DNA of 64,000 nucleotides from the NCBI GenBank assembly GCA_038211455.1, contig JBBQVP010000003.1:157-64156 (forward strand). The letters run 5' to 3'. The translations under genes were made by a program, and so were the position numbers. Numbering within the stretch: position 1 is the stretch's first letter; each line of letters starts with the position of its first letter. Source of the stretch: Burkholderiales bacterium (lineage in GTDB: Bacteria > Pseudomonadota > Gammaproteobacteria > Burkholderiales > SG8-39). A model generated the notes under the pieces. That model made no database searches. It saw only the letters and a list, made by a program, of their open reading frames with translations, and was not told the origin of the DNA. Positions 1-64,000 of the stretch are shown here, one piece after another.

Positions 1-3000
1 ACGACGGGCGCGGTGACAGTGCTGACGCTGGCGGAGACGACGGACGACACGGATTCGATCTTCGGGGTGACGGGCGCGGCTGACATCATCGTCACGGGCG
101 GCGGCACGACACGCAACATCGTCATCGCGGGCCTCGGGGCAGACCATGTGAACGATCCTGGGATCACGCCGACCGATGTGCCAAGTGACGGCGATGACAT
201 CGTGCTGGGCGACAACGGCTACGTCACCTGGGACACCGCGGGTGTGCTGACCGCGTTTGCTTCGACCCAGCTCGCGCAGGGCGGCGACGATATCGTCTAC
301 GTCGGCAATGGCGATAACATTGTGGTGGGTAGTGTCGGCTCCGACGTGATCGTCGCGGGCTCGGGGCGTGATGTACTGATCGGTGACAACGGCCATGTGA
401 CCTACTGGGCGGGCTCTCTGCAGGCGAAGAAGGCGGAAACGACCGACACGGTCAACCAGCCGGGCTGGAACGACGTGATTGTCACCGGGGACGGCGTGAA
501 CATCGTGTTGGCGGGCATGGGCTCTGACCATGTAAACAATCCGCTCGTGTCCACAGGGGCCGTGCCCGGCAGCGACGACGATTTCGTCATGGGTGACAAC
601 GGCGAGTTCAACTGGGACAGCGCCGGACGTCTGGAACTCTTCAAGAGTACTGAACCGGGTTCCGGTGGTGACGACGTGCTCTGGGTGGGAGATGGGCAAA
701 ACTACGTGGTCGGCGGTTTCGGCGCCGATGTGATCAAAGCGGGTGTCGACAACGACGTGCTCTTGGGCGATAACGGCGAAGTCAGCTACACGGCAGGTAC
801 GACACTGGTTCTGCAGGCGAAGACCACCGACGCGACGCTGGGTGGGAACGATGAGATCGATGCTGGTCAGGGCGATAACCTTGTTCTCGCGGGCAAGGGT
901 GCGGACACGGTTGACGCCGGTACCGGCGCAGATCTGGTGATCGGGGACAACGGCCAGATCGACTGGACTTCGGCCGGCATCCTTTACCAGCTGGAGACGA
1001 CCGACACCCTGGCCACGACGGGTGGGAACGACATCCTCCGGGTCGGTGACGGCGACAACTTCGTGATGGGTGGGATGGGGGCGGACTTCATCGTCACGGG
1101 CCTTGGCACCGACACCATCCTGGGCGATAACGGAATCGCGCAGAAGGATGCGGTTGGCCTTGAGTTCGCGCTGGTAGCGACGAAGTCGCAGCCAAGCGCA
1201 GGCGGCGGGGTGGTGGACCTGGGTGGTAACGACCACATCGAGACGGGTGACGGGGACAAGCGGATCCTGGGTGGTGATGGGGCGGACTTCATCCTTGCGG
1301 GCAACGGCAACCATCTGGTGATGGGCGACAACGGCACGATCAGCTACGTGGGGATCGGTCTGACGGGTGCGGGGCTGCCGGAGATCTTCGAGACGACGGA
1401 CACGTTGGCGGCGACGGGTGGCGACGACCGGATCACTCTGGGTAATGCCACGGGCGAGAGCTTCGTGCTGGGTGGTATGGGCGCGGACACGATCCTGACG
1501 GGTTCGGGCACGCACACGATCCTGGGTGACAACGGGATTGCGCAGAAGGACATTGAGGGCAACAACTTCGCGCTGGTGCGCACGAAGTCGCAGCCAAGCG
1601 CAGGCGGCGGGGTGGTGGACCTGGGTGGTAACGACCACATCGAGACGGGTGACGGGGACAAGCGGATCCTGGGCGGTGATGGGGCGGACTTCATCCTTGC
1701 GGGCAATGGCAACCACGTGGTGTTCGGTGACAATGGCCAAGTGACCTATGTGGCGTTGGGCCTTCCAGGAGCCGGTCTGGAGAGACTTTACGAAACCACT
1801 GACACCATTACCGTCACGGGCGGAAATGATGCGATAACGCTGGGAGACGGGAATGGCGTTGTCATCGGCGGGATGGCCGCGGATACGATCACGACCGGGA
1901 CTGGTGGCGAAACGATCCTGGGCGACAACGGACGTATTGAAAGGGACGCCACCGGTGCCGTGTTTGTACGGATCGAAACGACGGTAATCGATCAGGGTGG
2001 TGGCGACGCAATCCTGACCAGAGACGGCAACAAGATTGTTCTTGCGGGTTATGGCAACGACTCCGTTGTGACCGGCACTGGCGACGACATCGTGTTCGGC
2101 GACAACGGTGAAATCGATTTCACCAACGGGATCATCACCAGACTTGCCACCACCGATGTCATCGCGTCGACGGGCGGCGACGACAACATCAATGCGGACG
2201 ATGGCACGAATATTGTCTTCGCCGGGGTAGGCAACGATGCCGTACGGACCGGTGCAGGGGCTGACATCATTGTTGGCGATAACGGCACGATCACCAACGA
2301 TCCGAACGGCATCATCCTGCAAGTCATATCCGGTGATCCTCTGCTCGGCGGCAATGATGCCGTGTCGACGGGCGACGGAAGCAACATTGTCATCGGTGGC
2401 GTTGGAAACGACGCCGTCTTTGGTGGCGCCGGGACGGATCTACTGTTCGGAGACGCCGGCCGTATTGACTTTGTCAACGGGGTCGTGAGCTATATTCTCC
2501 CGATTGACGTCATGCTGGGTGGCGACGACATCCTGGACGGCGCGGGCGGACGCGACATTCTGATCGGCGGTATTGGGTTCGACCAGTTGGGCGGTAATCT
2601 GACCGATGACCTGCTGTTTGGCAGTGTCGCTGCAATCACGCTTTCGGGCGGGACCGTCGCGACCCTGGAAAGCGAATGGCCGGATCTGGAAACCTATACG
2701 CTGTACTCGGCCTTCGATGTTCGCGATGGTGATCGAGGTATCGGCAACCAGCCGTTGACCAGGAAAATCGACCTGCTAGTACCGCGCAAGGGTGCGAGCG
2801 AAGCGCCAGGCAGTGAAATCGGACTATCCACACCGTTGCTCGAAGCGACGGTATTCCAGAAGCTTTTCAATTCGCAGGTCGTGCATCAGCCGTCGTCGCC
2901 CTCGCGGAGCGTGCTCACCGAGGCGGAAGCAGATTCGGTGGCGGGCGGGCAAGGTCTTGGTAACCGAGGTCTGAACGAACCCGGACCGAACGATCAGGGT

Positions 3001-3594
3001 TCGAACGAGCAGCGTTCCAATGAACAAGAGCCCAATGGGCAGAATCCAGGTGCGACAGATCCGAACGGTCAGCTACGGCAAATTCCATCCGGAACGGAAG
3101 AACTGCCCGGACGGTTCCAGGGGCAAGGCGCGGAGCCAGCAGCGGATTCAACTGACGGTCTGGCAGCAGGAGCAGTGAATGTCGGGGGGCTGGTGCTGGA
3201 GGACGGGACAGCCGTAGGTGTACTTGCGGCGGGAGTCGCCGGGGCAATTGGCGTAGAGAGTGTTCTAGGGCGCTCTGCTGCTCCCGGTGGCTATACCGCT
3301 GCTTCAACTGCCAGGCTCTATGATCCAAAGACGGGAAAGATGTCCGCCCGTCCGGAAGTCGGGTCGAAGACGCGTTCAGGGATCCTCGACCGCGATGCCA
3401 TGGCTGGTGGGCGCGAAGGAAAGCCGGCGAGCTTGACGCGGCGTGCGCTCGACGCCATTACGCGCAGGTGGTTCGGGTCGGTTGCAGTTGAGCAGGGCAT
3501 GGCGGTTCACAAGCCGCAGTTGGAGGCCTCAACGCTAGATACGCAGACGGCGCAGAAGCCTCATGAAACCCGGAAGACCCGCATCGAGTGGTAG
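1..3594 (+). CDS. Giant Ca2+-binding beta-roll / RTX-like repeat protein, 5' end outside the window
   Basis: Frame 1 is open from nt 1 (track ORF 13..3594). Units of about 65 aa rich in GxGxD / GDNG motifs are repeated more than 12 times. Canonical RTX nonapeptides GGDDILDGA-GGRDILIGG-IGFDQLGGN lie at about nt 2518-2625. The non-repeat C-terminal ~320 aa has a Q/N/E/P-rich tract, a Gly/Ala hydrophobic stretch and a basic tail. Confidence 0.8.
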   Translation, partial: TTGAVTVLTLAETTDDTDSIFGVTGAADIIVTGGGTTRNIVIAGLGADHVNDPGITPTDVPSDGDDIVLGDNGYVTWDTAGVLTAFASTQLAQGGDDIVYVGNGDNIVVGSVGSDVIVAGSGRDVLIGDNGHVTYWAGSLQAKKAETTDTVNQPGWNDVIVTGDGVNIVLAGMGSDHVNNPLVSTGAVPGSDDDFVMGDNGEFNWDSAGRLELFKSTEPGSGGDDVLWVGDGQNYVVGGFGADVIKAGVDNDVLLGDNGEVSYTAGTTLVLQAKTTDATLGGNDEIDAGQGDNLVLAGKGADTVDAGTGADLVIGDNGQIDWTSAGILYQLETTDTLATTGGNDILRVGDGDNFVMGGMGADFIVTGLGTDTILGDNGIAQKDAVGLEFALVATKSQPSAGGGVVDLGGNDHIETGDGDKRILGGDGADFILAGNGNHLVMGDNGTISYVGIGLTGAGLPEIFETTDTLAATGGDDRITLGNATGESFVLGGMGADTILTGSGTHTILGDNGIAQKDIEGNNFALVRTKSQPSAGGGVVDLGGNDHIETGDGDKRILGGDGADFILAGNGNHVVFGDNGQVTYVALGLPGAGLERLYETTDTITVTGGNDAITLGDGNGVVIGGMAADTITTGTGGETILGDNGRIERDATGAVFVRIETTVIDQGGGDAILTRDGNKIVLAGYGNDSVVTGTGDDIVFGDNGEIDFTNGIITRLATTDVIASTGGDDNINADDGTNIVFAGVGNDAVRTGAGADIIVGDNGTITNDPNGIILQVISGDPLLGGNDAVSTGDGSNIVIGGVGNDAVFGGAGTDLLFGDAGRIDFVNGVVSYILPIDVMLGGDDILDGAGGRDILIGGIGFDQLGGNLTDDLLFGSVAAITLSGGTVATLESEWPDLETYTLYSAFDVRDGDRGIGNQPLTRKIDLLVPRKGASEAPGSEIGLSTPLLEATVFQKLFNSQVVHQPSSPSRSVLTEAEADSVAGGQGLGNRGLNEPGPNDQGSNEQRSNEQEPNGQNPGATDPNGQLRQIPSGTEELPGRFQGQGAEPAADSTDGLAAGAVNVGGLVLEDGTAVGVLAAGVAGAIGVESVLGRSAAPGGYTAASTARLYDPKTGKMSARPEVGSKTRSGILDRDAMAGGREGKPASLTRRALDAITRRWFGSVAVEQGMAVHKPQLEASTLDTQTAQKPHETRKTRIEW
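1117..1914 (+). repeat. Intragenic tandem duplication (two ~400-nt / 134-aa units) inside the RTX-like gene
   Basis: Unit 1 starts at ATCCTGGGCGATAACGG (1117) and unit 2 at 1519 (offset 402 nt). By my hand alignment the core 1180-1314 matches 1582-1716 with only two mismatches (1272 T/C, 1305 C/T). The flanks are much more diverged. Confidence 0.85.
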
Positions 3595-3787
3595 TCGATA
3601 TCGCTCCGCGGTAGCGGAATCCGAGCGGACGCAAGGCCCCGACTTATTCCCTGCGCGTGATCCTCGCGTCTGGCGCGCAATTGAGCATGGTCCGCTTTTG
3701 CGGGACGAGCGCATACAAAGGGTGATGCAACGTCACGCCGTGTAGAAGCGGGATTCCCGACCATCGAATTAAAGAAAAAACTTATAA

Positions 3788-5662
3788 TTGCCCGTTGTGA
3801 AAATCCTCTCCAGTTCCGAAAATGCAGGCATAGAGGAACTAGTTCCCGTCTGGGGACATCTTGCCAGTGCGACGACGCGAAGCGAGTTCTTTAAATCGTG
3901 GCTGCAGCTCCAATGCGAAGCCATTTCGGGAACGATCAGCGGCGTTGCTGTCATAGGCACCGCGGATACCGGTCCGTTTGCTCCAGTCGCATTCTGGCCG
4001 AGCCAGCAGGGCGGCGCACCGCGGCTTGCAGAGGTTGCAGAAAAGGCACTCGCTGAACGGCAGGCCGTGTTGAGCGCGTTGATGCCGCAAGAGAGCCCAA
4101 ATACGCATGTAGACCGATCGCACGGGCTGGCGTTCCCCATCGAATTCGATCACCAGTTGTACGGCGTGGTTGCCGTAGAGGTATCCGATCGACCAGACAG
4201 TGAATTGCAGTGGGCGCTACAAAGACTGCAATGGGGTAGCGCGTGGGTAGAAGCCTATCTGAGGGGCGAGCAGCAGAGGGAAAGTGATGCTACCCAAGAG
4301 CGCCTCATCACCGCATTGGACATGGTCGCCTCCGTGGTGGAGGAAACCCGCTTCGATCCGGCGTGTCGCAGTCTCGTAACGGAGCTCGCGATCAAACTGC
4401 AATGTGACCGCGTCAGCCTTGGAATCGTGCGTCGAGGCCATACCGAAGTGGTCGCGCTGTCGCATAGTGCACAGTTCGGAAAGCGCATGAACCTCATCCA
4501 TGCAGTCGGAGCGGCAATGGATGAGGCGATAGACCAGAAAGCCGTGGTTAGGTATCCAGCGGACGGCGACGACGAGATGGTCGTTATCAGAGACCATGAG
4601 CAGTTGGCGACCATGAATGGAATTGCAGCGGTATTAACGGTGCCCATGGTCGGTCGGGAAGGATTTGCGGGTGCTTTGACTTTCGAGCGTCCTGCCGGCA
4701 TACCGTTTCTCGATTCCGATGTGGAACTCTGCCAGTCTGTCGGCGCTGTGGTTGCGCGGATCCTGGAGATTCAGGAGATCAACGAGCGCTCGCTGTTCCG
4801 GAGGTTTCTGGATTCGGGCAAGACCGAGCTGGAAAAATTGATCGGCCCCCGTCATATCAAGAGAAAGCTGGTCATGGCAGTTTCAGTGTTTCTGGTGGGA
4901 TTCTTTTCCATTGCCACACAGGACTACCGCGTAACCGCCAATGCAACGCTTGAGGGGGCGGTCAGGCGGACCCTGGCGGCGCCGTTCGACGGCTATATTC
5001 TGAGCGCCAAGGCACGGGCTGGGGACGTTGCGACCGAGGGCGCCGTTCTCGCCACGCTCGACGATCAGGACTTGCTGCTGGAACGATTGAAATGGGCAAC
5101 CCAATACGCGCAGTACCTGAAGCAGCATCGGGAGGCTGTGGCAAACCACGACCGCGCCAAAGCGCAAATTGCGGAGGCCCTGTACGAACAGGCACGCGCG
5201 CAGGTCAACCTTCTGGACGAGCAGCTGTCGCGTGCGGCCATCAAGGCGCCGTTCGATGGGGTGATCGTCAAAGGGGATTTGTCGCAAGCACTGGGATCTG
5301 CGGTAAAGCGCGGAGACGTCCTGTTTGAAGTCACGCCTCTGCAGTCGTACCGGGTCATCCTCGAGGTGGATGAAGGCGAAATAGTGGACGTAGCGACTGG
5401 GAGGAAGGGCGCTTTGGTGCTGGGTTCGATTACCGACGCCACGTTTCCATTCACCATAAGGAACGTTACACCGGTCACTAACGCACGTGAAGGGCGGAAC
5501 TATTTCCGGGTGGAGGCTATCCTTGAAGGCGCAACGCAACGCTTGCGTCCAGGCATGGAAGGGGTTGGAAAAATTGAGGTAGAACCCAGAAAGGTGATCT
5601 GGATCTGGACGCACAAACTGGTGAACTGGGCCAGGCTGTTCCTGTGGACTTACCTGCCATGA
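3788..5662 (+). CDS. Tandem-GAF domain protein fused to a HlyD-family membrane-fusion (periplasmic adaptor) domain
   Basis: The N-terminal ~330 aa show two GAF-like patterns (e.g. ...VLTVPMVGREGFAGALTFER...). One TM helix (LVMAVSVFLVGFFSIA). Then a HlyD-type lipoyl/coiled-coil/beta-barrel region (APFDGYILSA...IKAPFDGVIVKGD...). The start is uncertain: TTG 3788 or GTG 3797, with no clear SD. Confidence 0.8.
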   Translation: MPVVKILSSSENAGIEELVPVWGHLASATTRSEFFKSWLQLQCEAISGTISGVAVIGTADTGPFAPVAFWPSQQGGAPRLAEVAEKALAERQAVLSALMPQESPNTHVDRSHGLAFPIEFDHQLYGVVAVEVSDRPDSELQWALQRLQWGSAWVEAYLRGEQQRESDATQERLITALDMVASVVEETRFDPACRSLVTELAIKLQCDRVSLGIVRRGHTEVVALSHSAQFGKRMNLIHAVGAAMDEAIDQKAVVRYPADGDDEMVVIRDHEQLATMNGIAAVLTVPMVGREGFAGALTFERPAGIPFLDSDVELCQSVGAVVARILEIQEINERSLFRRFLDSGKTELEKLIGPRHIKRKLVMAVSVFLVGFFSIATQDYRVTANATLEGAVRRTLAAPFDGYILSAKARAGDVATEGAVLATLDDQDLLLERLKWATQYAQYLKQHREAVANHDRAKAQIAEALYEQARAQVNLLDEQLSRAAIKAPFDGVIVKGDLSQALGSAVKRGDVLFEVTPLQSYRVILEVDEGEIVDVATGRKGALVLGSITDATFPFTIRNVTPVTNAREGRNYFRVEAILEGATQRLRPGMEGVGKIEVEPRKVIWIWTHKLVNWARLFLWTYLP

Positions 5663-5693
5663 AACGCCCGGATTCCCTCCTTCCGGACTGAAC

Positions 5694-7853
5694 GTGGAAT
5701 CCCTGTTCAGTTCCTCCTGGTACCGGGTTGCGAGCGTCGTTCCACGCCTGCGCGGCCACGCTGCCATCCACAGGCACGTCTACCGGGGGAAAGTCTGGTA
5801 CGTGCTTCAGGATCGTGCCACGGGTCGGTATCACCGTTTTTCGCCGATAGCTAACATGGTGATCGGGTTGATGAACGGCAAAAGATCCGTTCGCGAAATC
5901 TGGAATGTTGCCTGCACCCGCCTGGGCGACAACGCGCCGACACAGGACGAGGTTATCAATCTGCTTGCGGCCCTGCACAGGGCCGACGTGCTGCAGACCG
6001 ACGCATCGCCCGATATCCAGGAGCTGCAGGAAAGAAAGATTCTGCAGGAACGCATGAAACTCAAGCAGTACATCCAGAGTCCGCTGTCGCTGCGTATTCC
6101 ATTGCTCGATCCGGACCGGATTCTTCTTTGGATGAGCCCGCTGACGAATCGCCTGTTTGGATTGGGGGGCGCCATCCTCTGGCTGCTTGTAGTCGGATGG
6201 GGAGTTGTCCTGGCTGCTTCAAACTGGACCGAACTGACCAAGGACATGGGTGATCGGATCTGGTCTGCGCAGAATCTTGTCCTGATGGGCTTGGTGTTTC
6301 CGATTGCCAAGATAATCCATGAATTCGGACACGCTGCGGCAGTCAAAGCGCGCGGTGGAGAAGTGCACGAAATGGGCGTGATGCTCCTCGTGCTGATGCC
6401 AATCCCTTACGTGGATGCGTCGGCATCGCTTGCGCTGCGGGAGAAGCGAGACCGAATGCTGGTTGGGGCCGCCGGCATGCTGGTTGAATTGTTCGTGGCG
6501 GCGCTTGCGCTGTTCGTATGGATCAACGTCGAGCCCGGCCTGGTGCGCGCTGTCGCCTACAACGTAATGATTGTGGCGGGCATATCGACGCTTATATTCA
6601 ATGCGAATCCACTGCTTCGCTTTGACGGCTATTACATACTCGCCGATTACCTGGAAATACCGAACCTGGGCCAGCGTTCGAACGAGTATCTCGGCTATCT
6701 AATAAATCGTCACGTTTTCGGAGTCAAGACGGCCGTTTCGAAAGAGTCCACACCGGGGGAGCGTCGCTGGTTCGTCTTCTATGCCATCGCGTCGTTCATC
6801 TATCGGATGTTCGTAATGATCTCCATCGCGCTTGTTGTCGCGCAACGCTACTTCGTGATCGGTGTTCTGTTCGCCGTCTGGTCGTTGTACTCATCGCTGG
6901 TGGTCCCGCTCGGCAAGAAGCTTGCCTACCTGTTCTCGTCCTCGGAACTCCATGGCCGCAGAGTCCGTGCGCTCACGGTAACCGGCTTCACAGTTGCAAT
7001 CCTCGCGATTGCCATCGGCTGGCTTCCCGCGCCATCCTGGACCCGCTCGGAGGGGGTTGCCATCGCGCCGATCAACACGCACGTAAGAGCGACGGTAGAT
7101 GGTTTCATTACGAAGGTCGTCGCGTCGCCCAATCAACTGGTCAGGCGCGGGGATCCGTTGATTTTCACCGAAGACCCCGAATTGAAAGCGCGTGTGCAGT
7201 CACTCGAGGCGCAACTGCTTGAGCAGCAGGCGCGCTATGCGGCGGCACGCGAAGATCGAGTGCAACTAAACATAATCGCGGAGGAAATCCTGCAGGTCTC
7301 AGAGCGGCTGACTAACGCGCGTCAGCGACTCCGTGACCTTGTAATACGCAGCCCGAGCGACGGTTACTTTGTCATGCCGCAGGCGGATGACGCGCCTGGA
7401 AAGTTTGTGCATCGAGGTGAATTGCTGGGCTATGCCCTCGACTTCACCAAGGTGACCGTGCAGGTGGTCGTTCCGCAGAGCGATATAGACATCGTTCGCG
7501 AGATGACGCGTCGTGTGCAACTTCGGCTCGTAGAGCGCGTTGCGGAGGTATTGCCAGGCACAGTTCTCCGGGTCGTGCCGGCGGCGACCGATCAGCTGCC
7601 CAACATGGCGCTGAGCGCACAAGGTGGAGGCGAGGTACCGCTTGATCCGTCTGCGCCGGCCGATCCGGCTCGCAAGGGGGAATCCAAGGCGGCGACGACA
7701 ATGTTTATTTTTGAACTGGAAATCGAGAATAGGGACAGAATCAGTGCACTTGGCAGCCGGATCTACGTTCGGTTCGAGCGAAGACCGGAACCCCTTGCGC
7801 ATCAGTGGTATCGGGCGGTCAGAGGCGTCCTGCTCAAGAAGTTCAATGTTTGA
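5694..7853 (+). CDS. Site-2 protease (peptidase M50) fused to a C-terminal HlyD-type adaptor domain; N-terminal PqqD/RRE-like segment
   Basis: HEFGH zinc motif (IIHEFGHAAAVKARGG) and the second S2P motif NANPLLRFDGYY. Multiple TM helices. The C-terminal ~280 aa have HlyD-like hairpin/barrel signatures (ATVDGFITKV...IRSPSDGYFVMP). GTG start at 5694, 31 nt after the upstream stop. Confidence 0.85.
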   Translation: MESLFSSSWYRVASVVPRLRGHAAIHRHVYRGKVWYVLQDRATGRYHRFSPIANMVIGLMNGKRSVREIWNVACTRLGDNAPTQDEVINLLAALHRADVLQTDASPDIQELQERKILQERMKLKQYIQSPLSLRIPLLDPDRILLWMSPLTNRLFGLGGAILWLLVVGWGVVLAASNWTELTKDMGDRIWSAQNLVLMGLVFPIAKIIHEFGHAAAVKARGGEVHEMGVMLLVLMPIPYVDASASLALREKRDRMLVGAAGMLVELFVAALALFVWINVEPGLVRAVAYNVMIVAGISTLIFNANPLLRFDGYYILADYLEIPNLGQRSNEYLGYLINRHVFGVKTAVSKESTPGERRWFVFYAIASFIYRMFVMISIALVVAQRYFVIGVLFAVWSLYSSLVVPLGKKLAYLFSSSELHGRRVRALTVTGFTVAILAIAIGWLPAPSWTRSEGVAIAPINTHVRATVDGFITKVVASPNQLVRRGDPLIFTEDPELKARVQSLEAQLLEQQARYAAAREDRVQLNIIAEEILQVSERLTNARQRLRDLVIRSPSDGYFVMPQADDAPGKFVHRGELLGYALDFTKVTVQVVVPQSDIDIVREMTRRVQLRLVERVAEVLPGTVLRVVPAATDQLPNMALSAQGGGEVPLDPSAPADPARKGESKAATTMFIFELEIENRDRISALGSRIYVRFERRPEPLAHQWYRAVRGVLLKKFNV

Positions 7854-9840
7854 CACTAAGTCGCTGCTCCCAATCGTCCGCCCGGTGTATCCGGAGCAGG
7901 CAGACGCGCCCCCGGACAACTGGCTCGACGAAATTGGAGAGCGGTTTGTTGGGGCGATGACGCGCTCTGTGAGCGCGTGGCGAATCGGTCGGATCGATAT
8001 TGTCGCGTCGGTACGCACGCATGAAAAGCTGTTGGTCGGACTTGATCAGGACGCTCTCAGGGAGCGTGCACGCGATCTGGGAAAGTTGCTCCGGCGCGAC
8101 GGGTTTCGCCCGGATCTAGTCGCGCAAACGTTCGCCGTGATTTCTTCGCTCGCCGAATTGACGCTCCGCATGCGTCCCTTCGATGTCCAACTGCGCGGTG
8201 GCTGGATACTCGTGAACGGCATGGTTGCCGAAATGGAGACTGGCGAAGGAAAGACGCTCACTGCAACATTGCCTGCTTGCACTGCGGCTCTCGCGGGCGT
8301 GCCGGTACACGTGATCACCGTCAACGATTACCTGGTGACGCGTGATTCGGAGCTGATGACGCCTCTTTACGAGGCGCTGGGGCTTAGCGTCGGCGCCGTA
8401 ACTGAAACGCAGAACCCGGAGCAGCGGAAGCAGGCGTACACGCGAAACATCACCTATGGAACCAACAAGGTGATTGTATTCGATTATTTACGCGATCGAA
8501 TTACCCTGGCCTCTCAGAACAGCTCGATCAGATTACGAATGGAAAGTCTGGCCGGCCGAGGGTCACGGGTCCATCGCTTGCTCCTCAGGGGATTGTGTTT
8601 TGCGATCGTTGACGAGGCGGACAGCGTACTAATCGATGAAGCGCGAACGCCCCTGATCATTTCCGCGCCATCCGAGTCCGGTGATGAGGAGCTCGTCGCA
8701 CGGCAGGGAATCGAAATTGCGGAAACGCTAATCCGGAACGAGGACTATGCGATCCTCGGTAGCGAGAGGACGGCGGTACTTACGCAAGAGGGTCGCCGCC
8801 ACCTGGATGAAATCTGCGAGAAATACGGAGGCGTCTGGGCCGGGTTGATGCGCCGCGAGGAGCTCGTTACACAGGCATTGGTCGCGTTGTACATCTTTTC
8901 CCGTGACGATCACTATCTCGTTCGAGACGGCAAGATCCAGATCATCGATGAGTATACGGGAAGGGTGATGGCCGACCGCTCTTGGGAGCGCGGGATGCAT
9001 CAACTGATCGAGGTGAAGGAGGGGTGTGAAGTGACTGCGCAGAAGGAGCCGCTGGCGCGTATTAGTTACCAGCGTTTTTTTCGGCGCTACCTCCATCTTT
9101 CCGGAATGACCGGAACCGCGAAGGAAGTCGCTTCGGAGCTGGGCGCGGTTTACGGACTGTCTGTAGTTCGCATTCCGACGAATCGGCCGAGCAAGCGAAA
9201 GGTACTGCCCGAACGGGTTTTTGTAACCGAAGCCGAAAAGTGGGCATCGATTTCCGATCGTGTTCGAGAGATACACGCGCTTGGTCGTCCCATACTTCTT
9301 GGAACTCGTTCGGTCGCAGAGTCAGAACTGGCGAGCAACGTGCTAAACGATTTGCGGGTGGAGCATCAGGTTTTAAACGCAAAACAGGACGGAGAAGAGG
9401 CCGCAATCATTGCGTTGGCCGGAAAACGTGGCCAGATTACTGTTGCAACTAACATGGCCGGGCGTGGGACTGACATCAAACTGGATGAAGGTGTCGCCGA
9501 CGTCGGGGGCCTGCACGTGATCCTTTCGGAACGCCACGATTCCAAGCGAATAGACAGGCAGCTCGCCGGCCGCTGTGCGCGGCAGGGTGATCCGGGATAT
9601 TTTGAGTCGATTCTTTCAGTCGAAGGTTCGCTGAAATCTCTCGCAGGGGATTCTTTCCGGGCATTTTTTGGCCGATTGATATCTGGTTTTGGGCCCGGAT
9701 GGGTCGCTATACTTGGATCCTTTGTGATTCGGCAGGCGCAGAAGCGAGCAGAGCGTGCCCATACAAGGACACGCAAGGCGCTTCTCAAGCTGGACCAACA
9801 AATGGCGAAGGCGCTGTCGTTCTCGGGCCGAAATGAATGA
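7846..9840 (+). CDS. SecA-like DEAD-motor ATPase, truncated after the start of the helical scaffold (664 aa)
   Basis: Walker A METGEGKT, VITVNDYLVTRD, VDEADSVLIDEARTPLIIS, a PPXD-like insert, ATNMAGRGTDIKL, GRCARQGDPG, then IRQAQKRAERAHTRTRKALLKLDQQ and stop. ATG 7846 overlaps the upstream stop (ATGTTTGA). The track start at 7624 lies inside the upstream gene. Confidence 0.85.
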   Translation: MFDTKSLLPIVRPVYPEQADAPPDNWLDEIGERFVGAMTRSVSAWRIGRIDIVASVRTHEKLLVGLDQDALRERARDLGKLLRRDGFRPDLVAQTFAVISSLAELTLRMRPFDVQLRGGWILVNGMVAEMETGEGKTLTATLPACTAALAGVPVHVITVNDYLVTRDSELMTPLYEALGLSVGAVTETQNPEQRKQAYTRNITYGTNKVIVFDYLRDRITLASQNSSIRLRMESLAGRGSRVHRLLLRGLCFAIVDEADSVLIDEARTPLIISAPSESGDEELVARQGIEIAETLIRNEDYAILGSERTAVLTQEGRRHLDEICEKYGGVWAGLMRREELVTQALVALYIFSRDDHYLVRDGKIQIIDEYTGRVMADRSWERGMHQLIEVKEGCEVTAQKEPLARISYQRFFRRYLHLSGMTGTAKEVASELGAVYGLSVVRIPTNRPSKRKVLPERVFVTEAEKWASISDRVREIHALGRPILLGTRSVAESELASNVLNDLRVEHQVLNAKQDGEEAAIIALAGKRGQITVATNMAGRGTDIKLDEGVADVGGLHVILSERHDSKRIDRQLAGRCARQGDPGYFESILSVEGSLKSLAGDSFRAFFGRLISGFGPGWVAILGSFVIRQAQKRAERAHTRTRKALLKLDQQMAKALSFSGRNE

Positions 9841-9877
9841 TCGCCACCTTGTATCGCAGCACAATTTGGAAGAACGC

Positions 9878-10696
9878 ATGAAATACCTTGTCTGGGTGTT
9901 AACGCTCGTAGCTGCACTGGGCGCCCATTTTCAGGCGCACGCGCAGAACCCTGTGCGGCAAGGCGACGCTATCTCTGAGCCGCGCAGAGTATTGCGGGCA
10001 CCGCTCCCGAGCGCTTCCGAGGCTAAGTCGTCGCGAAACGCTTGGGACTGTCTGCTGGAGCCCCACTTGGTGGTAAGCGTGGGGAGCCCGATCGATGGGG
10101 TAATTCAGGAGGTGTTGGTTGATCGCGGCGACGAGGTGCGCAAAGGCCAGGTCGTGGCACGACTGCAGTCGGGTGTGGAGTCGGCGGCCGTGGAACTGAC
10201 CAAGGCACATATTGAGTTCGGGAAACGGAAGGTAGAACGCAACGAGGTGCTGTATCAAAAGCAGCTGATTTCCGCGCAGGACAAGGACGATATGGAGACC
10301 GAAGTTCGCCTGCGGGAACAGGAACTGAAGCGAGACCTCGAAAATTTGAAACTTCGCACTATTGTCAGTCCGCTGGACGGAATAGTCGTAGAACGACGTC
10401 TCACGAAAGGTGATCTGGTCCGGGCCGACAGGTCGGTGGTGCTGCGACTTGCGAAGATCGATCCGCTGAATGTGGAGGTCATCGCGCCCAGCGAATCCTA
10501 CGGGGCAGCGCGCATCGGGATGTCCGGCACCGTCAGCCTGCAGCCACTGCTCCCCGGTTCCTACAAAGCTACGGTTGTCACGGTCGACAAACTCATCGAT
10601 GCGGCGAGCGGGACCTTCGGGATTCGGCTGCAAATGCCGAATCCCGGAAACAAGATTCCCGCTGGGCTGAAATGTAGTGTCCGGCTGAATAAATAA
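9878..10696 (+). CDS. HlyD/efflux-type periplasmic adaptor (membrane fusion protein) with Sec signal peptide
   Basis: Internal ATG 9878 gives MKYLVWVLTLVAALGAHFQAHA-QNP (signal peptide). Lipoyl-like motifs (SPIDGVIQEVLVDRGDEVRKGQVVARL; SPLDGIVVER) and a short coiled coil. Confidence 0.8.
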   Translation: MKYLVWVLTLVAALGAHFQAHAQNPVRQGDAISEPRRVLRAPLPSASEAKSSRNAWDCLLEPHLVVSVGSPIDGVIQEVLVDRGDEVRKGQVVARLQSGVESAAVELTKAHIEFGKRKVERNEVLYQKQLISAQDKDDMETEVRLREQELKRDLENLKLRTIVSPLDGIVVERRLTKGDLVRADRSVVLRLAKIDPLNVEVIAPSESYGAARIGMSGTVSLQPLLPGSYKATVVTVDKLIDAASGTFGIRLQMPNPGNKIPAGLKCSVRLNK

Positions 10697-10755
10697 GCCG
10701 TCGCTGGTCGCGGTCGGGGCCGCTGGCTCGCAAGCAGGGGCCTTTGGTGAGCCTC

Positions 10756-10797
10756 TTGACCGGCGTCAATGAGGCGCGCGACTCGAGCGACCATAGT
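10756..10797 (+). promoter_or_regulatory. Crp/Fnr-type box TTGAC-CGGC-GTCAA plus -10-like CATAGT upstream of fhs
   Basis: Perfect palindromic half-sites at 10756-10769. The hexamer CATAGT (10792-10797) is centred 32 bp downstream of the box centre, which is class II (-41.5) geometry. The fhs ATG is at 10835. Confidence 0.55.
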
Positions 10798-10834
10798 GCT
10801 CCCCACTGATAAAAATCCAAGCAGGGGACCTTCC

Positions 10835-12505
10835 ATGCCTTCCGATATCGATATCGCACAAAAAGCCACGCTGCAGCGCATCGCAAAAGTTGCCCAGGAC
10901 AAACTCGGGATTGCCGAGGAACACCTGGAACCGTATGGCCATACGAAGGCGAAAGTTTCGTTCGAGTACCTGGAGACGCTGAAGGGCCGCAAGGACGGCA
11001 AGCTGATCCTGGTCACTGCGATCAGCCCCACCCCGGCGGGCGAAGGCAAGACCACGACCACCGTGGGCCTGGGCGACGCGCTTAACTACATCGGCAAGAA
11101 GGCCGTGATCTGCCTGCGCGAGCCCTCGCTCGGGCCGGTGTTCGGCGTGAAGGGCGGGGCGGCGGGCGGCGGCTACGCGCAGGTGGTCCCGATGGAGGAT
11201 ATCAACCTGCATTTCACCGGTGATTTCGGCGCGATCCAGCTGGCCAACAACCTGCTCGCTGCGCTGATTGACAACCATATCAGCCATGGCAACGAACTGG
11301 GTATCGATGTCCGCCGGATCCAGTGGAAGCGGGTCCTGGACATGAACGACCGCGCGCTGCGAGACATCGTGGTGGCGCTGGGCGGGACGGCCAACGGCTA
11401 TCCTCGCGAGGACGGCTTCGAAATCGTCGTCGCCTCCGAGGTCTTGGCTATCTTCTGCCTCGCGACATCGATCGAGGATCTTAAGAAGCGACTCGGCAAC
11501 ATCGTCATCGGATATACGCGTGACCAGAAGCCGGTTTGCGCGCGCGACCTGAGCGCCCATGGCGCGATGACCGTCCTGCTGAAGGACGCGCTCAAGCCCA
11601 ACTTGGTGCAGACTCTGGAGAACAACCCCGCGTTCATCCACGGCGGCCCGTTCGCGAATATCGCCCACGGCTGCAATTCGGTGATCGCGACGCAGGCGGC
11701 GCTCAAGCTCGCCGACTACGTGGTTACGGAGGCCGGTTTTGGCGCAGACCTTGGCGCGGAGAAGTTCGTCGACATCAAGTGCCGGAAGTCCGGATTGCGG
11801 CCATCGGCGGCTGTCATCGTGGCCACCGTGCGCGCCATGAAGTACCACGGCGGCGCTGACCTGAAGACCATCACCACCGAGAACGTGGATGCGCTTGCCA
11901 AGGGCATCGTGAACCTCGAGCGGCACGTCGAGAACGTGCAGAAGCACTACGGCATCCCATGCGTCGTGTCGATCAACAAGTTCGACGCTGACACCAAGGC
12001 CGAACTCGACCTCCTGTACGAGCGCATGAAAAAGCTGGGCGTGCCAGTCGTGCTGGCATCGCACTGGGCTGAGGGCGGCAAGGGTGCGGCCGAACTGGCA
12101 AACATGGTCGTCGAACTGTGCGAGCAGAAATCAAACTTCCAGTTCGTGTACGAAGAGCAGGACACGCTCTGGGAAAAGGTCAACAAGATCGCGAAGAAGA
12201 TCTACCGCGCTTCCGAGGTCACGGCGGACACCAAGGTCCGCAACCAGATCAAGAAGTTGCAGGAGGACGGGTACGGCCACTACCCCGTCTGCGTGGCCAA
12301 GACCCAGTCCTCGTTCTCCACGGACGCCTCGCTGCGCGGCGCGCCCGTCGACCACGTGGTCAATGTGCGCGAAGTCCGCCTCGCGGCTGGTGCGGAGTTC
12401 GTCGTAATGGTCTGCGGCGACATCATGACGATGCCCGGCCTGCCCAAGGTGCCCTCGGCCAACAAGATCGACTTCGTGGACGGAAAGGTCGTCGGCCTGT
12501 TCTGA
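10835..12505 (+). CDS. fhs: Formate--tetrahydrofolate ligase
   Basis: [16 protein letters not shown]... N-terminus, P-loop [15 protein letters not shown], and full-length (~556 aa) collinear resemblance to Fhs. The start was moved from the track's 10769 to ATG 10835. Confidence 0.95.
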
Positions 12506-12548
12506 CACCCGGTAAAATTCGCGCACCTCGAAGCGGGAGTTTGCACAG

Positions 12549-13295
12549 ATGCTCGAAATGCTCGGCTCGTACGATTTCTGGCTGGGACTGGCCAAGATCA
12601 TTGGCGTTAACATCGTGCTTTCCGGTGACAACGCGGTCGTGATCGCGCTTGCGGCGCGGTCGCTGCCGGCACGCCAGCAGAAGCTGGCGATATTCTGGGG
12701 TTCGGGGGCGGCGATCGTGATGCGGATCGTGCTCACGCTGTTCGCCGTGCAGCTCCTGGGGCTGCCCTGGCTGAAGCTTGTCGGCAGCCTGCTCCTCTTC
12801 TGGATCGGGGTGAAGCTGCTGGTCGAGGACGACGGTGGCGACGACATCGAGTCCAGCGATAACCTGATTGCCGCGATCAAGACGATCCTGATCGCCGATC
12901 TGGTGATGAGCCTCGACAATGTCATCGCGGTGGCCGCGGCTGCGGCAGGAAACATGACCCTGCTGGTCCTCGGGCTCGCGATTTCCATCCCGATGGTGAT
13001 CTTCGGTGCGACGCTGCTGCTCAAGCTCATGGAGCGCTTCCCGGTGATCATCACCGTCGGCGCCGCGCTGATCGGCATGGTGGCGGGGGAAATGCTGGTT
13101 ACAGACATCGCGCTGAAAGACTGGCAGAGCGCTGCCGGAATCGCGTTCGATGCAGCCGGAAAGCCGCATATCGGCGGGTTATCGCTGGAACTGCTTGCGG
13201 GGGCGCTGGGCGCGGCTTTCGTCGTGGCTTACGGCACCTGGCTTGCGAGGCGGGCTGAGGCAGGGCGGGCGGTAGGGGATGCCGGCAAAGGATGA
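12549..13295 (+). CDS. TerC/YjbE-family integral membrane protein
   Basis: Duplicated LSGDNAVVIALAA / MSLDNVIAVAAAA motifs typical of the TerC family, in a multi-TM protein. Lies 43 nt downstream of fhs. Confidence 0.8.
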   Translation: MLEMLGSYDFWLGLAKIIGVNIVLSGDNAVVIALAARSLPARQQKLAIFWGSGAAIVMRIVLTLFAVQLLGLPWLKLVGSLLLFWIGVKLLVEDDGGDDIESSDNLIAAIKTILIADLVMSLDNVIAVAAAAAGNMTLLVLGLAISIPMVIFGATLLLKLMERFPVIITVGAALIGMVAGEMLVTDIALKDWQSAAGIAFDAAGKPHIGGLSLELLAGALGAAFVVAYGTWLARRAEAGRAVGDAGKG

Positions 13296-13315
13296 ACTAC
13301 GCAATGCGGTTTTTG

Positions 13316-13357
13316 TTGATAGCAATCAAGTGAGATACTCGGGAGCGTAAGCACAAT
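13316..13357 (+). promoter_or_regulatory. Fnr/Crp-consensus box TTGAT-AGCA-ATCAA plus -10-like CACAAT upstream of tctC
   Basis: Perfect 14-bp palindrome at 13316-13329. CACAAT (13352-13357) is centred exactly 32 bp downstream of the box centre. Confidence 0.55.
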
Positions 13358-13406
13358 TCGGGGAACGATCAACGCGGCAGGACCACACACAGACGGTTCG
13401 CCGCAC

Positions 13407-13437
13407 GACGCGTACGGACAGCTCAGGACGCGTACGG
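13407..13437 (+). repeat. 11-nt direct repeat GACGCGTACGG x2 in the tctC leader
   Basis: Copies at 13407-13417 and 13427-13437, a 20-nt period. They lie between the predicted promoter and the strong RBS AAAGGAGG. Confidence 0.6.
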
Positions 13438-13465
13438 GGCAGTTTCATAAAAAGGAGGCAGGAAA

Positions 13466-14485
13466 ATGACACAGAAATTCAGCAAAGGGCTGTGCGCCGG
13501 GCTTGCGGCGGTCGCCATGGCGGGATTGCCGCTCGCCAGCTACGCAGCATGGGAGCCAACCAAGACGGTGGAGTTCATCGTGCCGGCAGGTACTGGCGGC
13601 GGCGCCGACCAGATGGCGCGCGTAATCCAGTCAATCATCGCCAAGCACGGACTGGTCAAGACCTCGATGGTTGTCGTCAACAAGGGCGGGGGTGCGGGGT
13701 CCGAGGGGTTTCTGGATGTCAAGGGTGCCGCTGGCGACCCGCACAAGATCATCATCACGCTCTCGAATCTATTCACGACGCCGCTCGCGCAAGGCACGCC
13801 GTTCAACTGGCGTGACCTGACTCCGGTGCAGATGATGGCGCTGGACCAGTTCGTTCTGTGGGTGAATGCCTCAAAGCCCTACAAGACGTCCAAAGAGTAC
13901 ATCGACGCCGTCAAGAAGGCGGGACCGAACAAATTCAAGATGGCGGGAACAGGCGCCAAGCAGGAAGACCAGATCATCACCGCCGCAATCGAGCAGGCGA
14001 CCGGCACGAAATTCATTTATATCCCGTTCCGCGGCGGCGGCGACGTCGCCGTGCAGCTGGTCGGCAACCACGTTGATTCGACAGTCAACAATCCGATCGA
14101 AGCCGTGGCGCAGTGGCGAGCCGGCAAGCTCAGGGCGCTGTGCGTTTTCGACCCCAAGCGCATGCCGTACAAGACTAAGGTCAGCGAAACAATGGCCTGG
14201 TCCGACATCCCGACCTGCAAGGAACAGGGCCTTGACGTCGATTACCTCATGTTGCGCGGGATCTTCATGGCCGGTGGCGTCACGCCCGAGCAGGTGCAGT
14301 ACTACGTCGATGTATTGAAGAAAGTGCGCGAGACGCCGGAATGGAAGGACTTCATGGAGAAGGGCGCGTTCAACCAGACCGCTCTTTCCGGGAAAGACTT
14401 TGCTGATTGGGTGGCAAAAGAGGAGGCGCGCCACATCGGCCTCATGAAGAAGGCAGGATTCATGGCCGCACCTGCAGCAAAATAA
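13466..14485 (+). CDS. tctC: Tripartite tricarboxylate transporter substrate-binding protein (Bug/TctC family)
   Basis: Signal peptide (GLAAVAMAGLPLASYA), about 320-aa mature protein with Bug-family pattern (VPAGTGGGADQMAR...VVNKGGGAG), followed by tctB/tctA-like genes. Confidence 0.85.
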   Translation: MTQKFSKGLCAGLAAVAMAGLPLASYAAWEPTKTVEFIVPAGTGGGADQMARVIQSIIAKHGLVKTSMVVVNKGGGAGSEGFLDVKGAAGDPHKIIITLSNLFTTPLAQGTPFNWRDLTPVQMMALDQFVLWVNASKPYKTSKEYIDAVKKAGPNKFKMAGTGAKQEDQIITAAIEQATGTKFIYIPFRGGGDVAVQLVGNHVDSTVNNPIEAVAQWRAGKLRALCVFDPKRMPYKTKVSETMAWSDIPTCKEQGLDVDYLMLRGIFMAGGVTPEQVQYYVDVLKKVRETPEWKDFMEKGAFNQTALSGKDFADWVAKEEARHIGLMKKAGFMAAPAAK

Positions 14486-14494
14486 CGGCGAAGA

Positions 14495-14518
14495 GCCGCC
14501 GCGCTTTTGCGCGGCGGC
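14495..14518 (+). other. Perfect GC-rich intercistronic hairpin between tctC and tctB
   Basis: GCCGCCGCGC-TTTT-GCGCGGCGGC: 10-bp perfect stem with a 4-nt loop and no downstream U-tract. Confidence 0.6.
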
Positions 14519-14531
14519 GCAGGGACGAGGC

Positions 14532-15038
14532 ATGAAACAAAAAACCAACAGCAACGCCTCCATCGGCACCAAGGGCGTGGAGATCGGCGTTGCGCTGATC
14601 GTCCTCGCGCTTGGCGCCCTGGTAATCTACGACAGCGCGCGGCTGGGAGCGAAGTGGGCCGACGACGGCCCACAGGCGGGCTACTTTCCCTTCTATATCG
14701 GCGTGATGCTTTGCGTCGCGAGCGCCGTGAATCTGGTGCGGGCACTGTTGTTGAAACCCGCAAAAGCGTCTGTTTTTGTCGAGTACGGGCAACTCAAGCT
14801 CGTGATGAAAGTACTGATCCCGACGGCGGTGTATGCGGGCGTGATTTCAACGCTGGGCCTGTACCTTGCATCCACCGTGTTCATTGCCTTCTTCATGCGC
14901 TGGCTAGGAAGATATCCGTGGTGGAAAGTTGCGCTTGTCAGCATTGGAAACAGCGTGTTTTTCTTCCTCGTCTTCGAGATGTGGTTCCGAATCCCGTTGC
15001 CCAAGGGACCGCTCGAAGCGGCTCTGGGTCTCAACTAA
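14532..15038 (+). CDS. tctB: Tripartite tricarboxylate transporter small membrane subunit (TctB family)
   Basis: 168-aa, four-TM hydrophobic protein positioned between tctC-like and tctA-like genes. Confidence 0.75.
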   Translation: MKQKTNSNASIGTKGVEIGVALIVLALGALVIYDSARLGAKWADDGPQAGYFPFYIGVMLCVASAVNLVRALLLKPAKASVFVEYGQLKLVMKVLIPTAVYAGVISTLGLYLASTVFIAFFMRWLGRYPWWKVALVSIGNSVFFFLVFEMWFRIPLPKGPLEAALGLN

Positions 15039-15050
15039 GGGTTGACTGGG

Positions 15051-16559
15051 ATGGATGAGATCAACTCGCTGATGCAGGGATTTGCGATTGCCCTGACGTT
15101 CAAGAACCTCGTGCTTATGTTCGCAGGCGTAATCCTCGGGGTAATCATCGGCGTGCTGCCGGGTCTGGGTGGCGCAAACGGGGTGGCAATCCTTCTGCCG
15201 CTCACGTTTTCGATGGCACAGTCCCCGGGAGGGACCACGTCGGCGATCATTCTTCTGTCGTGCATCTACTGGGGCGCGCTGTTCGGCGGGGCGATCACCT
15301 CGATACTGTTCAACATCCCCGGAGAGCCGTGGTCGGTCGCGACCACCTTCGACGGGTATCCTCTTGCCCAGAAGGGCCGGGCCGGCGAAGCGCTCACGGC
15401 CGCGTTTACGTCCTCCTTCGTCGGCGCGCTGGTCGCCGTGGTCATGATTACGTTCCTGTCGCCGATGGTCGCCAAGTTCGCACTCGAGTTCGGGCCGGCG
15501 GAGTTCTTTGCGGTCTACCTGCTCACCTTCTGCGCTTTCGTGGGCATGAGCAAAGAGGCGCCGTTCAAGACTATCGTGTCCATGATGCTCGGCTTCGCTC
15601 TGGCGGCAGTCGGAACCGACCCCGTCACCGGCGCGCTTCGGCTGACCTTCGGCCAGACGGAACTGCTCAGCGGGTTCGACTTCCTCGTAGCCGTGATCGG
15701 CTTGTTCGGTATAGGCGAAATCCTGCTTACGCTGGAGGAAGGCCTGGAGTTCCGCGGGACGAAGGCAAAAATGAACATGCGCGTGGTGATAGAAACGTGG
15801 AGGGAACTGCCGAAGTACTGGCTGACCTCGCTGCGCTCCTCCGCGGTAGGTTGCTTCATGGGGATCGTTCCCGGCGGCGCGACACCTGCTTCGTTCATGA
15901 GCTACGGGGTCGCTCGGCGGTTTTCCAAGGACGGCGATAAATTCGGCACGGGAATGGTCGAAGGTGTCGTGGCCCCGGAGACGGCCGCGCACGCTGCTGG
16001 AACCGCGGCGCTCCTGCCCATGCTCACTCTCGGCGTGCCCGGGTCGCCGACGGCGGCTGTACTGCTTGGCGGGCTGCTCATCTGGGGACTGCAGCCAGGC
16101 CCTTTGCTGTTCGTCGAGCAGAAGGATTTCGTCTGGGGCCTCATCGCGAGCATGTATCTGGGCAATATCGCGGGGCTGATCGTGGTGCTGACCTGCGTGC
16201 CGCTGTTTGCGGCGATCCTGCGCATACCCTTTGCGATCGTTGCGCCAGTGATCATGGTGATCTGTGCCATCGGTGCGTTCACGGTGCATAACGCGATATT
16301 CGACGTGTGGATGATGATCCTGTTCGGGATCGTGGGTTACGTTTTCAAAAAGCTCGACTATCCGCTTGCGCCGCTGGTGCTGGCGATCGTGCTGGGCGAT
16401 CGCGCCGAGGCGTCTTTCCGCCAGGCAATGTTGTTCTCTCAGGGGGACGTGTCGATATTCTTTTCCAACGCTCTAGTGGGTGGCCTGACGGGCCTCGCGC
16501 TGTTCCTGTTGTGCTGGCCGATTCTGGGCGCTGTGCGCGCCAGACTGCGCGGCAGGTAA
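15051..16559 (+). CDS. tctA: Tripartite tricarboxylate transporter permease (TctA family)
   Basis: About 500-aa polytopic membrane protein with TctA-like motifs (GVLPGLGGANGVAILLP; VPGGATPASFMSY; GVPGSPTAAVLLGGL). ATG 15051 preferred over TTG 15042. Confidence 0.9.
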   Translation: MDEINSLMQGFAIALTFKNLVLMFAGVILGVIIGVLPGLGGANGVAILLPLTFSMAQSPGGTTSAIILLSCIYWGALFGGAITSILFNIPGEPWSVATTFDGYPLAQKGRAGEALTAAFTSSFVGALVAVVMITFLSPMVAKFALEFGPAEFFAVYLLTFCAFVGMSKEAPFKTIVSMMLGFALAAVGTDPVTGALRLTFGQTELLSGFDFLVAVIGLFGIGEILLTLEEGLEFRGTKAKMNMRVVIETWRELPKYWLTSLRSSAVGCFMGIVPGGATPASFMSYGVARRFSKDGDKFGTGMVEGVVAPETAAHAAGTAALLPMLTLGVPGSPTAAVLLGGLLIWGLQPGPLLFVEQKDFVWGLIASMYLGNIAGLIVVLTCVPLFAAILRIPFAIVAPVIMVICAIGAFTVHNAIFDVWMMILFGIVGYVFKKLDYPLAPLVLAIVLGDRAEASFRQAMLFSQGDVSIFFSNALVGGLTGLALFLLCWPILGAVRARLRGR

Positions 16560-16560
16560 G

Positions 16561-17169
16561 CTAGTCCAGCAGCTTCTGCTTCAGCCTCGATAGCGTTTCT
16601 GGCGTCAGGTTGAGATAGGCGGCAAGTTCCTTTTTGGGGATCCGGCCGCTGAGTTCGGGATGCTTTCGCTGGAAGCGCAGCAACCGGCCGGGGGCGTCCA
16701 GAAGGTGCAGGGTGATGGTGTGCGCCATGACCTCGGACATCAGCTTCATGACCTCGTACTCGAAGCGTGACTTGACCTGCTCGTGGCGGTCGAGGAATTC
16801 GACCCAAAGTGGCATGGAGATTTTTGCGGTACGCACTTTCGTGACTCCGACGATCGAGTACGGAACCGGTGTCTTGAGGCGCCAGGCGGCGTAAGAAGTG
16901 TCCATGTCGGTTTCGGCGGCGAAACGCAGGATCATTTCGTGGCCCTCGGAATTGGACACCACCCGCTTCAGCATTCCGTCGAGCACGAAGAACTGCTCCA
17001 TTTCGGTGTCGCCCTGCCGGACCAGCAGTTCTCCCTTGCCGTAATCGGCGATGTCGAGCAACGGCTCCAGTTCGTCCCAGTCGGCCGGCGACATGTCGCC
17101 GAGGACGAGATTCTGCTTGAGCTGCAACCGGACAGTATTGTTTTGCGGGTGGTTCGCGATCGATGCCAT
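16561..17169 (-). CDS. Crp/Fnr-family transcriptional regulator (cNMP-binding-type effector domain + HTH)
   Basis: Beta-roll effector-domain pattern (GELLVRQGDTEMEQFFVLDGMLK). C-terminal HTH IPKKELAAYLNLTPETLSRLKQ carries the Fnr-type E-xx-SR recognition motif. There is no N-terminal Cys cluster. Confidence 0.85.
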   Translation of the reverse strand: MASIANHPQNNTVRLQLKQNLVLGDMSPADWDELEPLLDIADYGKGELLVRQGDTEMEQFFVLDGMLKRVVSNSEGHEMILRFAAETDMDTSYAAWRLKTPVPYSIVGVTKVRTAKISMPLWVEFLDRHEQVKSRFEYEVMKLMSEVMAHTITLHLLDAPGRLLRFQRKHPELSGRIPKKELAAYLNLTPETLSRLKQKLLD

Positions 17170-17215
17170 TGCGGCGGGACGCGTGGGCGGGCCGGGCGCG
17201 TATTTTAGACGAAAA

Positions 17216-17261
17216 AACCTTGACCGCAGTCAAGGTTGCCCGATCGGCGCCTGCCTAACAT
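17216..17261 (+). promoter_or_regulatory. 22-bp perfect palindrome AACCTTGAC-CGCA-GTCAAGGTT (core Crp/Fnr-type box) plus -10-like TAACAT upstream of oxc
   Basis: Core TTGAC-N4-GTCAA at 17220-17233. TAACAT (17256-17261) is centred 32 bp downstream. Located in the divergent crp-oxc intergenic region. Confidence 0.55.
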
Positions 17262-17328
17262 ACCTGCCTACACAAAAAGGCTGGTTCCGGTAGCAGCTCA
17301 TGGTGGTAGCAACGCACAGGAGGCCGCA

Positions 17329-19095
17329 ATGGGTACTGCGGAAACACAAATGACGAGGCATCCAAGCATGACAACCGATGCAGCATCGCAGGAAACTACC
17401 GACGGATTTCACCTCGTCATCGACGCGCTGAAAATCAACGGCATCGATACGATTTTCGGCCTGCCCGGGATACCGATTACCGACTTCGCCCGCAAGGCGC
17501 AGGCTGAGGGCATGCGCGTGATTTCGTTCCGCCACGAGCAGAACGCCGGCAATGCTGCGGCCATCGCGGGTTACATGACGCAGAAGCCCGGGATCTGCCT
17601 GACAGTATCGGCGCCCGGCTTCCTCAACGGCCTGACCGCACTTTCCAATGCGACGACCAACTGTTTTCCGATGATTCTCATCAGCGGGTCCAGCGAACGC
17701 GAGATCGTGGATCTGCAGCAGGGCGACTACGAAGAGATGGACCAGCTGGCAATCGCCAAGCCCCTGTGCAAGGCAGCGTTCCGCGTGCTGCACGCCGAGG
17801 ATATCGGCGTCGGAATCGCGCGCGCGATCCGCGCCGCGGTGTCGGGTCGGCCCGGCGGGGTCTACCTCGACCTGCCCGCCAAGCTATTCGGCCAGGCGAT
17901 GGATGCCGAAGCCGGCAGGAACTCACTTATCAAGGTCGTCGACCCGGCACCGCGGCAGATCCCCGCGCCCGACGCGGTGCAACGCGCGCTCGACCTGCTG
18001 CGTGGCGCCAAGCGCCCGCTGATCCTGCTGGGCAAGGGAGCGGCCTATGCGCAAGCCGATGCCGACATTCGCGCCCTGGTCGAGCGCAGCGGCATTCCTT
18101 ACCTGCCGATGTCCATGGCCAAGGGCCTGCTACCCGACACCCATGAGCAGTCTGCCGCCGCTGCGCGCTCTTATGTGCTGCCTGCGGCCGACGTCGTGAT
18201 GCTCGTCGGCGCGCGGCTGAACTGGCTGCTTTCGCACGGCAAGGGCAAGACCTGGGGCGGCAGGGACCACAAGGCGTGGGGAGGACAGAAGTTCATCCAG
18301 ATCGACATCTCCCCGCAGGAAATGGACAGCAACGTTCGCATCGACGCCCCGCTGGTCGGCGACATCGGCTCGTGCGTCTACGCGCTGCTCGCCGGCCTTG
18401 GGTCGAACTGGTCCAAGCCGCCCGCGGAATGGATCGACGCGATTGCGGAGCGCAAAAACAAGAACCTGGCCAAGATGGCGGAGACGCTTGCCAAGGATCC
18501 GGCGCCGATGAACTTTCACAGCGCACTGAATGTGGTGCGTGACATCGTCAAGGCGAATCCGGATGCGATATTGGTCAACGAAGGTGCCAACGCGCTCGAC
18601 TTCACGCGTAGCATCGTGGATATGTACAAGCCGAGGAAGCGGCTGGACGTCGGCACGTGGGGCATCATGGGAATCGGGATGGGGTTTGCCGTCGCAGCCG
18701 CGGTGGTCAGCCGTCATCCCGTGATCGCGATCGAGGGCGACAGCGCGTTCGGATTCTCTGGCATGGAGGTCGAGACGATCTGCCGTTACAACCTGCCCGT
18801 CTGCGTGGTGATCCTGAACAACAACGGTGTGTATGGTGGCAAGGACGTGAATCCGGCCGGCGGCCCGGACGTCGCGCCTACGGTATTCGTCAAGGGCGCG
18901 CGCTACGATAAGATGATCGAGGCTTTCGGGGGCGTAGGCGCCAACGCCACCACGCCGGCTGAGCTGCGCCGCGCGATGGAAGAGGCGATCCGTTCGGGCA
19001 GGCCCACGCTGATCAATGCCGTGATCGACGAAGCGGCCGGCACCGAAAGCGGGCGCATTACCAGCCTGAATCCGCAAAGCGCGAAAAAGAAGTAG
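17329..19095 (+). CDS. oxc: Oxalyl-CoA decarboxylase (ThDP-dependent)
   Basis: [27 protein letters not shown]-terminal ThDP-enzyme pattern, [31 protein letters not shown] ThDP motif, and adjacency to frc. ATG 17329 is preceded by AGGAGG. Confidence 0.9.
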
Positions 19096-19157
19096 TTCGA
19101 AAAACCCGCACTCTGGCAGGCTGCCTTCCGCCTGCCGCGGAACTTTTGGAGATACGC

Positions 19158-20429
19158 ATGGAAGCACTGAAAGGGGTTCGCATTCTCGACATGACCCATG
19201 TCCAGGCGGGGCCGACATGCTCGCAACTGCTTGCGTGGATGGGCGCAGACGTCATCAAGTTCGAGCCTCCGCAGGGCGATGCGACGCGGGGCCAGCTTCG
19301 CGACGTGCCGAACGCCGACAGCCTGTATTTCACCATGCTCAACTGCAACAAGCGATCGATCACGGTGAACATGAAGTCTGACGAAGGCAAGCTGGTGTTC
19401 ATCGACCTGCTGAAGAAATGCGACATCATCATGGAGAATTTCGGCCCGGGCGTTCTCGACCGGTTCGGCTTTACCTGGGAGAAGATCCATGAGATCAATC
19501 CAAAAATCGTCATGGGTTCCATCAAGGGCTTCGGTTCCACGGGGCCGTATGCCGAATTCAAGGCGTACGAAAACGTGGCGCAGGCCATGGGCGGAGCGAT
19601 GAGCACGACCGGCGTGCCTGACGGCCCGCCGTTTGTGACTGGCGCGCAGATCGGCGACTCCGGTACCGGCCTGCATCTCGCGATCGGCCTGCTCGCCGCG
19701 CTCCACCAGGCGACTCGCACGGGGGAAGGGCAGTATGTCGAAGTGGCAATGATGGACGGCGTGATGAACCTGTGTCGGGTCAAGTTCCGTGATCACCAGC
19801 GCCTGACCCGCGGTGACCTCACGGAATACTCCGTGCCAACCTACAAGGGCATGGGAGACGTGCCACGCGCCGGCAACGACTCGGGCGGCGGCCAACTGGG
19901 CAACGCCATCCACTGCAAGCCGCACGGCGCAAACGACTGGCTCTACGTGGTGGTCCAGGAGGCGGTCTGGGTGGCGCTCGGAAAGCGCATCGGCCCCGAT
20001 ATCGGCATGCCGGACCTGGCGACCGACCCGCATTTCAGCAGCATTGGGGAGCGGCGCAAGAACCAGCAGCTCATGTGGACACTGATCAACAAGTTTGCCG
20101 AAAAGCACACCAAGCGGGAACTGATGGCGATCCTGAGCCCGCTGGACGTGCCGTGCGGCCCGATCATGTCGACTGAAGACCTGGCAACCGACGAGCATAT
20201 TCGCGGGCGCCAGATGTATGTCGAACTCGACCATCCGCAGCGCGGAAAGTGGTGGAACGTCGGTATGCCGATCAAGCTGTCGGCATCCCCGGCAAAAATC
20301 GAGCGCAGCCCACTGCTCGGCGAGCACACCGAGGAAGTACTGAAAGAGGTGCTCGGCTATGACGATGCGAAGGTCAGCCAGATGAAGAAGGCGGGCGCTT
20401 TTTCCGCTCCACCCAAGCAAGTCGCGTAG
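19158..20429 (+). CDS. frc: Formyl-CoA:oxalate CoA-transferase (class III CoA-transferase)
   Basis: MEALKGVRILDMTHVQAGPTCSQLLAWMGADVIKFEPP closely matches the Frc N-terminus. About 423 aa, immediately downstream of oxc. Confidence 0.92.
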   Translation: MEALKGVRILDMTHVQAGPTCSQLLAWMGADVIKFEPPQGDATRGQLRDVPNADSLYFTMLNCNKRSITVNMKSDEGKLVFIDLLKKCDIIMENFGPGVLDRFGFTWEKIHEINPKIVMGSIKGFGSTGPYAEFKAYENVAQAMGGAMSTTGVPDGPPFVTGAQIGDSGTGLHLAIGLLAALHQATRTGEGQYVEVAMMDGVMNLCRVKFRDHQRLTRGDLTEYSVPTYKGMGDVPRAGNDSGGGQLGNAIHCKPHGANDWLYVVVQEAVWVALGKRIGPDIGMPDLATDPHFSSIGERRKNQQLMWTLINKFAEKHTKRELMAILSPLDVPCGPIMSTEDLATDEHIRGRQMYVELDHPQRGKWWNVGMPIKLSASPAKIERSPLLGEHTEEVLKEVLGYDDAKVSQMKKAGAFSAPPKQVA

Positions 20430-20437
20430 GAGGGCGC

Positions 20438-21370
20438 ATGAAGATCGCAATCATCGGTCAGCAGGATTTCGGCAAGGCGGTACTCGAAGCCTTCCTGGCG
20501 CGCGGTGACACCGTGGCCGGCGTGTTCTGCGCGCCTGAGAAGCCTGGTGCGCGGCCCGACGCCCTCAAAGTGTCGGCGCAGGAAAAGGGCGTGCCTGTGT
20601 TCCAGTTCTCCTCTCTCAAGGCACCGGAGGCGCACGAGAAGCTGAGGGAGCTTGCCGTCGATATCGGGATCATGGCCTTCGTCCTTCAGTTCGCACCGCA
20701 GGAGTTCGTCAAGATTCCGAAGAACGGCACGATCCAATATCACCCGTCGCTGCTGCCGAAGTTTCGCGGCCCGTCTTCGATCAACTGGCCGATCATCAAG
20801 GGTGAGAGTGTCACCGGACTGACGATCTTCCGGCCCAACGACGGGCTGGACGAGGGACCCGTCATTTTGCAGAAGGAGACGCCTGTCGGACCTGACGATA
20901 CCCTGGGGTCGGTCTACTTTGACCGGCTTTTTCCGATGGGCGTGGCGGCAATGCTGGAGGCGGCGGATCTCGTGGTTTCCGGAAAGCATCGCGAACAGAC
21001 CCAGGATGAGTCACTGGCGAGCTATGAAGGCTGGTGCCGCGAGGCGGAGTCGCGTATCAACTGGTCAAGCCACGTTGATTTCGTCTATGACCTGATCCGG
21101 GGTTGCAATCCCGCCCCGGGCTCCTGGACTACGCTGAATGGCGTAAAGCTTCAGGTGTTCGACGCGCGCAAGCACACTGTGCGCACTTTCGGCACGGTCA
21201 AGGGCAAGATCGGCGAGGTTGTGGAAGTCGGTGAAAAAAGCATCACGGTCACCGCGCAAGGCGGACGGATAGAGGTATTCAAGGCAAAACTGGGTGACGG
21301 GAAGAAGATTTCGGCCGCAGAACTTGCCGCCTCGGCAGGTATCAAGCCAGGAACGATCCTCGGCACCTGA
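20438..21370 (+). CDS. Formyltransferase-family protein resembling the N-terminal hydrolase domain of 10-formyl-THF dehydrogenase
   Basis: MKIAIIGQQDFGKAV...; catalytic motif YHPSLLPKFRGPSSINWPII and DGLDEGPV. 310 aa (formyl_trans N + C). Lies 8 nt downstream of frc. Confidence 0.8.
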   Translation: MKIAIIGQQDFGKAVLEAFLARGDTVAGVFCAPEKPGARPDALKVSAQEKGVPVFQFSSLKAPEAHEKLRELAVDIGIMAFVLQFAPQEFVKIPKNGTIQYHPSLLPKFRGPSSINWPIIKGESVTGLTIFRPNDGLDEGPVILQKETPVGPDDTLGSVYFDRLFPMGVAAMLEAADLVVSGKHREQTQDESLASYEGWCREAESRINWSSHVDFVYDLIRGCNPAPGSWTTLNGVKLQVFDARKHTVRTFGTVKGKIGEVVEVGEKSITVTAQGGRIEVFKAKLGDGKKISAAELAASAGIKPGTILGT

Positions 21371-21450
21371 GGCGCTCCTTCGCGCCAATTTCCCGGTCCG
21401 CCAGCGACTTTTGAGGGCAGTCGCCGGCCTACCCATTTTCCCGAAAATAT

Positions 21451-21479
21451 TTGACGGAGCTTACACTTAACTGTAAGAA
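21451..21479 (+). promoter_or_regulatory. Possible sigma70 promoter of the kinase operon (TTGACG-17 nt-TAAGAA)
   Basis: Good -35 at 21451-21456 and a weak -10 at 21474-21479. It would give a ~235-nt leader before ATG 21723. Confidence 0.3.
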
Positions 21480-21548
21480 TGACGATTAGGCTTCTGTTTT
21501 CTGGGGGGTTGTCGGAAGTCGCAATGCTTTTGCAGGGGGAGAGGGCCA

Positions 21549-21596
21549 GAAATGCGCGTTCATATCTGCAGTATCGTGTGCCGAAATGCGCGTTCA
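21549..21596 (+). repeat. 14-nt direct repeat GAAATGCGCGTTCA x2 in the kinase-operon leader
   Basis: Exact copies at 21549-21562 and 21583-21596, 34 nt apart. Confidence 0.7.
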
Positions 21597-21722
21597 GCGT
21601 CGGCCCGCAGATCCTGCTTACGGTTGAATTTACAGGCGATTTTCCTGTATCCGATCGCTTGATACGCGTAAAATTTTCCTGACCCTTCCGCCGACAGCCA
21701 AGAACAAGACCAGGGAGAGCCA

Positions 21723-24356
21723 ATGAAATTCGGCTTCTGGAAGACCGACTGGTTTTTTGGCCTCGTTGTCGCTTTAGTCATGCTGCTCATGAGCAACAGC
21801 GACTTGCTGCAGAGTCTGGAGCGCAAGGCCTACGACATGGGAGTGGTGTCCTCCTCGCGCACCCCGTTCGATCGGGTCGCGGTCATTGCCATCGATGATG
21901 CGTCTATCGCCAACCTTGGGCGCTGGCCTTGGTCGAGGGATATCCACGCCAAGATGACCGATATTCTGGGTGCCGCGAAGGCCAAGGTGATCGGTTATAC
22001 CGTGTTCTTCCCGGAACCGCAGATCGATCCGGGTTACAAGTACATTCTCAAGCTGCTCGAGGCTGCCGGCAGCAGTCCGGCAGCGGTGCAATCTGTTGCG
22101 GGTGCGGCTGTTGCGAACGTCGCGTCAGGGGCCGCGCCTGTTGCCGCGATCGGGGCGACGACAGGCGAACTGGGGCAGTTTGTCTCGCTTCTGCGCGAGG
22201 CAGAGTCCGCCCTGAACACGGATCGCAGGCTCGCGGACAGTTTCGAACGCGCAAGAAACGTGCTGCTGCCGATGTTGTTTACGCTGGGTGAGCCGCGCGG
22301 AAAGCCGGACAAACCTCTGCCCGGATTCGTGACGCGAAACGCGATCGCCGGAAGCTCGGGCGGTGCCGAAGGCAATCTGCCAGTGCCAACGTCCAGCGTC
22401 CAATTCCCCGTCGAAGCCATGGGTACCGCGGTCGTAGGGCTCGGGCATCTGAACGCGATCCCGGATATCGACGGGGCGATTCGCAGCGAGCCACTGGTGC
22501 TTCAGCATTTTGACCAGTACTACCCTTCCCTCTCGATGATGATTGCGGCGCGCAGCCTCAATCTGGGGCCGGCCGATATCAAGATCCGCCTCGGGGAGGG
22601 CGTTACCCTGGGCAAGTTGAGGATCAGCACTGATCCGCTTCTGCAGATGTACACCTATTTCTACAAGGATCGTGACGGAAAGCCCGCGTTCCAGGCCGAC
22701 TCCTTCTACGACGTTTACACGGGCAAGATTGCAGCGCAAAAGTATGCCGACAAGATCGTTCTGATTGGCGCGACTGCGGCCGGCGTGGGGACCACATCGG
22801 TAACGCCGGTATCGCCGGCGATGCCGCCGGTGCTGACACTTGCCCACGCCGTATCGTCGATTTTGCAGGAGCATTTCTTCGTCGCACCCACCTGGGGGTT
22901 CGCGGCCGAAAAGGGGGTATTTCTGCTTATTGCCGCTTACCTCATCCTGGTGCTTCCAAGATTAAAGGCGGGTGCGGGTGCGGCTATAACGGCGGGGATC
23001 CTGGTCACGCTGCTGGTCGTTCATTTCGTGCTGATGACCACACAAGGCATCTGGATCCAGCTGATGGTGCCGTGCGCGCTCCTGCTTGTCGGCCACGTCG
23101 CCCTGATCACCAAGCGATTCATTGTGACTGAGCGGGCCAAGGTGAGGTCGGACGAAAGTTCAGCTGAATCGAATCGGATGCTCGGTCTGGCCTATCAGGG
23201 GCAGGGGCAGCTGGACATGGCGTGGGACAAGTTCCGCCTCGTACCTTTGTCCGACCCGTTGATGGACAATCTCTACAATCTGGCGCTGGATTTCGAGCGC
23301 AAGCGCCAATTTGCGAAGGCGGAAGGGGTGTTTCGCCATATGGCGGGATTCAACCCCAAGTTTCGCGATATCGAAACCAAACTTTCCCGCGCAAAGCAGC
23401 TGTCTGAGACCGTCATACTAGGCGGCTCCTCGGGGGGGCGCACGAACACGAGCATCGTGGGGGAGGGGGCGGGGGCGGAAGAGAAGCCGATGCTCGGCCG
23501 TTACCAGGTCGAAAAGGAACTCGGAAAAGGCGCCATGGGCGTCGTTTATCTTGGCAAGGACCCTAAGATCGGCCGGGTTGTAGCGATCAAGACGATGGCT
23601 CTTTCCCAGGAATTCGAGGCAGACGAGTTGGCCGAGGTGAAGGAACGATTCTTCCGCGAGGCAGAGACCGCCGGCCGGCTGGCGCACCAGAACATCGTCA
23701 CGATTTACGACGCGGGCGAAGAGCACGATCTGGCCTTTATCGCCATGGAACTGCTCAAGGGCGGGGATCTGGCGCCGTTTACCAAGCCGGACAACCTTCT
23801 GCCGATCGACCGCGTGGTCTCGATCATCGCCCGGACCGCAGATGCGCTGGGATACGCGCATAAACAGGCTGTGGTGCACCGGGATATCAAGCCGGCCAAT
23901 ATCATGTACGACCTTGACTCGGATACCGTGAAAGTGACCGATTTCGGGATCGCCAGACTGACGGACAGCTCGAAAACCAAGACCGGGATGGTCCTTGGCA
24001 CCCCCTCTTACATGTCGCCCGAGCAGCTGGCAGGAAAGAAAATCGACGGGAGATCCGACCTTTTCTCACTCTCGGTTAGTCTCTACCAGATGCTCTGTGG
24101 CAAACTCCCGTTTGAGGGAGATTCGATGGTGCAGTTGATGTTCAAGATTGCCAATGAACGTCCCGCCGATATTTTCATGATTAACCGAAATGTTACTCCG
24201 AGCATCGTTGCCTTTCTTGATCGCGCCATGGACAAGGATCCAGATGTCCGCTTCCAGACCGGGGAGGAGTTCGCGGCTGCGCTCCGCGAAGCCGCTGGCG
24301 GCGCCGCACTTCCCACTACCGATACCGCCTCAGGCGGGGTCGACATCCTGCTCTAA
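21723..24356 (+). CDS. CHASE2 sensor-domain Ser/Thr protein kinase (Hanks type)
   Basis: N-terminal CHASE2 pattern (VAVIAIDDASIANLGRWPWSRDIHAKM), three TM helices, a TPR-like linker, and a kinase domain (GKGAMGVVYLG, VAIK, HRDIKPANIM, DFGIA, GTPSYMSPEQ). Confidence 0.9.
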   Translation: MKFGFWKTDWFFGLVVALVMLLMSNSDLLQSLERKAYDMGVVSSSRTPFDRVAVIAIDDASIANLGRWPWSRDIHAKMTDILGAAKAKVIGYTVFFPEPQIDPGYKYILKLLEAAGSSPAAVQSVAGAAVANVASGAAPVAAIGATTGELGQFVSLLREAESALNTDRRLADSFERARNVLLPMLFTLGEPRGKPDKPLPGFVTRNAIAGSSGGAEGNLPVPTSSVQFPVEAMGTAVVGLGHLNAIPDIDGAIRSEPLVLQHFDQYYPSLSMMIAARSLNLGPADIKIRLGEGVTLGKLRISTDPLLQMYTYFYKDRDGKPAFQADSFYDVYTGKIAAQKYADKIVLIGATAAGVGTTSVTPVSPAMPPVLTLAHAVSSILQEHFFVAPTWGFAAEKGVFLLIAAYLILVLPRLKAGAGAAITAGILVTLLVVHFVLMTTQGIWIQLMVPCALLLVGHVALITKRFIVTERAKVRSDESSAESNRMLGLAYQGQGQLDMAWDKFRLVPLSDPLMDNLYNLALDFERKRQFAKAEGVFRHMAGFNPKFRDIETKLSRAKQLSETVILGGSSGGRTNTSIVGEGAGAEEKPMLGRYQVEKELGKGAMGVVYLGKDPKIGRVVAIKTMALSQEFEADELAEVKERFFREAETAGRLAHQNIVTIYDAGEEHDLAFIAMELLKGGDLAPFTKPDNLLPIDRVVSIIARTADALGYAHKQAVVHRDIKPANIMYDLDSDTVKVTDFGIARLTDSSKTKTGMVLGTPSYMSPEQLAGKKIDGRSDLFSLSVSLYQMLCGKLPFEGDSMVQLMFKIANERPADIFMINRNVTPSIVAFLDRAMDKDPDVRFQTGEEFAAALREAAGGAALPTTDTASGGVDILL

Positions 24357-24363
24357 GGCTTGA

Positions 24364-25185
24364 ATGGACCTGACCCAAATACTGGAAATATCGAGCGCCA
24401 CTGATCCCGGGATGGTGCGCTCCCACAATGAGGACTCGATTGCCTCGGATGCGGCCAATGGCCTCGTTGTCTTGGCCGACGGCATGGGAGGCTATAACGC
24501 GGGTGAAGTCGCCAGCGGAATGGCGACCACGGTGATTACCACCGAAATCGCCCAGATCCTTACCAAAGCCCAGCCGTACGAACTGGGTGAGGACAACCAG
24601 ATCCTGGCGACGCGCATTGTTCGTGAGCAGATTCTCAAGGCAAACACATCCATCTACCAGGCGGCTCAAAGCCAGCCACAGTACGCCGGCATGGGTACGA
24701 CCCTGATTGTCTGCCTGTTCTATGACAACAAGCTGATGGTCGGGCATCTGGGCGATTCCCGGGTCTACATGATGCGGGAGGAGAAGTTCAGTCAGGTGAC
24801 GCGCGACCATTCGCTCCTTCAGGAACAGATTGATTCGGGCCTGATTACGGCGGAGCAGGCCAAGACGGCGGCACACAAGAACCTCGTGACGAGGGCGCTT
24901 GGCATCGACCCGCTGGTCGAGCCGGAAATACACGAGTATGACGCGAAGGTAGGCGACATCTATCTGCTGTGCTCCGACGGACTCTGCGACATGGTTTCCG
25001 ACGAGGACATCAGCATGACGTTGTCGATGCTTGGCGGGAATCTAAAGCTTGCGACGCAGCAGCTTGTGCAGATGGCAAATGACAACGGGGGGCGCGATAA
25101 TGTCTCGGTTATACTTGTCAGAGTCCTCAAGGAGTATCCGGCTGCGCGAGGCGCCATGTCCAAGTTTTTCGCGTGGTTAAAATAA
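24364..25185 (+). CDS. PP2C-family Ser/Thr protein phosphatase
   Basis: VLADGMGGYNAGEVAS, GDSRVY, LLCSDGL and GGRDNVSVILV motifs. Lies 7 nt after the kinase gene. Confidence 0.9.
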   Translation: MDLTQILEISSATDPGMVRSHNEDSIASDAANGLVVLADGMGGYNAGEVASGMATTVITTEIAQILTKAQPYELGEDNQILATRIVREQILKANTSIYQAAQSQPQYAGMGTTLIVCLFYDNKLMVGHLGDSRVYMMREEKFSQVTRDHSLLQEQIDSGLITAEQAKTAAHKNLVTRALGIDPLVEPEIHEYDAKVGDIYLLCSDGLCDMVSDEDISMTLSMLGGNLKLATQQLVQMANDNGGRDNVSVILVRVLKEYPAARGAMSKFFAWLK

Positions 25186-25201
25186 CCTTTCGGGGTCCGT
25201 T

Positions 25202-26008
25202 ATGGCGAAACTGATACTCAGCATGGATGGTCTGGTGCTCAAGGAGATTCCTCTGACAAAGGAACGCACCACCATTGGACGCAAACCGCACAATGACATC
25301 CAGATCGACAATCTCGCGGTGAGCGGCGAACATGCAGTGATCGTCACGATCTTGAATGACTCGTTTCTGGAGGACTTGGGAAGCACAAACGGAACACTGG
25401 TCAACGGAAACACGGTCAAGAAGCATTTCCTCCAAAACAACGATGTGGTGGAGCTCGGAAAATACAAGCTTAAATACATCGCGGAACCCGGTGCCGCCCA
25501 GCCGGCTGAAAAGGCCGATTTCGAGAAGACGATGGTGCTCCGCCCGTCCGCCATGCGGGCTGCTGCAGAACAGGCAAAGGCGATGGCCGCGGGAGGCTCC
25601 CAGCCTCAAGCTGCTGAAGCGGCGCGGGTCGCTGCGCTGCAGGCGGTCGGAACAGCAGCCCACGCGGCAGGCACTTCTGAAAAGCCGGGCCCTGCGCCGG
25701 CGGCAGTCCCGGCTGCACCGCCTCCGCCACCGCGCCCCGCGCAGCCGCTGGGTGCGATCCAGATCATTTCCGGGGCCAGCGCGGGCAAGGAACTTGAACT
25801 GACGAAGCCGTTAACCACGCTTGGTAAACCGGGCGTGCAGGTTGCGGTGCTTACGCGTCGTCCGCAGGGCTACTTCATCACCCATGTGGAAGGGGCGACA
25901 CAGCCAAACGTCAATGGCAAGTCCATCGGAACGGCGCCTCACGCGCTCAAGGATCATGACCTGATTGAACTGGCCGGTGTGAAGATGGAATTCTTCATCA
26001 AGTCTTGA
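25202..26008 (+). CDS. FHA-domain protein (N-terminal FHA, Ala/Pro-rich linker, C-terminal FHA-like domain)
   Basis: TIGRKPHNDIQIDNLAVSGEHAVI...GSTNGTLVNG (FHA signature). The second module is TLGKPGVQVAVL...NVNGKSI. Confidence 0.8.
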   Translation: MAKLILSMDGLVLKEIPLTKERTTIGRKPHNDIQIDNLAVSGEHAVIVTILNDSFLEDLGSTNGTLVNGNTVKKHFLQNNDVVELGKYKLKYIAEPGAAQPAEKADFEKTMVLRPSAMRAAAEQAKAMAAGGSQPQAAEAARVAALQAVGTAAHAAGTSEKPGPAPAAVPAAPPPPPRPAQPLGAIQIISGASAGKELELTKPLTTLGKPGVQVAVLTRRPQGYFITHVEGATQPNVNGKSIGTAPHALKDHDLIELAGVKMEFFIKS

Positions 26009-26042
26009 ACCTATCCCGGCTGCAGGCAGCACTCGAGGCCAA

Positions 26043-28259
26043 GTGAAACAGCATATCGTCCGGATCGCGTGCGGTCTGGCGATAGTCATGCTGTTCGTCG
26101 GCCATGCCGCGAAGTTCTACCAGGTGGGGATCATCACCCAGCTGGACAATATTATTTACGATACGCGACTCCGCCTGACGATGCCAGGCGGGGTGGACGA
26201 ACGTATCGTGATTCTCGACATCGATGAGAAGAGCCTGCAAGAAGTCGCGCGCTGGCCATGGCCGCGCGACGTCATGGCCAACCTGATAACCAAACTGTTC
26301 GACCAGTATCAGATCGCGATCGTGGCGTTCGATGTGGTGTTCGCGGAAGCTGACTACAGTTCAGGGATTAAGCAGCTGGATGCCCTGGTCGGAAATGAAC
26401 TGAAGCAGGTGCAGGGATTCTCCGAGATTTACGACAAGCTCAGGCCGTCTTTGGACAATGACGGGCTCTTCGCCAAGGCAATAAAGGGCCGCCCCGTAGT
26501 TCTCGGCTATTACCTGAACAGCGACAAGGAGGCCAAGAAAATTGCGGCCCTGCCCGCACCTGTCCTTTCGGCGGGCACCTTTGCCGGCCGCAACATCTCG
26601 TTCACGTCGTGGGTCGGTTACGGCGGCAACCTGGCACAGTTCCAGAAAAGTGCCGCCAATGCGGGTCATTTCAATCCACTCGTAGATACCGACGGCGTAG
26701 TCCGGCGGGTGCCGATGATCGCCGAGTATGAAGGCAATTTTTACGAGGCACTTTCACTTGCTGTGGTAAGGACCCTGCTCGGGTTTCCGAAGGTCGAACC
26801 GGGATATCCCGCGGATCGACTCATGCACAAGGGCTATGCTGGCCTCGAGTGGCTCAAAGTGGGGCCCTTGAAGATTCCTGTCGATGAAACGGCCAGTGCG
26901 CTGATTCCGTACCGAGGAGGTAAGTTCAGCTTTCGTTACATCTCGCTGGCCGACGTCTTGGCCGACAGGATCCCGGCCGGTTCACTGAAAGGCAAGATCG
27001 CCCTCGTGGGCACGACTGCGCCTGGTCTGCTCGACTATCGAGCCACGCCCGTGGACAGCGTCTATCCGGGGGTGGAGGTACATGCGAACCTGATTGGTGG
27101 AATGTTGGACCACACGATCAAGGAAAAGCCCGCATACATGCTTGGTGCGGAAGTGATTTTGCTGCTGATCGGTGGTGTAACGCTCGCATTCCTGGTGCCC
27201 ATCCTCGGGCCGTTGCGCGCGATGGTCGTATCGATTCTTGCGATGGTGTTGATCATCGGACTAAATCTGGTCGTGTGGAGCGGGGCCGGCCTTGTCCTGC
27301 CACTGGCCGCCTCGCTCGCGATGACTGTGGCTCTTTTCACGATCAACATGGCCTATGGCTATTTCGTAGAATCGCGCTCGAAACGCCAGTTCACCGAACT
27401 CTTCGGCCAGTATGTGCCGCCGGAACTCGTCGACAAAATGGCGCGGGATCCGGAGAAGTACAGCATGGAGGGGCGCAGCGAACAGCTGACAGTGTTGTTT
27501 TCCGATATCGTGGGCTTTACTTCGATCTCCGAAACGCTCACGCCGAAGGACCTGTCTGCATTCATAAACGAATACCTGACCTCGATGAGCCTGGTAATTC
27601 GGGACCACCGCGGGACTCTGGACAAGTACATAGGCGACGCCATCATGGCGTTCTGGGGTGCGCCCGTCGACGATCCGGAGCACGCACGGCAAGGCGTGAT
27701 CGCCGCGCTCGGCATGCAGGCTAGGTTGCTGGAGATCAATGAACTGATCAAGTCACGCGGCTGGCCCCCGATCCGGATCGGCATCGGCGTGAACAGCGGA
27801 ACCATGAGTGTTGGTGACATGGGATCCAAGGTGCGCCGAGCGTACACGGTCATGGGAGACGCGGTGAACCTTGGTTCCCGTCTCGAAGGGCTGACCCGGG
27901 AGTACGGCGTAGGCGTGATCGTCGGACAGGAAACCCGCGATCTAGTGAAGGATGGGGTTTTCCGCGAGCTCGACCGCGTCAAGGTGAAAGGCAAGGACGA
28001 ACCGGTGTCAATCTACGAGGCCGTCGGGTTCGAGGGCGCGGTCGACAAGGCGGTTCTCGACGAGATCCGGCTATGGCACCAGTGCCTGAGGCAGTACCGC
28101 GCCCAGGAGTGGGATCAGGCCGAACTGACGATCTTCAATCTTGCGCGGATGAATCCGGATCACAAGCTCTACAAGGAATTCTCTGCCCGGATAGCGCAGA
28201 TGCGCGCTTCCCCGCCGATACCGGGTTGGGATGGCGTTACCACCTTCAAGACGAAGTGA
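26043..28259 (+). CDS. CHASE2 sensor-domain class III adenylate/guanylate cyclase (Lys/Thr specificity pair suggests adenylate cyclase)
   Basis: CHASE2 pattern (IVILDIDEKSLQEVARWPWPRDVMA), TM block, and catalytic domain LTVLFSDIVGFTS...LDKYIGDAIMAFWGAP...YTVMGDAVNLGSRLE. Confidence 0.9.
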   Translation: MKQHIVRIACGLAIVMLFVGHAAKFYQVGIITQLDNIIYDTRLRLTMPGGVDERIVILDIDEKSLQEVARWPWPRDVMANLITKLFDQYQIAIVAFDVVFAEADYSSGIKQLDALVGNELKQVQGFSEIYDKLRPSLDNDGLFAKAIKGRPVVLGYYLNSDKEAKKIAALPAPVLSAGTFAGRNISFTSWVGYGGNLAQFQKSAANAGHFNPLVDTDGVVRRVPMIAEYEGNFYEALSLAVVRTLLGFPKVEPGYPADRLMHKGYAGLEWLKVGPLKIPVDETASALIPYRGGKFSFRYISLADVLADRIPAGSLKGKIALVGTTAPGLLDYRATPVDSVYPGVEVHANLIGGMLDHTIKEKPAYMLGAEVILLLIGGVTLAFLVPILGPLRAMVVSILAMVLIIGLNLVVWSGAGLVLPLAASLAMTVALFTINMAYGYFVESRSKRQFTELFGQYVPPELVDKMARDPEKYSMEGRSEQLTVLFSDIVGFTSISETLTPKDLSAFINEYLTSMSLVIRDHRGTLDKYIGDAIMAFWGAPVDDPEHARQGVIAALGMQARLLEINELIKSRGWPPIRIGIGVNSGTMSVGDMGSKVRRAYTVMGDAVNLGSRLEGLTREYGVGVIVGQETRDLVKDGVFRELDRVKVKGKDEPVSIYEAVGFEGAVDKAVLDEIRLWHQCLRQYRAQEWDQAELTIFNLARMNPDHKLYKEFSARIAQMRASPPIPGWDGVTTFKTK

Positions 28260-28386
28260 GGCCGAACTCGGTGCTCGATTTCTGAGGTCCGGCCGGTGAT
28301 GGGGTATGACCGGGTCGTAGACAAGGCGGACAACGTCCCGAAACCGGCTCGATGTCCGGAAACTCTGTTATGAATCAATGCGCTTG

Positions 28387-28415
28387 TTGAATTGTGGGTC
28401 GGGTAGGGCTAGGAT
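28387..28415 (+). promoter_or_regulatory. Possible sigma70 promoter (TTGAAT-17 nt-TAGGAT) upstream of the GAF-GspE gene
   Basis: Hexamers at 28387-28392 and 28410-28415. A GGAGG RBS lies before ATG 28466. Confidence 0.3.
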
Positions 28416-28465
28416 GAGGGGCTATGCGCAGTGATGTTTTATATGCTCTGAATCGGAGGTAAGCG

Positions 28466-30826
28466 ATGAGTGCTGTACTCAATCAACCGGCAGCGCCGCA
28501 AGGTGATGTTCAGGCCCGGCTGGCGTTTCAGAAACAGCTTCAGGTAGTTACCAACAAGATCCATGCGACAAACAACGTCGACGAGATCATGCTTGAGGTA
28601 AGCGCCGACATCTGCACTCTGTTCAATGCCGATCGCCTTACGATTTATTCCGTAGGCGAGGACAAACAGTCGATTGTCTCCAAGTTCAAGACGGGGCTGA
28701 ATTCTTTCAAGGATCTGAAGCTGCCGATCGCCGAGCATTCGATTGCCGGCTATGTTGCACTGGCGAAGAAGGCCATCAACATCCGCGACGTGTACGACGA
28801 GGCGGAGCTCAAGGCGATCAATCCCAATCTGCGGTTCCTGCAGGAGGTCGACAAACGAACAGGGTACCGGACAAAGCAAGTCCTCGTTGCGCCCGTGCTC
28901 GACCAGCAGAACAACGAGTTGATCGGCGTAATACAGATCATCAACAACAAAGCGGGTGTGCCCTTCGGCGCATTCACCGAGGAGGGGGTTGCGGAGATTG
29001 CGCAAACCCTCGCGATTGCGTTCAAGCAGCGCCAGAAGCCGCAGCAGGTAAAGACCAAGTATGACTACCTGATTTCGGATGCGGTTCTTTCCGCGGGAGA
29101 ATTCGACTTGGCGTCGCGCTCGGCGCGCAAGAAGGCGGTCGACATCGAGCAGGTTCTTGTCGACGAGTTCCAGGTTAAGATCCCGGCAATCGGGGCCGCG
29201 CTCGCCAAGTTTTTCAACGTGCCCTACGAGCCGTTCAAGGCGGATCGCATCAAGCCGATGGACCTGCTGAAGAACCTCAAACGCGAATACGTGGACGAGA
29301 ACCAGTGGCTTCCCATTGACGACGGCAAGGACGGGCTGATCGTGCTTTGCCTTGACCCGGAGCGGATTCGCAGTTCCCGGATCGCGTCCAATGTGTTCCC
29401 CAAGGCAAAGATCCTTTACCGGGTGACAACGCAGAAGGAATTCAAGGAGACCTGTAACCTGTTTTACGGCGTGGAAGTCGACAATGGCGGGGATATTGAT
29501 GACCTGCTGTCCAGCCTCGGTGACGAGGAGGGGGACGCCGTCGAAGGCGCAAACGACGAAGTTTCCGCAGCGGCGGACAACGAGCTGGTAAAGCTGGTGA
29601 ACAAGATCGTGATCGATGCCTACAACCAGGGTGCTTCCGATATCCACATCGAGCCGTATCCCGGCAAGGCCAAGACCGAGATCCGGTTTCGCAGGGATGG
29701 TTCGCTCGCCCCGTACATTGAGGTCCCGGCTTCGTACCGCAGTGCGATCGTCGCGCGACTCAAGATCATGTGCGATCTTGATATTTCGGAAAAGAGAAAG
29801 CCGCAGGACGGCAAGATCAAGTTCAAGAAATTTGGCCCGCTCGACATCGAGCTGCGCGTGGCAACGATTCCGACGACCGGTGGCGTCGAGGACATCGTCA
29901 TGCGTATCCTGGCGGCTGGGGAGCCGATACCGATCGACAAGCTCGGGCTGACAACCCACAACAGCGAGAATCTCAAGAATGCGGTTTCCAAGCCTTACGG
30001 TCTGTTCTTCGTATGCGGACCGACCGGTTCAGGGAAGACGACCACGCTGCACTCGGTCCTCGGCTTCCTGAACACGCCGGACACAAAGATCTGGACCGCG
30101 GAAGATCCCGTCGAAATCACCCAGAAGGGACTCAGGCAGGTCCAGGTCAACAAAAAAGTCATGGATTTCGCGATGGTGATGAAGGCTTTTCTCCGGGCGG
30201 ATCCGGACATCATCATGGTTGGCGAGATGCGAGATGCCGAAACCACGCACATCGGGATTGAGGCATCGCTTACGGGCCACCTTGTGTTTGCGACTCTGCA
30301 CACGAACTCCGCGCCGGAAGCGGTTATCCGGCTTCTCGACATGGGGATGGATCCATTCAACTTCGCCGATGCACTGATCGGTATCCTTGCGCAGCGCCTT
30401 GCAAAGCGCCTCTGCAAGTGCAAGGAGGCGTACACCCCGGGTCCGGACGAACTCAAGGCATTCATGAACGAGTACACGACCGACCTCAGGATGTCGGACA
30501 CCTGGAAGCGCGACCCGCAGGGCGAGGCCAAGAAACTCTACGACTATTGGCTCAAGGAATACGGCAAGGAAGGCAAGCTGCAGTTCTACAAGGCCAAGGG
30601 ATGCGATGCCTGCGGTGGATCCGGTTATAAGGGGCGATGCGGCCTTCACGAGCTGATGATCGCGTCGGACGCCGTAAAGAAGCTCATCCAGGAGAGGGCG
30701 CGCGTCACGGACCTGTTCGTCAAATCGGTGGAAGAGGGCATGTCCACGCTGAAGATGGACGGCATGGACAAGGTGATGATGGGCCTGACCGACATGAAGC
30801 AGGTGCGCACGGTCTGCATCAAGTAG
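28466..30826 (+). CDS. GspE/PilB-family secretion ATPase with N-terminal GAF domain and T2SSE_N/MshEN-like domain
   Basis: GAF pattern in aa ~30-190. Walker A GPTGSGKTTT, Asp/His boxes (VGEMRD, TGHLVFATLHTN), and tetracysteine CKC...CDAC. Confidence 0.9.
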   Translation: MSAVLNQPAAPQGDVQARLAFQKQLQVVTNKIHATNNVDEIMLEVSADICTLFNADRLTIYSVGEDKQSIVSKFKTGLNSFKDLKLPIAEHSIAGYVALAKKAINIRDVYDEAELKAINPNLRFLQEVDKRTGYRTKQVLVAPVLDQQNNELIGVIQIINNKAGVPFGAFTEEGVAEIAQTLAIAFKQRQKPQQVKTKYDYLISDAVLSAGEFDLASRSARKKAVDIEQVLVDEFQVKIPAIGAALAKFFNVPYEPFKADRIKPMDLLKNLKREYVDENQWLPIDDGKDGLIVLCLDPERIRSSRIASNVFPKAKILYRVTTQKEFKETCNLFYGVEVDNGGDIDDLLSSLGDEEGDAVEGANDEVSAAADNELVKLVNKIVIDAYNQGASDIHIEPYPGKAKTEIRFRRDGSLAPYIEVPASYRSAIVARLKIMCDLDISEKRKPQDGKIKFKKFGPLDIELRVATIPTTGGVEDIVMRILAAGEPIPIDKLGLTTHNSENLKNAVSKPYGLFFVCGPTGSGKTTTLHSVLGFLNTPDTKIWTAEDPVEITQKGLRQVQVNKKVMDFAMVMKAFLRADPDIIMVGEMRDAETTHIGIEASLTGHLVFATLHTNSAPEAVIRLLDMGMDPFNFADALIGILAQRLAKRLCKCKEAYTPGPDELKAFMNEYTTDLRMSDTWKRDPQGEAKKLYDYWLKEYGKEGKLQFYKAKGCDACGGSGYKGRCGLHELMIASDAVKKLIQERARVTDLFVKSVEEGMSTLKMDGMDKVMMGLTDMKQVRTVCIK

Positions 30827-30845
30827 CAAGGCCGGCCTGCCCACG

Positions 30846-32519
30846 ATGAGCGGCAAGTTGGACGTTACCCAGGTTCTCCGGTTTTCCGGCGAGGCCGCGA
30901 CGGGCGCGGACGATCTCGTCCAGAGACTGGAGCAACTGAATGCGATCGGAGCATCTCTCTCGGCGGAACGAGACATCAACCGCCTGCTCGAGAACATCCT
31001 CGTCGCCGCCAAGACCATCACCCGGGCCGATGGTGGCACGCTCTACCGAGTAACCGAGGAAAAAACGCTGCGGTTCGAAATCGTCCGGACCAGTTCCCTG
31101 CAGAACTATCTCGGCGGCACGACTGGTAATCCCGTGCCGTTCTATCCGATCCAGTTGTACAAGGACGGCAAGCCGAACCACAACATGATTGCCGCCCATG
31201 CCGCGCTCAGCGGGCAGACGATCAATGTTAAGGACGCCTACACGGCTGAAGGATTCGACTTTACGGGTACCCGGTCGTTCGACGCGAAGACCGGATATCG
31301 CTCCCAGTCATTCCTGACCGTCCCGATGAAGAATCACGAGAACGAAATCATCGGGGTCCTTCAGCTGATCAACGCCACCCATCCGAAGACTGGCGAAATC
31401 CAGGCCTTTTCGTCCTCTGACGAGCGTCTCGCCGAATCGCTCGCTTCACAGGCGGCGATCGCGTTGACCAACCGGATGCTCATCAACCAGCTGGAGGAGC
31501 TGTTCGAATCGTTCATCAACCTGATGAATACCGCGATCGACGAGAAGTCGCCCTATACCGGAGGGCACTGCCAGCGCGTCCCGACGCTTACGATGATGCT
31601 TGCGGAAGCCGTGAACGAAACCAAGGAGGGGCCGCTCATGGATTTCACTATGAGCGACAAGGACAGGTACGAGCTGAAGATTGCCGGATTGCTTCACGAT
31701 TGCGGAAAGGTCACCACTCCCGTGCATGTAGTGGACAAGGCGACCAAGCTGGAGACAATTTACGACCGGATTCATCTCCTAGATACCCGATTTGAGGTCC
31801 TAAAGCGGGACGCTGAGATCGAACTTCTCCGGAAGAAGCTGGAGCTCGCGGAATCTGGGCGTAGTGCCGCATTTGGCGAACTCGAGGCGATCTATCGGGA
31901 GAAGGTCCGGAGGGTTGACGAGGACCGCGCGTTTCTGCGCGCCTGCAACATTGGCGGCGAGGCGATGCGTGACATGGATATCGAACGAGTCAGGCGAATC
32001 GCCGAGTACCGCTGGACGGATGTGGCCGGGCATCAGGCCAGCTTCCTGACGGAAGATGAACTCCGAAACCTCACCATTCGCGCCGGGACCCTCACCCAGG
32101 ACGAGCGCCAGATCATCAACCATCACATCGTTGCAACGATCAAGATGCTGGAGGCGCTACCTTGGCCCAAGCATCTGCGCAACGTTCCTGAGTATGCCGG
32201 CGGTCACCATGAACGAATGGATGGAAAGGGATATCCGAAGGGCTTGCTCCGTGAACAGATGTCCGTGCAGGCGCGCGTCATGGGGATAGCCGATATTTTC
32301 GAGGCGCTAACCGCAAAGGATCGCCCCTACAAAAAGGGAAAGACACTATCGGAGTCGCTCGAAATCCTCGGGAAAATGAGGCTCGGGGGCCATATTGATC
32401 CGGATCTGTTCGACATCTTCGTCGGAAAAAAAGTCTACCTGCGCTACGCTGAAAAATTCCTCGACAAAGAGCAGATCGATCCGGTCGATGAAAGCAAGAT
32501 TCCGGGATACGCGAGCTGA
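30846..32519 (+). CDS. GAF-domain HD-GYP phosphodiesterase (c-di-GMP-specific type)
   Basis: GAF pattern at the N-terminus. HDCGK and GGHHERMDGKGYP motifs. Lies 19 nt downstream of the ATPase gene. Confidence 0.9.
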   Translation: MSGKLDVTQVLRFSGEAATGADDLVQRLEQLNAIGASLSAERDINRLLENILVAAKTITRADGGTLYRVTEEKTLRFEIVRTSSLQNYLGGTTGNPVPFYPIQLYKDGKPNHNMIAAHAALSGQTINVKDAYTAEGFDFTGTRSFDAKTGYRSQSFLTVPMKNHENEIIGVLQLINATHPKTGEIQAFSSSDERLAESLASQAAIALTNRMLINQLEELFESFINLMNTAIDEKSPYTGGHCQRVPTLTMMLAEAVNETKEGPLMDFTMSDKDRYELKIAGLLHDCGKVTTPVHVVDKATKLETIYDRIHLLDTRFEVLKRDAEIELLRKKLELAESGRSAAFGELEAIYREKVRRVDEDRAFLRACNIGGEAMRDMDIERVRRIAEYRWTDVAGHQASFLTEDELRNLTIRAGTLTQDERQIINHHIVATIKMLEALPWPKHLRNVPEYAGGHHERMDGKGYPKGLLREQMSVQARVMGIADIFEALTAKDRPYKKGKTLSESLEILGKMRLGGHIDPDLFDIFVGKKVYLRYAEKFLDKEQIDPVDESKIPGYAS

Positions 32520-32687
32520 CCGAAGCATTGGATACCCGCTCCGTAACCGCGCGCGTCATCGCTACTACCGCGCCGCGACAGTGAAGCCATACCGCAAGGC
32601 GTAAGCAGCTTGCGCACTCTCCTCCATCTGTTGCGGTTCTTGAGCGGCCGAACCTTCGCCCGGTTCAGGGATAGGCTGGGCGCGTTC

Positions 32688-34730
32688 ATGTGCAAGCCGC
32701 TGGCGCCTTTGGTCACGTTGCAGAACGTCGCCCAGACCTCAACTCAATCTATACAACAGGCTACCCAAGCGTACGATCGAGGCGACTGGCCCGAGGCCGA
32801 GCGTATTTGCGTGCAGCTGCTCGAATTCCGGCCGCCAGATTGCGAGGTGCTGAATCTTCTCGGCAATATGGCCGCGCAGACTGGGCGTGCGCAGAAGGCG
32901 GTTGCGTTTCTCTCACAAGCGATCGCCGTCGATCCCAGCCGCGCTGACCTGCGAAATAATCTTGGAATCGCCCTGCAAGATCTCGCCCGCGTCGACGAGG
33001 CGCTTGAAAGCTACGACCGTGCGATCGCAATTGAACCCGATTTCACCGAAGCATATGTGAATCGTGGCAACGCATTGGCCGATAGCGCGCGCTACGACGC
33101 TGCATTGGCGAGCTACGATCGTGCAATCGCGCTTAACGCAGGAATCGCCGACGCATATATCAGTCGCGGCAACGCACTGTCCGCGCTCAAACGCGACGAG
33201 GAAGCACTGGAGAGCTATGAGCGTGCAATTGCGCTCGCGCCGGAATATGGCGAGGCCTACTTTAACCGCGGTCAATCGCTGCTGGACCTGAATCGGCCTG
33301 AGGTGGCGTTGGAAAGCTTTGGGCGCGCAATGAAACTTAGGCCGGACTACCCGGATCTGTTTGGTCTGTGGCTGTATACAAAGATGACGATCTGCGACTG
33401 GAGAAACTTTGAAGCGGATTGCTCTAGTCTTATCGAAAAAATAGAGCGTGAGGAGAACGCCTCCCCCCCCTTCCCCGTGTTTGCGATTTCGGATTCTGCG
33501 TCCTTGCAGAGAAAAGCGTCCGAACTCTGGGTGCGGGCCAGGCATCTGTCTGGCAACGTCATGCCTGATATGGCCGTGCATCCACGTCGCGACAGAATCC
33601 GCCTAGGCTACTATTCCGCTGACTTTCATGATCATGCAACATCGCGCCTTATGGCCGAATTGTTCGAGCGGCACGACAAATCAAGGTTTGAGCTGACAGC
33701 GTTTTCGTTCGGGCCTGACAGAAAAGACGAAATGCGGCAAAGAGTGGCGGTGGCGTTCGACACGTTCATTGAGGCGCGAGGGCAGTCCGACAAGGCCGTG
33801 GCGATACTATCGCGCGACATGGGGATCGACATCGCGCTTGATTTGAAGGGATTTTCCCAGGACAGTCGAGCAGGAGTATTCGCGCAGCGGGCCGCCCCGA
33901 TCCAAGTCAACTATCTCGGTTATCCAGGAACAATGGGCGCCGGATTCATGGACTATCTCATCGCGGATGCCACGCTTGTTCCAGACGACCACCGGCAGCA
34001 CTATTCGGAAAAAATCGCCTATCTGCCGCACAGCTACCAGCCAAACGATACCAAGCGAGCGATCTCGGACAAGGCGATCATGCGCGAAGAAATGGGGTTG
34101 CCACTTTCTGGCATCGTGTACTGCTGTTTCAACAATAACTTCAAAATAGCGCCCGGTATGTTCGACCAGTGGATGCGGATACTCTCGCAGGTCGAAGGCA
34201 GCGTTCTCTGGTTGCTGGAAGATAACGCCAGAGCGGCAAGCAATCTGCGACAGGAGGCATGGCGGAGGGGGATTGAGGCGAGTAGGCTGGTTTTCGCAAA
34301 GCGCGCACCGCTAGCCGAGCATCTTGTCAGACACCGGCTGGCGGACCTGTTTCTGGATACGCTGCCTTGCAATGCGCACACTACGGCGAGTGATGCGTTG
34401 TGGGCCGGCTTGCCTGTATTGACGTGCATGGGCGAGTCGTTTCCCGGAAGGGTGGCCGCAAGCCTGTTGAACGGTATCCAGCTACCGGAACTGATCGCAG
34501 AGTCGCCGCAGGCATACGTCCGTCATGCGATCGCCCTGGGGCGCAATCCGAACGAATTGGCTGCGCTAAAGCAGAGGCTGGCGGAAAACCGGCTGTCGGC
34601 CCCGTTGTTCGATATCGGGCTGTATACCAGGCACCTCGAGGCCGCGCTAACGACAATGTATGAATCGTACCAGGCAAAAGAACCGCCTGACCATATTTAC
34701 GTGAGCGACTTATCAGGGGTAGGGAGATGA
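32688..34730 (+). CDS. TPR-repeat protein fused to a GT41 (O-GlcNAc-transferase/SPINDLY-like) glycosyltransferase domain
   Basis: About 7 TPR units (AVAFLSQAIAVDPSRADLRNNLG...). The C-terminal catalytic region has RLGYYSADFHDHATS and VNYLGYPGTMGAGFMDYLIAD...IAYLPHSYQPND. ATG 32688 preferred over the track's TTG 32610. Confidence 0.8.
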   Translation: MCKPLAPLVTLQNVAQTSTQSIQQATQAYDRGDWPEAERICVQLLEFRPPDCEVLNLLGNMAAQTGRAQKAVAFLSQAIAVDPSRADLRNNLGIALQDLARVDEALESYDRAIAIEPDFTEAYVNRGNALADSARYDAALASYDRAIALNAGIADAYISRGNALSALKRDEEALESYERAIALAPEYGEAYFNRGQSLLDLNRPEVALESFGRAMKLRPDYPDLFGLWLYTKMTICDWRNFEADCSSLIEKIEREENASPPFPVFAISDSASLQRKASELWVRARHLSGNVMPDMAVHPRRDRIRLGYYSADFHDHATSRLMAELFERHDKSRFELTAFSFGPDRKDEMRQRVAVAFDTFIEARGQSDKAVAILSRDMGIDIALDLKGFSQDSRAGVFAQRAAPIQVNYLGYPGTMGAGFMDYLIADATLVPDDHRQHYSEKIAYLPHSYQPNDTKRAISDKAIMREEMGLPLSGIVYCCFNNNFKIAPGMFDQWMRILSQVEGSVLWLLEDNARAASNLRQEAWRRGIEASRLVFAKRAPLAEHLVRHRLADLFLDTLPCNAHTTASDALWAGLPVLTCMGESFPGRVAASLLNGIQLPELIAESPQAYVRHAIALGRNPNELAALKQRLAENRLSAPLFDIGLYTRHLEAALTTMYESYQAKEPPDHIYVSDLSGVGR

Positions 34731-34784
34731 ATCTAGCTCACGCTTCCACCTGAAGCCGCTGATCTACGGTATCCGGGGAGAACG

Positions 34785-35795
34785 TTAATCCGGATATCCG
34801 TGCGGGTTCGCGCTTTGCCATGCCCAGGCGTCGCGGCACATATCGTCGATACCTAACTGTGCCCGCCAGCCGAACTCGAGGGCGGCGAGTGATGCATCGG
34901 CATAGCAGCTGGCGACGTCCCCTCCGCGGCGCGGCGCTATTTCGTAGGGTATCGGGATGCCAGTCATGCGCTCGAACGCTCCGACCACTTCAAGTACTGA
35001 GTGTCCGTTCCCGGTCCCCAGATTTGCGGTGATCGAAGGCTTTCCTTCGAGCAGATAGCGCACAGCGGCCAGGTGGCCTGCGGCGAGGTCCATGACGTGG
35101 ATGTAGTCCCGAACGCCGGTCCCGTCCACAGTATCGTAGTCGTCACCGAAGACACGCAGGCTGCGCAGGCGGCCCACGGCGACTTGTGTCACGTACGGGA
35201 AGAGATTGTTAGGGATGCCTCGAGGATCTTCACCGATACGCCCCGAGGGATGAGCGCCAATCGGGTTGAAGTAGCGAAGCGTGGCGTGGGTGAAATCCGG
35301 GTTCCCGATAGCGACGTCGCCCAGTATCGATTCTATAAACTGTTTCGTCCGCCCATAGGGATTTACGGCACCGAGCGGATGATCCTCTGTCAAGGGCAAT
35401 CGCCGTGGATCGCCGTAGACGGTGGCGGACGAGCTAAACACGATGCGCCGGACCGCAAACTGTTCCATGGTCCGGAGCAGGCTGAACGTGCCGCCGATGT
35501 TGTTGTCGTAATACTCGAGGGGTAAGGATATAGATTCGCCCACGGCTTTGTGGCCGGCAAAGTGGATCACCGCATCAATAGGATGCCGCTCAAACGCGCC
35601 AGACAGCGCGTTCTGGTCGCGCAGGTCGATCTGGTGAAACTCGACCCTGCCTCCACCGAGCGTGCGGACGCGATCCAGCACGGCAATCTTGCTATTGGCA
35701 AGGCTGTCGACAATGGTCAACGCATATCCGGCTCGCTGTAGTTCCACACAGGTGTGTGAGCCGATGTAGCCCAGGCCGCCCGTTACGAGAATCAT
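34785..35795 (-). CDS. galE: UDP-glucose 4-epimerase
   Basis: MILVTGGLGYIGSH Rossmann motif, YGRTKQFIE (YxxxK), 336 aa. ATG 35795 is preceded by AGGGAG. The track's 5' extension to 35846 is not needed. Confidence 0.9.
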   Translation of the reverse strand: MILVTGGLGYIGSHTCVELQRAGYALTIVDSLANSKIAVLDRVRTLGGGRVEFHQIDLRDQNALSGAFERHPIDAVIHFAGHKAVGESISLPLEYYDNNIGGTFSLLRTMEQFAVRRIVFSSSATVYGDPRRLPLTEDHPLGAVNPYGRTKQFIESILGDVAIGNPDFTHATLRYFNPIGAHPSGRIGEDPRGIPNNLFPYVTQVAVGRLRSLRVFGDDYDTVDGTGVRDYIHVMDLAAGHLAAVRYLLEGKPSITANLGTGNGHSVLEVVGAFERMTGIPIPYEIAPRRGGDVASCYADASLAALEFGWRAQLGIDDMCRDAWAWQSANPHGYPD

Positions 35796-35842
35796 TTTCG
35801 CAAACTCCCTTCGCGCATGCGTATCAGCAACGTGTGCCAGAC

Positions 35843-36286
35843 TCACAATGTAGCAGAGTCAGACCGTATGCCCTCGGCATGCGCAGAGCGAAACAGAAAG
35901 AACTTCCGGCACCCGAAATTGAACAGGAAGACGACCGCTGTCGCGCCGATTTTCGAGAGGCGGTAGTCAAATCCGAGGATATCCGTGAGGATGTACAAGA
36001 CGCCCGTAGTCAGAGCGAGCCCGAAAATACCGATCGCCGAGAACAGCAGGAATTCACGGGATCTGCGCGCGTGCCTTCGCGTACGAAATACCCAGCGGAT
36101 GCTGAACAGGTAGACGGTTGCAAGACCAGCGCAAAAGGCCGCCGCTGCCGATACAAGGTAGTGCCAGCCTGCCATTTCGGTCAGAGTGACGTAGAGCGTG
36201 AAATCGACGCAAAGCGCGATCAGACCGGCCACAAAATACCTTGAGAACTCGCCAGCAAGGGAGGATTCGATCTTCAAGCCGAACAT
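35843..36286 (-). CDS. GtrA-family membrane protein (lipid-linked sugar translocase family)
   Basis: About 147 aa, four TM helices, GtrA-like ends (FSRYFVAGLIALCVDF...; VVFLFNFGCRKFFLFR). The start is set at ATG 36286 because the track's extension would run through the pilin terminator. Confidence 0.7.
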   Translation of the reverse strand: MFGLKIESSLAGEFSRYFVAGLIALCVDFTLYVTLTEMAGWHYLVSAAAAFCAGLATVYLFSIRWVFRTRRHARRSREFLLFSAIGIFGLALTTGVLYILTDILGFDYRLSKIGATAVVFLFNFGCRKFFLFRSAHAEGIRSDSATL

Positions 36287-36323
36287 TTTATGCACTCTGC
36301 CGATTCCGAGCGCGTCTTGGTCG

Positions 36324-36364
36324 CCAGAAAAGAAAAAGAGCGGACATCTCGCGATGCCCGCTCT
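36324..36364 (-). terminator. Rho-independent terminator of the pilin gene
   Basis: Minus strand reads AGAGCGGGCATC-GCGA-GATGTCCGCTCT: a 12-bp stem including one G-U pair, with a GNRA tetraloop. It is followed by TTTTTCTTTTC and sits 52 nt after the pilin stop. Confidence 0.75.
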
Positions 36365-36415
36365 TTCGCCACGCTGCCCCACTCTCGGGGCTGGGATGTC
36401 AGCGAGGATGCAGGG

Positions 36416-36850
36416 TTAACGGCAGGCCGAAGGACGGTACTTGGAAGCCGTCGTGCCGCTGGTGCAAGACCAATTGATCGAGCCGCCCGAGGGAACGGTC
36501 CCTGCGGCCAGTGCCGCACCACCGGAAGTCGGGACCATGATCAGCGTTCCGCCGCCAGCCGCGCTGGTGTATTGGATCGAGATCTGGCCGCTGTCCGAAG
36601 CGGTGGTCAGTGAAGAAACGTTTGCCGTCCCCGTCGGATCAACGAGACCGGAGTTGAGCGAGGATGAGCCCGACGCAGCGTTTTCGGAAACCGCCAACTT
36701 CGCAGCCCCTGCCATTGCCAGACCTTCCGAGACCCGAGTGCGAACCATGTAATCCTGATATGCGGGCAGTGCGACCGCAGCCAGGATGCCGATGATCGCC
36801 ACGACGATCATCAGTTCGATCAGGGTAAAGCCTTGTTGTACGCGTTTCAT
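36416..36850 (-). CDS. pilA: Type IVa pilin (prepilin with class III signal)
   Basis: [35 protein letters not shown]-methylation/cleavage motif, 144 aa, Ser/Thr/Gly-rich globular part, C-terminal disulfide loop [15 protein letters not shown]. Confidence 0.92.
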
Positions 36851-36927
36851 GTGTGTTTTCCTTTGCGCAGTGTTGTCGAGACCTTAGGGATCACGCGGTC
36901 TCCATTCGATTTGGTGCACCTCGTATG

Positions 36928-36943
36928 AGCAGTAAGCATGCCC
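36928..36943 (-). promoter_or_regulatory. Sigma54-type (-24/-12) promoter candidate for the pilin gene
   Basis: Minus strand reads GGGCAT-GCTTA-CTGCT, matching TGGCAC-N5-TTGCW with correct GG/GC spacing. About 80 nt upstream of ATG 36850. Confidence 0.45.
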
Positions 36944-37070
36944 ACATTTAAGGGTGTATTTTGTGCACTAATTCACATCATTCGGCCCTTTCCGACGGTT
37001 CGAGTGACCAATCGCGGCACGTAGCGGCGCAAATGGTCGTATGAAATGCCCGGAGAGACCGCGGCCAGAC

Positions 37071-39668
37071 TTAGCGGGACTTGCCGGCTTTCAGTCCAGT
37101 CAGAAATTCCTCTAGCGCCCGGATCGGTGCCGTATCCCTAAAAAGCACCTCCCTCGACTCGATGATTTTCGTGCGCACGCTCGCGTTGTACTGCCGATCC
37201 TGCGCAAGGCGCACCGCGGATTCGACGTACCCCGCGTCGTCAGCGAGCACGAGTTCTTCAAGCTGCATCCGTTTGAGGATGGCGCTCGCAAATCTACCCC
37301 GCATGAAGCGACCTTCGCACGTGACGATGGGCAGGGCGCATTCGATTGCCTGCATCGCCGTGTTGAATCCCGAGAAGCCGATCGTATCCAGGAAAACGTC
37401 GGCTCCGCGCAGCAGGGCAAAGAATTCGGCCTTGGGCTGCCAAGGGATGAAAACCACGTGCCGCGAAAAATCAAGCCCTTCGGTCACAAATGACTTCTCG
37501 ATACGCTCGCTTAGCCGCCTGCTGAGCAGGGGCACGGCCGCGTACGTGAAAAAGACGAACCGCGCTGTTCCGAGCCGGCGCGCTATCCGGGCGAAGACGG
37601 CATCGTGCTGCGGCGCGTACTTGAACGGCGTCCCGGGACAGATGAACAGCGGCGCATCCGTGCGCTGCAGTGAAGCCAGCGCAGCGCCTGTTCCTGTTCC
37701 GGGGTCTTCGGGGGCGTAGTGGCAGCCCAGGTTCGGCAGTGCAACAAGTCCTTCGGTGTAGTGCGTTTGCGCGTCAGCGCCTTCAAAGCATTCTGCCGAC
37801 AGGTAATAGTCGATGGTCGGGAAGCCGGTGGTTTCCGGGTGGCCCCAGGCGGCAACCTGCACCGGCGCAAGCCGCATGCTTGCCAGTCGAGGGGTCGTGA
37901 TGTCCATACCCACTTCGGGATAAATCAGCACGTCCGGCTTTCGTTTTACGATCGCTGCAGCCCATTCGTCCAGGCGGCGGTCACCATTCGTAAACAGGTC
38001 GCAATGTGTCATCGCGAATTCTGTTTCGGCGTCTTTCGAGACACCCAGATGGAATACTTCGATTTCAAAACGGCGTCTGTCGATCTGCTCCAGCCAGCCC
38101 TTAACGATTGCATTCCAGACCGAGTGATTTTGAATATGGGCGGACACGATGCCTACGCGCAAACGGGGCCGCGCAGGAGGAGGGCGTGTCTGGGACGGAA
38201 GGTTGTTGCGTTCCTGCCAGCCTTTCATGAGCCCGCAGCACAGTTCGCCATAGCGCTTCAGAAGCTCGCGGTTGCTTTCCTCCTGATAAGCCAGATGGAA
38301 AGGCTGGGCTGCACCTATCGCCTGTTGTTCGTCATCTACTGGGTGCGAAGCCGCCCAGGCCTCCAGCTTGCCGGTTTCCTCGTAGAACTGGGATCGGGAG
38401 ATCGCGATTTCTGCTTCGGCCTGCGCGAGTACGGGTATGCACGCAACGAGGCGCTTGAACCGGACCGTAAGCGACCCGGGGTCTGCGCTGATCGCATCGC
38501 GATAGGCGTCCATGGAGGCACCTCGTTCGCCGGTCTCCCGCAGGACGGTGGCCCGGTTCGTCAGGGCGGCTGGGAAGCCCGGTCGCAGAGCAAGTGCACG
38601 GTCGTGGCTGGCTAGCGCCTCCGGGTGACGTCCGAGGCTCGCGAGAACCACGCCTCGATTGTCGAGCGCCTCCGGAAATTCTGGGCGCGCCGTCAGGGCT
38701 CGGTCGTAACTTTCCAGGGCTTCACCTGCGCGCCCCATGTCGCGGAGCGTTGTACCGCGTCCGTTGGCAGCTTCCGCGTAAACAGGCCTGAGTTCAAGCG
38801 CGCTATCGTAGCTGGCAAGCGCCTCCGCGTGCTTCCTCAGCGTGCTGAGCACCACCGCCTGGTTATAAAACGCTTCCGCGAAGCCTGGATCGATCGCCAG
38901 CGCGCGCGAATAGCTTGCGAGCGCGTCATCGAAGCGAAGGAGCGCGCCAAGTGCCGCACCACGATTGTTGTGCGCGGTGGCGTAGTCGGACCTGATCCCG
39001 AGAATGATGTCGCAGGTTTGCAACGCATCTTCATGTCGGCCGAGCGTCACCAGGGTTGCGACACGGTTGTTGAGCGCCTCAACATGATCGGGCCGCAACC
39101 CGATCGCTCGATCGAAGCTCAGCAATGCCTCTTCGTTTAGGTTCAGCTCATTGAGCACAAGTCCCCGGTTGTTAAGCGCTTCCGCGTGAGCCGGATTCAA
39201 TCCGGTCACCCGGTCATAGCATGCGAGCGCCTCTTCCAGCCGACTCGTGTAACGCAGTACGTTACCGCGGTTGAACAGCGCCGCGATATGCGCAGGCTCA
39301 AGGGCGAGTGCGCGGTCGAAGCTGGCGAGCGCCTCGTGCGAGCGTCCCAGTCGTTGCAACACAAGTCCAAGGTTCGAATGCGGCGCCGCCTGGCCGGGAT
39401 CCAGCCTGATCGCCTTCCCGATCAATTGTTCGGCGTCGGCGTAGTGACCGCGCTGATAGTGCGCGAGACCCGAGAGGTGCAGCGCATCGAAATGATGTGG
39501 CGCAAGCGCAAGTACGCGCGCGTAGCTCGCTTGCGCACCTTCAAGTTTGCCGTCGCGGTGAAGCGCGACGGCACTTTCAAACTCAGAACGTACGTCCGCT
39601 GGGGCCACCGGCCGATCCTGCGCCAGCCCAGTCCGGTCGAATATACCGCGAAACCACCCATTTGCCAT
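37071..39668 (-). CDS. TPR-repeat / GT41 O-GlcNAc-transferase-like glycosyltransferase (865 aa)
   Basis: About 11 TPR units (e.g. EALASFDRALALEPAHIAALFNRGNVL) followed by a GT41-like catalytic region (RVGIVSAHIQNHSV; QVAAWGHPETTGFPTIDYYLS). Confidence 0.85.
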   Translation of the reverse strand: MANGWFRGIFDRTGLAQDRPVAPADVRSEFESAVALHRDGKLEGAQASYARVLALAPHHFDALHLSGLAHYQRGHYADAEQLIGKAIRLDPGQAAPHSNLGLVLQRLGRSHEALASFDRALALEPAHIAALFNRGNVLRYTSRLEEALACYDRVTGLNPAHAEALNNRGLVLNELNLNEEALLSFDRAIGLRPDHVEALNNRVATLVTLGRHEDALQTCDIILGIRSDYATAHNNRGAALGALLRFDDALASYSRALAIDPGFAEAFYNQAVVLSTLRKHAEALASYDSALELRPVYAEAANGRGTTLRDMGRAGEALESYDRALTARPEFPEALDNRGVVLASLGRHPEALASHDRALALRPGFPAALTNRATVLRETGERGASMDAYRDAISADPGSLTVRFKRLVACIPVLAQAEAEIAISRSQFYEETGKLEAWAASHPVDDEQQAIGAAQPFHLAYQEESNRELLKRYGELCCGLMKGWQERNNLPSQTRPPPARPRLRVGIVSAHIQNHSVWNAIVKGWLEQIDRRRFEIEVFHLGVSKDAETEFAMTHCDLFTNGDRRLDEWAAAIVKRKPDVLIYPEVGMDITTPRLASMRLAPVQVAAWGHPETTGFPTIDYYLSAECFEGADAQTHYTEGLVALPNLGCHYAPEDPGTGTGAALASLQRTDAPLFICPGTPFKYAPQHDAVFARIARRLGTARFVFFTYAAVPLLSRRLSERIEKSFVTEGLDFSRHVVFIPWQPKAEFFALLRGADVFLDTIGFSGFNTAMQAIECALPIVTCEGRFMRGRFASAILKRMQLEELVLADDAGYVESAVRLAQDRQYNASVRTKIIESREVLFRDTAPIRALEEFLTGLKAGKSR

Positions 39669-39793
39669 GCGAACCGCTGCGCCCGAAATGATCTAGGTCG
39701 GGACTATGCCACGGGCAGGGTATTCACAAAGGCGATTCATTCCGGACGGCGGGCTGCGAACTTCCGGCAAGGCGGCGCCGGCTTCTTACGCAC

Positions 39794-40096
39794 TCAGATG
39801 ATCAGAAGGCGCACCAGGGAATCAATGAAGTCGTTTGGATAGCTGCCGTCACGCAGCCGCCATTTGACCCGGTTCGCGAATTTCGCTTTTTGGTAGATGT
39901 TGTAGCCGGCTGAAGCGTAGCGGCCGCGATGATTGCCGATCATCCGGTCGAGCTTCTGTATCTGCTTCTTGCGGACATCCGCGCCGCCGGTCAACTCGCT
40001 TTGGGGAACGAGGCGCTCGATCTCCTCGACCGCCTGATCGGCTTGTTTCTCGGCCTCGGTAGCATCAAGCCATTTCAGCATGGGCGCTTTGATCAT
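39794..40096 (-). CDS. Hypothetical small protein (100 aa), no recognisable motif
   Basis: ATG-initiated ORF upstream of and co-directional with the 37071-39668 gene. No homology recognised, so the coding status is uncertain. Confidence 0.3.
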   Translation of the reverse strand: MIKAPMLKWLDATEAEKQADQAVEEIERLVPQSELTGGADVRKKQIQKLDRMIGNHRGRYASAGYNIYQKAKFANRVKWRLRDGSYPNDFIDSLVRLLII

Positions 40097-40169
40097 CCCT
40101 GTAGGTTCGCGCGAATTATACCCGGCACGCCTATACTTGGCGTCCCTTCATGGTCAGGATGCAGCGCTC

Positions 40170-42149
40170 GTGAGTCCGCCTGTGTGGAATTGGCTGAAAC
40201 GCTGGGAGAAGCGCCCGGCGCTTCAGCCGGCAACCGACCCTGCGACCCCGGCGATCACGGACACCGGGCGAGTGTCGGTCCTGATCGAAGCGGGGATCGC
40301 CGCCGAAGAACGCGGGGACGCGACCGCGGCCGAACGCCTTTTCCGCGAGGCAGTTGCCGCTGAGCCAGGGTCGGGCAAGGCACACCTGAACCTGGGGATC
40401 GCGCTGCACGGCAGGCAGGCCTATGGGGAGGCCGTGGCTTCGCATGAGAAAGCGCTACAGCTGGAACCTGCCCTGCATAGTGCACACCATAACCTCGCTC
40501 TTTCCTGCCTTTTTCTGGGTGAAGCGGCACGCGCGGAGGGTGCATTCCGAGAGGCCCTGCGGATCAAACCCGACTTTCCGGAGGCATGGGTTGGCCTGGC
40601 AGAGGCTCTCGAGGAGCAAGGGCGCGATAACGAGGCGCTGGCCGCGCTGGAGACGGCAATCGCGAAACGCCAGAATTACGTCGGCGCGCTGTTCAACGCG
40701 GCGGTACTGCTTCGCCGGCTTGGCAGAATCGACGAAGCGGTGGCCGTAGTACGGCAGGTTCCGGATGAGCATCCACAGTTCGCGAACGCCATGACTGTGC
40801 TGGCTGCCGCATTGCGCGACCAGGGCAGTTTGGATGAAGCGGTTGCGGCATTGCGTGCCGCGGCCCGAAGTGCGCCCGAGTCATGGGTGACTCTGAGCGA
40901 ACTGCTTTTTACGCTCGGATTCTCCGATCGGGTGGGCGCGGAGGAACTGTTCGCGGAGCACTTCAGGGCGGGCTGCAGGCTGGAGTCATCCATACCGGCA
41001 TGGGTGGACGCGTTTCCAAACGCGCGCGAGCCCGAACGCATTCTCAGGATCGGTTACCTGTCAGGCGACTTGCGCCAGCATTCGGTGGCGTTATTCGTCG
41101 AGTTCCTGTTCGAGCGCCATCGCCGCGACCGGGTAAAGGTCTATGCATAGTCCTCGGCGCCCAATCACGATGCGATGTCCGACAGGATCCGGGCGGCGAC
41201 GGATGTCTGGCGGGACATGCGCGAAAAGGATGACGAAACGGTTGCGCGTGCGATTCTGGAAGACCGGATCGACATCCTGGTTGATCTTTCCGGGCATACC
41301 GGGAGCGCGCGCATCGCCGTGTTAGCTGGTCGCGCAGCGCCAGTGCAGATGACGTGGCTGGGATACATCAATACGACCGGCCTCACGCGAGTCGACTACC
41401 GGATCACCGACGCAATTGCAGATCCACCGGGAATGAGCGAACGACTGCACACCGAGACGCTGGTCCGGCTGCCGCACAGCCAGTGGTGCTTTCGGCCGTC
41501 GGAGGCCGCAAAGCGGGTACCCGTGCTACGGGATGCCACCCTGGGCCCATTCACCTTCGGAGTCCTGAACCAGTTTGCTAAGGTATCTCCGTCGAGTATT
41601 GCGCTTTGGGTCGCAGTACTGCGCGCCGCTCCTGCGACCCGCCTGCGAGTGGTCAACGTGCCGCGCGGCAGCGCGACGGACCTACTGACTCAGAGGCTCG
41701 TCGCGGCCGGTATCGATCGCGGGCGCTTCGACCTCCTCGAGCGGGTTCCGTTCGCCGAATACTTTTTCCAGTACGCGCTCACCGACGCGTGCCTGGACAC
41801 AACCCCCTATAGTGGTGGTACGACCACCTGCGACTCGCTGTTTTTCGGCGTGCCGGTACTTACACTGGCGGGAATCCGGCCGATTTCACGCAGTTCGGCG
41901 AGCCTGCTGACTACGGCCGGTTCGCCGGAGTTCGTCGCACACTCGCCTGAGGAGTTCGTTGCAATTGCGCGCCGGCTGGCGGCGGGCCGGACCTGGTCGA
42001 GCGCGGCGCGCGCGGAACTGCGCGCGCGCATGATTGCCTCGCCCTTGATGGACGAGCAGGGTTTCACGCATGATCTGGAGGCCCTGTATCGTCAGGTCTG
42101 GCGGGACTGGTGCGCCGCTACGGCTTCATCGCGGGCGACACCCGAATAG
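40170..42149 (+). pseudogene. TPR / GT41 glycosyltransferase paralogue interrupted by one in-frame TAG (41148-41150)
   Basis: Track ORFs 40080-41150 and 41175-42149 are in the same frame. The read-through sequence ...RVKVYA*SSAPNHDAMSDRIR... aligns with ...RFELTAFSFGPDRKDEMRQRV... of the 32688 paralogue. The likely start is GTG 40170 or 40182 (MWNWLKRWEK, compare MANGWFRGIFDR). Confidence 0.7.
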
Positions 42150-42460
42150 GCGCTCGCCCGAATCCGATCAGGATGAGCCGGTTTCCCGCGCGCGTTTTGA
42201 CGCCTGTGCACTGCCGGGGCTTTCTGGCGCGAAGCGCGCCACATGCCGTCAGGTAACCTGTTCCCGGGAGCGATTTTCTTCCACTGCTCACCTTGGGTTG
42301 AGACCCAGTTCGAGCACGAATTGGGGTTTCTCGCATGGAGCGGTAAGCGTCGCGCAGGCTGAAGAAATCGCAGACGTCGCTGTTCGGGATGAATGAATCG
42401 CAGACTTGGGGCCGCTTCGCTGACATAATCAAGACCGACTCCGGTGCAAATCCTTCACCC

Positions 42461-43540
42461 ATGAAACGCCTACCCTCCCGCGACCTGGATCACATCCTGA
42501 GCCACACCGCAGGACAGTGGGAAGAATTGCGCGGACAGCGCGTATTTCTTACCGGCGGCACCGGGTTCGTCGGTTCCTGGCTCCTCGAGAGCTTGCTCTG
42601 GGCAGACGACAAGCTTCGTCTCGGCGTCAAGGTGGTGGTGCTGACCCGAAATCCCGATGCGTTTCAGCGCAAGATGCCCCACCTCTGCCAACATCGCGCG
42701 GTGCGCCTGCTGGCCGGAAACCTCCTTGAGTTGGAGTTTCCGGAAGACCGCCATCCGTTTGTCATTCACGCCGCGACCGAGCCCGCGCTCGATGTGTCGC
42801 CTGGGCATCCGCTCGGCGCATTTGCGGCGGATATTGAGGCGACGCGGCGGATGCTCGAGTTCGCCCGCACACATGGCACGCGACGCTTTCTGTTTACCAG
42901 TTCTGGCGCGATTTACGGCAGGCAGCCGACGTCAATGACGCACGTTCCGGAAGATTACCCTGGCGCCCCGGCGACGACCGACACGGGTTCGGCCTACGGG
43001 CAGGCCAAGCGCGTCTCGGAATTCATGTGCGCGAAGTACGGCCGGGCATACGGCTTCGAGACAACGATTGCGCGGCTGTTCGCGTTCGTCGGCCCGCGGC
43101 TTCCGCTCGATGGCCATTACGCGGTCGGCAACTTCATTCGCGATGCCCTTGCAGGCGGCCCCGTGCGGGTCGCCGGCGACGGGACGCCCTACCGCTCCTA
43201 TCTCTACGCGGCGGATCTCGCAATCTGGCTATGGGCGATCCTGCTGCGGGGCAAGCCGGCGTACCCGTATAACGTCGGCTCTCCGCAGCCGCTGACGATT
43301 GCCGAACTCGCGCAAACCGTCGTGCGCGTTACCGACCCTGCGGCCTGTATCGAAACCGCCCGCCAACCCGTACCAGGGGCGGAGCCGCTGCGGTATGTGC
43401 CGCGAACCGGGCGCGCCCAGCACGAACTGGGACTGCATCCTGCGATTTCGGCGGAGGAAGGAATACGCCGGACGGTAGAATGGCTGCGTGCGGGAGAGAG
43501 TGGCCTTCTCCCGGATTTGCCGGCTGGCGGGGCCAGATAG
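42461..43540 (+). CDS. NAD-dependent epimerase/dehydratase (extended SDR)
   Basis: VFLTGGTGFVGSWL Rossmann motif and YGQAKRVSE (YxxxK). It is a paralogue of the 58598-59662 gene, sharing the N-terminal DLDHIL/DLEHV segment. Confidence 0.85.
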   Translation: MKRLPSRDLDHILSHTAGQWEELRGQRVFLTGGTGFVGSWLLESLLWADDKLRLGVKVVVLTRNPDAFQRKMPHLCQHRAVRLLAGNLLELEFPEDRHPFVIHAATEPALDVSPGHPLGAFAADIEATRRMLEFARTHGTRRFLFTSSGAIYGRQPTSMTHVPEDYPGAPATTDTGSAYGQAKRVSEFMCAKYGRAYGFETTIARLFAFVGPRLPLDGHYAVGNFIRDALAGGPVRVAGDGTPYRSYLYAADLAIWLWAILLRGKPAYPYNVGSPQPLTIAELAQTVVRVTDPAACIETARQPVPGAEPLRYVPRTGRAQHELGLHPAISAEEGIRRTVEWLRAGESGLLPDLPAGGAR

Positions 43541-43678
43541 CGGCGGCGCAGAACCCTGCAATACGGCAGCTATTGAAAGCCGAAGACCGCTCGACTTGGG
43601 CGTTGCTCGAATTCTGCGTTATTTGCCGTTGGTTGCGTGGCCCGGTCAACAATGCGATTTTCTTGGATATCCGCGCAT

Positions 43679-44371
43679 ATGGAAGCGATCGTACTGGCGG
43701 GCGGGCTTGGTTCCCGCTTGCGACCCGTGGTCCCCGATCTGCCGAAACCGATGGCACTGGTTGCGGGCCGCCCATTCCTGGAGATCCTGCTTACGCTTTT
43801 GGTCGAACGAGGTTTTGCGCATGTAGTCCTGTCGCTGGGCTACATGGCGCAGCACGTGTCGGATCATTTCGGTGATCAGTTCGCGAGCATGCGCCTGACC
43901 TACGAGGTCGAGGACACCCCGCTTGGGACAGGAGGCGCGGTGCGGCGTGCCCTGCGCCGCTGCGAATCCAAACACGTCTATGTTCTCAACGGCGACACCT
44001 ACCTCGATCTGGAATTTTCCGAAGTCGAGTGCCACTGGCAGCAGGTACAGGGACCGATCATCGTCGCCAGAGAAGTCCCCGACACCGCCCGCTTTGGGCG
44101 TCTCGATACGGCCGATGGGCGGGTCCTCGGCTTCAGCCAAAAAGGTGTTGCGGGCCCGGGCCTGATCAACGCCGGCTGTTATGTGTTCCCCAGGGACATC
44201 GCATGCGGCTTTCCGCGCGCCGAAGCCTTCTCGCTGGAGACCGACGTCCTGGCAAAGTTGGTGACGCAACGGCCTTTGCATTGCTTCGTGAGTCGCGGCA
44301 AGTTCATCGACATCGGCGTGCCGGAAGATTATGCGCGGGCACAATCCGAACTAGCGGAACTATGTCGTTGA
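43679..44371 (+). CDS. Sugar-1-phosphate nucleotidyltransferase (HddC/heptose-1-P guanylyltransferase-like)
   Basis: MEAIVLAGGLGSRLRPVVPDLPKPMALVAGRPFLE signature, about 230 aa. Confidence 0.85.
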   Translation: MEAIVLAGGLGSRLRPVVPDLPKPMALVAGRPFLEILLTLLVERGFAHVVLSLGYMAQHVSDHFGDQFASMRLTYEVEDTPLGTGGAVRRALRRCESKHVYVLNGDTYLDLEFSEVECHWQQVQGPIIVAREVPDTARFGRLDTADGRVLGFSQKGVAGPGLINAGCYVFPRDIACGFPRAEAFSLETDVLAKLVTQRPLHCFVSRGKFIDIGVPEDYARAQSELAELCR

Positions 44372-44572
44372 CTCCCCGAGAAAGTGTGTTTACTGTCGCT
44401 CCGCCTAGTCGCGCGCAATCTACCGAGCAAGCGCCATAAAGACCACGAACAAAGTGCATTCACGCCAGTTCGACTTTCGCAGGCTCCCCGCCGGCGAGCG
44501 AGCGCGGGGGATACGTGCGGATTCCGCCGCCATGCCTGTGCGGGGCATGGCGTGAATCCGCAATTCAAAGAA

Positions 44573-45919
44573 ATGTGCCTGCTTGACGAACAACCCGTTC
44601 TTCAGGCAATCAACCAGCTTGAGTCGAGCCGCATCCAGATCGCGTTTATCCTCGACGTCGCAGAGCGGCTCGTCGGAGTCGTGACCAACGGGGACGTGCG
44701 ACGTTTCCTGCTCGAAGGCGGGCAAACCCACCAGGCCGTTCGGCTCTGCATGAACCGCACCTTTCGCTCTGCGCCCGATGGAGCGTCGCGCGAAGACCTG
44801 CTCAAATTGCTCGATCTTGGGTTCAACGCGATACCAAAGATCGACACCGACGGTCGCCTCGTCGATGTCATCACACCGGAACGCCTGCCCACGACACCGG
44901 AAGCGGCCGTCCTCACACGGTCACGCGCGCCAGTCCGGGTAAGCTTCGGGGGCGGCGGTTCCGACCTCACGTATTTCTTCGTCGACCATCCGGGCGCGGC
45001 GCTCAGTGCCACGATTTCCCTGTTCTGTCATGTGACCCTGGTTCCGCGGCCGGATGCGGAGATACACATCCACTCCGAAGACCTGGGCAGCTACCAGCGC
45101 TACGCTTCGATCGAGGATTTGCAGGCCGGGCTGGAAGAAAACAGCCTGCTCGTCGCGACAATCGCCGTGATCCGGCCGGCGTTCGGGTTTGACCTCTATG
45201 TCCGCTCGGATTTCCCTGTCGGGTCCGGCCTGGGCGGGTCGTCCGCGGTTACCACTGCGGTCGTGGCCGCGTTCAACGAGCTGCGGCTCGATCGCTGGAC
45301 CACGTACGAGATTGCCGAGGTCTCCTTTCAGGCCGAGCGCCTGTGCTTTGGCGTCGCCGGCGGATGGCAGGACCAGTATGCGTCTGCGTTCGGCGGCGTC
45401 AACCTGATCGAGTTCGACGGTACCCGCAACCTCGTGCACCCGATCCGACTGGAGCCGGCGATCATCAACGAACTCGAGGAGTGCCTCATCCTCTGCGACA
45501 CCCAGATCAAGCACGAATCAGGCGCCATCCACACAGAGCAGCGTGGCGATTTCGACAAGGGCGAGAAAGCAAACGAACTCAAGGACGCGGTGGATCTTTG
45601 CCGCAAGATGCACCGCCACCTGATACGCGGAGAGCTGGTGGAGTTCGGGCGCTCCCTGCATGCCGCCTGGCAGTTGAAGCGGGGCTTTACCGCTTCGATC
45701 ACGAATACGCGCGTCGATGACATCTATGCTGCGGCGCTGAAATCGGGCGCACTCGGCGGAAAACTGCTCGGCGCCGGAGGCGGCGGTTTCTTCCTGTTTT
45801 TCGTGCAGCCGCGACTGCGCAGGGAAGTGACGGAGACCCTCAACAACGAGGGCTGCCGGAGCTACGCGTTTCGCTTCGAGCCCCTGGGCGTCACGTCGTG
45901 GCGAACCAAGCTGACATGA
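44573..45919 (+). CDS. CBS-domain / GHMP-family sugar kinase fusion (HddA-like kinase core)
   Basis: CBS pattern (RLVGVVTNGDVRRFL; GRLVDVITPE), then GHMP motifs VSFGGGGSDLTYFF and PVGSGLGGSSAVTTAVVAAF. The start is uncertain: ATG 44573 or GTG 44552. Confidence 0.8.
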   Translation: MCLLDEQPVLQAINQLESSRIQIAFILDVAERLVGVVTNGDVRRFLLEGGQTHQAVRLCMNRTFRSAPDGASREDLLKLLDLGFNAIPKIDTDGRLVDVITPERLPTTPEAAVLTRSRAPVRVSFGGGGSDLTYFFVDHPGAALSATISLFCHVTLVPRPDAEIHIHSEDLGSYQRYASIEDLQAGLEENSLLVATIAVIRPAFGFDLYVRSDFPVGSGLGGSSAVTTAVVAAFNELRLDRWTTYEIAEVSFQAERLCFGVAGGWQDQYASAFGGVNLIEFDGTRNLVHPIRLEPAIINELEECLILCDTQIKHESGAIHTEQRGDFDKGEKANELKDAVDLCRKMHRHLIRGELVEFGRSLHAAWQLKRGFTASITNTRVDDIYAAALKSGALGGKLLGAGGGGFFLFFVQPRLRREVTETLNNEGCRSYAFRFEPLGVTSWRTKLT

Positions 45920-47817
45920 GTGCGCACGGGTTCAAAATCGACGGCCACAGCGTCGGCGGTGACCGCGTTTTTGTCATCGCGGAAATCGGCAACAACCACA
46001 ATGGTTCGACCGAGCTGGCCAGGAAACTCGTGGACGCCTCGATACTGGCCGGCGCGGATTGCGTCAAGTTCCAGTTGCGCAACCGCGGCGCGCTGTATCG
46101 CGTTCGCGCCAACGGTTCCGTCGCCGAGGATCTGGGCGTCGAGTACATCCAGGATCTGTTGAACAAAGTCGAGCTGACGCCGGCGCAGCACCGCGAAATC
46201 AGGGACTACTGCCGCGAGAAGGGGGTGACCTACATGTGCACGCCCTGGGATGAGCCCAGCGTCGACATACTGGCCACTTTTGACGTCCCCGCGATCAAGA
46301 TCGCGTCGGCGGATCTGTGCAATCCCTATCTGATCGCAAAGGCGGCGTCGCTCGGCAAGCCCCTGATCCTGTCGACGGGGATGTCCTACGAACATGAAAT
46401 CGTCCGCGCGATTGCGCAGCTCGACGAACTGAGGATCCCCTACGCCCTGCTTCACTGCAACAGCGCCTATCCAGCGCCCGAGGCCGATATTCAATTGCGC
46501 TACTTGACCCGCCTGGCCCGATTGCACGGCGTCATCGGCTATTCGGGCCACGAGCGCGGAACGGCGATTACGATCGCCGCCGTGGCGCTGGGCGCGAAGC
46601 TTATCGAGCGGCACATCACGCTCGACCGTCAGATGGAAGGGCCCGACCATCTGGCCAGCCTCGAGCCCGAGGAATTCCGCTTGATGACCGAAGGGATTCG
46701 CCAGGTGGAGAGCGCCCTGCCCTGGGCCGGGCCTGCTCGCCATGTCAGCCAGGGCGAATTGTTGAATCGCGAAAACCTTGCAAAGAGCGTGATCGCGGCA
46801 CGCGACATCGCAGTGGGCGAGACCTTCAGTGCGTCGTCGTTCAGGGTGGCCAGCCCGGGTCAGGGCCTGCCCCCATACAAGCTCCCCGAATTGATCGGCA
46901 GGCGGGCCGGGCGCCCCATCAGTCGCGGCGACTTCCTGTTCGAGAGCGATCTCGTGGCACCGACCGAGGTCGAGCGCAGCTTCGGCTTCCCGGTCAAATG
47001 GGGCGTGCCGGTCCGCTACCACGACTTCCGTCAGTATCACGAGTGGATCAATCCGGACCTGTTCGAATTCCACCTGTCCTATCGCGACCTCGGCATTGAT
47101 CCGAAACCGTATCTCGAACAGACGGACTGCTCGCGCCTGGTCGTGCATGCACCCGAGCTGTTCGAGCACAGCGAACTGCTCGACCTGGCCGCCGACGACA
47201 CGGCCTACCGCCGGCGCTCAATCGACAACCTCAAACGGGTCGTCGAGGCCACGCAGGTGCTCGGGGAGTTTTTCCACCGGGCCGACGCCCGGTTGATCGT
47301 CGCCAACGTGGGCGGGTTTTCCGCCGATGCTCCCCTGCCCCTGGATAAGCGCGAGGTGCTCTATGCGCGCTTCCAGGACGCGTGCGCCCAGATCGACTTT
47401 GCGGGAACCGAACTCATCCCGCAAAACATGGCGCCTTTCCCGTGGCACTTCGGGGGACAGCGCCACCAGAACATTTTCATGCTGCCCGATGAGCTGGCCG
47501 CAAAGTCTGTACAGTTGAAAATTCGGCTTTGCCTCGATCTTTCGCATCTGCAGATGACCTGCACGCACTTCGCCCTGGATTTCCAGGATGCGCTGGCCTT
47601 GTTGCTGCCACACGCCGCACATCTGCACGTGGCCGACGCAAAGGGCGTCAATGGCGAGGGCGTCGTAATGGGATCCGGCGATGTCGACTGGCCCGCGACC
47701 TGGCGCAAGATTTCGCGCTATCCCGACGTGAGCTTCATCCCCGAGGTATGGCAGGGCCACAAGGATCATGGGGCGGGATTCTGGTCAGCGCTGGAATTTC
47801 TCAAGAAGCTGCGCTGA
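45916..47817 (+). CDS. NeuB/PseI-family sugar-PEP condensing synthase with SAF domain, fused to a C-terminal xylose-isomerase-like TIM-barrel domain
   Basis: FVIAEIGNNHNGSTELARKLVDASILAGADCVKFQ (NeuB signature). SAF-like KSVIAARDIAVGETF. An extra ~280 aa has a TIM-barrel/AP-endonuclease-2-like pattern. The ATG overlaps the upstream stop (ATGA). Confidence 0.8.
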   Translation: MSAHGFKIDGHSVGGDRVFVIAEIGNNHNGSTELARKLVDASILAGADCVKFQLRNRGALYRVRANGSVAEDLGVEYIQDLLNKVELTPAQHREIRDYCREKGVTYMCTPWDEPSVDILATFDVPAIKIASADLCNPYLIAKAASLGKPLILSTGMSYEHEIVRAIAQLDELRIPYALLHCNSAYPAPEADIQLRYLTRLARLHGVIGYSGHERGTAITIAAVALGAKLIERHITLDRQMEGPDHLASLEPEEFRLMTEGIRQVESALPWAGPARHVSQGELLNRENLAKSVIAARDIAVGETFSASSFRVASPGQGLPPYKLPELIGRRAGRPISRGDFLFESDLVAPTEVERSFGFPVKWGVPVRYHDFRQYHEWINPDLFEFHLSYRDLGIDPKPYLEQTDCSRLVVHAPELFEHSELLDLAADDTAYRRRSIDNLKRVVEATQVLGEFFHRADARLIVANVGGFSADAPLPLDKREVLYARFQDACAQIDFAGTELIPQNMAPFPWHFGGQRHQNIFMLPDELAAKSVQLKIRLCLDLSHLQMTCTHFALDFQDALALLLPHAAHLHVADAKGVNGEGVVMGSGDVDWPATWRKISRYPDVSFIPEVWQGHKDHGAGFWSALEFLKKLR

Positions 47818-47862
47818 TCGACATGCACGTTTCCAAGGCACTTGATCGCGAAGGGACTCATC

Positions 47863-49053
47863 ATGCAAGCAATGGCGCTTGAACATCGCCTGGACAAACT
47901 GCTGTCAGAGAGTCTGGAGTCCGTACGCGCGCGCGAACTTCATGACCTGGACGAAAAAATTGGCGGCCTGGATGGCGATTTCATGCTCTTCGGGGCCGGC
48001 AACCTCGGGCGCAGGGTTCTGCGGACCCTGAAGCGGATCGGCATCGCTCCGATCGCATTCATCGACAATAACCCGGCGCTCTGGGGCACCGCGCTCGATG
48101 GCGTACCCATCCTGAGCCCGGCAGAGTCGGCATCGAGATTCGATCCCGGCGAGACCGGCGTGATCACCACGATCTGGTGCGGTGAAGCGACCGACAAGAT
48201 GTCCGACCGGATCGGGCCGCTCACCCAGCTGGGGTTCAGGAAGATTGCCTTGTTCGGTCATCTGGCCTGGAAATTTCCCGGCGAGTTCCTGCCCCATTAC
48301 AGCCTGGACAAGCCCTCGAAGGTGATCGGCCAGGGCGAAGAGATCAAAGCAGCCTTTGCGCTGTTGGCGGATGACGCATCGCGCGAATTATTCGTTAACC
48401 ATATCGAATGGCGCCTGAGCCTGAACTATGACTTGTTGCCGCCCCCTTCGAGCGAAGAGATCTACTTCGGCAAAGAATACGTAAGCAAGTCCGGCAGCGA
48501 AGTCCTTTACGACATCGGCGCCTATACGGGGGATTCGGTAGCAAGCTTCCTGGCGACCGATCGTGGGAAAGAGTTTTCACTGATACATTCCTTCGAGCCG
48601 TCGCCCGACAACTTCCTGACGCTGGAGCGATATATCGCCGCGCTCGGCGACCTGAAAAGCAAAGTGTACTGCCACAGACTTGCGCTCGGCGATTCGAAAG
48701 GGGTCATCCAGGTCGAAACGGCGCATGGACCCGCTGCGCGCGTCGGCCAGGGTAGCGAAGCGGTACAGATGACGACGATCGACGATCTCGGAAAATCGAT
48801 CGCGTCGCCGACCTTCATCAAAATCGATATTGAAGGCTTCGAGCCGCAGTGCCTGGAAGGTGCAAAGCGGACGATTTCAGAACAAGCGCCGGTGATCGCG
48901 GTCTGCGTTTATCACCTGCAGTCCCACCTCTGGGACATCCTGCTGCAGATCAACTCGTACCACACCGGCTACAGCTTTCGCCTCTGCCCGCATTTGGCGG
49001 ACGGCTGGGATCTGGTCCTGTATGCAGTGCCCAAAAATCGCCTCCCAGGCTAG
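47863..49053 (+). CDS. FkbM-family methyltransferase with N-terminal Rossmann-like (PglD_N-type) domain
   Basis: FMLFGAGNLGRRVLRTLKRIGIAPIAFIDNN, then FkbM motifs (YDIGAYTGDS; FIKIDIEGFEPQCLEGA). Confidence 0.8.
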   Translation: MQAMALEHRLDKLLSESLESVRARELHDLDEKIGGLDGDFMLFGAGNLGRRVLRTLKRIGIAPIAFIDNNPALWGTALDGVPILSPAESASRFDPGETGVITTIWCGEATDKMSDRIGPLTQLGFRKIALFGHLAWKFPGEFLPHYSLDKPSKVIGQGEEIKAAFALLADDASRELFVNHIEWRLSLNYDLLPPPSSEEIYFGKEYVSKSGSEVLYDIGAYTGDSVASFLATDRGKEFSLIHSFEPSPDNFLTLERYIAALGDLKSKVYCHRLALGDSKGVIQVETAHGPAARVGQGSEAVQMTTIDDLGKSIASPTFIKIDIEGFEPQCLEGAKRTISEQAPVIAVCVYHLQSHLWDILLQINSYHTGYSFRLCPHLADGWDLVLYAVPKNRLPG

Positions 49054-49083
49054 CCAACCTCTTTTCTCACCCAGACCAAAATC

Positions 49084-50886
49084 ATGCGCGTTGCTGATTT
49101 CGTATTCGAATACCTGGCTCAGCAGGACATCAGGCATGTCTTCTTTCTGCCCGGCGGCGGGGCGATGCATCTCAACGATGGCCTGCGCAAACAGACTTCG
49201 ATCACGCCGGTCAGCATGCTGCATGAGCAGGGCGCTTCTATAGCGGCTGAGGCCTACGCCCGCACGTCGGGAAACTTTGGCGTCTGCCTGGTGACCTCCG
49301 GACCGGGCGCCACGAACGCCATGACCGGTCTCGCTGGCGCCTGGTTCGAATCGACGCCCGTCATGTTCATTTCAGGACAAGCCAAGCGGGCGGATCTCAA
49401 GAAGGACAGCGGCGTAAGGCAACTGGGGCCCCAGGAACTGGACATTGTCCCGATCGTCGGCTCTTTGACGAAGTACGCGATTTCCCTGACGGAACCGCTG
49501 GATATCAAGCAGGAACTGGGGAAAGCGCTTTATCTAATGCGCCACGGCCGGCCTGGCCCGGTGTGGATCGAGATTCCCCTGGACGTGCAGGCGACCCAGA
49601 TCGATCCCGGCTCGCTGGCTGAATTCGATCCCGCCGAATTGGCCGCGGATGAGCAGTTCGACCAAGTCGATACGAATACGCTCGCAGGGCTGGTGCAATT
49701 GATCAAGTGCGCCAAGCGCCCTGTCCTGCTGGTCGGCAATGGCGTTCACTGCGCCCGTGCCGAAAGCAAACTACGTCAATTGATTGAGCGCCTCAACATT
49801 CCCACTTTGACCACCTGGATCGCCGCCGATCTGCTCGAATATTCGCATCCCCTTTTTTTTGGCCGGCCGGGAACGGCCGCGCCCCGAGGCGCGAACTTTA
49901 CGATTCAGAATGCGGATTTCCTGCTGGCGATCGGCACGCGTATGGATTTCGCCATTACGGGCTTCGACCGGACCCAGTTTGCAAGGGGCGCCAAGATCGC
50001 GGTGGTCGACATCGATGCGGCCGAAATCGAGAAGCTCGGCGATCTGCCTGACTTTCCGATCGTTTGCGACGCCAAGGTCTTCATCAAATCCCTGCTCAAG
50101 CAGCTCGGGCCGGAAGACAAGTTCGCCTATCGCGAGTGGATCGCTCAATGTTCGGTCTGGAAACAGAAGTATCCGGTGGTGTTGCCGGAGTACAGGGCAC
50201 AGAAGGGATTTGCCAATACCTATGTTTTCACCGAAACGCTCTGTGATGAGCTTGCCGAGAACGACATGATCATCCCCGGCAGCTCGGGTGCGGCGCTCGA
50301 TACTTTCTGGCTGTCGGCGAAATTGAAGAAAGGCCAAAGGACGGTGGCCACGGGGGGACTGGGCGCAATGGGGTATGGCTTGCCCGCTTCTATCGGCGGC
50401 TGCCTGGGGGGAGATAAGCGGCGCACGATCTCGGTAGACGGCGAGGGTGGGTTCGTCATGAACATCCAGGAACTCGAGGTCGTGCGGCGCCTCAACCTGC
50501 CGATCAAGTTCTTCGTCCTGAACAACAATGGCTATGCTTCGATCCGCGCATCGCAAAGCGGCTACTTCAAGCAGACCCTCGGCTGCGATCCGGGCTCCGG
50601 ATTGACGCTGCCCGAGATCCTCCCGTTGGCAGCCGCTTTCGGCATCAAGACCCTGCGCATCCAGGATCAGTCGGAGCTGCGCAAAGTCATCCGGCAGGTG
50701 CTCGATACGGACGGACCGATCGTATGCGAGGTGATGGTGCAGCCGGATCAGGCGATAGGTCCACGCACGTCGTCGAAAATCAGGAACGATGGCAGCATGG
50801 TCTCGAGCCCGCTTGAAGACCTGTTCCCATTCCTCGAGCGCGCGGAGCTCAAGGCCAATATGTCGATTCCGCTGATCGAAGAATAG
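49084..50886 (+). CDS. Thiamine-diphosphate-dependent enzyme (acetolactate-synthase large-subunit-like; YerE/IolD-like)
   Basis: The N-terminal Pyr domain reads FVFEYLAQQDIRHVFFLPGGGAMHL, and GPGATNAMTGLAGAW follows. The C-terminal PP motif reads GLGAMGYGLPASIGG...DGEGGFVMNIQELE...LNNNGYASI. Confidence 0.85.
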   Translation: MRVADFVFEYLAQQDIRHVFFLPGGGAMHLNDGLRKQTSITPVSMLHEQGASIAAEAYARTSGNFGVCLVTSGPGATNAMTGLAGAWFESTPVMFISGQAKRADLKKDSGVRQLGPQELDIVPIVGSLTKYAISLTEPLDIKQELGKALYLMRHGRPGPVWIEIPLDVQATQIDPGSLAEFDPAELAADEQFDQVDTNTLAGLVQLIKCAKRPVLLVGNGVHCARAESKLRQLIERLNIPTLTTWIAADLLEYSHPLFFGRPGTAAPRGANFTIQNADFLLAIGTRMDFAITGFDRTQFARGAKIAVVDIDAAEIEKLGDLPDFPIVCDAKVFIKSLLKQLGPEDKFAYREWIAQCSVWKQKYPVVLPEYRAQKGFANTYVFTETLCDELAENDMIIPGSSGAALDTFWLSAKLKKGQRTVATGGLGAMGYGLPASIGGCLGGDKRRTISVDGEGGFVMNIQELEVVRRLNLPIKFFVLNNNGYASIRASQSGYFKQTLGCDPGSGLTLPEILPLAAAFGIKTLRIQDQSELRKVIRQVLDTDGPIVCEVMVQPDQAIGPRTSSKIRNDGSMVSSPLEDLFPFLERAELKANMSIPLIEE

Positions 50887-50888
50887 CA

Positions 50889-51752
50889 ATGCCTGCAGAC
50901 TATCTGGAGTCCTGTGCCGAGGCGGGCCTGTATACGATGCAAGGACGGCTTTCCCCACCGGAGGACGGGCGTTTCCAATCCTTCCCGCGTACGCACTGGG
51001 AACGGGAAATTCAGCTGGCGCCGCAGGTTCCCTTGAGGGGAATCGAATGGATCTACGACCTGTATGGCGAGGGTGCGAATCCCCTCGAAACGCCACAGGG
51101 TCGGGCGGATCTTGCCGCCAAGCTCAAACAGGCCGGCATTGGCGTTAAATCGATCTGCGCCGACTACTTTATGGATTGCCCGTTCGTGCGTATCAGCCGG
51201 CAGCTGCTGGAAGAGCGGGTCGCCCGGCTCGACTGGCTGATTTCCGTTTGCCCGGAACTTCACATCGGCAGAATCGTGCTGCCCTTTGTGGATGCGTCGA
51301 AGATATCCGGCAGCAAGGATACCGGGGATGTCTTGTACGTTCTCAACCGGGTCCTGGCCCAAGCCGGCGAATGGGGGGTAGAACTGCATCTTGAAACCGA
51401 CCTGAACCCCGCCGGTTTCAAGGCGCTCCTGGATGAAATCAAGCATCCCCTGGTCAAAGTGAACTATGACTCCGGAAACAGCGGCGCGCTGGGTTATTCG
51501 CCGGCCGAGGAATTCGCCGCATACGGCGAGCGCATTGGCAGCTTTCACATCAAGGACCGTGTACTTGGCGGCAGCACCGTGCCCCTTGGGAGCGGCAATG
51601 TCAATTTTCAGGGTTTGAGACATGCCTTGATCAATGTTGATTACCGGGGCGATTTCGTCATGCAGGCCGCGCGCGGCACGCCAGGAGAGGAATTACACTG
51701 GCTGAAGCAAGCCGACGCTTTCGCCAGGAGCTGGCTGCGCGGTGACTCATAA
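50889..51752 (+). CDS. Sugar-phosphate isomerase/epimerase (xylose-isomerase-like TIM barrel)
   Basis: Pattern HLETDLNP...VKVNYDSGNSGALGY...HIKD is typical of the AP_endonuc_2/IolE-type fold. Lies 2 nt after the upstream stop. Confidence 0.65.
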   Translation: MPADYLESCAEAGLYTMQGRLSPPEDGRFQSFPRTHWEREIQLAPQVPLRGIEWIYDLYGEGANPLETPQGRADLAAKLKQAGIGVKSICADYFMDCPFVRISRQLLEERVARLDWLISVCPELHIGRIVLPFVDASKISGSKDTGDVLYVLNRVLAQAGEWGVELHLETDLNPAGFKALLDEIKHPLVKVNYDSGNSGALGYSPAEEFAAYGERIGSFHIKDRVLGGSTVPLGSGNVNFQGLRHALINVDYRGDFVMQAARGTPGEELHWLKQADAFARSWLRGDS

Positions 51753-51800
51753 GCCTCGGGCGTTCTTACGCGCATCGTCGGTCAAGCAAATGGAGGTCCA

Positions 51801-52847
51801 GTGCGTATTCTGTTCTGTGGACTAGGCGGCATCGGGCAGCGGCACTTGCGCAACCTGCGGTCGCTCCTGGGCGATCGGCTGGAAGTACATGCGTACCGGG
51901 TGCGGCGAAATCGTCAAAAGCTGCTCGACAATTTGAGCATTGATCCGGGAGCCGATCTGGAGTCCGACTATCAGATTACGGTGCACTCGGAACTGGACAA
52001 GGCACTGGCGGTCAGGCCGGACGCGGTATTCATCTGCAACCCAAGCAGTCTGCATACGCCCATCGCGCTGGCGGCCGCGCAGGCCGGGGCGCACATCTTC
52101 GTCGAAAAGCCCGCGTCCAATTCGATGGCCGGGCTCGACCAACTGCTTACGGTCGTGCGGGCGGGAAAGCTCGTTTGCTACGTAGGCTACAACTTCCGCT
52201 TTCATCCCGGCTTGATCCGCATAAAGTCGCTGATCGATAGCAAGTTCTTCGGCAATGTCCTGAGCGTTCGGGCTGAAATCGGCGAGTATTTGCCAAACTG
52301 GCATAAGTACGAAGACTACCGGCAGATGTACGCGGCGCGCGAGGCACTTGGCGGCGGCGTGATTCTTTCGCAGATCCACGAAATGGATCTGATCTACTGG
52401 TTTTTCGGCTTGCCAAAATCAATCGTGTGCCGCGGCGGAAAATTGAGCAAACTGGAGATCGACGTCGAGGACACCGCATCATCCCTGATGCAATACGAGG
52501 GCCCCCATGGCCGGTTCCCGATTACGCTGCAGCAGGATTTTCTACAGCGGCCGCCAGTCAGAACCTTCAAGGTGGTCGGTGATGCAGGCATCGCCGAAAT
52601 TGATTTGATGCAGAACAGCCTGAAGATCTATGGCGAGCAAGGTGAAAAGCTGGAAGATCTGGACTACCCTGATTTCAAGCGAAACGACATGTTCTTGCAG
52701 CAAACACAGCATTTCCTTGATTGCATTGCGGGCAAGTCCGCGCCGATCGTCGATCTGCACGCCGGGATGCAGAGCTTGCGCTTGGCGCTCGCCGCAAAGC
52801 ATTCCTTGGCGAACAGCGTCGAGATCAAGCTCGCGGATGAGGTCTGA
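51801..52847 (+). CDS. Gfo/Idh/MocA-family NAD(P)-dependent oxidoreductase
   Basis: The GTG start gives MRILFCGLGGIGQRHLRNL (Rossmann). EKP motif (FVEKPAS). About 348 aa. Confidence 0.85.
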   Translation: MRILFCGLGGIGQRHLRNLRSLLGDRLEVHAYRVRRNRQKLLDNLSIDPGADLESDYQITVHSELDKALAVRPDAVFICNPSSLHTPIALAAAQAGAHIFVEKPASNSMAGLDQLLTVVRAGKLVCYVGYNFRFHPGLIRIKSLIDSKFFGNVLSVRAEIGEYLPNWHKYEDYRQMYAAREALGGGVILSQIHEMDLIYWFFGLPKSIVCRGGKLSKLEIDVEDTASSLMQYEGPHGRFPITLQQDFLQRPPVRTFKVVGDAGIAEIDLMQNSLKIYGEQGEKLEDLDYPDFKRNDMFLQQTQHFLDCIAGKSAPIVDLHAGMQSLRLALAAKHSLANSVEIKLADEV

Positions 52848-52849
52848 AA

Positions 52850-53692
52850 ATGAAGACCCGCAGCACGACGCTCGACCTGTTCAGCCTCGAAGGCAAGGTG
52901 GCTATCATCACCGGTGGGGGCGGCATGCTGGGTTATCAGCATGCCGCCGCGATCGCTGATCTCGGTGGCCATCCTGTCCTCCTTGATATCGACGAACGCG
53001 CGCTGCAAGCCAGCGCGCAGCGCCTGAAGGCGGAATTTGGCGTTGATGCGCTGATCTTGAACGTGGACATCACCGATCTGAATTCGGTACTCAAATCGAA
53101 GGCCAAGGTTCTCGAACGGCACGATCGCATCGATATACTGATCAATAACGCCGCGCGCAATCCGAAGGTCGAGAACAACGCAGATACGGATTTTTCACGC
53201 CTGGAGAACTTTCCGTCGGATCAGTGGCGCAAGGACCTTGACGTCGGGCTCGGCGGCGCGTTCAACTGCTGCAAGGTTTACGGCGCGCACATGGCAAATG
53301 CCGGGCACGGGGGTGTCATCGTGAATATCGCCTCGGACCTGGGCGTGATCGCCCCGGATCAGCGGCTCTACAGGATCGCGGGGCGGCCGGAGCATTTGCA
53401 GCCCGTCAAACCGGTTACGTATTCGGTGGTCAAGCACGGGATCATCGGTCTTACGAAATACCTGGCAACTTACTGGTGTGACCGGGGAATTCGCTGCAAT
53501 GCCCTGTCGCCCGGCGGCGTGTCTGCCGGCCAGGACGATCTCTTCGTGAGCAACCTCGCCAAGCTGATTCCGGTTGGCCGGATGGCAAAGCCTGACGAGT
53601 ATCGTGGCGCGATCGCGTTTCTGTGCTCCGATGCTTCGAGCTATCTCAACGGGGCCAACCTGATCGTCGATGGAGGGCGCAGTGTCTGGTAA
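52850..53692 (+). CDS. Short-chain dehydrogenase/reductase (classical SDR)
   Basis: KVAIITGGGGMLG, NNAA and YSVVKHG (YxxxK) motifs. Confidence 0.85.
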   Translation: MKTRSTTLDLFSLEGKVAIITGGGGMLGYQHAAAIADLGGHPVLLDIDERALQASAQRLKAEFGVDALILNVDITDLNSVLKSKAKVLERHDRIDILINNAARNPKVENNADTDFSRLENFPSDQWRKDLDVGLGGAFNCCKVYGAHMANAGHGGVIVNIASDLGVIAPDQRLYRIAGRPEHLQPVKPVTYSVVKHGIIGLTKYLATYWCDRGIRCNALSPGGVSAGQDDLFVSNLAKLIPVGRMAKPDEYRGAIAFLCSDASSYLNGANLIVDGGRSVW

Positions 53693-54593
53693 TTCGCAGA
53701 CTTCGGGGCAATGCGCCGAGAGAATCGCATCGCGCTGCATCTGCTGCCGCAGCGACGACTTGAAGACCTCACCGGCGGTACTGATGCCCTTTATTGCAAA
53801 GAGGACGTTCGGTTGGGAGCCGGTCGAGATCACTGAAGACTGGGGGTTGCGCGACCTGAAGCCTGGAATGGCATACCCCCTGTGCAATTCGGTGCAATGC
53901 GCCAGTTGCGGCGCGCTTTTTCTCGACATCAGGTTCAGCGACGCGGAAATGGCGTCGCTCTATACCGGCTACAGAGGCGCGCAATACACCGCGATGAGAG
54001 AATATTTCGAGCCTGGATACGCGGAGCGCAACGAAATTATCCTTGGGGGTGCGACACATATCCCGCAAGTCGAAAAGTTCCTTTCCGAACACGTCACTAC
54101 GCCGTTGGCTATTCTCGACTGGGGAGGTGACACGGGCCTGAATACACCGTTCAGGTCCCGGAGCAGTCTCTTTCATATCTACGAAATTTCAGACATCCCG
54201 GCAATTGATGGGGCATTTCGGGTCGAGAAAAGCACCATCGAACGCACAAAGTACGATTTGATCGTGTTGGCGCATGTGCTCGAGCACGTGCCGGACCCGG
54301 CAAAGATAATGGAGGAGATTCGTTCGATAATGACAGGCGATACCGTGCTTTATATCGAATTGCCTTACGAAGACCTGATCAGGCTCAACCCGGGTTCAAG
54401 GACGCTTCACACGAAAAAGAAGCACTGGCACGAGCACATCAATTTTTTCACGCGCGAATCTTTGACCGCATTGCTGGAGCGCTGTGGCATGCGCGCGATC
54501 GGTATGCAGTCTCTTCAGACGACAGACGAGATGACGGGTGATATCAAGCAATGGCAGGTGCTCGCGATCGCCTGCAAACTGGATCAGTCTTGA
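53670..54593 (+). CDS. Class I SAM-dependent methyltransferase with N-terminal Cys4 zinc-ribbon-like motif
   Basis: CICC...CASC pairs. Motif I ILDWGGDTG. DLIVLAHVLEHVPDP. Overlaps the upstream gene by 23 nt. Confidence 0.75.
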   Translation: MEGAVSGNSQTSGQCAERIASRCICCRSDDLKTSPAVLMPFIAKRTFGWEPVEITEDWGLRDLKPGMAYPLCNSVQCASCGALFLDIRFSDAEMASLYTGYRGAQYTAMREYFEPGYAERNEIILGGATHIPQVEKFLSEHVTTPLAILDWGGDTGLNTPFRSRSSLFHIYEISDIPAIDGAFRVEKSTIERTKYDLIVLAHVLEHVPDPAKIMEEIRSIMTGDTVLYIELPYEDLIRLNPGSRTLHTKKKHWHEHINFFTRESLTALLERCGMRAIGMQSLQTTDEMTGDIKQWQVLAIACKLDQS

Positions 54594-54626
54594 GTTGGAA
54601 TCTTCGTTCGGCGGAACGCCAGGAAT

Positions 54627-54656
54627 TTCCGGCGCCGTCCGAGTCGCCGGAATTTT
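54627..54656 (+). terminator. Rho-independent terminator candidate ending the sugar operon
   Basis: TTCCGGCG-(10 nt)-CGCCGGAA followed by TTTT, 34 nt after the stop at 54593. Confidence 0.5.
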
Positions 54657-54685
54657 AGGCCTAGGATGCGGGGATTAAATCTGAA

Positions 54686-55621
54686 ATGACTTTCTTAAGC
54701 GTAGTTTCCGGCTGTTTCAACGAAGCAGGCAACGTGACCGAACTCTACGAGAGGGTCTGTCGCACGTTCGCGGAGAGCCTGCCGGGTTATGAGTTCGAGC
54801 TGATCTTCATCGACAACGCGTCGACGGACAAGACCGTCGAAATCCTCAAAGGTCTCGCCGCCAAAGACAAGCGGGTGAAGATCATAGTCAATAATCGCAA
54901 TTTCGGCCCCATCCGCTCCGGCTATCACGCCATCCTGCAGGCGAAAGGCGCTGCCGTCGTGGCCTTGTCCTCGGACCTGCAGGACCCGCCGGAGCTGATC
55001 CCGCAGTTCGTTCGAAAATGGGAGGAAGGATTCAAGATCGTCCTTGCGCAAAAGACGAACAGCGAGGAAGCGTGGCTGATGCATCTGGTGCGCGAGGCCT
55101 ATTACAGTACGATCTCCCGCTTATCTGACATTGAGCTCGTTAGGAACGTTACTGGATTTGGGCTTTTTGACAGGCGCGTCATGGAGGACATCCGGAAAAT
55201 CAATGACCCGTACCCCTACCTTCGCGGCTTGCTTTGTGACCTCGGATACGAACGGGCTTTGATTCCGTTTACCCAGCCGGCGAGAAAGCACGGAAGCACG
55301 AAGTTGAATTTCTACGTCCTCTGGGACGTGGCCATGCTCGGCATCACGAACCACTCCAAGGTCCCGCTGCGCCTGGCCACCTTCGCTGGATTCGGCGTCG
55401 GGGCGCTGAGCTTCGTGATCGCGTTTGTCTATCTTGTCTACAAACTTATGTTCTGGATGGACTTTCAGGTCGGGACGGCGCCCCTTGTGATTGGGATGTT
55501 TTTTATCGGTGCCGTTCAGCTAATTTTCATTGGACTGCTTGGCGAGTACATCGGCTCCATTCATACGCAAGTGCTCCGCCGGCCGCCGGTAATCGAGAAG
55601 GAAAGAATCAACTTTGACTGA
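54686..55621 (+). CDS. GT2 polyprenyl-phosphate glycosyltransferase (GtrB/ArnC/DPM1-like)
   Basis: LSVVSGCFNEAGNV, IFIDNASTDKT and SSDLQDPPE motifs, with two C-terminal TM helices. Confidence 0.85.
   Translation: MTFLSVVSGCFNEAGNVTELYERVCRTFAESLPGYEFELIFIDNASTDKTVEILKGLAAKDKRVKIIVNNRNFGPIRSGYHAILQAKGAAVVALSSDLQDPPELIPQFVRKWEEGFKIVLAQKTNSEEAWLMHLVREAYYSTISRLSDIELVRNVTGFGLFDRRVMEDIRKINDPYPYLRGLLCDLGYERALIPFTQPARKHGSTKLNFYVLWDVAMLGITNHSKVPLRLATFAGFGVGALSFVIAFVYLVYKLMFWMDFQVGTAPLVIGMFFIGAVQLIFIGLLGEYIGSIHTQVLRRPPVIEKERINFD

Positions 55622-64000: not shown

Follow-up and report, generated by a model that had tools for sequence, protein, structure and literature searches.

The window, by which we mean the whole stretch of DNA analysed (64,000 nucleotides), opens within the gene of a giant repeat protein, and four further genes follow on the same strand. 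The features considered in this work are as follows:

1–3594, forward strand: 3' end of the gene for a giant RTX-like repeat protein, the candidate cargo; the N-terminus lies beyond the window start
13–3594, forward strand: open reading frame of the giant as called, encoding the C-terminal 1,193 aa; the gene is cut by the window/contig start
3211–3594, forward strand: C-terminal tail of the giant, with an Ala/Gly-rich hydrophobic stretch (aa 1067–1085), a basic region and a terminal ...KTRIEW (hydropathy scan)
3788–5662, forward strand: GAF-HlyD adaptor, 624 aa, with a GAF region in the cytoplasm, a single TM helix (aa 357–375) and a periplasmic membrane-fusion domain
5694–7853, forward strand: M50-HlyD, 719 aa, a putative RRE(PqqD)-like domain followed by a polytopic HExxH intramembrane protease (M50/daptide-protease-like) and a MexA/MacA-like membrane-fusion domain
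7846–9840, forward strand: short SecA-like ATPase, 664 aa, with NBD1, PPXD and NBD2 followed by no more than the beginning of the scaffold helix
9878–10696, forward strand: small periplasmic HlyD/RND-type adaptor with a signal peptide, 272 aa

The last four genes form a tightly packed, co-directional cassette, as proposed in a preliminary description of this DNA: the gaps are 31 nt (5663–5693) and 37 nt (9841–9877), and a ATGTTTGA start/stop overlap is found at 7846–7853. The GAF-HlyD gene has a putative TTG start at 3788. No promoter-like site was detected between 3400 and 11000, and terminator-like sites in that interval were at the level of shuffled sequence. The cassette was also correctly placed downstream of an RTX giant: the open reading frame at 13–3594 lies on the same strand and matches HemolysinCabind (E = 2.3e-22) in five stretches.

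The searches made also agree with the claim that neither a pump nor an outer-membrane factor is encoded in the 64 kb. TolC, SapC, RND and ABC probes gave no tblastn match at E ≤ 1 in the window, and no Walker-A/LSGGQ pair was found there; Pfam scans of 20 large ORFs of the window yielded no ABC, RND or TolC. Searches of the window for DUF3467, SapC and TolC gave none, and no second SecA is present in it (the contig has 64,230 nt).

Domain architecture of the cassette proteins

Domain scans identified three of the four products as HlyD-type proteins, in agreement with the initial reading: GAF-HlyD, M50-HlyD and the HlyD protein with a signal peptide. GAF-HlyD matches HlyD_3 (E = 5.5e-18) and HlyD_D23. 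It had been said to carry tandem GAF domains; one GAF domain is clear (aa 191–324, E = 2.6e-11), while the N-terminal second one is a weak, sub-threshold match (GAF_2, aa 51–137, E = 0.003, 18 bits). The small HlyD protein matches TIGR01730 over cutoff (E = 5.3e-33) and HlyD_D23 (E = 1.1e-16), and its signal peptide, read by eye, is of the AxA type. A counterpart is found in 55 of the 62 related loci that have room for the gene.

M50-HlyD, which matches HlyD_D23 and HlyD_3, is by its motifs a predicted site-2 protease of the Peptidase M50 type (HExxH and NxxPxxxxDG in TM helices). HEFGH (residue 209) and NANPLLRFDG (residue 303) both lie inside TM segments (about eight are predicted at 157–444), and the two motifs are invariant in an alignment of M50-HlyD homologues. 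The match to Pfam Peptidase_M50 (PF02163) is weak, with 20.6 bits and thus under the gathering cutoff of 27.2. The protein is closer to NF041824, a daptide-type HExxH intramembrane protease (E = 9e-47, 160 bits, cutoff 300), and its closest curated relatives are membrane proteases that process RiPP leaders (daptide; epipeptide YydH/LiaK).

An N-terminal PqqD-like domain of M50-HlyD (aa 36–99, E = 1.2e-4) had been overlooked. Its score, 22.8 bits, is marginal relative to the Pfam cutoff of 23.4. PF05402 is precomputed on many homologues, PGAP calls the orthologues 'PqqD family', and in an AF2 model of the protein (pLDDT 79) the N-terminal domain has three strands and three helices, consistent with a PqqD-like fold. 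The protease subunit appears to begin, judging from sequence and model, with a PqqD/RRE-like peptide-recognition domain whose binding activity is putative. Foldseek analysis of the full M50-HlyD model returned adaptors only, with MexA, AcrA and MacA (adaptors with an alpha-hairpin) as top matches, so no structural match was obtained for the RRE and protease domains.

The SecA-like protein matches SecA_DEAD (E = 1.9e-96), SecA_PP_bind and P-loop_SecA, and its ATPase motifs GEGKT, DEAD, GRGTD and RQGDPG are all intact. Alignment to B. subtilis SecA covers residues 35–603 only, and the C-terminal third is missing. According to the known domain boundaries of SecA, the protein lacks the wing, the two-helix finger and the C-terminal tail, the parts through which canonical SecA engages SecY and SecB. 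The length of ~664 aa is conserved in the family; the best sequence match in the PDB is C. difficile SecA2, and the named relatives at 58–60% identity belong to Betaproteobacteria. Neither the models for housekeeping SecA (TIGR00963 and NF009538; 571–580 bits versus cutoffs of 800–814) nor those for SecA2 (TIGR03714, TIGR04221, TIGR04397 and NF012136; 378–528 bits versus cutoffs of 725–1100) are reached. Copies of the cassette found on plasmids in other species would imply that a housekeeping secA resides on the chromosome in those species.

Conservation of the cassette and accessory genes

A relative of M50-HlyD is carried by at least 541 species genomes. Across Proteobacteria, Nitrospirota, Myxococcota and further phyla, 70 of 71 and 64 of 65 loci in the survey keep the order GAF-HlyD, M50-HlyD, SecA-like ATPase, the GAF-HlyD gene lying upstream of the M50-HlyD gene in 70 of the 71. 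The arrangement is far beyond chance, the same order being found in 64–70 of 65–71 loci from other genomes. Conservation across genomes, on which the earlier reading depended, was thus confirmed in many phyla and supports the view that the cassette is a functional unit. A variant without SecA is found on E. coli IncF plasmids and in Azospirillum: its operon harbors TolC, three adaptors and M50, and neither SecA nor any other NTPase. Hence the SecA-like ATPase is not universally required by the adaptor/M50 core, and the motor may be an optional addition instead of the only engine.

No conserved ABC exporter was detected beside the cassette, as had been supposed: ABC-ATPase-like matches occur in 4 of 80 loci, never adjacent, and on three complete plasmids the giant gene has no ABC gene beside it. 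The accessory genes that recur across loci are DUF3467, SapC (a T1SS-associated protein; 11 of 80 loci) and TolC, which is found in cis in 7 of the 80 loci and also on a Methylosinus plasmid, where it lies directly after the cassette and not after an ABC gene. Neighbourhood clustering of the loci revealed no recurrent secY2/secYEG, and no recurrent small precursor gene or modifying enzyme either. The possibility that DUF3467 is a SecB-like chaperone was considered and found unsupported (hhalign against E. coli SecB, probability 0.4%); a DUF3467 profile search of PDB sequences gave no match (best E = 0.59), and an AF2 model, for which the alignment was shallow, was too poor to use (pLDDT 49.5). 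Homologues are systematically misannotated: 'prepilin peptidase' and 'DEAD/DEAH helicase' are names given to the short SecA, and 'PqqD family' and 'RND adaptor' are those given to the protease-adaptor.

The statement that this gene combination is not a described system turned out to be wrong. The module was defined computationally by Kamneva, Poudel and Ward (PLoS One 2015, 10:e0129066, PMC4452313), with META1p2402-2399 of M. extorquens AM1 as an example, and these authors proposed that SecA_DEAD is the ATPase in place of an ABC protein and that M50 is a possible inner-membrane component. The window locus is a member of this secondary SecA_DEAD/three-HlyD module of Gram-negative bacteria: a SecA_DEAD protein that lacks wing and scaffold is present, together with M50-like+HlyD, GAF+HlyD and HlyD/Biotin_lipoyl proteins. 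The same four proteins appear in the same order, no ABC gene is included, OEP/TolC is sometimes adjacent, and the idea of a substitute ATPase is shared. In contrast, cargo, RTX or giant proteins, PqqD/RRE, DUF3467 and SapC are not mentioned in the 2015 paper, and these links come from the present survey. The module is absent from a review on polymorphic toxins and from one on tripartite pumps; EHEC OI-28, considered as a lead, was discarded as a canonical ABC T1SS. Altogether, the preliminary interpretation, in which a SecA-like ATPase may replace the ABC energiser, is supported in part: the conserved unit, the lack of ABC as a conserved neighbor, the presence of TolC in cis in some loci and the intact SecA ATPase motifs speak for it, and the undescribed status is not borne out.

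Giant proteins as candidate cargo

Over ~1,000 aa, the window giant shares 37–42% identity with the C-terminal ends of two ORFs (14,100 aa and 15,258 aa) that precede the same cassette in loci L001 and L002. Of 50 long loci examined, 30 have an ORF of 1,500 aa or more upstream on the same strand, and 35 have one anywhere in the locus; in 15 of the 50 a giant ORF is absent within ~10 kb, an observation that counts against the cargo link. Annotated neighbors of the cassette have 8,148, 8,847, 10,518, 10,603, 14,100 and 15,258 aa, and the domains found in giant neighbors (RTX, cadherin, Big_9, cohesin and PKD) are of the adhesin type.

A LEPR-XLL-type motif follows a basic stretch in all nine giant N-termini that are visible; the N-terminus of the window giant lies outside the window. 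NF012209 (LEPR-8K) scores over cutoff in seven of the nine, and one giant neighbor is named 'LEPR-XLL domain-containing protein' by PGAP. The visible leaders are basic and non-hydrophobic, unlike Sec signal peptides. At the other end, a universal signal was sought and rejected: the C-termini of the giants are heterogeneous, and the one feature that stands out is a short pattern defined post hoc, [ILVF][DENQS]W, which 19 of 34 large proteins linked to the cassette have in their final 90 aa, a 6.6-fold enrichment (Fisher p = 1e-9). In the window giant, the RTX repeats are C-proximal and precede a low-complexity tail of ~330 aa that ends in IEW. This location of the repeats is reminiscent of classical T1SS substrates with a C-terminal signal, and counts against export by means of an N-terminal leader.

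External support for the export model presented below comes from Chlorobium chlorochromatii, in which a horizontally acquired secondary secA (Cag_1676) shares a co-expression cluster with Cag_663 and Cag_665, two LEPRxLL giants flanked by SapC and TolC that 'lack known signals' (bioRxiv 10.64898/2026.03.19.712371). Literature searches on DUF3467, PqqD+HlyD+SecA and LEPR-XLL found no paper that ties the cassette to giant proteins.

Possible roles of the cassette

On balance, we lean toward the view that the locus encodes a dedicated, ABC-independent, T1SS-like apparatus for export and processing of the adjacent giant repeat protein. We infer every step of its working model. The cargo would bear a non-hydrophobic N-terminal leader, made of a basic stretch and LEPR-XLL, to be recognised by the cytoplasmic PqqD/RRE-like domain of M50-HlyD; DUF3467, where present, might act as an adaptor or chaperone. 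The short SecA-like ATPase, which keeps the NBDs and the preprotein-binding domain without the SecY-engaging two-helix finger and wing, would dock with the adaptor complex from the cytoplasmic side and thread the unfolded chain in the N-to-C direction. The polytopic HExxH domain might provide all or part of the inner-membrane passage and clip the leader, and a periplasmic tube formed by the three adaptors would reach a TolC-type channel, whose gene lies in cis in some genomes but presumably elsewhere in the genome from which the window derives. The GAF region may gate export upon binding of a small ligand, and, once outside the cell, RTX, cadherin or Ig repeats would fold in a Ca2+-dependent manner and stop the chain from sliding back. 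Poor expression of the downstream genes in exponential phase in M. extorquens AM1 (PMC4452313) counts against this export model, as do the SecA-less variant, the marginal PqqD and M50 Pfam scores of M50-HlyD and the lack of DUF3467, SapC and TolC in the window.

The canonical T1SS of giant RTX adhesins (HlyBD-TolC, LapBCE-LapA, SiiCDF-SiiE, EHEC OI-28) are similar in that they involve alpha-hairpin adaptor(s), a TolC-type channel, a co-encoded giant adhesin with Ca2+-binding repeats and SapC-type accessory genes; the window contains the adaptors and no TolC gene, which is in cis in 7/80 related loci. The cassette differs from them by a SecA-type motor and the lack of an HlyB-type ABC transporter, by three different adaptors, two of which are fused to cytoplasmic or membrane modules, and by an N-terminal LEPR-XLL leader on the linked cargo, which suggests N-first and not C-first transport. 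One might argue that the giant is nonetheless exported via a C-terminal signal by a canonical ABC T1SS encoded elsewhere, and that the cassette governs its regulated retention and release, with M50 cutting an N-terminal anchor under GAF control. The analogy behind this proposal is the LapD/LapG control of LapA. The RTX repeats near the C-terminus of the window giant and the conserved-looking [ILVF][DENQS]W motif would fit, the GAF domain suggests control by a ligand, and the adaptor/M50 core, as the variant without SecA shows, needs no ATPase of its own. We consider this explanation unlikely, however, as it leaves the co-conserved SecA-like ATPase (64/65 loci) and three TolC-type adaptors without a role; furthermore, an ABC exporter is conserved near neither the cassette nor the giants, and TolC in cis follows the cassette directly and not an ABC gene.

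Another proposal is that the cassette matures and exports a small ribosomal peptide (RiPP-like: RRE, leader protease, adaptor), and that the giants became its neighbors through co-mobilisation on islands or plasmids. Leader recognition and a membrane protease coupled to export are also features of RiPP/bacteriocin leader exporters and proteases (PCAT ABC with C39; NF041824; YydH/LiaK); the protease is nearest to the daptide and epipeptide (YydH/LiaK) enzymes and has a PqqD-like RRE, and radical-SAM, methyltransferase and 2OG-oxygenase genes lie downstream in one locus (L002). It seems improbable, because neighbourhood clustering shows neither a conserved small precursor gene nor a recurrent modifying enzyme, giants adjoin the cassette in 60–70% of loci across phyla, and a leader-like motif is conserved at their N-termini in 9/9 visible cases. 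The apparent substrate is a protein thousands of residues long, protease and TolC-type adaptor are joined in one chain, and the scores fall under the equivalog cutoffs. Little credence is likewise given to the idea that the short SecA is an accessory, SecA2-like Sec ATPase that drives the giant through SecYEG to the periplasm, leaving only the outer-membrane step to the adaptors and TolC. Its high similarity to SecA/SecA2 motor domains and the retention of the preprotein cross-linking domain speak for it, and dedicated SecA2 systems for special cargo provide a precedent (mycobacteria, Clostridioides and Listeria; SecA2/SecY2 of streptococci), all with a second SecA paralogue. However, the SecA-like protein stops just past NBD2, without two-helix finger, wing domain or C-terminal tail, the cargo leaders do not look like Sec signal peptides, and secY2/secYEG do not recur in the loci. 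The hosts are Gram-negative, SecY2 is absent, the gene is genetically linked to those for the adaptors and the intramembrane protease, and the protein scores under every NCBIfam SecA2 cutoff.

A scaffold- and wing-less SecA motor tied to giants has also been reported in the giant proteins of Omnitrophota and Actinobacteria, for which self-export was proposed (West-Roberts et al. 2023, preprint). In those proteins the motor and preprotein-binding domains are fused within the giant, near type II secretion genes, whereas the motor of the window is a separate protein of 664 aa in an adaptor/M50 operon.

Beyond the export reading favored for this locus, a bolder and tentative proposal, which we deem possible but on the whole doubtful, is that the cassette represents a distinct secretion system for giant proteins in Gram-negative bacteria. 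In such a system a cleavable basic/LEPR-XLL leader would be read by an RRE-type domain, a SecA-like motor would operate independently of SecYEG, and the chain would pass N-first through a conduit of S2P-like protease, adaptors and TolC, with TolC, SapC and DUF3467 as accessories. The survey turns an annotation curiosity of 2015 into a testable cargo-machine pair, and cultured hosts of the cassette are available in Methylobacterium/Methylorubrum, Mesorhizobium ciceri, Achromobacter piechaudii, Pseudomonas and Vibrio, together with the SecA-less variant on E. coli IncF plasmids. If the proposal is true, the route would stand apart from both T1SS, with its ABC transporter and C-terminal signal, and the Sec pathway. 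A SecY-independent SecA, TolC-type adaptors and a leader-reading intramembrane protease acting together would constitute a new way of energising and gating a trans-envelope conduit. The finding would thus bear on how bacteria export proteins of at least 10,000 residues, LEPR-XLL giants included, and would explain the exit of proteins between 8,000 and over 30,000 residues long, the giants of the Chlorochromatium symbiosis among them.

Layout and conservation of the cassette

The locus under study consists of the 3' end of a giant gene and a cassette of four genes, all found as ORFs and classified with Pfam/NCBIfam:

13..3594, + strand, giant, C-terminal 1,193 residues, start beyond the window edge; RTX nonapeptides, HemolysinCabind E=2.3e-22
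3788..5662, + strand, gene 1, GAF + HlyD, 624 aa
5694..7853, + strand, gene 2, PqqD-like + HExxH membrane protease + HlyD, 719 aa (the protease-adaptor)
7846..9840, + strand, gene 3, SecA_DEAD + SecA_PP_bind + P-loop_SecA, 664 aa (the short SecA)
9878..10696, + strand, gene 4, RND/HlyD-type adaptor with signal peptide, 272 aa (the small adaptor)

The locus is real and non-random. The spacing reported in the preliminary description (gaps of 31 nt and 37 nt plus one ATGTTTGA overlap) is exact, and Pfam/NCBIfam matches and motif checks bear out three HlyD domains, the protease motifs and a SecA motor behind an RTX giant. Of the tandem GAF domains proposed for gene 1, one is solid and the second, N-terminal one is sub-threshold. 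The reported absence of a pump and an outer-membrane factor also holds, as no ABC, RND or TolC genes were found among the window ORFs examined; the same ORFs yielded no SapC, DUF3467 or second SecA.

Elsewhere in the window, a formate/oxalate-type metabolic cluster (10769-21370) encodes formate-tetrahydrofolate ligase, TerC, a TctC/TctA transporter, a TPP enzyme, a family III CoA-transferase and a formyltransferase. A signalling cluster (21723-32519) contains a CHASE2-Ser/Thr kinase, a PP2C phosphatase, an FHA protein, a CHASE2-adenylate/guanylate cyclase and a GAF-HD protein, together with an ATPase with GAF, MshEN and T2SSE domains (28466-30826). Two large TPR-repeat GT41 (O-GlcNAc-transferase-like) proteins, encoded at 32610-34730 (+) and 37071-39668 (-), adjoin sugar-nucleotide enzymes and a NeuB-family gene (45898-47817).

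The protease-adaptor belongs to a large protein family. When its alignment was scanned against one genome per GTDB species, a relative was detected in at least 541 genomes, and 80 loci were fetched from Alpha-, Beta-, Gamma- and Deltaproteobacteria, Nitrospirota, Myxococcota, Rokubacteria/Methylomirabilia, Acidobacteriota and a Flavobacteriales MAG. The four-gene combination is largely kept in these genomes: GAF-HlyD immediately precedes M50-HlyD in 70 of the 71 loci with room for the gene, a SecA-like gene immediately follows M50-HlyD in 64/65, and the small adaptor was found in 55/62.

The combination had been thought undescribed, which is wrong. Kamneva, Poudel and Ward reported in 2015 that SecA_DEAD proteins are co-encoded with Peptidase_M50+HlyD, GAF+HlyD and HlyD/Biotin_lipoyl proteins, in some cases together with an OEP/TolC gene but in no case with an ABC transporter (PMC4452313). 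In their proposal, ATP hydrolysis falls to the SecA domain, and the M50 membrane domain might serve as the inner-membrane component (PMC4452313), so that the interpretation offered in the preliminary description repeats a published hypothesis. The window locus almost certainly belongs to this module and, since the module was defined in silico in 2015, the finding as first stated is not new. RTX proteins, adhesins, module substrates and PqqD are not mentioned in that paper (PMC4452313).

The protease-adaptor and the short SecA

The gene 2 product has about eight TM segments, the motifs HEFGH (residue 209) and NANPLLRFDG (303), a weak match to Peptidase_M50 and a strong one to the daptide-type HExxH intramembrane protease NF041824 (E=9e-47). 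At its N-terminus lies a PqqD-like domain, whose Pfam score is marginal in the window protein; the PqqD match is precomputed on many homologues, and orthologues are named 'PqqD family' by PGAP. In the AF2 model (pLDDT 79), residues 23-96 form three strands and then three helices, the arrangement expected of a RiPP recognition element (RRE), and this supports the PqqD-like reading. In the C-terminal half, structure comparison of the model gave superposition on MexA, AcrA and MacA, including the alpha-hairpin by which adaptors of this type meet TolC-type channels.

The N-terminal residues of the protease-adaptor are strongly conserved in the homologue alignment, which also favours the PqqD-like reading. 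The NCBI protein for gene 2 (P0121, 665 aa) leaves out the first 54 codons counted from the GTG at 5694 (5694-5855). The skipped residues are strongly conserved in homologues of 719-720 aa and form part of the PqqD/RRE-like domain; hence, the deposited call is probably too short.

The short SecA is a member of a large family in which the length is kept at about 664 aa, and its GEGKT, DEAD, GRGTD and RQGDPG motifs are all intact. It aligns to solved SecA/SecA2 structures over B. subtilis residues 35-603 only, a span that takes in NBD1, the preprotein cross-linking domain and NBD2 and ends early in the scaffold helix. By the domain boundaries of SecA structures, the helical wing, the two-helix finger (which in canonical SecA enters SecY) and the C-terminal tail are missing. 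This absence, together with scores below the cutoff of every NCBIfam SecA and SecA2 model, marks it as a motor with a substrate clamp that lacks the canonical SecY interface. That the SecA-like protein energises export appears to us an evenly balanced proposition.

The module is systematically mis-annotated in public records. PGAP names for short SecA orthologues (in related loci L001, L084, L091, L092 and L086) vary between 'prepilin peptidase', 'DEAD/DEAH box helicase', 'hypothetical protein' and 'preprotein translocase subunit SecA', and orthologues of the protease-adaptor are annotated variously as 'PqqD family protein', 'peptidase M50' and 'efflux RND adaptor'.

Giant neighbours, their leaders and accessory genes

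Of the 50 loci whose upstream sequence spans at least 6 kb, 30 have an ORF of 1,500 aa or more on the same strand in the upstream flank; of the 50 loci at least 15 kb long, 35 have such an ORF on either side.

Giant proteins adjoining the cassette (from gene call/annotation)
Ideonella: 14,100 aa
Burkholderiales MAG: 15,258 aa
Methylosinus pMSC49a: 8,847 aa
Alisedimentitalea: 8,148 aa
Pontibrevibacter: 10,603 aa
Mesorhizobium ciceri: 10,518 aa

The window fragment shares 37-42% identity with the C-termini of the Ideonella and Burkholderiales MAG giants, and the domains of the giants are adhesin-like (RTX, cadherin, Big_9, He_PIG, cohesin/dockerin, PKD). The adjoining giant is, in our view, likely to be the cargo of the cassette. 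The C-terminus of the window giant reads ...KTRIEW, and the final 90 residues of giants show a 6.6-fold enrichment of [ILVF][DENQS]W (19/34, p=1e-9), a pattern set after viewing the data and on partly related sequences.

Many giants end in an Ala/Gly-rich hydrophobic stretch followed by basic residues and then [ILVF][DENQS]W (window 3211-3594; related loci L001, L003, L012-L014, L027, L034, L037, L061, L067, L073 and L084). On the circular 62-kb Pseudohalocynthiibacter plasmid NZ_CP049043.1 (L086), the annotation comprises just 23 features in all and places no gene in the first 7.6 kb, upstream of DUF3467; the giant gene probably crosses the record origin and may take up a large share of the plasmid.

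In all nine visible N-termini of large neighbours, a LEPR-XLL-type motif comes after a stretch rich in Lys/Arg.

Leader motifs of large neighbours
Methylosinus: TLEPRVLLNAD
Nitrospira (L010): SLEPRLLLSAT
Locus L070: SLEPRYLLSAD
Locus L077: AIEPRVMMAAD
Alisedimentitalea, 5' of the annotated start: QLEPRLLLAAD
M. ciceri: ALEPRLLLSAD
Pontibrevibacter: PMEPRVLLSAD
Locus L047: ELEARLLFSAD
E. coli plasmid variant without SecA: ALESRQLFDGA

The LEPR-XLL domain model NF012209 ('LEPR-8K'; NCBIfam) scores above its curated cutoff in 7/9, and the Pontibrevibacter giant is named by PGAP after this domain. A hydrophobic core was found in none of the nine leaders, which rules them out as Sec signal peptides. 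Leader peptides are bound by RREs of the PqqD type, and the curated families closest to the gene 2 membrane domain are RiPP leader-processing proteases. A tentative interpretation, somewhat short of an even chance, is thus that the RRE-like domain of the protease-adaptor would read the LEPR-XLL leader and its HExxH site would clip it off.

A 2026 preprint on Chlorochromatium describes symbiosis proteins of 36,806 aa and 20,647 aa with N-terminal LEPRxLL domains; SapC and TolC flank them, and they are stated to 'lack known signals' (10.64898/2026.03.19.712371). A horizontally acquired secA, Cag_1676, shares their co-expression cluster and was not tied by the preprint's authors to the 2015 module (10.64898/2026.03.19.712371); these observations lend independent support to the link between leader and cassette.

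Accessory genes recur around the cassette: DUF3467 directly 5' of GAF-HlyD (29/70 loci), SapC (11/80) and TolC (7/80; on the Methylosinus plasmid, directly 3' of the small adaptor). ABC-ATPase-like genes occur in four of the 80 loci, none of them adjacent, and on three plasmids the flanks of the giant gene contain nothing similar to a T1SS ABC exporter. Neither a structure model nor profile comparisons assigned a fold to DUF3467. At a single locus, the Burkholderiales MAG (L002), a WelO5-like 2OG oxygenase, a methyltransferase and two B12-binding radical-SAM genes lie 3' of the cassette (12961-18640), possibly a modification cluster.

A variant without SecA and significance of the module

A related variant, found on the E. 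coli plasmid NZ_CP081687.1 (44829-64580; L087/L090) and in Azospirillum (NZ_CP029835.1; L088), has neither SecA nor GAF. Its genes are ordered TolC, small adaptor, 449-aa HlyD and M50-HlyD. They follow the gene for an Ig-like protein of 4,459 aa, which has ...RFALESRQLFDGA at its N-terminus. The relationship is distant (27% identity between the protease-adaptors of the variant and of the window). Since neither a SecA-like gene nor any other NTPase was found in the variant operon, the adaptor/M50 core may work without a dedicated ATPase. Besides Azospirillum, 24 of 5,426 complete E. coli genomes carry the variant, in most cases on an IncF plasmid.

The association of giants, LEPR-XLL leaders, RRE, DUF3467, SapC and TolC emerged from the present survey and goes beyond the 2015 description; searchable literature yielded no link of the module to LEPR-XLL giants, an RRE-like reader, DUF3467, SapC or TolC. 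The cassette itself is known in silico; its export role is predicted, and we infer every mechanistic step. The association leads to a concrete and testable account of how giant proteins would be exported, for which the variant on E. coli plasmids could be a tractable system.

Follow-up and report, generated by a model that had tools for sequence, protein, structure and literature searches.

The stretch of DNA analysed here (64,000 nucleotides of a Burkholderiales bacterium, referred to as the window) encodes a SecA-like ATPase of 664 residues, raising the question whether a SecA motor without the C-terminal part of the housekeeping enzyme is a natural protein and, if so, what it is coupled to in place of SecYEG.

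A SecA motor ending at the scaffold/wing junction

ORF and sequence inspection identified a single uninterrupted forward-strand frame (positions 7,846-9,840; 664 codons, TGA stop at 9,838-9,840), the ATG of which overlaps the stop codon of the upstream gene (ATGTTTGA). Pfam matched SecA_DEAD to residues 51-432 (E 1.9e-96), SecA_PP_bind to residues 289-389 (E 5e-23) and P-loop_SecA from residue 449 onwards, and no match to SecA_SW was obtained within the 664 residues. By sequence, the closest relatives of solved structure are SecA and SecA2 (E about 1e-125), with alignments extending to query residue 653-655, and BLASTP aligned residues 52-664 with residues 24-665 of E. coli SecA at 39% identity. 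Foldseek carried out with the AlphaFold2 model (pLDDT 75.7) retrieved SecA structures as sole matches, whereby the highest TM-scores were those of SecY-bound, closed-clamp SecA (6itc_A, 0.78; 5eul_A, 0.77). The preliminary description of this DNA, made from the letters alone, had recognized SecA homology through NBD1, PPXD and NBD2, an assignment in which Pfam, the solved structures and the E. coli alignment agree; the domain mapping it proposed returned SecA_DEAD and SecA_PP_bind, lacked SecA_SW and gave a model matching SecA structures. At the same time, the protein scores under every SecA and SecA2 cut-off of NCBIfam, including four SecA2 models.

The protein starts with a family-specific region (residues 1-51; positions 7,846-7,998), delimited by invariant columns, the AlphaFold2 model, the E. 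coli alignment and a charge comparison, which is acidic, predicted to be disordered at residues 1-23 and carries the invariant residues Y15 and E17. With a net charge of -2 over the first 25 residues, as compared to +7 in E. coli SecA, it stands in place of the basic lipid-binding N-terminus of SecA. The extension of about 95 residues described beforehand has to be shortened to about 28, since SecA homology begins around residues 51-55 (Pfam profile position 18), corresponding to E. coli residue 24. Invariant columns, the E. coli alignment and the pLDDT profile define the first part of NBD1 (residues 52-275; positions 7,999-8,670), which holds Walker A (GEGKT, K136), Walker B (VDEAD, D256/E257) and a low-confidence insertion at about residues 219-249. 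It is followed by the PPXD (preprotein cross-linking domain; about residues 276-408, positions 8,671-9,069; SecA_PP_bind, with limits taken from the E. coli alignment), the second part of NBD1 (residues 409-451, positions 9,070-9,198, aligned to E. coli residues 378-420) and NBD2/IRA2 (residues 452-612, positions 9,199-9,681), for which P-loop_SecA, the E. coli alignment and invariant columns concur and which bears the invariant motifs TNMAGRGTD (R540) and GRCARQGDPG.

The preliminary description had the protein break off shortly into the scaffold helix. In the AlphaFold2 model, the terminal helix instead comprises 39 residues (617-655; positions 9,694-9,810; about E. coli 621-657 by BLASTP), and the alignment reaches E. 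coli residue 665, which, following the E. coli domain limits of the SecA literature, we take to be the scaffold/wing junction. The first scaffold helix is hence essentially complete, and the low-confidence tail (residues 656-664 plus TGA stop, positions 9,811-9,840; pLDDT below 50), delimited by conservation and the E. coli alignment, ends with LSFSGRNE and pairs with E. coli IYSQRNE (659-665) immediately ahead of the wing domain. Absent are the wing domain, IRA1 with the two-helix finger, the C-terminal tail and the basic N-terminal amphipathic helix; for wing, finger and tail this had been anticipated, and it is borne out by the missing SecA_SW match and the end of the alignment at residue 665. 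The protein therefore is a SecA motor (NBD1, PPXD, NBD2 and long scaffold helix) from which every element by which SecA docks on SecYEG and lipids is gone.

That the protein is short as a consequence of a frameshift, an assembly error or the decay of a SecA pseudogene finds its sole support in the length itself. Hundreds of relatives from many diderm phyla possess the same length (650-690 aa) and the common ending LSFSGRxE, which argues for a natural short form: the best 120 homologues are nearly all 660-668 aa long, and the best 150 representatives of 50%-identity clusters nearly all 650-690 aa, except for a few fragments and one canonical SecA of 1,240 aa. Within an alignment of 43 sequences, L657, F659, G661 and E664 are invariant, as are the Walker A, Walker B, arginine-finger and PPXD motifs. 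A hidden C-terminus behind a frameshift near positions 9,800-9,840, as considered beforehand, was refuted by this conservation and by tblastn with E. coli SecA residues 666-901, which identified no C-domain remnant in any frame of the whole window (best E 0.32). Moreover, a conserved adaptor gene starts over or next to the stop codon. The probability of an artefact is thus practically nil, and this reading is ruled out by the conservation across the whole family.

An operon of three adaptors

All operon genes are encoded on the forward strand, and overlapping start and stop codons occur in the window. Adaptor 1 (positions 3,788-5,662) combines a cytoplasmic N-domain with a GAF domain, one transmembrane helix (residues 357-375 by hydropathy profile) and an HlyD/RND-type periplasmic membrane-fusion domain (Pfam GAF, HlyD_3 and HlyD_D23; NCBIfam RND_mfp). 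Adaptor 2 (positions 5,694-7,853) was assigned by NCBIfam, Pfam and motifs as a fusion that joins a PqqD-like N-domain, an M50 protease, i.e., an intramembrane metalloprotease resembling site-2 proteases, which has about 6-7 transmembrane helices, and a membrane-fusion domain in the periplasm. Here, Pfam identified HlyD next to weak PqqD and Peptidase_M50 matches, and the NCBIfam model daptide_HExxH matched the N-terminal 400 residues (E 9e-47). The protease motifs behind the PqqD-like domain are intact (HEFGH and NANPLLRFDG); all 48 orthologues compared retain HExxH, and 34 of the 48 also match the second S2P motif, NxxPxxxxDG. RefSeq labels these orthologues as either 'PqqD family protein' or 'site-2 protease family protein'. 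Downstream of the ATPase gene, Adaptor 3 (positions 9,878-10,696) is a small periplasmic membrane-fusion protein (Pfam HlyD_D23 and HlyD_3; NCBIfam RND_mfp, 113.9 bits and over cut-off) with an N-terminal signal or anchor sequence (MKYLVWVLTLVAALGAHFQAHAQ), in line with the earlier notion of an adaptor with its own signal peptide; an alternative ATG at position 9,833 overlaps the stop codon of the SecA-like gene.

The family is large, its 66 loci spanning Alpha-, Beta- and Gammaproteobacteria, Desulfobacterota, Nitrospirota, Verrucomicrobia, Acidobacteria, Latescibacterota and Tectomicrobia. Automated counting placed the M50-protease/adaptor fusion immediately ahead of the SecA-like gene in 51 of 55 loci, and a further locus (L044), which would make 52, was lost to a coordinate artefact alone. 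The GAF-adaptor gene lies upstream in 49 of 50 loci, and 51 of 59 have a third adaptor gene no more than 1.5 kb downstream. A TolC gene adjoins the locus in Methylosinus sp. C49 and SapC genes reside inside some operons; no TolC or DUF3467 gene was found at the window locus, and neither ABC genes nor genes for SecY2 or accessory Sec components were found in any locus examined. Considering the absent coupling parts and the invariant ATPase and PPXD motifs, the protein may fairly be read as a polypeptide-clamping ATPase without canonical use of SecYEG. Of the earlier suggestion of a clamping ATPase 'uncoupled from SecYEG', the loss of the SecY- and membrane-coupling parts therefore stands. Simple uncoupling does not fit a gene locked into a conserved operon: together with the TolC neighbour in Methylosinus, this operon suggests that the ATPase was recoupled to a type-I-like envelope-spanning machine.

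A giant neighbour as putative cargo

The gene immediately upstream of the operon is usually giant, often exceeding 10,000 residues. In the window its frame is open from base 1, hence the gene is cut by the contig end, leaving the 3' part of a putative cargo gene (positions 1-3,594, 1,197 codons) for an RTX-repeat protein with Pfam HemolysinCabind repeats, which over about 1,000 residues is 37-42% identical to C-terminal parts of two giants at the same position in other loci (L001, 14,100 aa; L002, 15,258 aa). Further complete upstream genes encode 12,860, 8,847, 12,918, 10,603 and 10,518 aa, and among loci with at least 5 kb of upstream sequence, 15 of 27 contain an ORF that exceeds 1,500 aa, lies on the same strand and reaches the locus edge; about 40% of the loci with enough flank are without giant neighbour. 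Visible cargo N-termini comprise a basic region followed by LEPRxLLSAD, without hydrophobic Sec-type core, and LEPR-XLL (NCBIfam NF012209) scored above cut-off in five of six, a count resting on other loci as the window's own cargo N-terminus lies off the contig. A weak Trp-containing motif was found at the C-terminal tails. LEPR-XLL is the likeliest candidate for the export signal, the C-terminal tail being the alternative. For Chlorobium chlorochromatii, giant LEPRxLL proteins have been described whose genes have sapC and tolC on their flanks and are expressed together with a 'secA' gained by horizontal transfer.

Starting from the observed domain content, truncation point, conservation, synteny, giant neighbours, LEPR-XLL and protease motifs, we infer protein contacts, translocation route, transport direction and cleavage as follows. 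The SecA-like ATPase would be the cytoplasmic motor of a dedicated type-I-like envelope-spanning exporter with the giant RTX-type protein as cargo, a reading to which we assign a probability of about 0.6; the ATPase thus probably powers export of its neighbour. Motor and polytopic M50-protease/adaptor fusion would take the place of the ABC transporter, and the three different membrane-fusion-type adaptors, probably together with a TolC-family channel, would form the periplasmic and outer-membrane conduit for the giant repetitive protein encoded immediately upstream. A terminal cargo signal may initially be caught by the PqqD-like peptide-binding domain of the fusion, the PPXD or both, whereupon the SecA-like clamp would drive the chain, still unfolded, into the membrane complex at the expense of ATP. 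The M50 protease would then cut off the signal, and the chain would exit via the adaptor/TolC tunnel, while extracellular, calcium-driven folding of its RTX repeats would favour outward movement. Against this exporter stands that, to our knowledge, no operon protein is a known protein-conducting channel, nor do we know of S2P-type proteases acting as pore formers. It is further weakened by the lack of TolC and DUF3467 at the window locus and of a giant at about 40% of loci with enough flank. In Methylobacterium extorquens AM1, according to PMC4452313, most of the operon genes were unexpressed in exponential phase.

Alternatively, the ATPase would not translocate but serve in the cytoplasm, either as a regulator or as a holdase or unfoldase of the giant protein: the chain would be kept export-competent or fed to the M50 protease, with energy coming, e.g., from the proton-motive force or from an ABC transporter encoded elsewhere. 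RTX-repeat substrates of classical type I systems leave via ABC exporters, the operon holds no evident channel-forming partner, and chaperone-like activities of SecA are known (PMC2248683). This is nonetheless unlikely, as the three-adaptor gene order is strict and translationally coupled across phyla, ABC genes are missing from the examined loci and the ATPase motifs are invariant. Somewhat less probable still is an accessory, SecA2-like SecA bringing very large substrates to housekeeping SecYEG, with adaptors and TolC acting after arrival in the periplasm. The identity of about 39% to canonical SecA, the intact motor and PPXD, the model being nearest to the SecY-bound conformation and, by PMC4452313, actinobacterial SecA2 as neighbouring clade would suit this idea, but the protein has neither two-helix finger nor wing domain, it is without second scaffold helices and without the basic lipid anchor at its N-terminus, every NCBIfam SecA and SecA2 cut-off is failed, SecY2 or accessory Sec genes occur in none of the examined loci and the cargo N-termini lack a Sec-type core.

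The operon could also be a RiPP-like machine maturing and exporting small leader-bearing peptides, the giant being coincidental or merely co-regulated. Its parts, i.e., PqqD-type recognition domain, M50 leader protease and HlyD exporter, would be appropriate, and next to the daptide biosynthesis protease match weak matches to NHLP bacteriocin and darobactin adaptor models were obtained. The daptide match, however, remains under the equivalog cut-off (160 versus 300 bits), no conserved genes for small precursors or modifying enzymes were noticed in the gene lists of the examined loci, giants are far too common upstream for chance, and they themselves bear a short leader-like N-terminal motif, which renders this reading very improbable.

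Relation to described systems

A secondary SecA_DEAD family with a conserved locus (GAF-HlyD / M50-HlyD / SecA_DEAD / HlyD) was reported from computer analysis (Kamneva, Poudel & Ward 2015, PLoS One 10:e0129066, PMC4452313). A type-I-like secretion role was proposed there, in which SecA_DEAD replaces the ABC ATPase and the M50 protein is the membrane part. The window holds one further member, without difference in kind: SecA_DEAD and PPXD, SecA_SW missing or fragmentary, the operon genes GAF-HlyD, Peptidase_M50-HlyD, SecA_DEAD and HlyD/biotin-lipoyl, and diderm hosts are shared. No substrate is named and nothing stated on cargo, RTX, adhesin or DUF3467 in its text, whose examined sections mention neither a PqqD-like domain nor an exact truncation point and call the Peptidase_M50 similarity weak. 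Added to the 2015 description are the giant upstream genes (8,847-15,258 aa where complete) usual at the locus, the LEPR-XLL N-termini in five of six visible cargos, the intact protease motifs behind the PqqD-like domain and the adjacent TolC gene in Methylosinus, for all of which no earlier report was found.

In common with housekeeping SecA (E. coli, 901 aa; B. subtilis), the protein possesses NBD1, PPXD, NBD2 and the long scaffold helix, with Walker A, Walker B and arginine finger intact as compared to E. coli, while wing, IRA1/two-helix finger, C-terminal linker, zinc/SecB-binding tail and basic N-terminal amphipathic helix are lacking. Relative to E. coli SecA it has gained a 28-residue acidic N-extension and an NBD1 insertion of about 18 residues, and an E. 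coli NBD2 insertion of about 30 residues is without counterpart. The laboratory truncation SecA-N68 of E. coli (PDB 5K9T), found among the structural matches, likewise is a SecA motor without C-terminal regulatory domain; it ends at about residue 610, ahead of the scaffold helix, whereas the natural protein retains the whole long helix up to E. coli residue 665 and belongs to a conserved family with its own operon. SecA2 of M. tuberculosis also lacks the wing domain. SecA2 of Gram-positives and mycobacteria (PDB 6T4H, 4UAQ), the C. difficile protein being the top PDB sequence match, likewise accompanies a housekeeping SecA as second paralogue. It retains, however, two-helix finger and second scaffold helices and works with SecYEG or SecY2, whereas the protein described here lacks these parts, scores under all four NCBIfam SecA2 cut-offs and has a different gene context.

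SapC genes are known from S-layer type I loci. With type I systems (HlyB-HlyD-TolC; RTX adhesin exporters, e.g., LapBCE), the loci accordingly share SapC inside some operons, as well as membrane-fusion adaptors with hairpins of about 60 aa, an adjoining TolC gene at some loci and large cargo with RTX repeats. They differ in that no ABC transporter is present, the ATPase is SecA-derived, three different adaptors occur, one M50-protease-fused and one GAF-fused, and the cargo often bears LEPR-XLL at its N-terminus. SecA-like domains have also been reported as embedded in giant proteins of Omnitrophota and Actinobacteria, where they were proposed to help export of the giant (West-Roberts et al. 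2023, bioRxiv 10.1101/2023.11.21.568195). These modules likewise comprise SecA_DEAD and PPXD, without scaffold and wing, and are associated with giant proteins, but they are very divergent and lie within the giant polypeptide, whereas the window's protein is separate, well conserved and encoded as 664 residues in an adaptor/protease operon.

Extent and conservation of the short SecA

The SecA-like gene occupies window 7846-9840 (+) as a single open frame of 664 codons with a TGA stop at 9838-9840, and its start codon (ATG) shares bases with the stop of the gene before it (ATGTTTGA). The domain mapping proposed as a check in the preliminary description identified, by Pfam, SecA_DEAD at aa 51-432 (E 1.9e-96), SecA_PP_bind at aa 289-389 (E 5e-23), meaning that the preprotein cross-linking domain within NBD1 is present, and P-loop_SecA from aa 449 onwards; SecA_SW, which comprises scaffold and wing including the IRA1/two-helix finger, gave no Pfam match in the protein. 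BLASTP aligned query residues 52-664 with residues 24-665 of E. coli SecA (901 aa in total) at 39% identity, whereby the C-terminal FSGRNE of the query opposes YSQRNE (660-665) of the E. coli protein and residues 1-51 remain without alignment to it. Within E. coli SecA, the N68 fragment covers residues 1-610, the scaffold helix extends to approximately 668, the wing comprises 669-755, the IRA1/two-helix finger 756-832 and the tail 833-901.

An AlphaFold2 model computed from 43 homologues (mean pLDDT 75.7) terminates with a single helix of 39 residues (617-655), after which comes a tail of low confidence. When this model was submitted to Foldseek, the high-significance matches were SecA structures only, the best TM-scores being those of SecY-bound, closed-clamp SecA (6itc_A, 0.78; 5eul_A, 0.77), and the laboratory truncation SecA-N68 (5k9t) was likewise among the matches. 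By sequence, C. difficile SecA2 and B. subtilis SecA come nearest among the solved structures (E ~1e-125), and they align up to query residues 653-655. Based on the E. coli alignment, the AlphaFold2 model and the domain matches, the protein consists of NBD1, PPXD, NBD2 and essentially the whole long scaffold helix, and it ends where the wing would start. The core claim of the preliminary description, a SecA homologue devoid of the SecY-coupling parts, thus stands, as SecA_SW is missing, the alignment ends at E. coli residue 665 and no C-domain remnant is found in the window. Two details have to be revised: the N-terminal extension, given as ~95 aa, amounts to about 28 aa, as homology starts at query residue 52 opposite E. 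coli residue 24, and the scaffold helix, rather than being cut off near its beginning, is retained essentially in full.

The short form is a family property. The best 120 homologues share 58-89% identity with the query and are nearly all 660-668 aa long, the closest named relatives belonging to Burkholderiales and Rhodocyclaceae. Among the best 150 representatives in a 50%-identity-clustered library, nearly all measure 650-690 aa, the exceptions being a few fragments and one canonical SecA; the first protein with SecA_SW in this library was the canonical SecA P0262, at about rank 142 (487 bits). Across phyla, identity within the short family amounts to 44-59%, as compared to the 39% between the SecA-like protein and E. 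coli SecA. Together with the roughly 140 best-ranking clusters, all of which are of the short type, these identities lend indirect support to a candidate clade apart from the canonical SecA of the hosts. An alignment of 43 sequences shows no variation in Walker A (GEGKT), in Walker B (VDEAD), in TNMAGRGTD with its arginine finger or in RQGDPG, nor at residues L657, F659, G661 and E664 of the C-terminal LSFSGRxE tail; the N-terminus carries the motif PxYPE. A tblastn search with E. coli SecA residues 666-901 found nothing anywhere in the window. Family-wide length, the invariant C-terminus and this empty search exclude a frameshift or pseudogene origin of the short length, including the frameshift hiding a SecA C-terminus against which the preliminary description had cautioned; its reading of the next ORF as an adaptor was borne out, this ORF encoding a membrane-fusion adaptor with its own signal sequence. 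A split SecA, in which the C-domain would have moved to a partner protein, found no support: when the N-terminal cytoplasmic parts of the GAF-adaptor (45 sequences) and the M50 fusion (55 sequences) were compared with E. coli SecA 611-901 by hhalign, nothing emerged (probability below 1%).

With canonical SecA, the protein shares the NBD1/NBD2 DEAD-type motor with Walker A, Walker B and arginine finger, as well as the PPXD in NBD1, but it lacks the complete scaffold/wing, the IRA1/two-helix finger and the basic amphipathic N-terminus which binds acidic lipids; the net charge of the first 25 residues is -2, whereas that of E. coli SecA, with its basic lipid-binding helix, is +7. Every NCBIfam SecA and SecA2 model matches the protein, each far below its curated cut-off. 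This holds for the equivalog SecA models NF009538 (579.6 bits, cut-off 814) and TIGR00963 (570.8, cut-off 800) as well as for the SecA2 models TIGR03714 (455/930), TIGR04221 (441/725), TIGR04397 (528/1085) and NF012136 (378/1100). Judged by its sequence, the product is a conserved SecA motor with PPXD, predicted from its motifs to be ATPase-competent, which is cut at a domain boundary. The SecA motor thereby appears as a module, cut in nature at the scaffold/wing junction and with a predicted re-use away from SecYEG.

The adaptor and protease operon

The SecA-like gene is the fourth of five co-directional and closely packed operon genes. The first is the 3' end of a putative cargo gene with RTX repeats (1-3594, +; Pfam), the frame of which is open from window base 1, and the gene is therefore cut by the contig end. 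It is followed by the GAF-adaptor (3788-5662, +), for which Pfam and hydropathy indicate a GAF domain in the cytoplasm, a single transmembrane helix and, in the periplasm, an adaptor of HlyD type, and by the M50 fusion (5694-7853, +), in which Pfam and NCBIfam identify a PqqD-like N-domain, an M50 site-2-protease-like membrane domain (HEFGH, NANPLLRFDG) and a HlyD-type adaptor. The SecA-like gene (Pfam, NCBIfam) is succeeded by the small adaptor (9878-10696, +), which scores above the cut-off of NCBIfam RND_mfp. The hairpins of the three adaptors are similar, with about 60 aa each as estimated from the domain limits. Unrelated genes come after the operon; their products are a formate-tetrahydrofolate ligase, a TerC family protein and a TctC family receptor. 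At third codon positions, the GC content of the operon genes (1-10696) is 0.63-0.72, that of most neighbours from 10769 onward typically 0.74-0.84 (0.84 for the formate-tetrahydrofolate ligase), and as the operon lies below its surroundings, horizontal acquisition of the module fits this compositional evidence; the same was suggested by Kamneva, Poudel and Ward 2015 (PMC4452313).

No TolC-family gene was found among the window genes scanned, DUF3467 was absent from the window by tblastn and HMM search, and no known protein-conducting channel is present among the operon proteins. PADLOC matched no anti-phage defence model in the window, neither Rfam families nor tRNA were found in it, and promoter and terminator scans of 3400-11000 performed no better than shuffled sequence.

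A scan with one genome per species revealed 66 related loci, which span Alpha-, Beta- and Gammaproteobacteria, Desulfobacterota, Nitrospirota, Verrucomicrobia, Acidobacteria, Latescibacterota and Tectomicrobia; almost every complete match extends to within a few residues of query position 664. The M50-adaptor gene lies directly upstream of the SecA-like gene in 51 of 55 loci, to which L044 is to be added, as only a coordinate artefact kept it out of the count; in 49 of 50 loci the GAF-adaptor lies upstream, and in 51 of 59 the small adaptor is at most 1.5 kb downstream. All 48 M50 fusions compared possess HExxH, and a strict pattern for the second S2P motif is matched by 34 of them. On plasmid pMSC49a of the cultured Methylosinus sp. 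C49 (GYH34_RS19185-19210), a TolC family gene follows the operon immediately, and at locus L016 an OEP protein is encoded ~8 kb away. In Pseudosulfitobacter sp. DSM 107133, a SapC family gene (~273-277 aa; L073, 11106-11927) separates the SecA-like gene from that of the M50 fusion, and an ORF of Ensifer adhaerens (L080, 11113-11946) matches it in size and position.

A further companion is DUF3467, a small, highly conserved protein encoded between the giant gene and the GAF-adaptor, whose gene precedes the latter in 26 of 43 loci (~60%; e.g., L001 5624-5938 and L002 5675-6004). Searches of DUF3467 against the PDB with phmmer and hmmsearch returned nothing meaningful, and its AlphaFold2 model reached a pLDDT of 48. 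As to a role as SecB-like chaperone, hhalign with E. coli SecB paired only 'VLSPFAAKRL' with 'ILFPYARECI', at a non-significant probability of 0.2%.

Some loci depart from this arrangement. In a Latescibacterota locus (L059, 5205-9987), the SecA-like gene is set apart from the M50 fusion by four additional genes, and the small adaptor is enlarged to 434 aa with Sel1 repeats in Methylotenera (L069, 12000-13304), the equivalent ORF of a Methylophilaceae MAG (L003, 11925-13313) comprising 462 aa. In RefSeq/PGAP many short SecA proteins are named 'prepilin peptidase', which appears to be an annotation error, others 'DEAD/DEAH box helicase' or 'preprotein translocase subunit SecA'; instances of such naming are the relatives P0093 and P0109, L071 12034-13950 and L073 11920-13944. 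Because databases use such plain SecA, helicase or peptidase labels, the family is invisible to annotation-based surveys.

The kind of protein at hand was described earlier by computation. PMC4452313 describes 'secondary SecA_DEAD domain proteins' without SecA_SW, whose locus partners are GAF-HlyD, Peptidase_M50-HlyD and HlyD/biotin-lipoyl proteins and sometimes an OEP protein, and proposes that SecA_DEAD was recruited to supply the ATPase in a type-I-like system, the M50 protein forming the membrane component. By the definition given there, the SecA-like protein, with SecA_DEAD and without SecA_SW, is on sequence grounds a further member; the window holds GAF-HlyD, Peptidase_M50-HlyD and HlyD/biotin-lipoyl genes as well, in the same order as most related loci. 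The paper names no substrate, and no statement on a substrate, cargo, RTX, adhesin or DUF3467 was found in its text. A single later paper citing PMC4452313 was found in the literature, and no experimental study of the family. SecA_DEAD with PPXD and without scaffold and wing was also reported inside giant Omnitrophota and Actinobacteria proteins (West-Roberts et al. 2023).

Giant proteins encoded next to the operon

Immediately in front of the operon there is very often a huge gene. Complete genes at this place encode giant proteins of 14,100 aa (Ideonella), 15,258 aa, 12,860 aa (Methylotenera), 8,847 aa (Methylosinus), 12,918 aa (Pseudosulfitobacter), 10,603 aa (Pontibrevibacter) and 10,518 aa (Mesorhizobium ciceri). 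Considering the loci with at least 5 kb of upstream sequence, a same-strand upstream ORF of more than 1,500 aa reaching the locus edge is present in 15 of 27; L007 and L068 possess a large ORF on the downstream side instead, and at two plasmid loci with an empty gene table at the upstream position a large ORF was found there in both. The upstream ORF of the window is 37-42% identical over ~1,000 aa to the C-terminal parts of two giants.

The N-terminal LEPR-XLL model of NCBIfam, NF012209, scores above cut-off in five of six readable cargo N-termini; in the positive N-termini, (F/L)ExLEPRxLLSAD comes after a basic stretch, and a hydrophobic core of Sec type is lacking. A C-terminal comparison (window 3300-3594; loci L001-L003, L018, L028, L030, L037, L044, L049 and L056) revealed only a loose Trp-containing motif as common element. 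The last 30-60 residues of the giants often hold a Trp with hydrophobic residues after it (WLxxF, WFGS, WKxSF), and several end with I-(D/E)-W or D-I-K-I. On this sequence comparison, the tail may be a second, C-terminal recognition element, the motif being too loose to call. The large protein downstream of the module in a Methylophagaceae genome (L068; 12966-18962 and 19069-20454) is 1,998 aa long; its domains are DUF4347, cadherin-like, Big_9, DUF285 and LamG-type, and its N-terminus carries a degenerate motif, FEELNARQLFSG, which NF012209 does not detect.

Among the LEPR-XLL proteins are the largest known from prokaryotes, an example being Cag_663 of Chlorobium chlorochromatii with 36,806 aa. 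According to a 2026 preprint, the 36,806-aa and 20,647-aa proteins of C. chlorochromatii bear N-terminal LEPRxLL motifs, their genes are flanked by sapC and tolC, and they are co-expressed with a horizontally acquired 'secA', Cag_1676. No statement linking the operon to export of the largest bacterial proteins was found in the literature, and it is this proposed tie, less the truncation itself, which constitutes the main interest of the locus.

A candidate export route and its alternatives

Bacterial giants, from 10,000 to over 30,000 residues long, have to pass two membranes. For a megadalton protein classical type I secretion is an awkward route, as it depends on a chain that is complete, unfolded and equipped with a signal at its C-terminus. 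The system described here resembles type I secretion in its HlyD-type adaptors, of which there are three, each with HlyD_3 and HlyD_D23 domains by Pfam. It differs in that no ABC-transporter gene, as used by type I systems, was found in the window operon or any related locus inspected. As to the putative cargo, RTX repeats are present (Pfam, window upstream ORF), five of six N-termini carry LEPR-XLL, and the C-termini share only the loose Trp-containing motif. As to the outer-membrane component, tolC is often unlinked in classical type I systems.

In the most likely mechanism, the SecA-derived motor would bind unfolded cargo and drive the chain into a membrane complex built around the M50 domains. 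The PqqD-like domain would recognise a terminal cargo signal, most plausibly LEPR-XLL, and the M50 protease would remove it; the three adaptors would form a mixed ring docking on TolC. As a rationale, an N-terminal signal in conjunction with a SecA-type motor could allow threading to start before a chain of 10,000-15,000 residues is finished. A reading that goes further, put forward with a probability of roughly 0.4 and hence tentatively, is that of a distinct, as yet unnamed secretion pathway dedicated to LEPR-XLL giants. It would unite the short SecA with the PqqD-M50-adaptor fusion, the GAF-adaptor, the small third adaptor and TolC, in some lineages also with DUF3467 or SapC. LEPR-XLL would here act in the manner of a RiPP leader, bound by the PqqD-like domain and cut by the M50 protease, and the SecA-derived motor would have taken the place of the ABC transporter so as to permit N-terminus-first threading, possibly during translation of the chain.

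Against this, a SecYEG-dependent role akin to that of SecA2 has to be weighed. Such a role is unlikely, as the two-helix finger, the wing domain and the lipid anchor are missing and neither SecY2 nor Asp genes were found in the related loci examined. SecA2 hosts are Gram-positive or actinobacterial; all named relatives of the SecA-like protein come from diderm lineages. The preliminary description had favoured a polypeptide-clamping ATPase uncoupled from SecYEG, which was partly right: the docking parts are absent, but the protein sits in a conserved adaptor/protease operon. A purely cytoplasmic role as holdase or unfoldase is possible. The daptide-protease and PqqD similarities suggest a small-peptide (RiPP) machine, a reading which leaves the giant neighbours unexplained. 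In the conserved operon, the giants are paired with a motor derived from SecA, a recognition domain of leader type, an intramembrane protease with intact motifs and three adaptors, to which TolC is sometimes added; this provides a concrete export hypothesis, which is open to genetics in the cultured Methylosinus sp. C49, Ensifer adhaerens, Mesorhizobium ciceri R30, Pseudosulfitobacter sp. DSM 107133 and M. extorquens AM1 (META1p2399-2402).

Elsewhere in the window, a signalling run (21723-32519, +) encodes a CHASE2-Ser/Thr kinase (21723-24356), a CHASE2-adenylate/guanylate cyclase (26043-28259), a GAF-MshEN-T2SSE secretion-type ATPase (28466-30826) and a GAF-HD_5 (HD-GYP-like) protein (30846-32519), the presence of GAF and MshEN sensor domains on one type II/IV-secretion-family ATPase being an uncommon combination. 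Two TPR-rich family-41 glycosyltransferases and a NeuB-type sugar synthase fused to a xylose-isomerase-like TIM barrel are encoded at 32610-34730 (+), 37071-39668 (-) and 45898-47817 (+), and these genes look like a nonulosonic-acid or protein-glycosylation region.

Follow-up and report, generated by a model that had tools for sequence, protein, structure and literature searches.

The closest characterised relative of the protein analysed here is MpaP, in which an RRE is fused to a site-2 protease that removes a leader; to date, RREs have been described in RiPP pathways only (Ren et al. 2023, bioRxiv 10.1101/2023.03.08.531785). A second point of comparison is the 'secondary SecA_DEAD / type-I-secretion-related' module, in which GAF-HlyD, Peptidase_M50(-HlyD), SecA_DEAD and HlyD/biotin-lipoyl proteins are encoded in one operon with no ABC transporter. 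Published in 2015, it still has no assigned role or proposed substrate; the paper suggests the M50 protein as a possible pore and did no experiments beyond the re-analysis of microarray data (Kamneva, Poudel & Ward, PMC4452313). That account includes neither a PqqD/RRE domain nor giant neighbours, LEPR-XLL or a substrate, and our literature search found nothing experimental on the module beyond it.

LEPR-XLL giants are among the largest bacterial proteins, and no machinery dedicated to their export or processing has so far been assigned. In Chlorobium chlorochromatii the export of such giants was shown experimentally and attributed to T1SS components, a pair of 36,806 and 20,647 aa being exported and transferred between partner cells, with the M50/RRE protein unmentioned and no link between it and LEPR-XLL drawn (bioRxiv 10.64898/2026.03.19.712371).

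The window analysed here, a stretch of 64,000 nucleotides from a Burkholderiales bacterium that starts at base 157 of its contig, carries at positions 3788-10696 a module in the order GAF-HlyD, RRE-M50-HlyD, wingless SecA and small HlyD, with overlapping or close stops and starts. The features of this region, in window coordinates, are as follows.

1 to 3594, plus strand: 3' part (1,197 codons) of the gene for an RTX/Ca-binding giant, the putative cargo (HemolysinCabind, E = 2.7e-22)
3788 to 5662, plus strand: GAF-HlyD protein, 624 aa (Pfam: GAF at residues 191-324, HlyD_3/HlyD_D23 at 395-590)
5694 to 7853, plus strand: RRE-M50-HlyD fusion gene, 719 aa, GTG start, reading frame open throughout
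5742 to 5993, plus strand: its predicted cytoplasmic RRE/PqqD-like domain, residues ~17-100 (AF2 model, Foldseek, family profile)
6150 to 7028, plus strand: its M50/site-2-protease-type core, residues ~153-445, with about seven TM helices (hydropathy and AF2)
7038 to 7850, plus strand: its predicted periplasmic HlyD/MexA-type membrane-fusion part, residues ~449-719 (Pfam and Foldseek)
7846 to 9840, plus strand: truncated SecA-like ATPase, 664 aa (SecA_DEAD, 2.4e-96; SecA_PP_bind; P-loop_SecA)
9833 to 10696, plus strand: small membrane-anchored HlyD/biotin-lipoyl adaptor (TIGR01730 RND_mfp, 113.9 bits, above cut-off)

This operon is the 'secondary SecA_DEAD' module of Kamneva 2015 (PMC4452313), and the same gene order was found in 80 related loci from Pseudomonadota, Desulfobacterota, Nitrospirota, Myxococcota, Acidobacteriota, Methylomirabilota and Bacteroidota. 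The GAF-HlyD protein, in which a single TM helix links a cytoplasmic N-terminal region and GAF domain to a periplasmic adaptor, is encoded directly upstream of the M50-HlyD gene in 76 of the 81 loci, while the SecA-like gene, whose start overlaps the M50-HlyD stop by 8 nt, comes next after it in 65/81. The SecA-like ATPase consists of NBD1, the preprotein-binding domain and NBD2, with no wing/scaffold domain (no SecA_SW match in Pfam), and the small HlyD gene (start ATG at 9833 or 9878) is kept 3' of it in most loci. An ABC ATPase was matched neither on the 64-kb contig nor among the conserved neighbours. No OEP (TolC-type) gene was found on that contig, and seven other contigs of the same genome have OEP matches. 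Scanning 3400-11000 for promoters returned no promoter-like sites, and terminator-like sites stood at chance level.

At the centre of the module is a real and widespread three-part membrane protein, which joins a leader-binding-type domain to a membrane-embedded zinc protease and, at its C-terminal end, a periplasmic adaptor. A sequence-only reading of this gene had placed an M50 core and a C-terminal HlyD part in one polypeptide, and the translation of the open reading frame, the motifs and the Pfam HlyD matches confirm this: the HEFGH string that it quoted corresponds to residues 209-213 of the 719-aa protein, the string NANPLLRFDGYY to residues 303-314, and the N-terminal segment WYVLQD...HRADVL to residues 35-100. 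Because the N-terminus of the homologues is conserved, we take GTG at 5694 to be the correct start. The gene call recorded for the contig (P0002, 665 aa) begins 54 codons too late and thereby loses the three beta-strands of the N-terminal domain, an example for annotation of how a miscalled start can remove an RRE. The names now given to proteins of this kind are 'efflux RND transporter periplasmic adaptor' and 'putative peptide zinc metalloprotease'. The possibility, raised in that reading, that the fusion is unique to this genome or an assembly artefact joining two genes was rejected, full-length homologues being abundant: more than 7,900 database proteins, nearly all of 711-722 aa and from many phyla, and at least 540 genomic loci carry it.

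The suggestion that the first ~100 residues form an RRE/PqqD-type domain also held, by sequence profile and by predicted fold. Since the full-length model reports the adaptor part only in Foldseek, the N-terminal domain was modelled separately. The AF2 model (pLDDT 85.6) has three strands (23-30, 33-40 and 46-49) followed by three helices (51-58, 66-80 and 84-96), giving a winged helix-turn-helix, and RREs from lasso, cyanobactin and sactipeptide pathways rank first among its Foldseek matches. The best is TbiB1 (5v1v; E = 7.7e-4, TM 0.76), with TfuB1, TruD, LynD, CteB, TigE and ThcOx also at the top, and the target-normalised TM to 5v1v and 6jx3, which are RREs in complex with leader peptides, is 0.73-0.76. 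Pfam PqqD (PF05402) was matched in 46 of 52 diverse N-termini (best E 3.2e-8), the window protein's N-terminus alone scoring 23.1 bits (E = 9.1e-5) against a gathering cut-off of 23.4, and comparison of the family profile with the PDB gave PqqD 3g2b as the sole meaningful match (E = 0.0028). The peptide groove of canonical RREs lies between beta3 and alpha3, and the invariant or near-invariant residues of this domain include R48 in the beta3 region and Q84, L90 and L94 in alpha3. The stretch SxSWYRVAxLxPRLR before the RRE is strongly conserved and has no PqqD counterpart.

In the protease core the motifs H209-E210-x-x-H213 and N303-x-x-P306-x-x-x-x-D311-G312 are invariant in sets of 30 and 32 diverse sequences and sit in predicted helices 192-219 and 283-303 onwards (HEFGH 209-213 at nt 6318-6332; N-A-N-P-L-L-R-F-D-G 303-312 at nt 6600-6629). 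Their invariance suggests that the core is proteolytically active. Peptidase_M50 (PF02163) scores 20.6-23 bits in the window protein against a cut-off of 27.2 and was matched in 27 of 32 homologue cores (E <= 0.01), while a profile of the core found no match among PDB sequences, including any solved S2P. Since the number of TM helices is odd (about seven), the C-terminal HlyD part is placed in the periplasm. It follows a TM anchor and comprises lipoyl-like strands, an alpha-hairpin (495-547; helices 495-517 and 522-547) and a beta-barrel, with residues 462-634 matching HlyD_D23 (PF16576; 37.2 bits, cut-off 30) and HlyD_3 (PF13437; 37.8 bits, cut-off 22.2), and the full model matching MexA, MacA, AcrA and EmrA in Foldseek at E ~1e-11.

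The nearest NCBIfam models are LiaK/YydH (E = 5e-10) and NF041824 (daptide_HExxH, RRE-peptidase; E = 9e-47), the latter aligning residues 17-396 with positions 1-355 of the 379 in the model at 160 bits against a 300-bit equivalog cut-off, with no daptide genes nearby. Judged on these matches, RRE-M50-HlyD is a homologue of MpaP/NF041824 and not a member of it. The two proteins share, in a collinear match, an RRE placed N-terminal to an intramembrane M50 protease, and the same logic of binding a leader and then cutting it is proposed for both. RRE-M50-HlyD differs in its extra TM helices and its periplasmic HlyD adaptor of ~270 aa, in loci that hold no daptide tailoring genes or short precursors, and in its partners, which are a SecA-like ATPase and adaptor paralogues, with a presumed substrate of thousands of residues. 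With RseP, SpoIVFB, mjS2P and YydH/LiaK it shares HExxH and NxxPxxxxDG in adjacent TM helices, but compared with canonical S2Ps it carries an RRE in place of PDZ/CBS regulatory domains and has the adaptor fused to its C-terminus.

Genes for giant repeat proteins adjoin the module. A same-strand open reading frame of at least 1,000 aa ends just upstream in 30 of 56 loci, and about 45% of the loci whose upstream sequence is long enough lack a giant gene in that position. All 18 upstream giants whose N-terminus lies on the contig (4,610-15,301 aa) start with LEPR-XLL over cut-off, a leader-like motif of basic residues followed by fEaLEPRlLLSAD. Giants adjoining the module have a 24-aa N-terminal motif in common with Cag_663/Cag_665 (NF012209) of Chlorobium chlorochromatii, and the SapC and TolC neighbours of the Chlorobium LEPR-XLL loci are also seen in some RRE-M50-HlyD loci. 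In 14 control genomes LEPR-XLL was never over cut-off. An RRE/M50 relative is present in 48 of 49 LEPR-XLL-positive genomes versus 41 of 252 LEPR-XLL-negative ones (Fisher p = 1e-29, a value that, like the covariation of leaders given below, is uncorrected for phylogeny).

In the window the 5' end of the RTX gene lies beyond the start of the contig, and no LEPR-XLL match over cut-off was found in the source genome. The RTX protein, encoded next to the module and presumed to be its cargo, shares over its residues 38-1031 an identity of 42% with the C-terminal part of a LEPR-XLL giant of 15,301 aa from another locus (L001); because its own N-terminus is off the contig, we infer its leader from homology to that giant.

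The form of the leader changes with the protease. The variant EALEPRLLLSAD goes with the orthologous M50-HlyD subfamily, ELE[DE]RILLSAD with a second subfamily, and ALEPRILFDAA with a third, which is found without SecA and GAF genes and keeps a divergent RRE. Since the leader changes in step with the M50-HlyD subfamily, it is the M50-HlyD protein that would be the partner shared by all leaders. The sequence-only reading had supposed that the protease recognises and cleaves the leader or anchor of a specific substrate, and the co-occurrence and covariation of LEPR-XLL with the M50-HlyD family strengthen the case for such recognition, although both patterns could reflect co-inheritance of the operon rather than direct contact.

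The C-termini of the giants are heterogeneous and form two tail types or more. In ~15 of 34 giants, the window RTX protein among them, a hydrophobic A/G-rich stretch with an R/K cluster after it lies 40-140 aa before the end of the protein. The last 130 aa contain an [IVL][DNQSE]W motif in 15/34, compared with 4.8% of background windows; the window protein ends in RIEW.

We consider it reasonably likely that RRE-M50-HlyD serves in the inner membrane as the processing and adaptor subunit of an envelope module that lacks an ABC transporter and is driven by the SecA-like ATPase, with leader recognition and cleavage coupled to export. In the cytoplasm, the RRE would bind the giant, still nascent or unfolded, by its LEPR-XLL leader, the leader being added as a beta-strand against beta3/alpha3 as in RiPP enzymes, and would thereby dock the cargo at the membrane machine and present the leader to the membrane-embedded M50 site, which would cleave it. 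The SecA-like ATPase would then push the chain through an inner-membrane passage, from which the three adaptor paralogues would guide it towards a TolC-type channel whose gene lies elsewhere. For the module family as a whole, binding, cleavage, secretion and the direction of transport are all steps that we infer.

An arrangement of this kind would resemble T1SS with peptidase-containing ABC exporters, which likewise combine a cytoplasmic recognition or protease unit with an ATPase, adaptors and a TolC-type exit, and the T1SS of RTX proteins and giant adhesins (HlyBD-TolC, LapBCE), which often export a giant Ca-binding repeat protein from a neighbouring gene. Unlike T1SS, however, the window locus and contig have no ABC transporter, and a truncated SecA is the ATPase; in place of a C39 cysteine peptidase there is an intramembrane zinc protease, which is fused to the adaptor; and the candidate signal is N-terminal (LEPR-XLL), neither a C-terminal T1SS signal nor a double-glycine leader. 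Besides the loci without an upstream giant and the lack of an over-cut-off LEPR-XLL match in the source genome, it counts against a model built on an N-terminal leader that RTX-type cargo is classically exported via C-terminal signals, that the giants have regularities at their C-termini as well, and that RRE-like domains can be vestigial or serve protein-protein contacts.

More tentatively, and with somewhat less confidence than in the subunit role itself, we suggest that an RRE has here been recruited as an address reader, RRE-M50-HlyD clipping the LEPR-XLL leaders of giants of 4,000 to more than 15,000 aa and forming with the wingless SecA, which would stand in for an ABC transporter, a distinct, unnamed class of Gram-negative secretion machine with at least three co-evolving leader/reader subfamilies. 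The RRE on M50-HlyD and its near-universal LEPR companionship, whether SecA is present or not, join two orphan observations in one testable model, that of a leader-guided, protease-coupled export route. If true, this would extend RRE biology beyond natural-product biosynthesis and would warn those who mine genomes with RREs of a large class of non-RiPP matches.

Rather than reading the cargo, the RRE-like domain might be an assembly or regulatory dock for another component of the machine, be it the SecA-like ATPase, GAF-HlyD (through its cytoplasmic part) or DUF3467, with the M50 core serving mainly as a transmembrane scaffold or pore. The proposal of Kamneva et al. that the M50 protein is a possible pore points this way, as do the conserved stretch before the RRE, which is unparalleled in PqqD, and a DUF3467 protein (~75 aa) whose gene closely precedes that of GAF-HlyD in 23 of 56 loci. 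We nevertheless regard this reading as rather unlikely: the invariant HExxH and NxxPxxxxDG argue for retained catalysis, leader variants follow the M50-HlyD subfamily, and the third subfamily, which lacks SecA and GAF, keeps an RRE-like domain beside LEPR-type giants. DUF3467, whose profile found no relative among PDB sequences, is absent from the window and from all contigs of the source genome and is therefore not an obligatory ligand.

Another reading is that the protease cuts the A/G-rich hydrophobic segment near the cargo C-terminus, or acts in quality control or release to clear jams, and leaves the N-terminal leader in place, while the RRE holds a cytoplasmic tail. The A/G-rich stretches and the [IVL][DNQSE]W motif of the giants favour it, as does the preference of site-2 proteases for helix-destabilised TM segments. 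We think this quite unlikely, since the C-terminal features are heterogeneous and much less widespread than the N-terminal motif with its 18 of 18 giants, since an FDxxTGxF-like motif shows no clear enrichment (present in 6 of 34 giants versus 5.4%), and since MpaP takes off an N-terminal leader.

That the giants are bystanders and the product of the module is a small ribosomal peptide, matured and exported as in RiPP systems of the YydH/LiaK or daptide kind, is highly improbable: the NCBIfam matches and the confinement of known RREs to RiPP pathways favour it, but the daptide match falls far under the equivalog cut-off, the association with LEPR-XLL giants is strong, no conserved precursor-like peptide or tailoring enzymes were found (open reading frames of at least 35 aa, 81 loci), and the sole conserved small gene, DUF3467, is absent in the source genome. 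The parallel with YydH-type M50 proteases in peptide-export operons drawn in the sequence-only reading is not supported, on the same ground, across the 80-81 loci; in the module a truncated SecA takes the place of an ABC exporter, and the candidate substrate is a giant protein. In the window's intergenic regions the search for small precursors turned up chance open reading frames only, and clustering of all open reading frames of at least 35 aa from the 81 loci gave no peptide-like family, the clusters being DUF3467, SapC and antisense shadows of real genes.

As a last observation on the giants, Gibbs sampling of their C-termini recovered mainly an unrelated HExxGH zincin block in a subset of them.

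P0001, the 719-aa protein that joins an RRE, an M50/site-2 protease and a HlyD adaptor, is encoded by an uninterrupted ORF (5694-7853, +), and the strings quoted from it in the sequence-only reading were all recovered (HEFGH at residues 209-213, NANPLLRFDGYY at 303-314 and the N-terminal segment at 35-100). More than 7,900 significant relatives were found in a collection of 5.8 billion proteins, the best 120 of them nearly all 711-722 aa long with 100% query coverage, and scanning a single genome per species gave at least 540 loci with a homologue, 80 of which were retained (Beta-, Gamma- and Alphaproteobacteria, Desulfobacterota, Nitrospirota, Myxococcota, Acidobacteriota, Methylomirabilota/Rokubacteria and Flavobacteriales). 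The fusion is therefore not confined to one genome, and since the relatives align full-length and are widespread, an assembly artefact is ruled out. The recorded gene call, P0002 (665 aa), begins 54 codons late, at the ATG of codon 55, and omits 5694-5855, with the loss of three RRE beta-strands. Because the relatives all share a conserved N-terminus upstream of that start (SxSWYRVAxLxPRLRxHxxIHRHxYRGxxWYVLQD), we conclude that the gene really starts with the GTG at 5694.

In Pfam, HlyD_D23 and HlyD_3 scored above their cut-offs (residues 462-634), with Peptidase_M50 (204-303) and PqqD (36-99) slightly under theirs. Much stronger and more informative is the NCBIfam match to the daptide intramembrane metalloprotease NF041824 (residues 17-396 against model positions 1-355 of 379, E = 9e-47), its 160 bits lying below the equivalog cut-off of 300 bits; the YydH/LiaK model matched at 5e-10. 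The pairing of an RRE with a site-2 protease (S2P) has been in print since 2023 for daptides, whose leader peptidase MpaP has an N-terminal RRE and an intramembrane site-2 protease and takes the leader off (bioRxiv 10.1101/2023.03.08.531785). P0001 is a homologue of MpaP, and because MpaP was described with such a pairing, the RRE and M50 of P0001 represent a known kind of combination. We did not find in print an RRE in the M50-HlyD subunit of this module, a link between that subunit and the LEPR leader, or the three leader/reader subfamilies described below.

The proposal that the first ~100 residues form a PqqD/RRE domain held up. A profile of 52 diverse N-termini (A2), searched against all PDB sequences, had PqqD as its sole match (3g2b, E = 0.0028, residues 17-101 against 13-94 of 95; 5sxy, E = 0.096). 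PF05402 (PqqD), already a precomputed label on many relatives, was matched individually by 46 of the 52 (best 3.2e-8) and virtually no other family was, the segment of P0001 itself scoring 23.1 bits where the cut-off is 23.4. The AF2 model of residues 1-135 (pLDDT 85.6, pTM 0.70) has three beta-strands followed by three helices, and its top PDB matches in Foldseek were RRE domains, among them TbiB1 with bound leader peptide (5v1v, E = 7.7e-4, target-normalised TM 0.76), TfuB1 with leader (6jx3, TM 0.73), TruD, LynD, CteB, TigE, ThcOx and SuiB. By profile and predicted fold, then, the N-terminal domain is an RRE. Invariant or nearly so are R48 in the beta3 region, G62, and Q84, L90 and L94 in alpha3; beta3 and alpha3 make up the canonical RRE leader groove.

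In the protease core H209, E210, H213, N303, N305, P306 and D311 were invariant in two independent diverse alignments, and 27 of 32 cores matched Peptidase_M50 at E <= 0.01; a sequence profile of the core detected no solved S2P among PDB sequences. About seven TM helices and a beta-hairpin emerge from hydropathy and the AF2 model of the whole protein (pLDDT 78.5):

Predicted membrane topology of P0001
Residues 153-179: TM helix
Residues 192-219: TM helix with HExxH
Residues 224-242: beta-hairpin
Residues 253-277: TM helix
Residues 284-304: TM helix running into NxxPxxxxDG
Residues 359-384: TM helix
Residues 386-407: TM helix
Residues 423-445: TM helix

With an odd number of helices, the RRE faces the cytoplasm and residues 449-719 lie in the periplasm. 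The full model matched the adaptors MexA, MacA, AcrA and EmrA in Foldseek at E ~1e-11.

The gene is the second of a tightly packed set of four, an order kept in nearly all 80 loci, and fhs lies downstream:

The four-gene module
3788-5662: gene 1, GAF-HlyD
5694-7853 (+): gene 2, RRE-M50-HlyD (P0001)
7846-9840: gene 3, SecA homologue with NBD1, PPXD and NBD2, without wing/scaffold
9833 or 9878 to 10696: gene 4, small HlyD/biotin-lipoyl adaptor

This is exactly the secondary SecA_DEAD module in print since 2015, for which a missing ABC transporter was noted and the M50 protein suggested as a possible pore, with no mention of PqqD/RRE, giant neighbours or a substrate (Kamneva, Poudel & Ward 2015, PMC4452313); our literature search found no later experimental work on it. 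ABC ATPase and OEP genes were absent from the window's contig and present elsewhere in the host genome. On contig C30 (18895-22376) a T1SS-like ABC exporter gene, scoring 377 bits to TIGR01842 and so under the equivalog cut-off, comes after a TolC-type gene; the two form a conventional T1SS-like pair from which the outer-membrane channel could possibly come.

In 30 of 56 loci a same-strand ORF of at least 1,000 aa, usually cut off by the 10-kb flank, ended just upstream of the module. Among the 20 genomes behind such loci, 19 carried LEPR-XLL (NF012209, 24 positions) above its 17-bit cut-off, as against 0 of 14 control genomes; 18 matches were, by coordinates, the first residues of the module-adjoining ORF itself (4,610-15,301 aa), and in the remaining two loci, L034 and L070, the giant's N-terminus lies beyond the contig. 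The start of the L008 giant is one example (MMESLEPRLLLSATP, 21.8 bits); in alignment, the giant starts run from a basic stretch into f-E-a-L-E-P-R-l-L-L-S-A-D and then into unrelated sequence. LEPR-XLL is in print as a feature of such giants, for instance in a 2026 Chlorochromatium preprint that showed the export of two of them and assumed a T1SS (bioRxiv 10.64898/2026.03.19.712371). The window's RTX protein (1-3594, truncated where the contig begins) shares 42% identity with the C-terminal part of the L001 giant, and because the 5' end of its gene is missing its leader would follow from homology only; the host genome had no LEPR-XLL match over the cut-off.

In a fixed set of 301 genomes of the host's phylum, 89 had an RRE + M50 relative at E <= 1e-10 and 49 had LEPR-XLL over cut-off. 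The relative was present in 48 of the 49 LEPR-positive genomes (the exception being 69% complete) and in only 41 of the 252 LEPR-negative ones (odds ratio 247, Fisher p = 1e-29, uncorrected for phylogeny), and among the M50 matches listed at least 32 of 82 LEPR matches lay within 10 kb of one.

Taking folds, motifs and the topology argument together with synteny, the conservation of the leader, its co-occurrence with the family and its covariation by class, the best-supported reading, to which we give somewhat better than even chances, is that the RRE reads the giant's leader, the M50 domain removes it, and the SecA-like motor with three adaptors exports the chain. The RRE would bind the LEPR-type leader in the cytoplasm, the M50 site beside it would then cut the leader off, and motor and adaptors would carry the chain through the inner membrane and outward across the envelope to a TolC-type channel. 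If the module is indeed such a secretion system, the gain would be substantial.

That the RRE is an assembly contact and not a cargo reader seems doubtful; the relatives divide into three tiers, each accompanied by a leader variant of its own:

Leader/reader subfamilies
Orthologues, 47-53% identity to P0001: full SecA module, leader EALEPRLLLSAD
Second subfamily, ~33% identity: full GAF/M50/SecA module, leader E(K)LE[DE]RILLSAD
Third subfamily, 26-30% identity: no SecA or GAF gene nearby, leader xALEPRI(L/M)(F/L)D(A/G)A

The third subfamily keeps a divergent RRE-like N-terminus (alignment A2 against A7 in hhalign, probability 79.6%, E = 1.5e-5), with a PqqD match in one of five members. The host genome encodes one such protein on contig C53 (P0122, 730 aa, 26% identical; L087:4602-6794, minus), directly upstream of a DUF4347/cadherin/VCBS giant (L087:3-4346, minus) whose N-terminal start includes YMALEPRIVFDGALAAD; SecA-like and GAF genes are absent nearby, and the pairing recurs in L144-L147. 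Since this subfamily pairs with LEPR-type giants without SecA, the leader's constant partner is the M50-HlyD protein and not the SecA-like ATPase. In L004, L065 and L076 the small HlyD gene directly follows the M50-HlyD gene and no SecA-like gene was detectable, which together with the third subfamily suggests that the module can do without the SecA motor or can use something else in its place.

C-terminal or quality-control cleavage by the protease is rather improbable. A small-peptide system is very improbable, and the parallel once drawn with YydH-type peptide operons found no support, as no credible small ORF was found in the window's flanks and clustering of every ORF of 35 aa or more from 81 loci, where the context is the SecA_DEAD module, gave no precursor-like family or tailoring enzymes.

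The only recurrent extra genes across the 81 loci were DUF3467 and SapC. DUF3467 (PF11950; 95-140 aa, its N-terminus variable, its ~75-aa core conserved) immediately precedes GAF-HlyD in 23 of the 56 loci that offered enough sequence (L001:7797-8138, L008:7632-7973 and 21 more); it is absent from the window and the entire host genome, and its profile had no relative among PDB sequences. SapC (PF07277) lies between giant gene and module in about 10 loci (for example L011:9081-9950) and also adjoins the LEPRxLL giants of Chlorobium chlorochromatii (bioRxiv 10.64898/2026.03.19.712371).

Many putative cargoes end, in this order, in a tract rich in Q/E/P, a short hydrophobic stretch rich in Ala/Gly and then an Arg/Lys cluster, and a tail (window 2900-3594 and the giants of L001, L003, L009, L010, L012, L022, L034, L051, L054, L061 and L070). 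The motif [IVL][DNQSE]W occurs in the tail of 15 of 34 giants, compared with 4.8% of background windows, and the window's RTX protein ends in RIEW. The C-terminal ~150-200 aa of a subset of the giants (L011, L015, L017, L025, L032, L041, L042, L058 and L064) contain a conserved block that resembles a zincin, G-W-F-V-D ... M-D-L-L-S-V-x-x-H-E-x-G-H-x-x-G, which may be a metalloprotease domain with a self-processing or effector role. Finally, the 2.2-kb contig C358 (L084, minus strand) carries a second GAF-HlyD gene (233-2116, 627 aa) and after it another RRE-M50-HlyD gene (40% identical), of which the first 74 codons are present (L084:1-222, minus), representing either a second module in the host genome or bin contamination (estimated at 7%).
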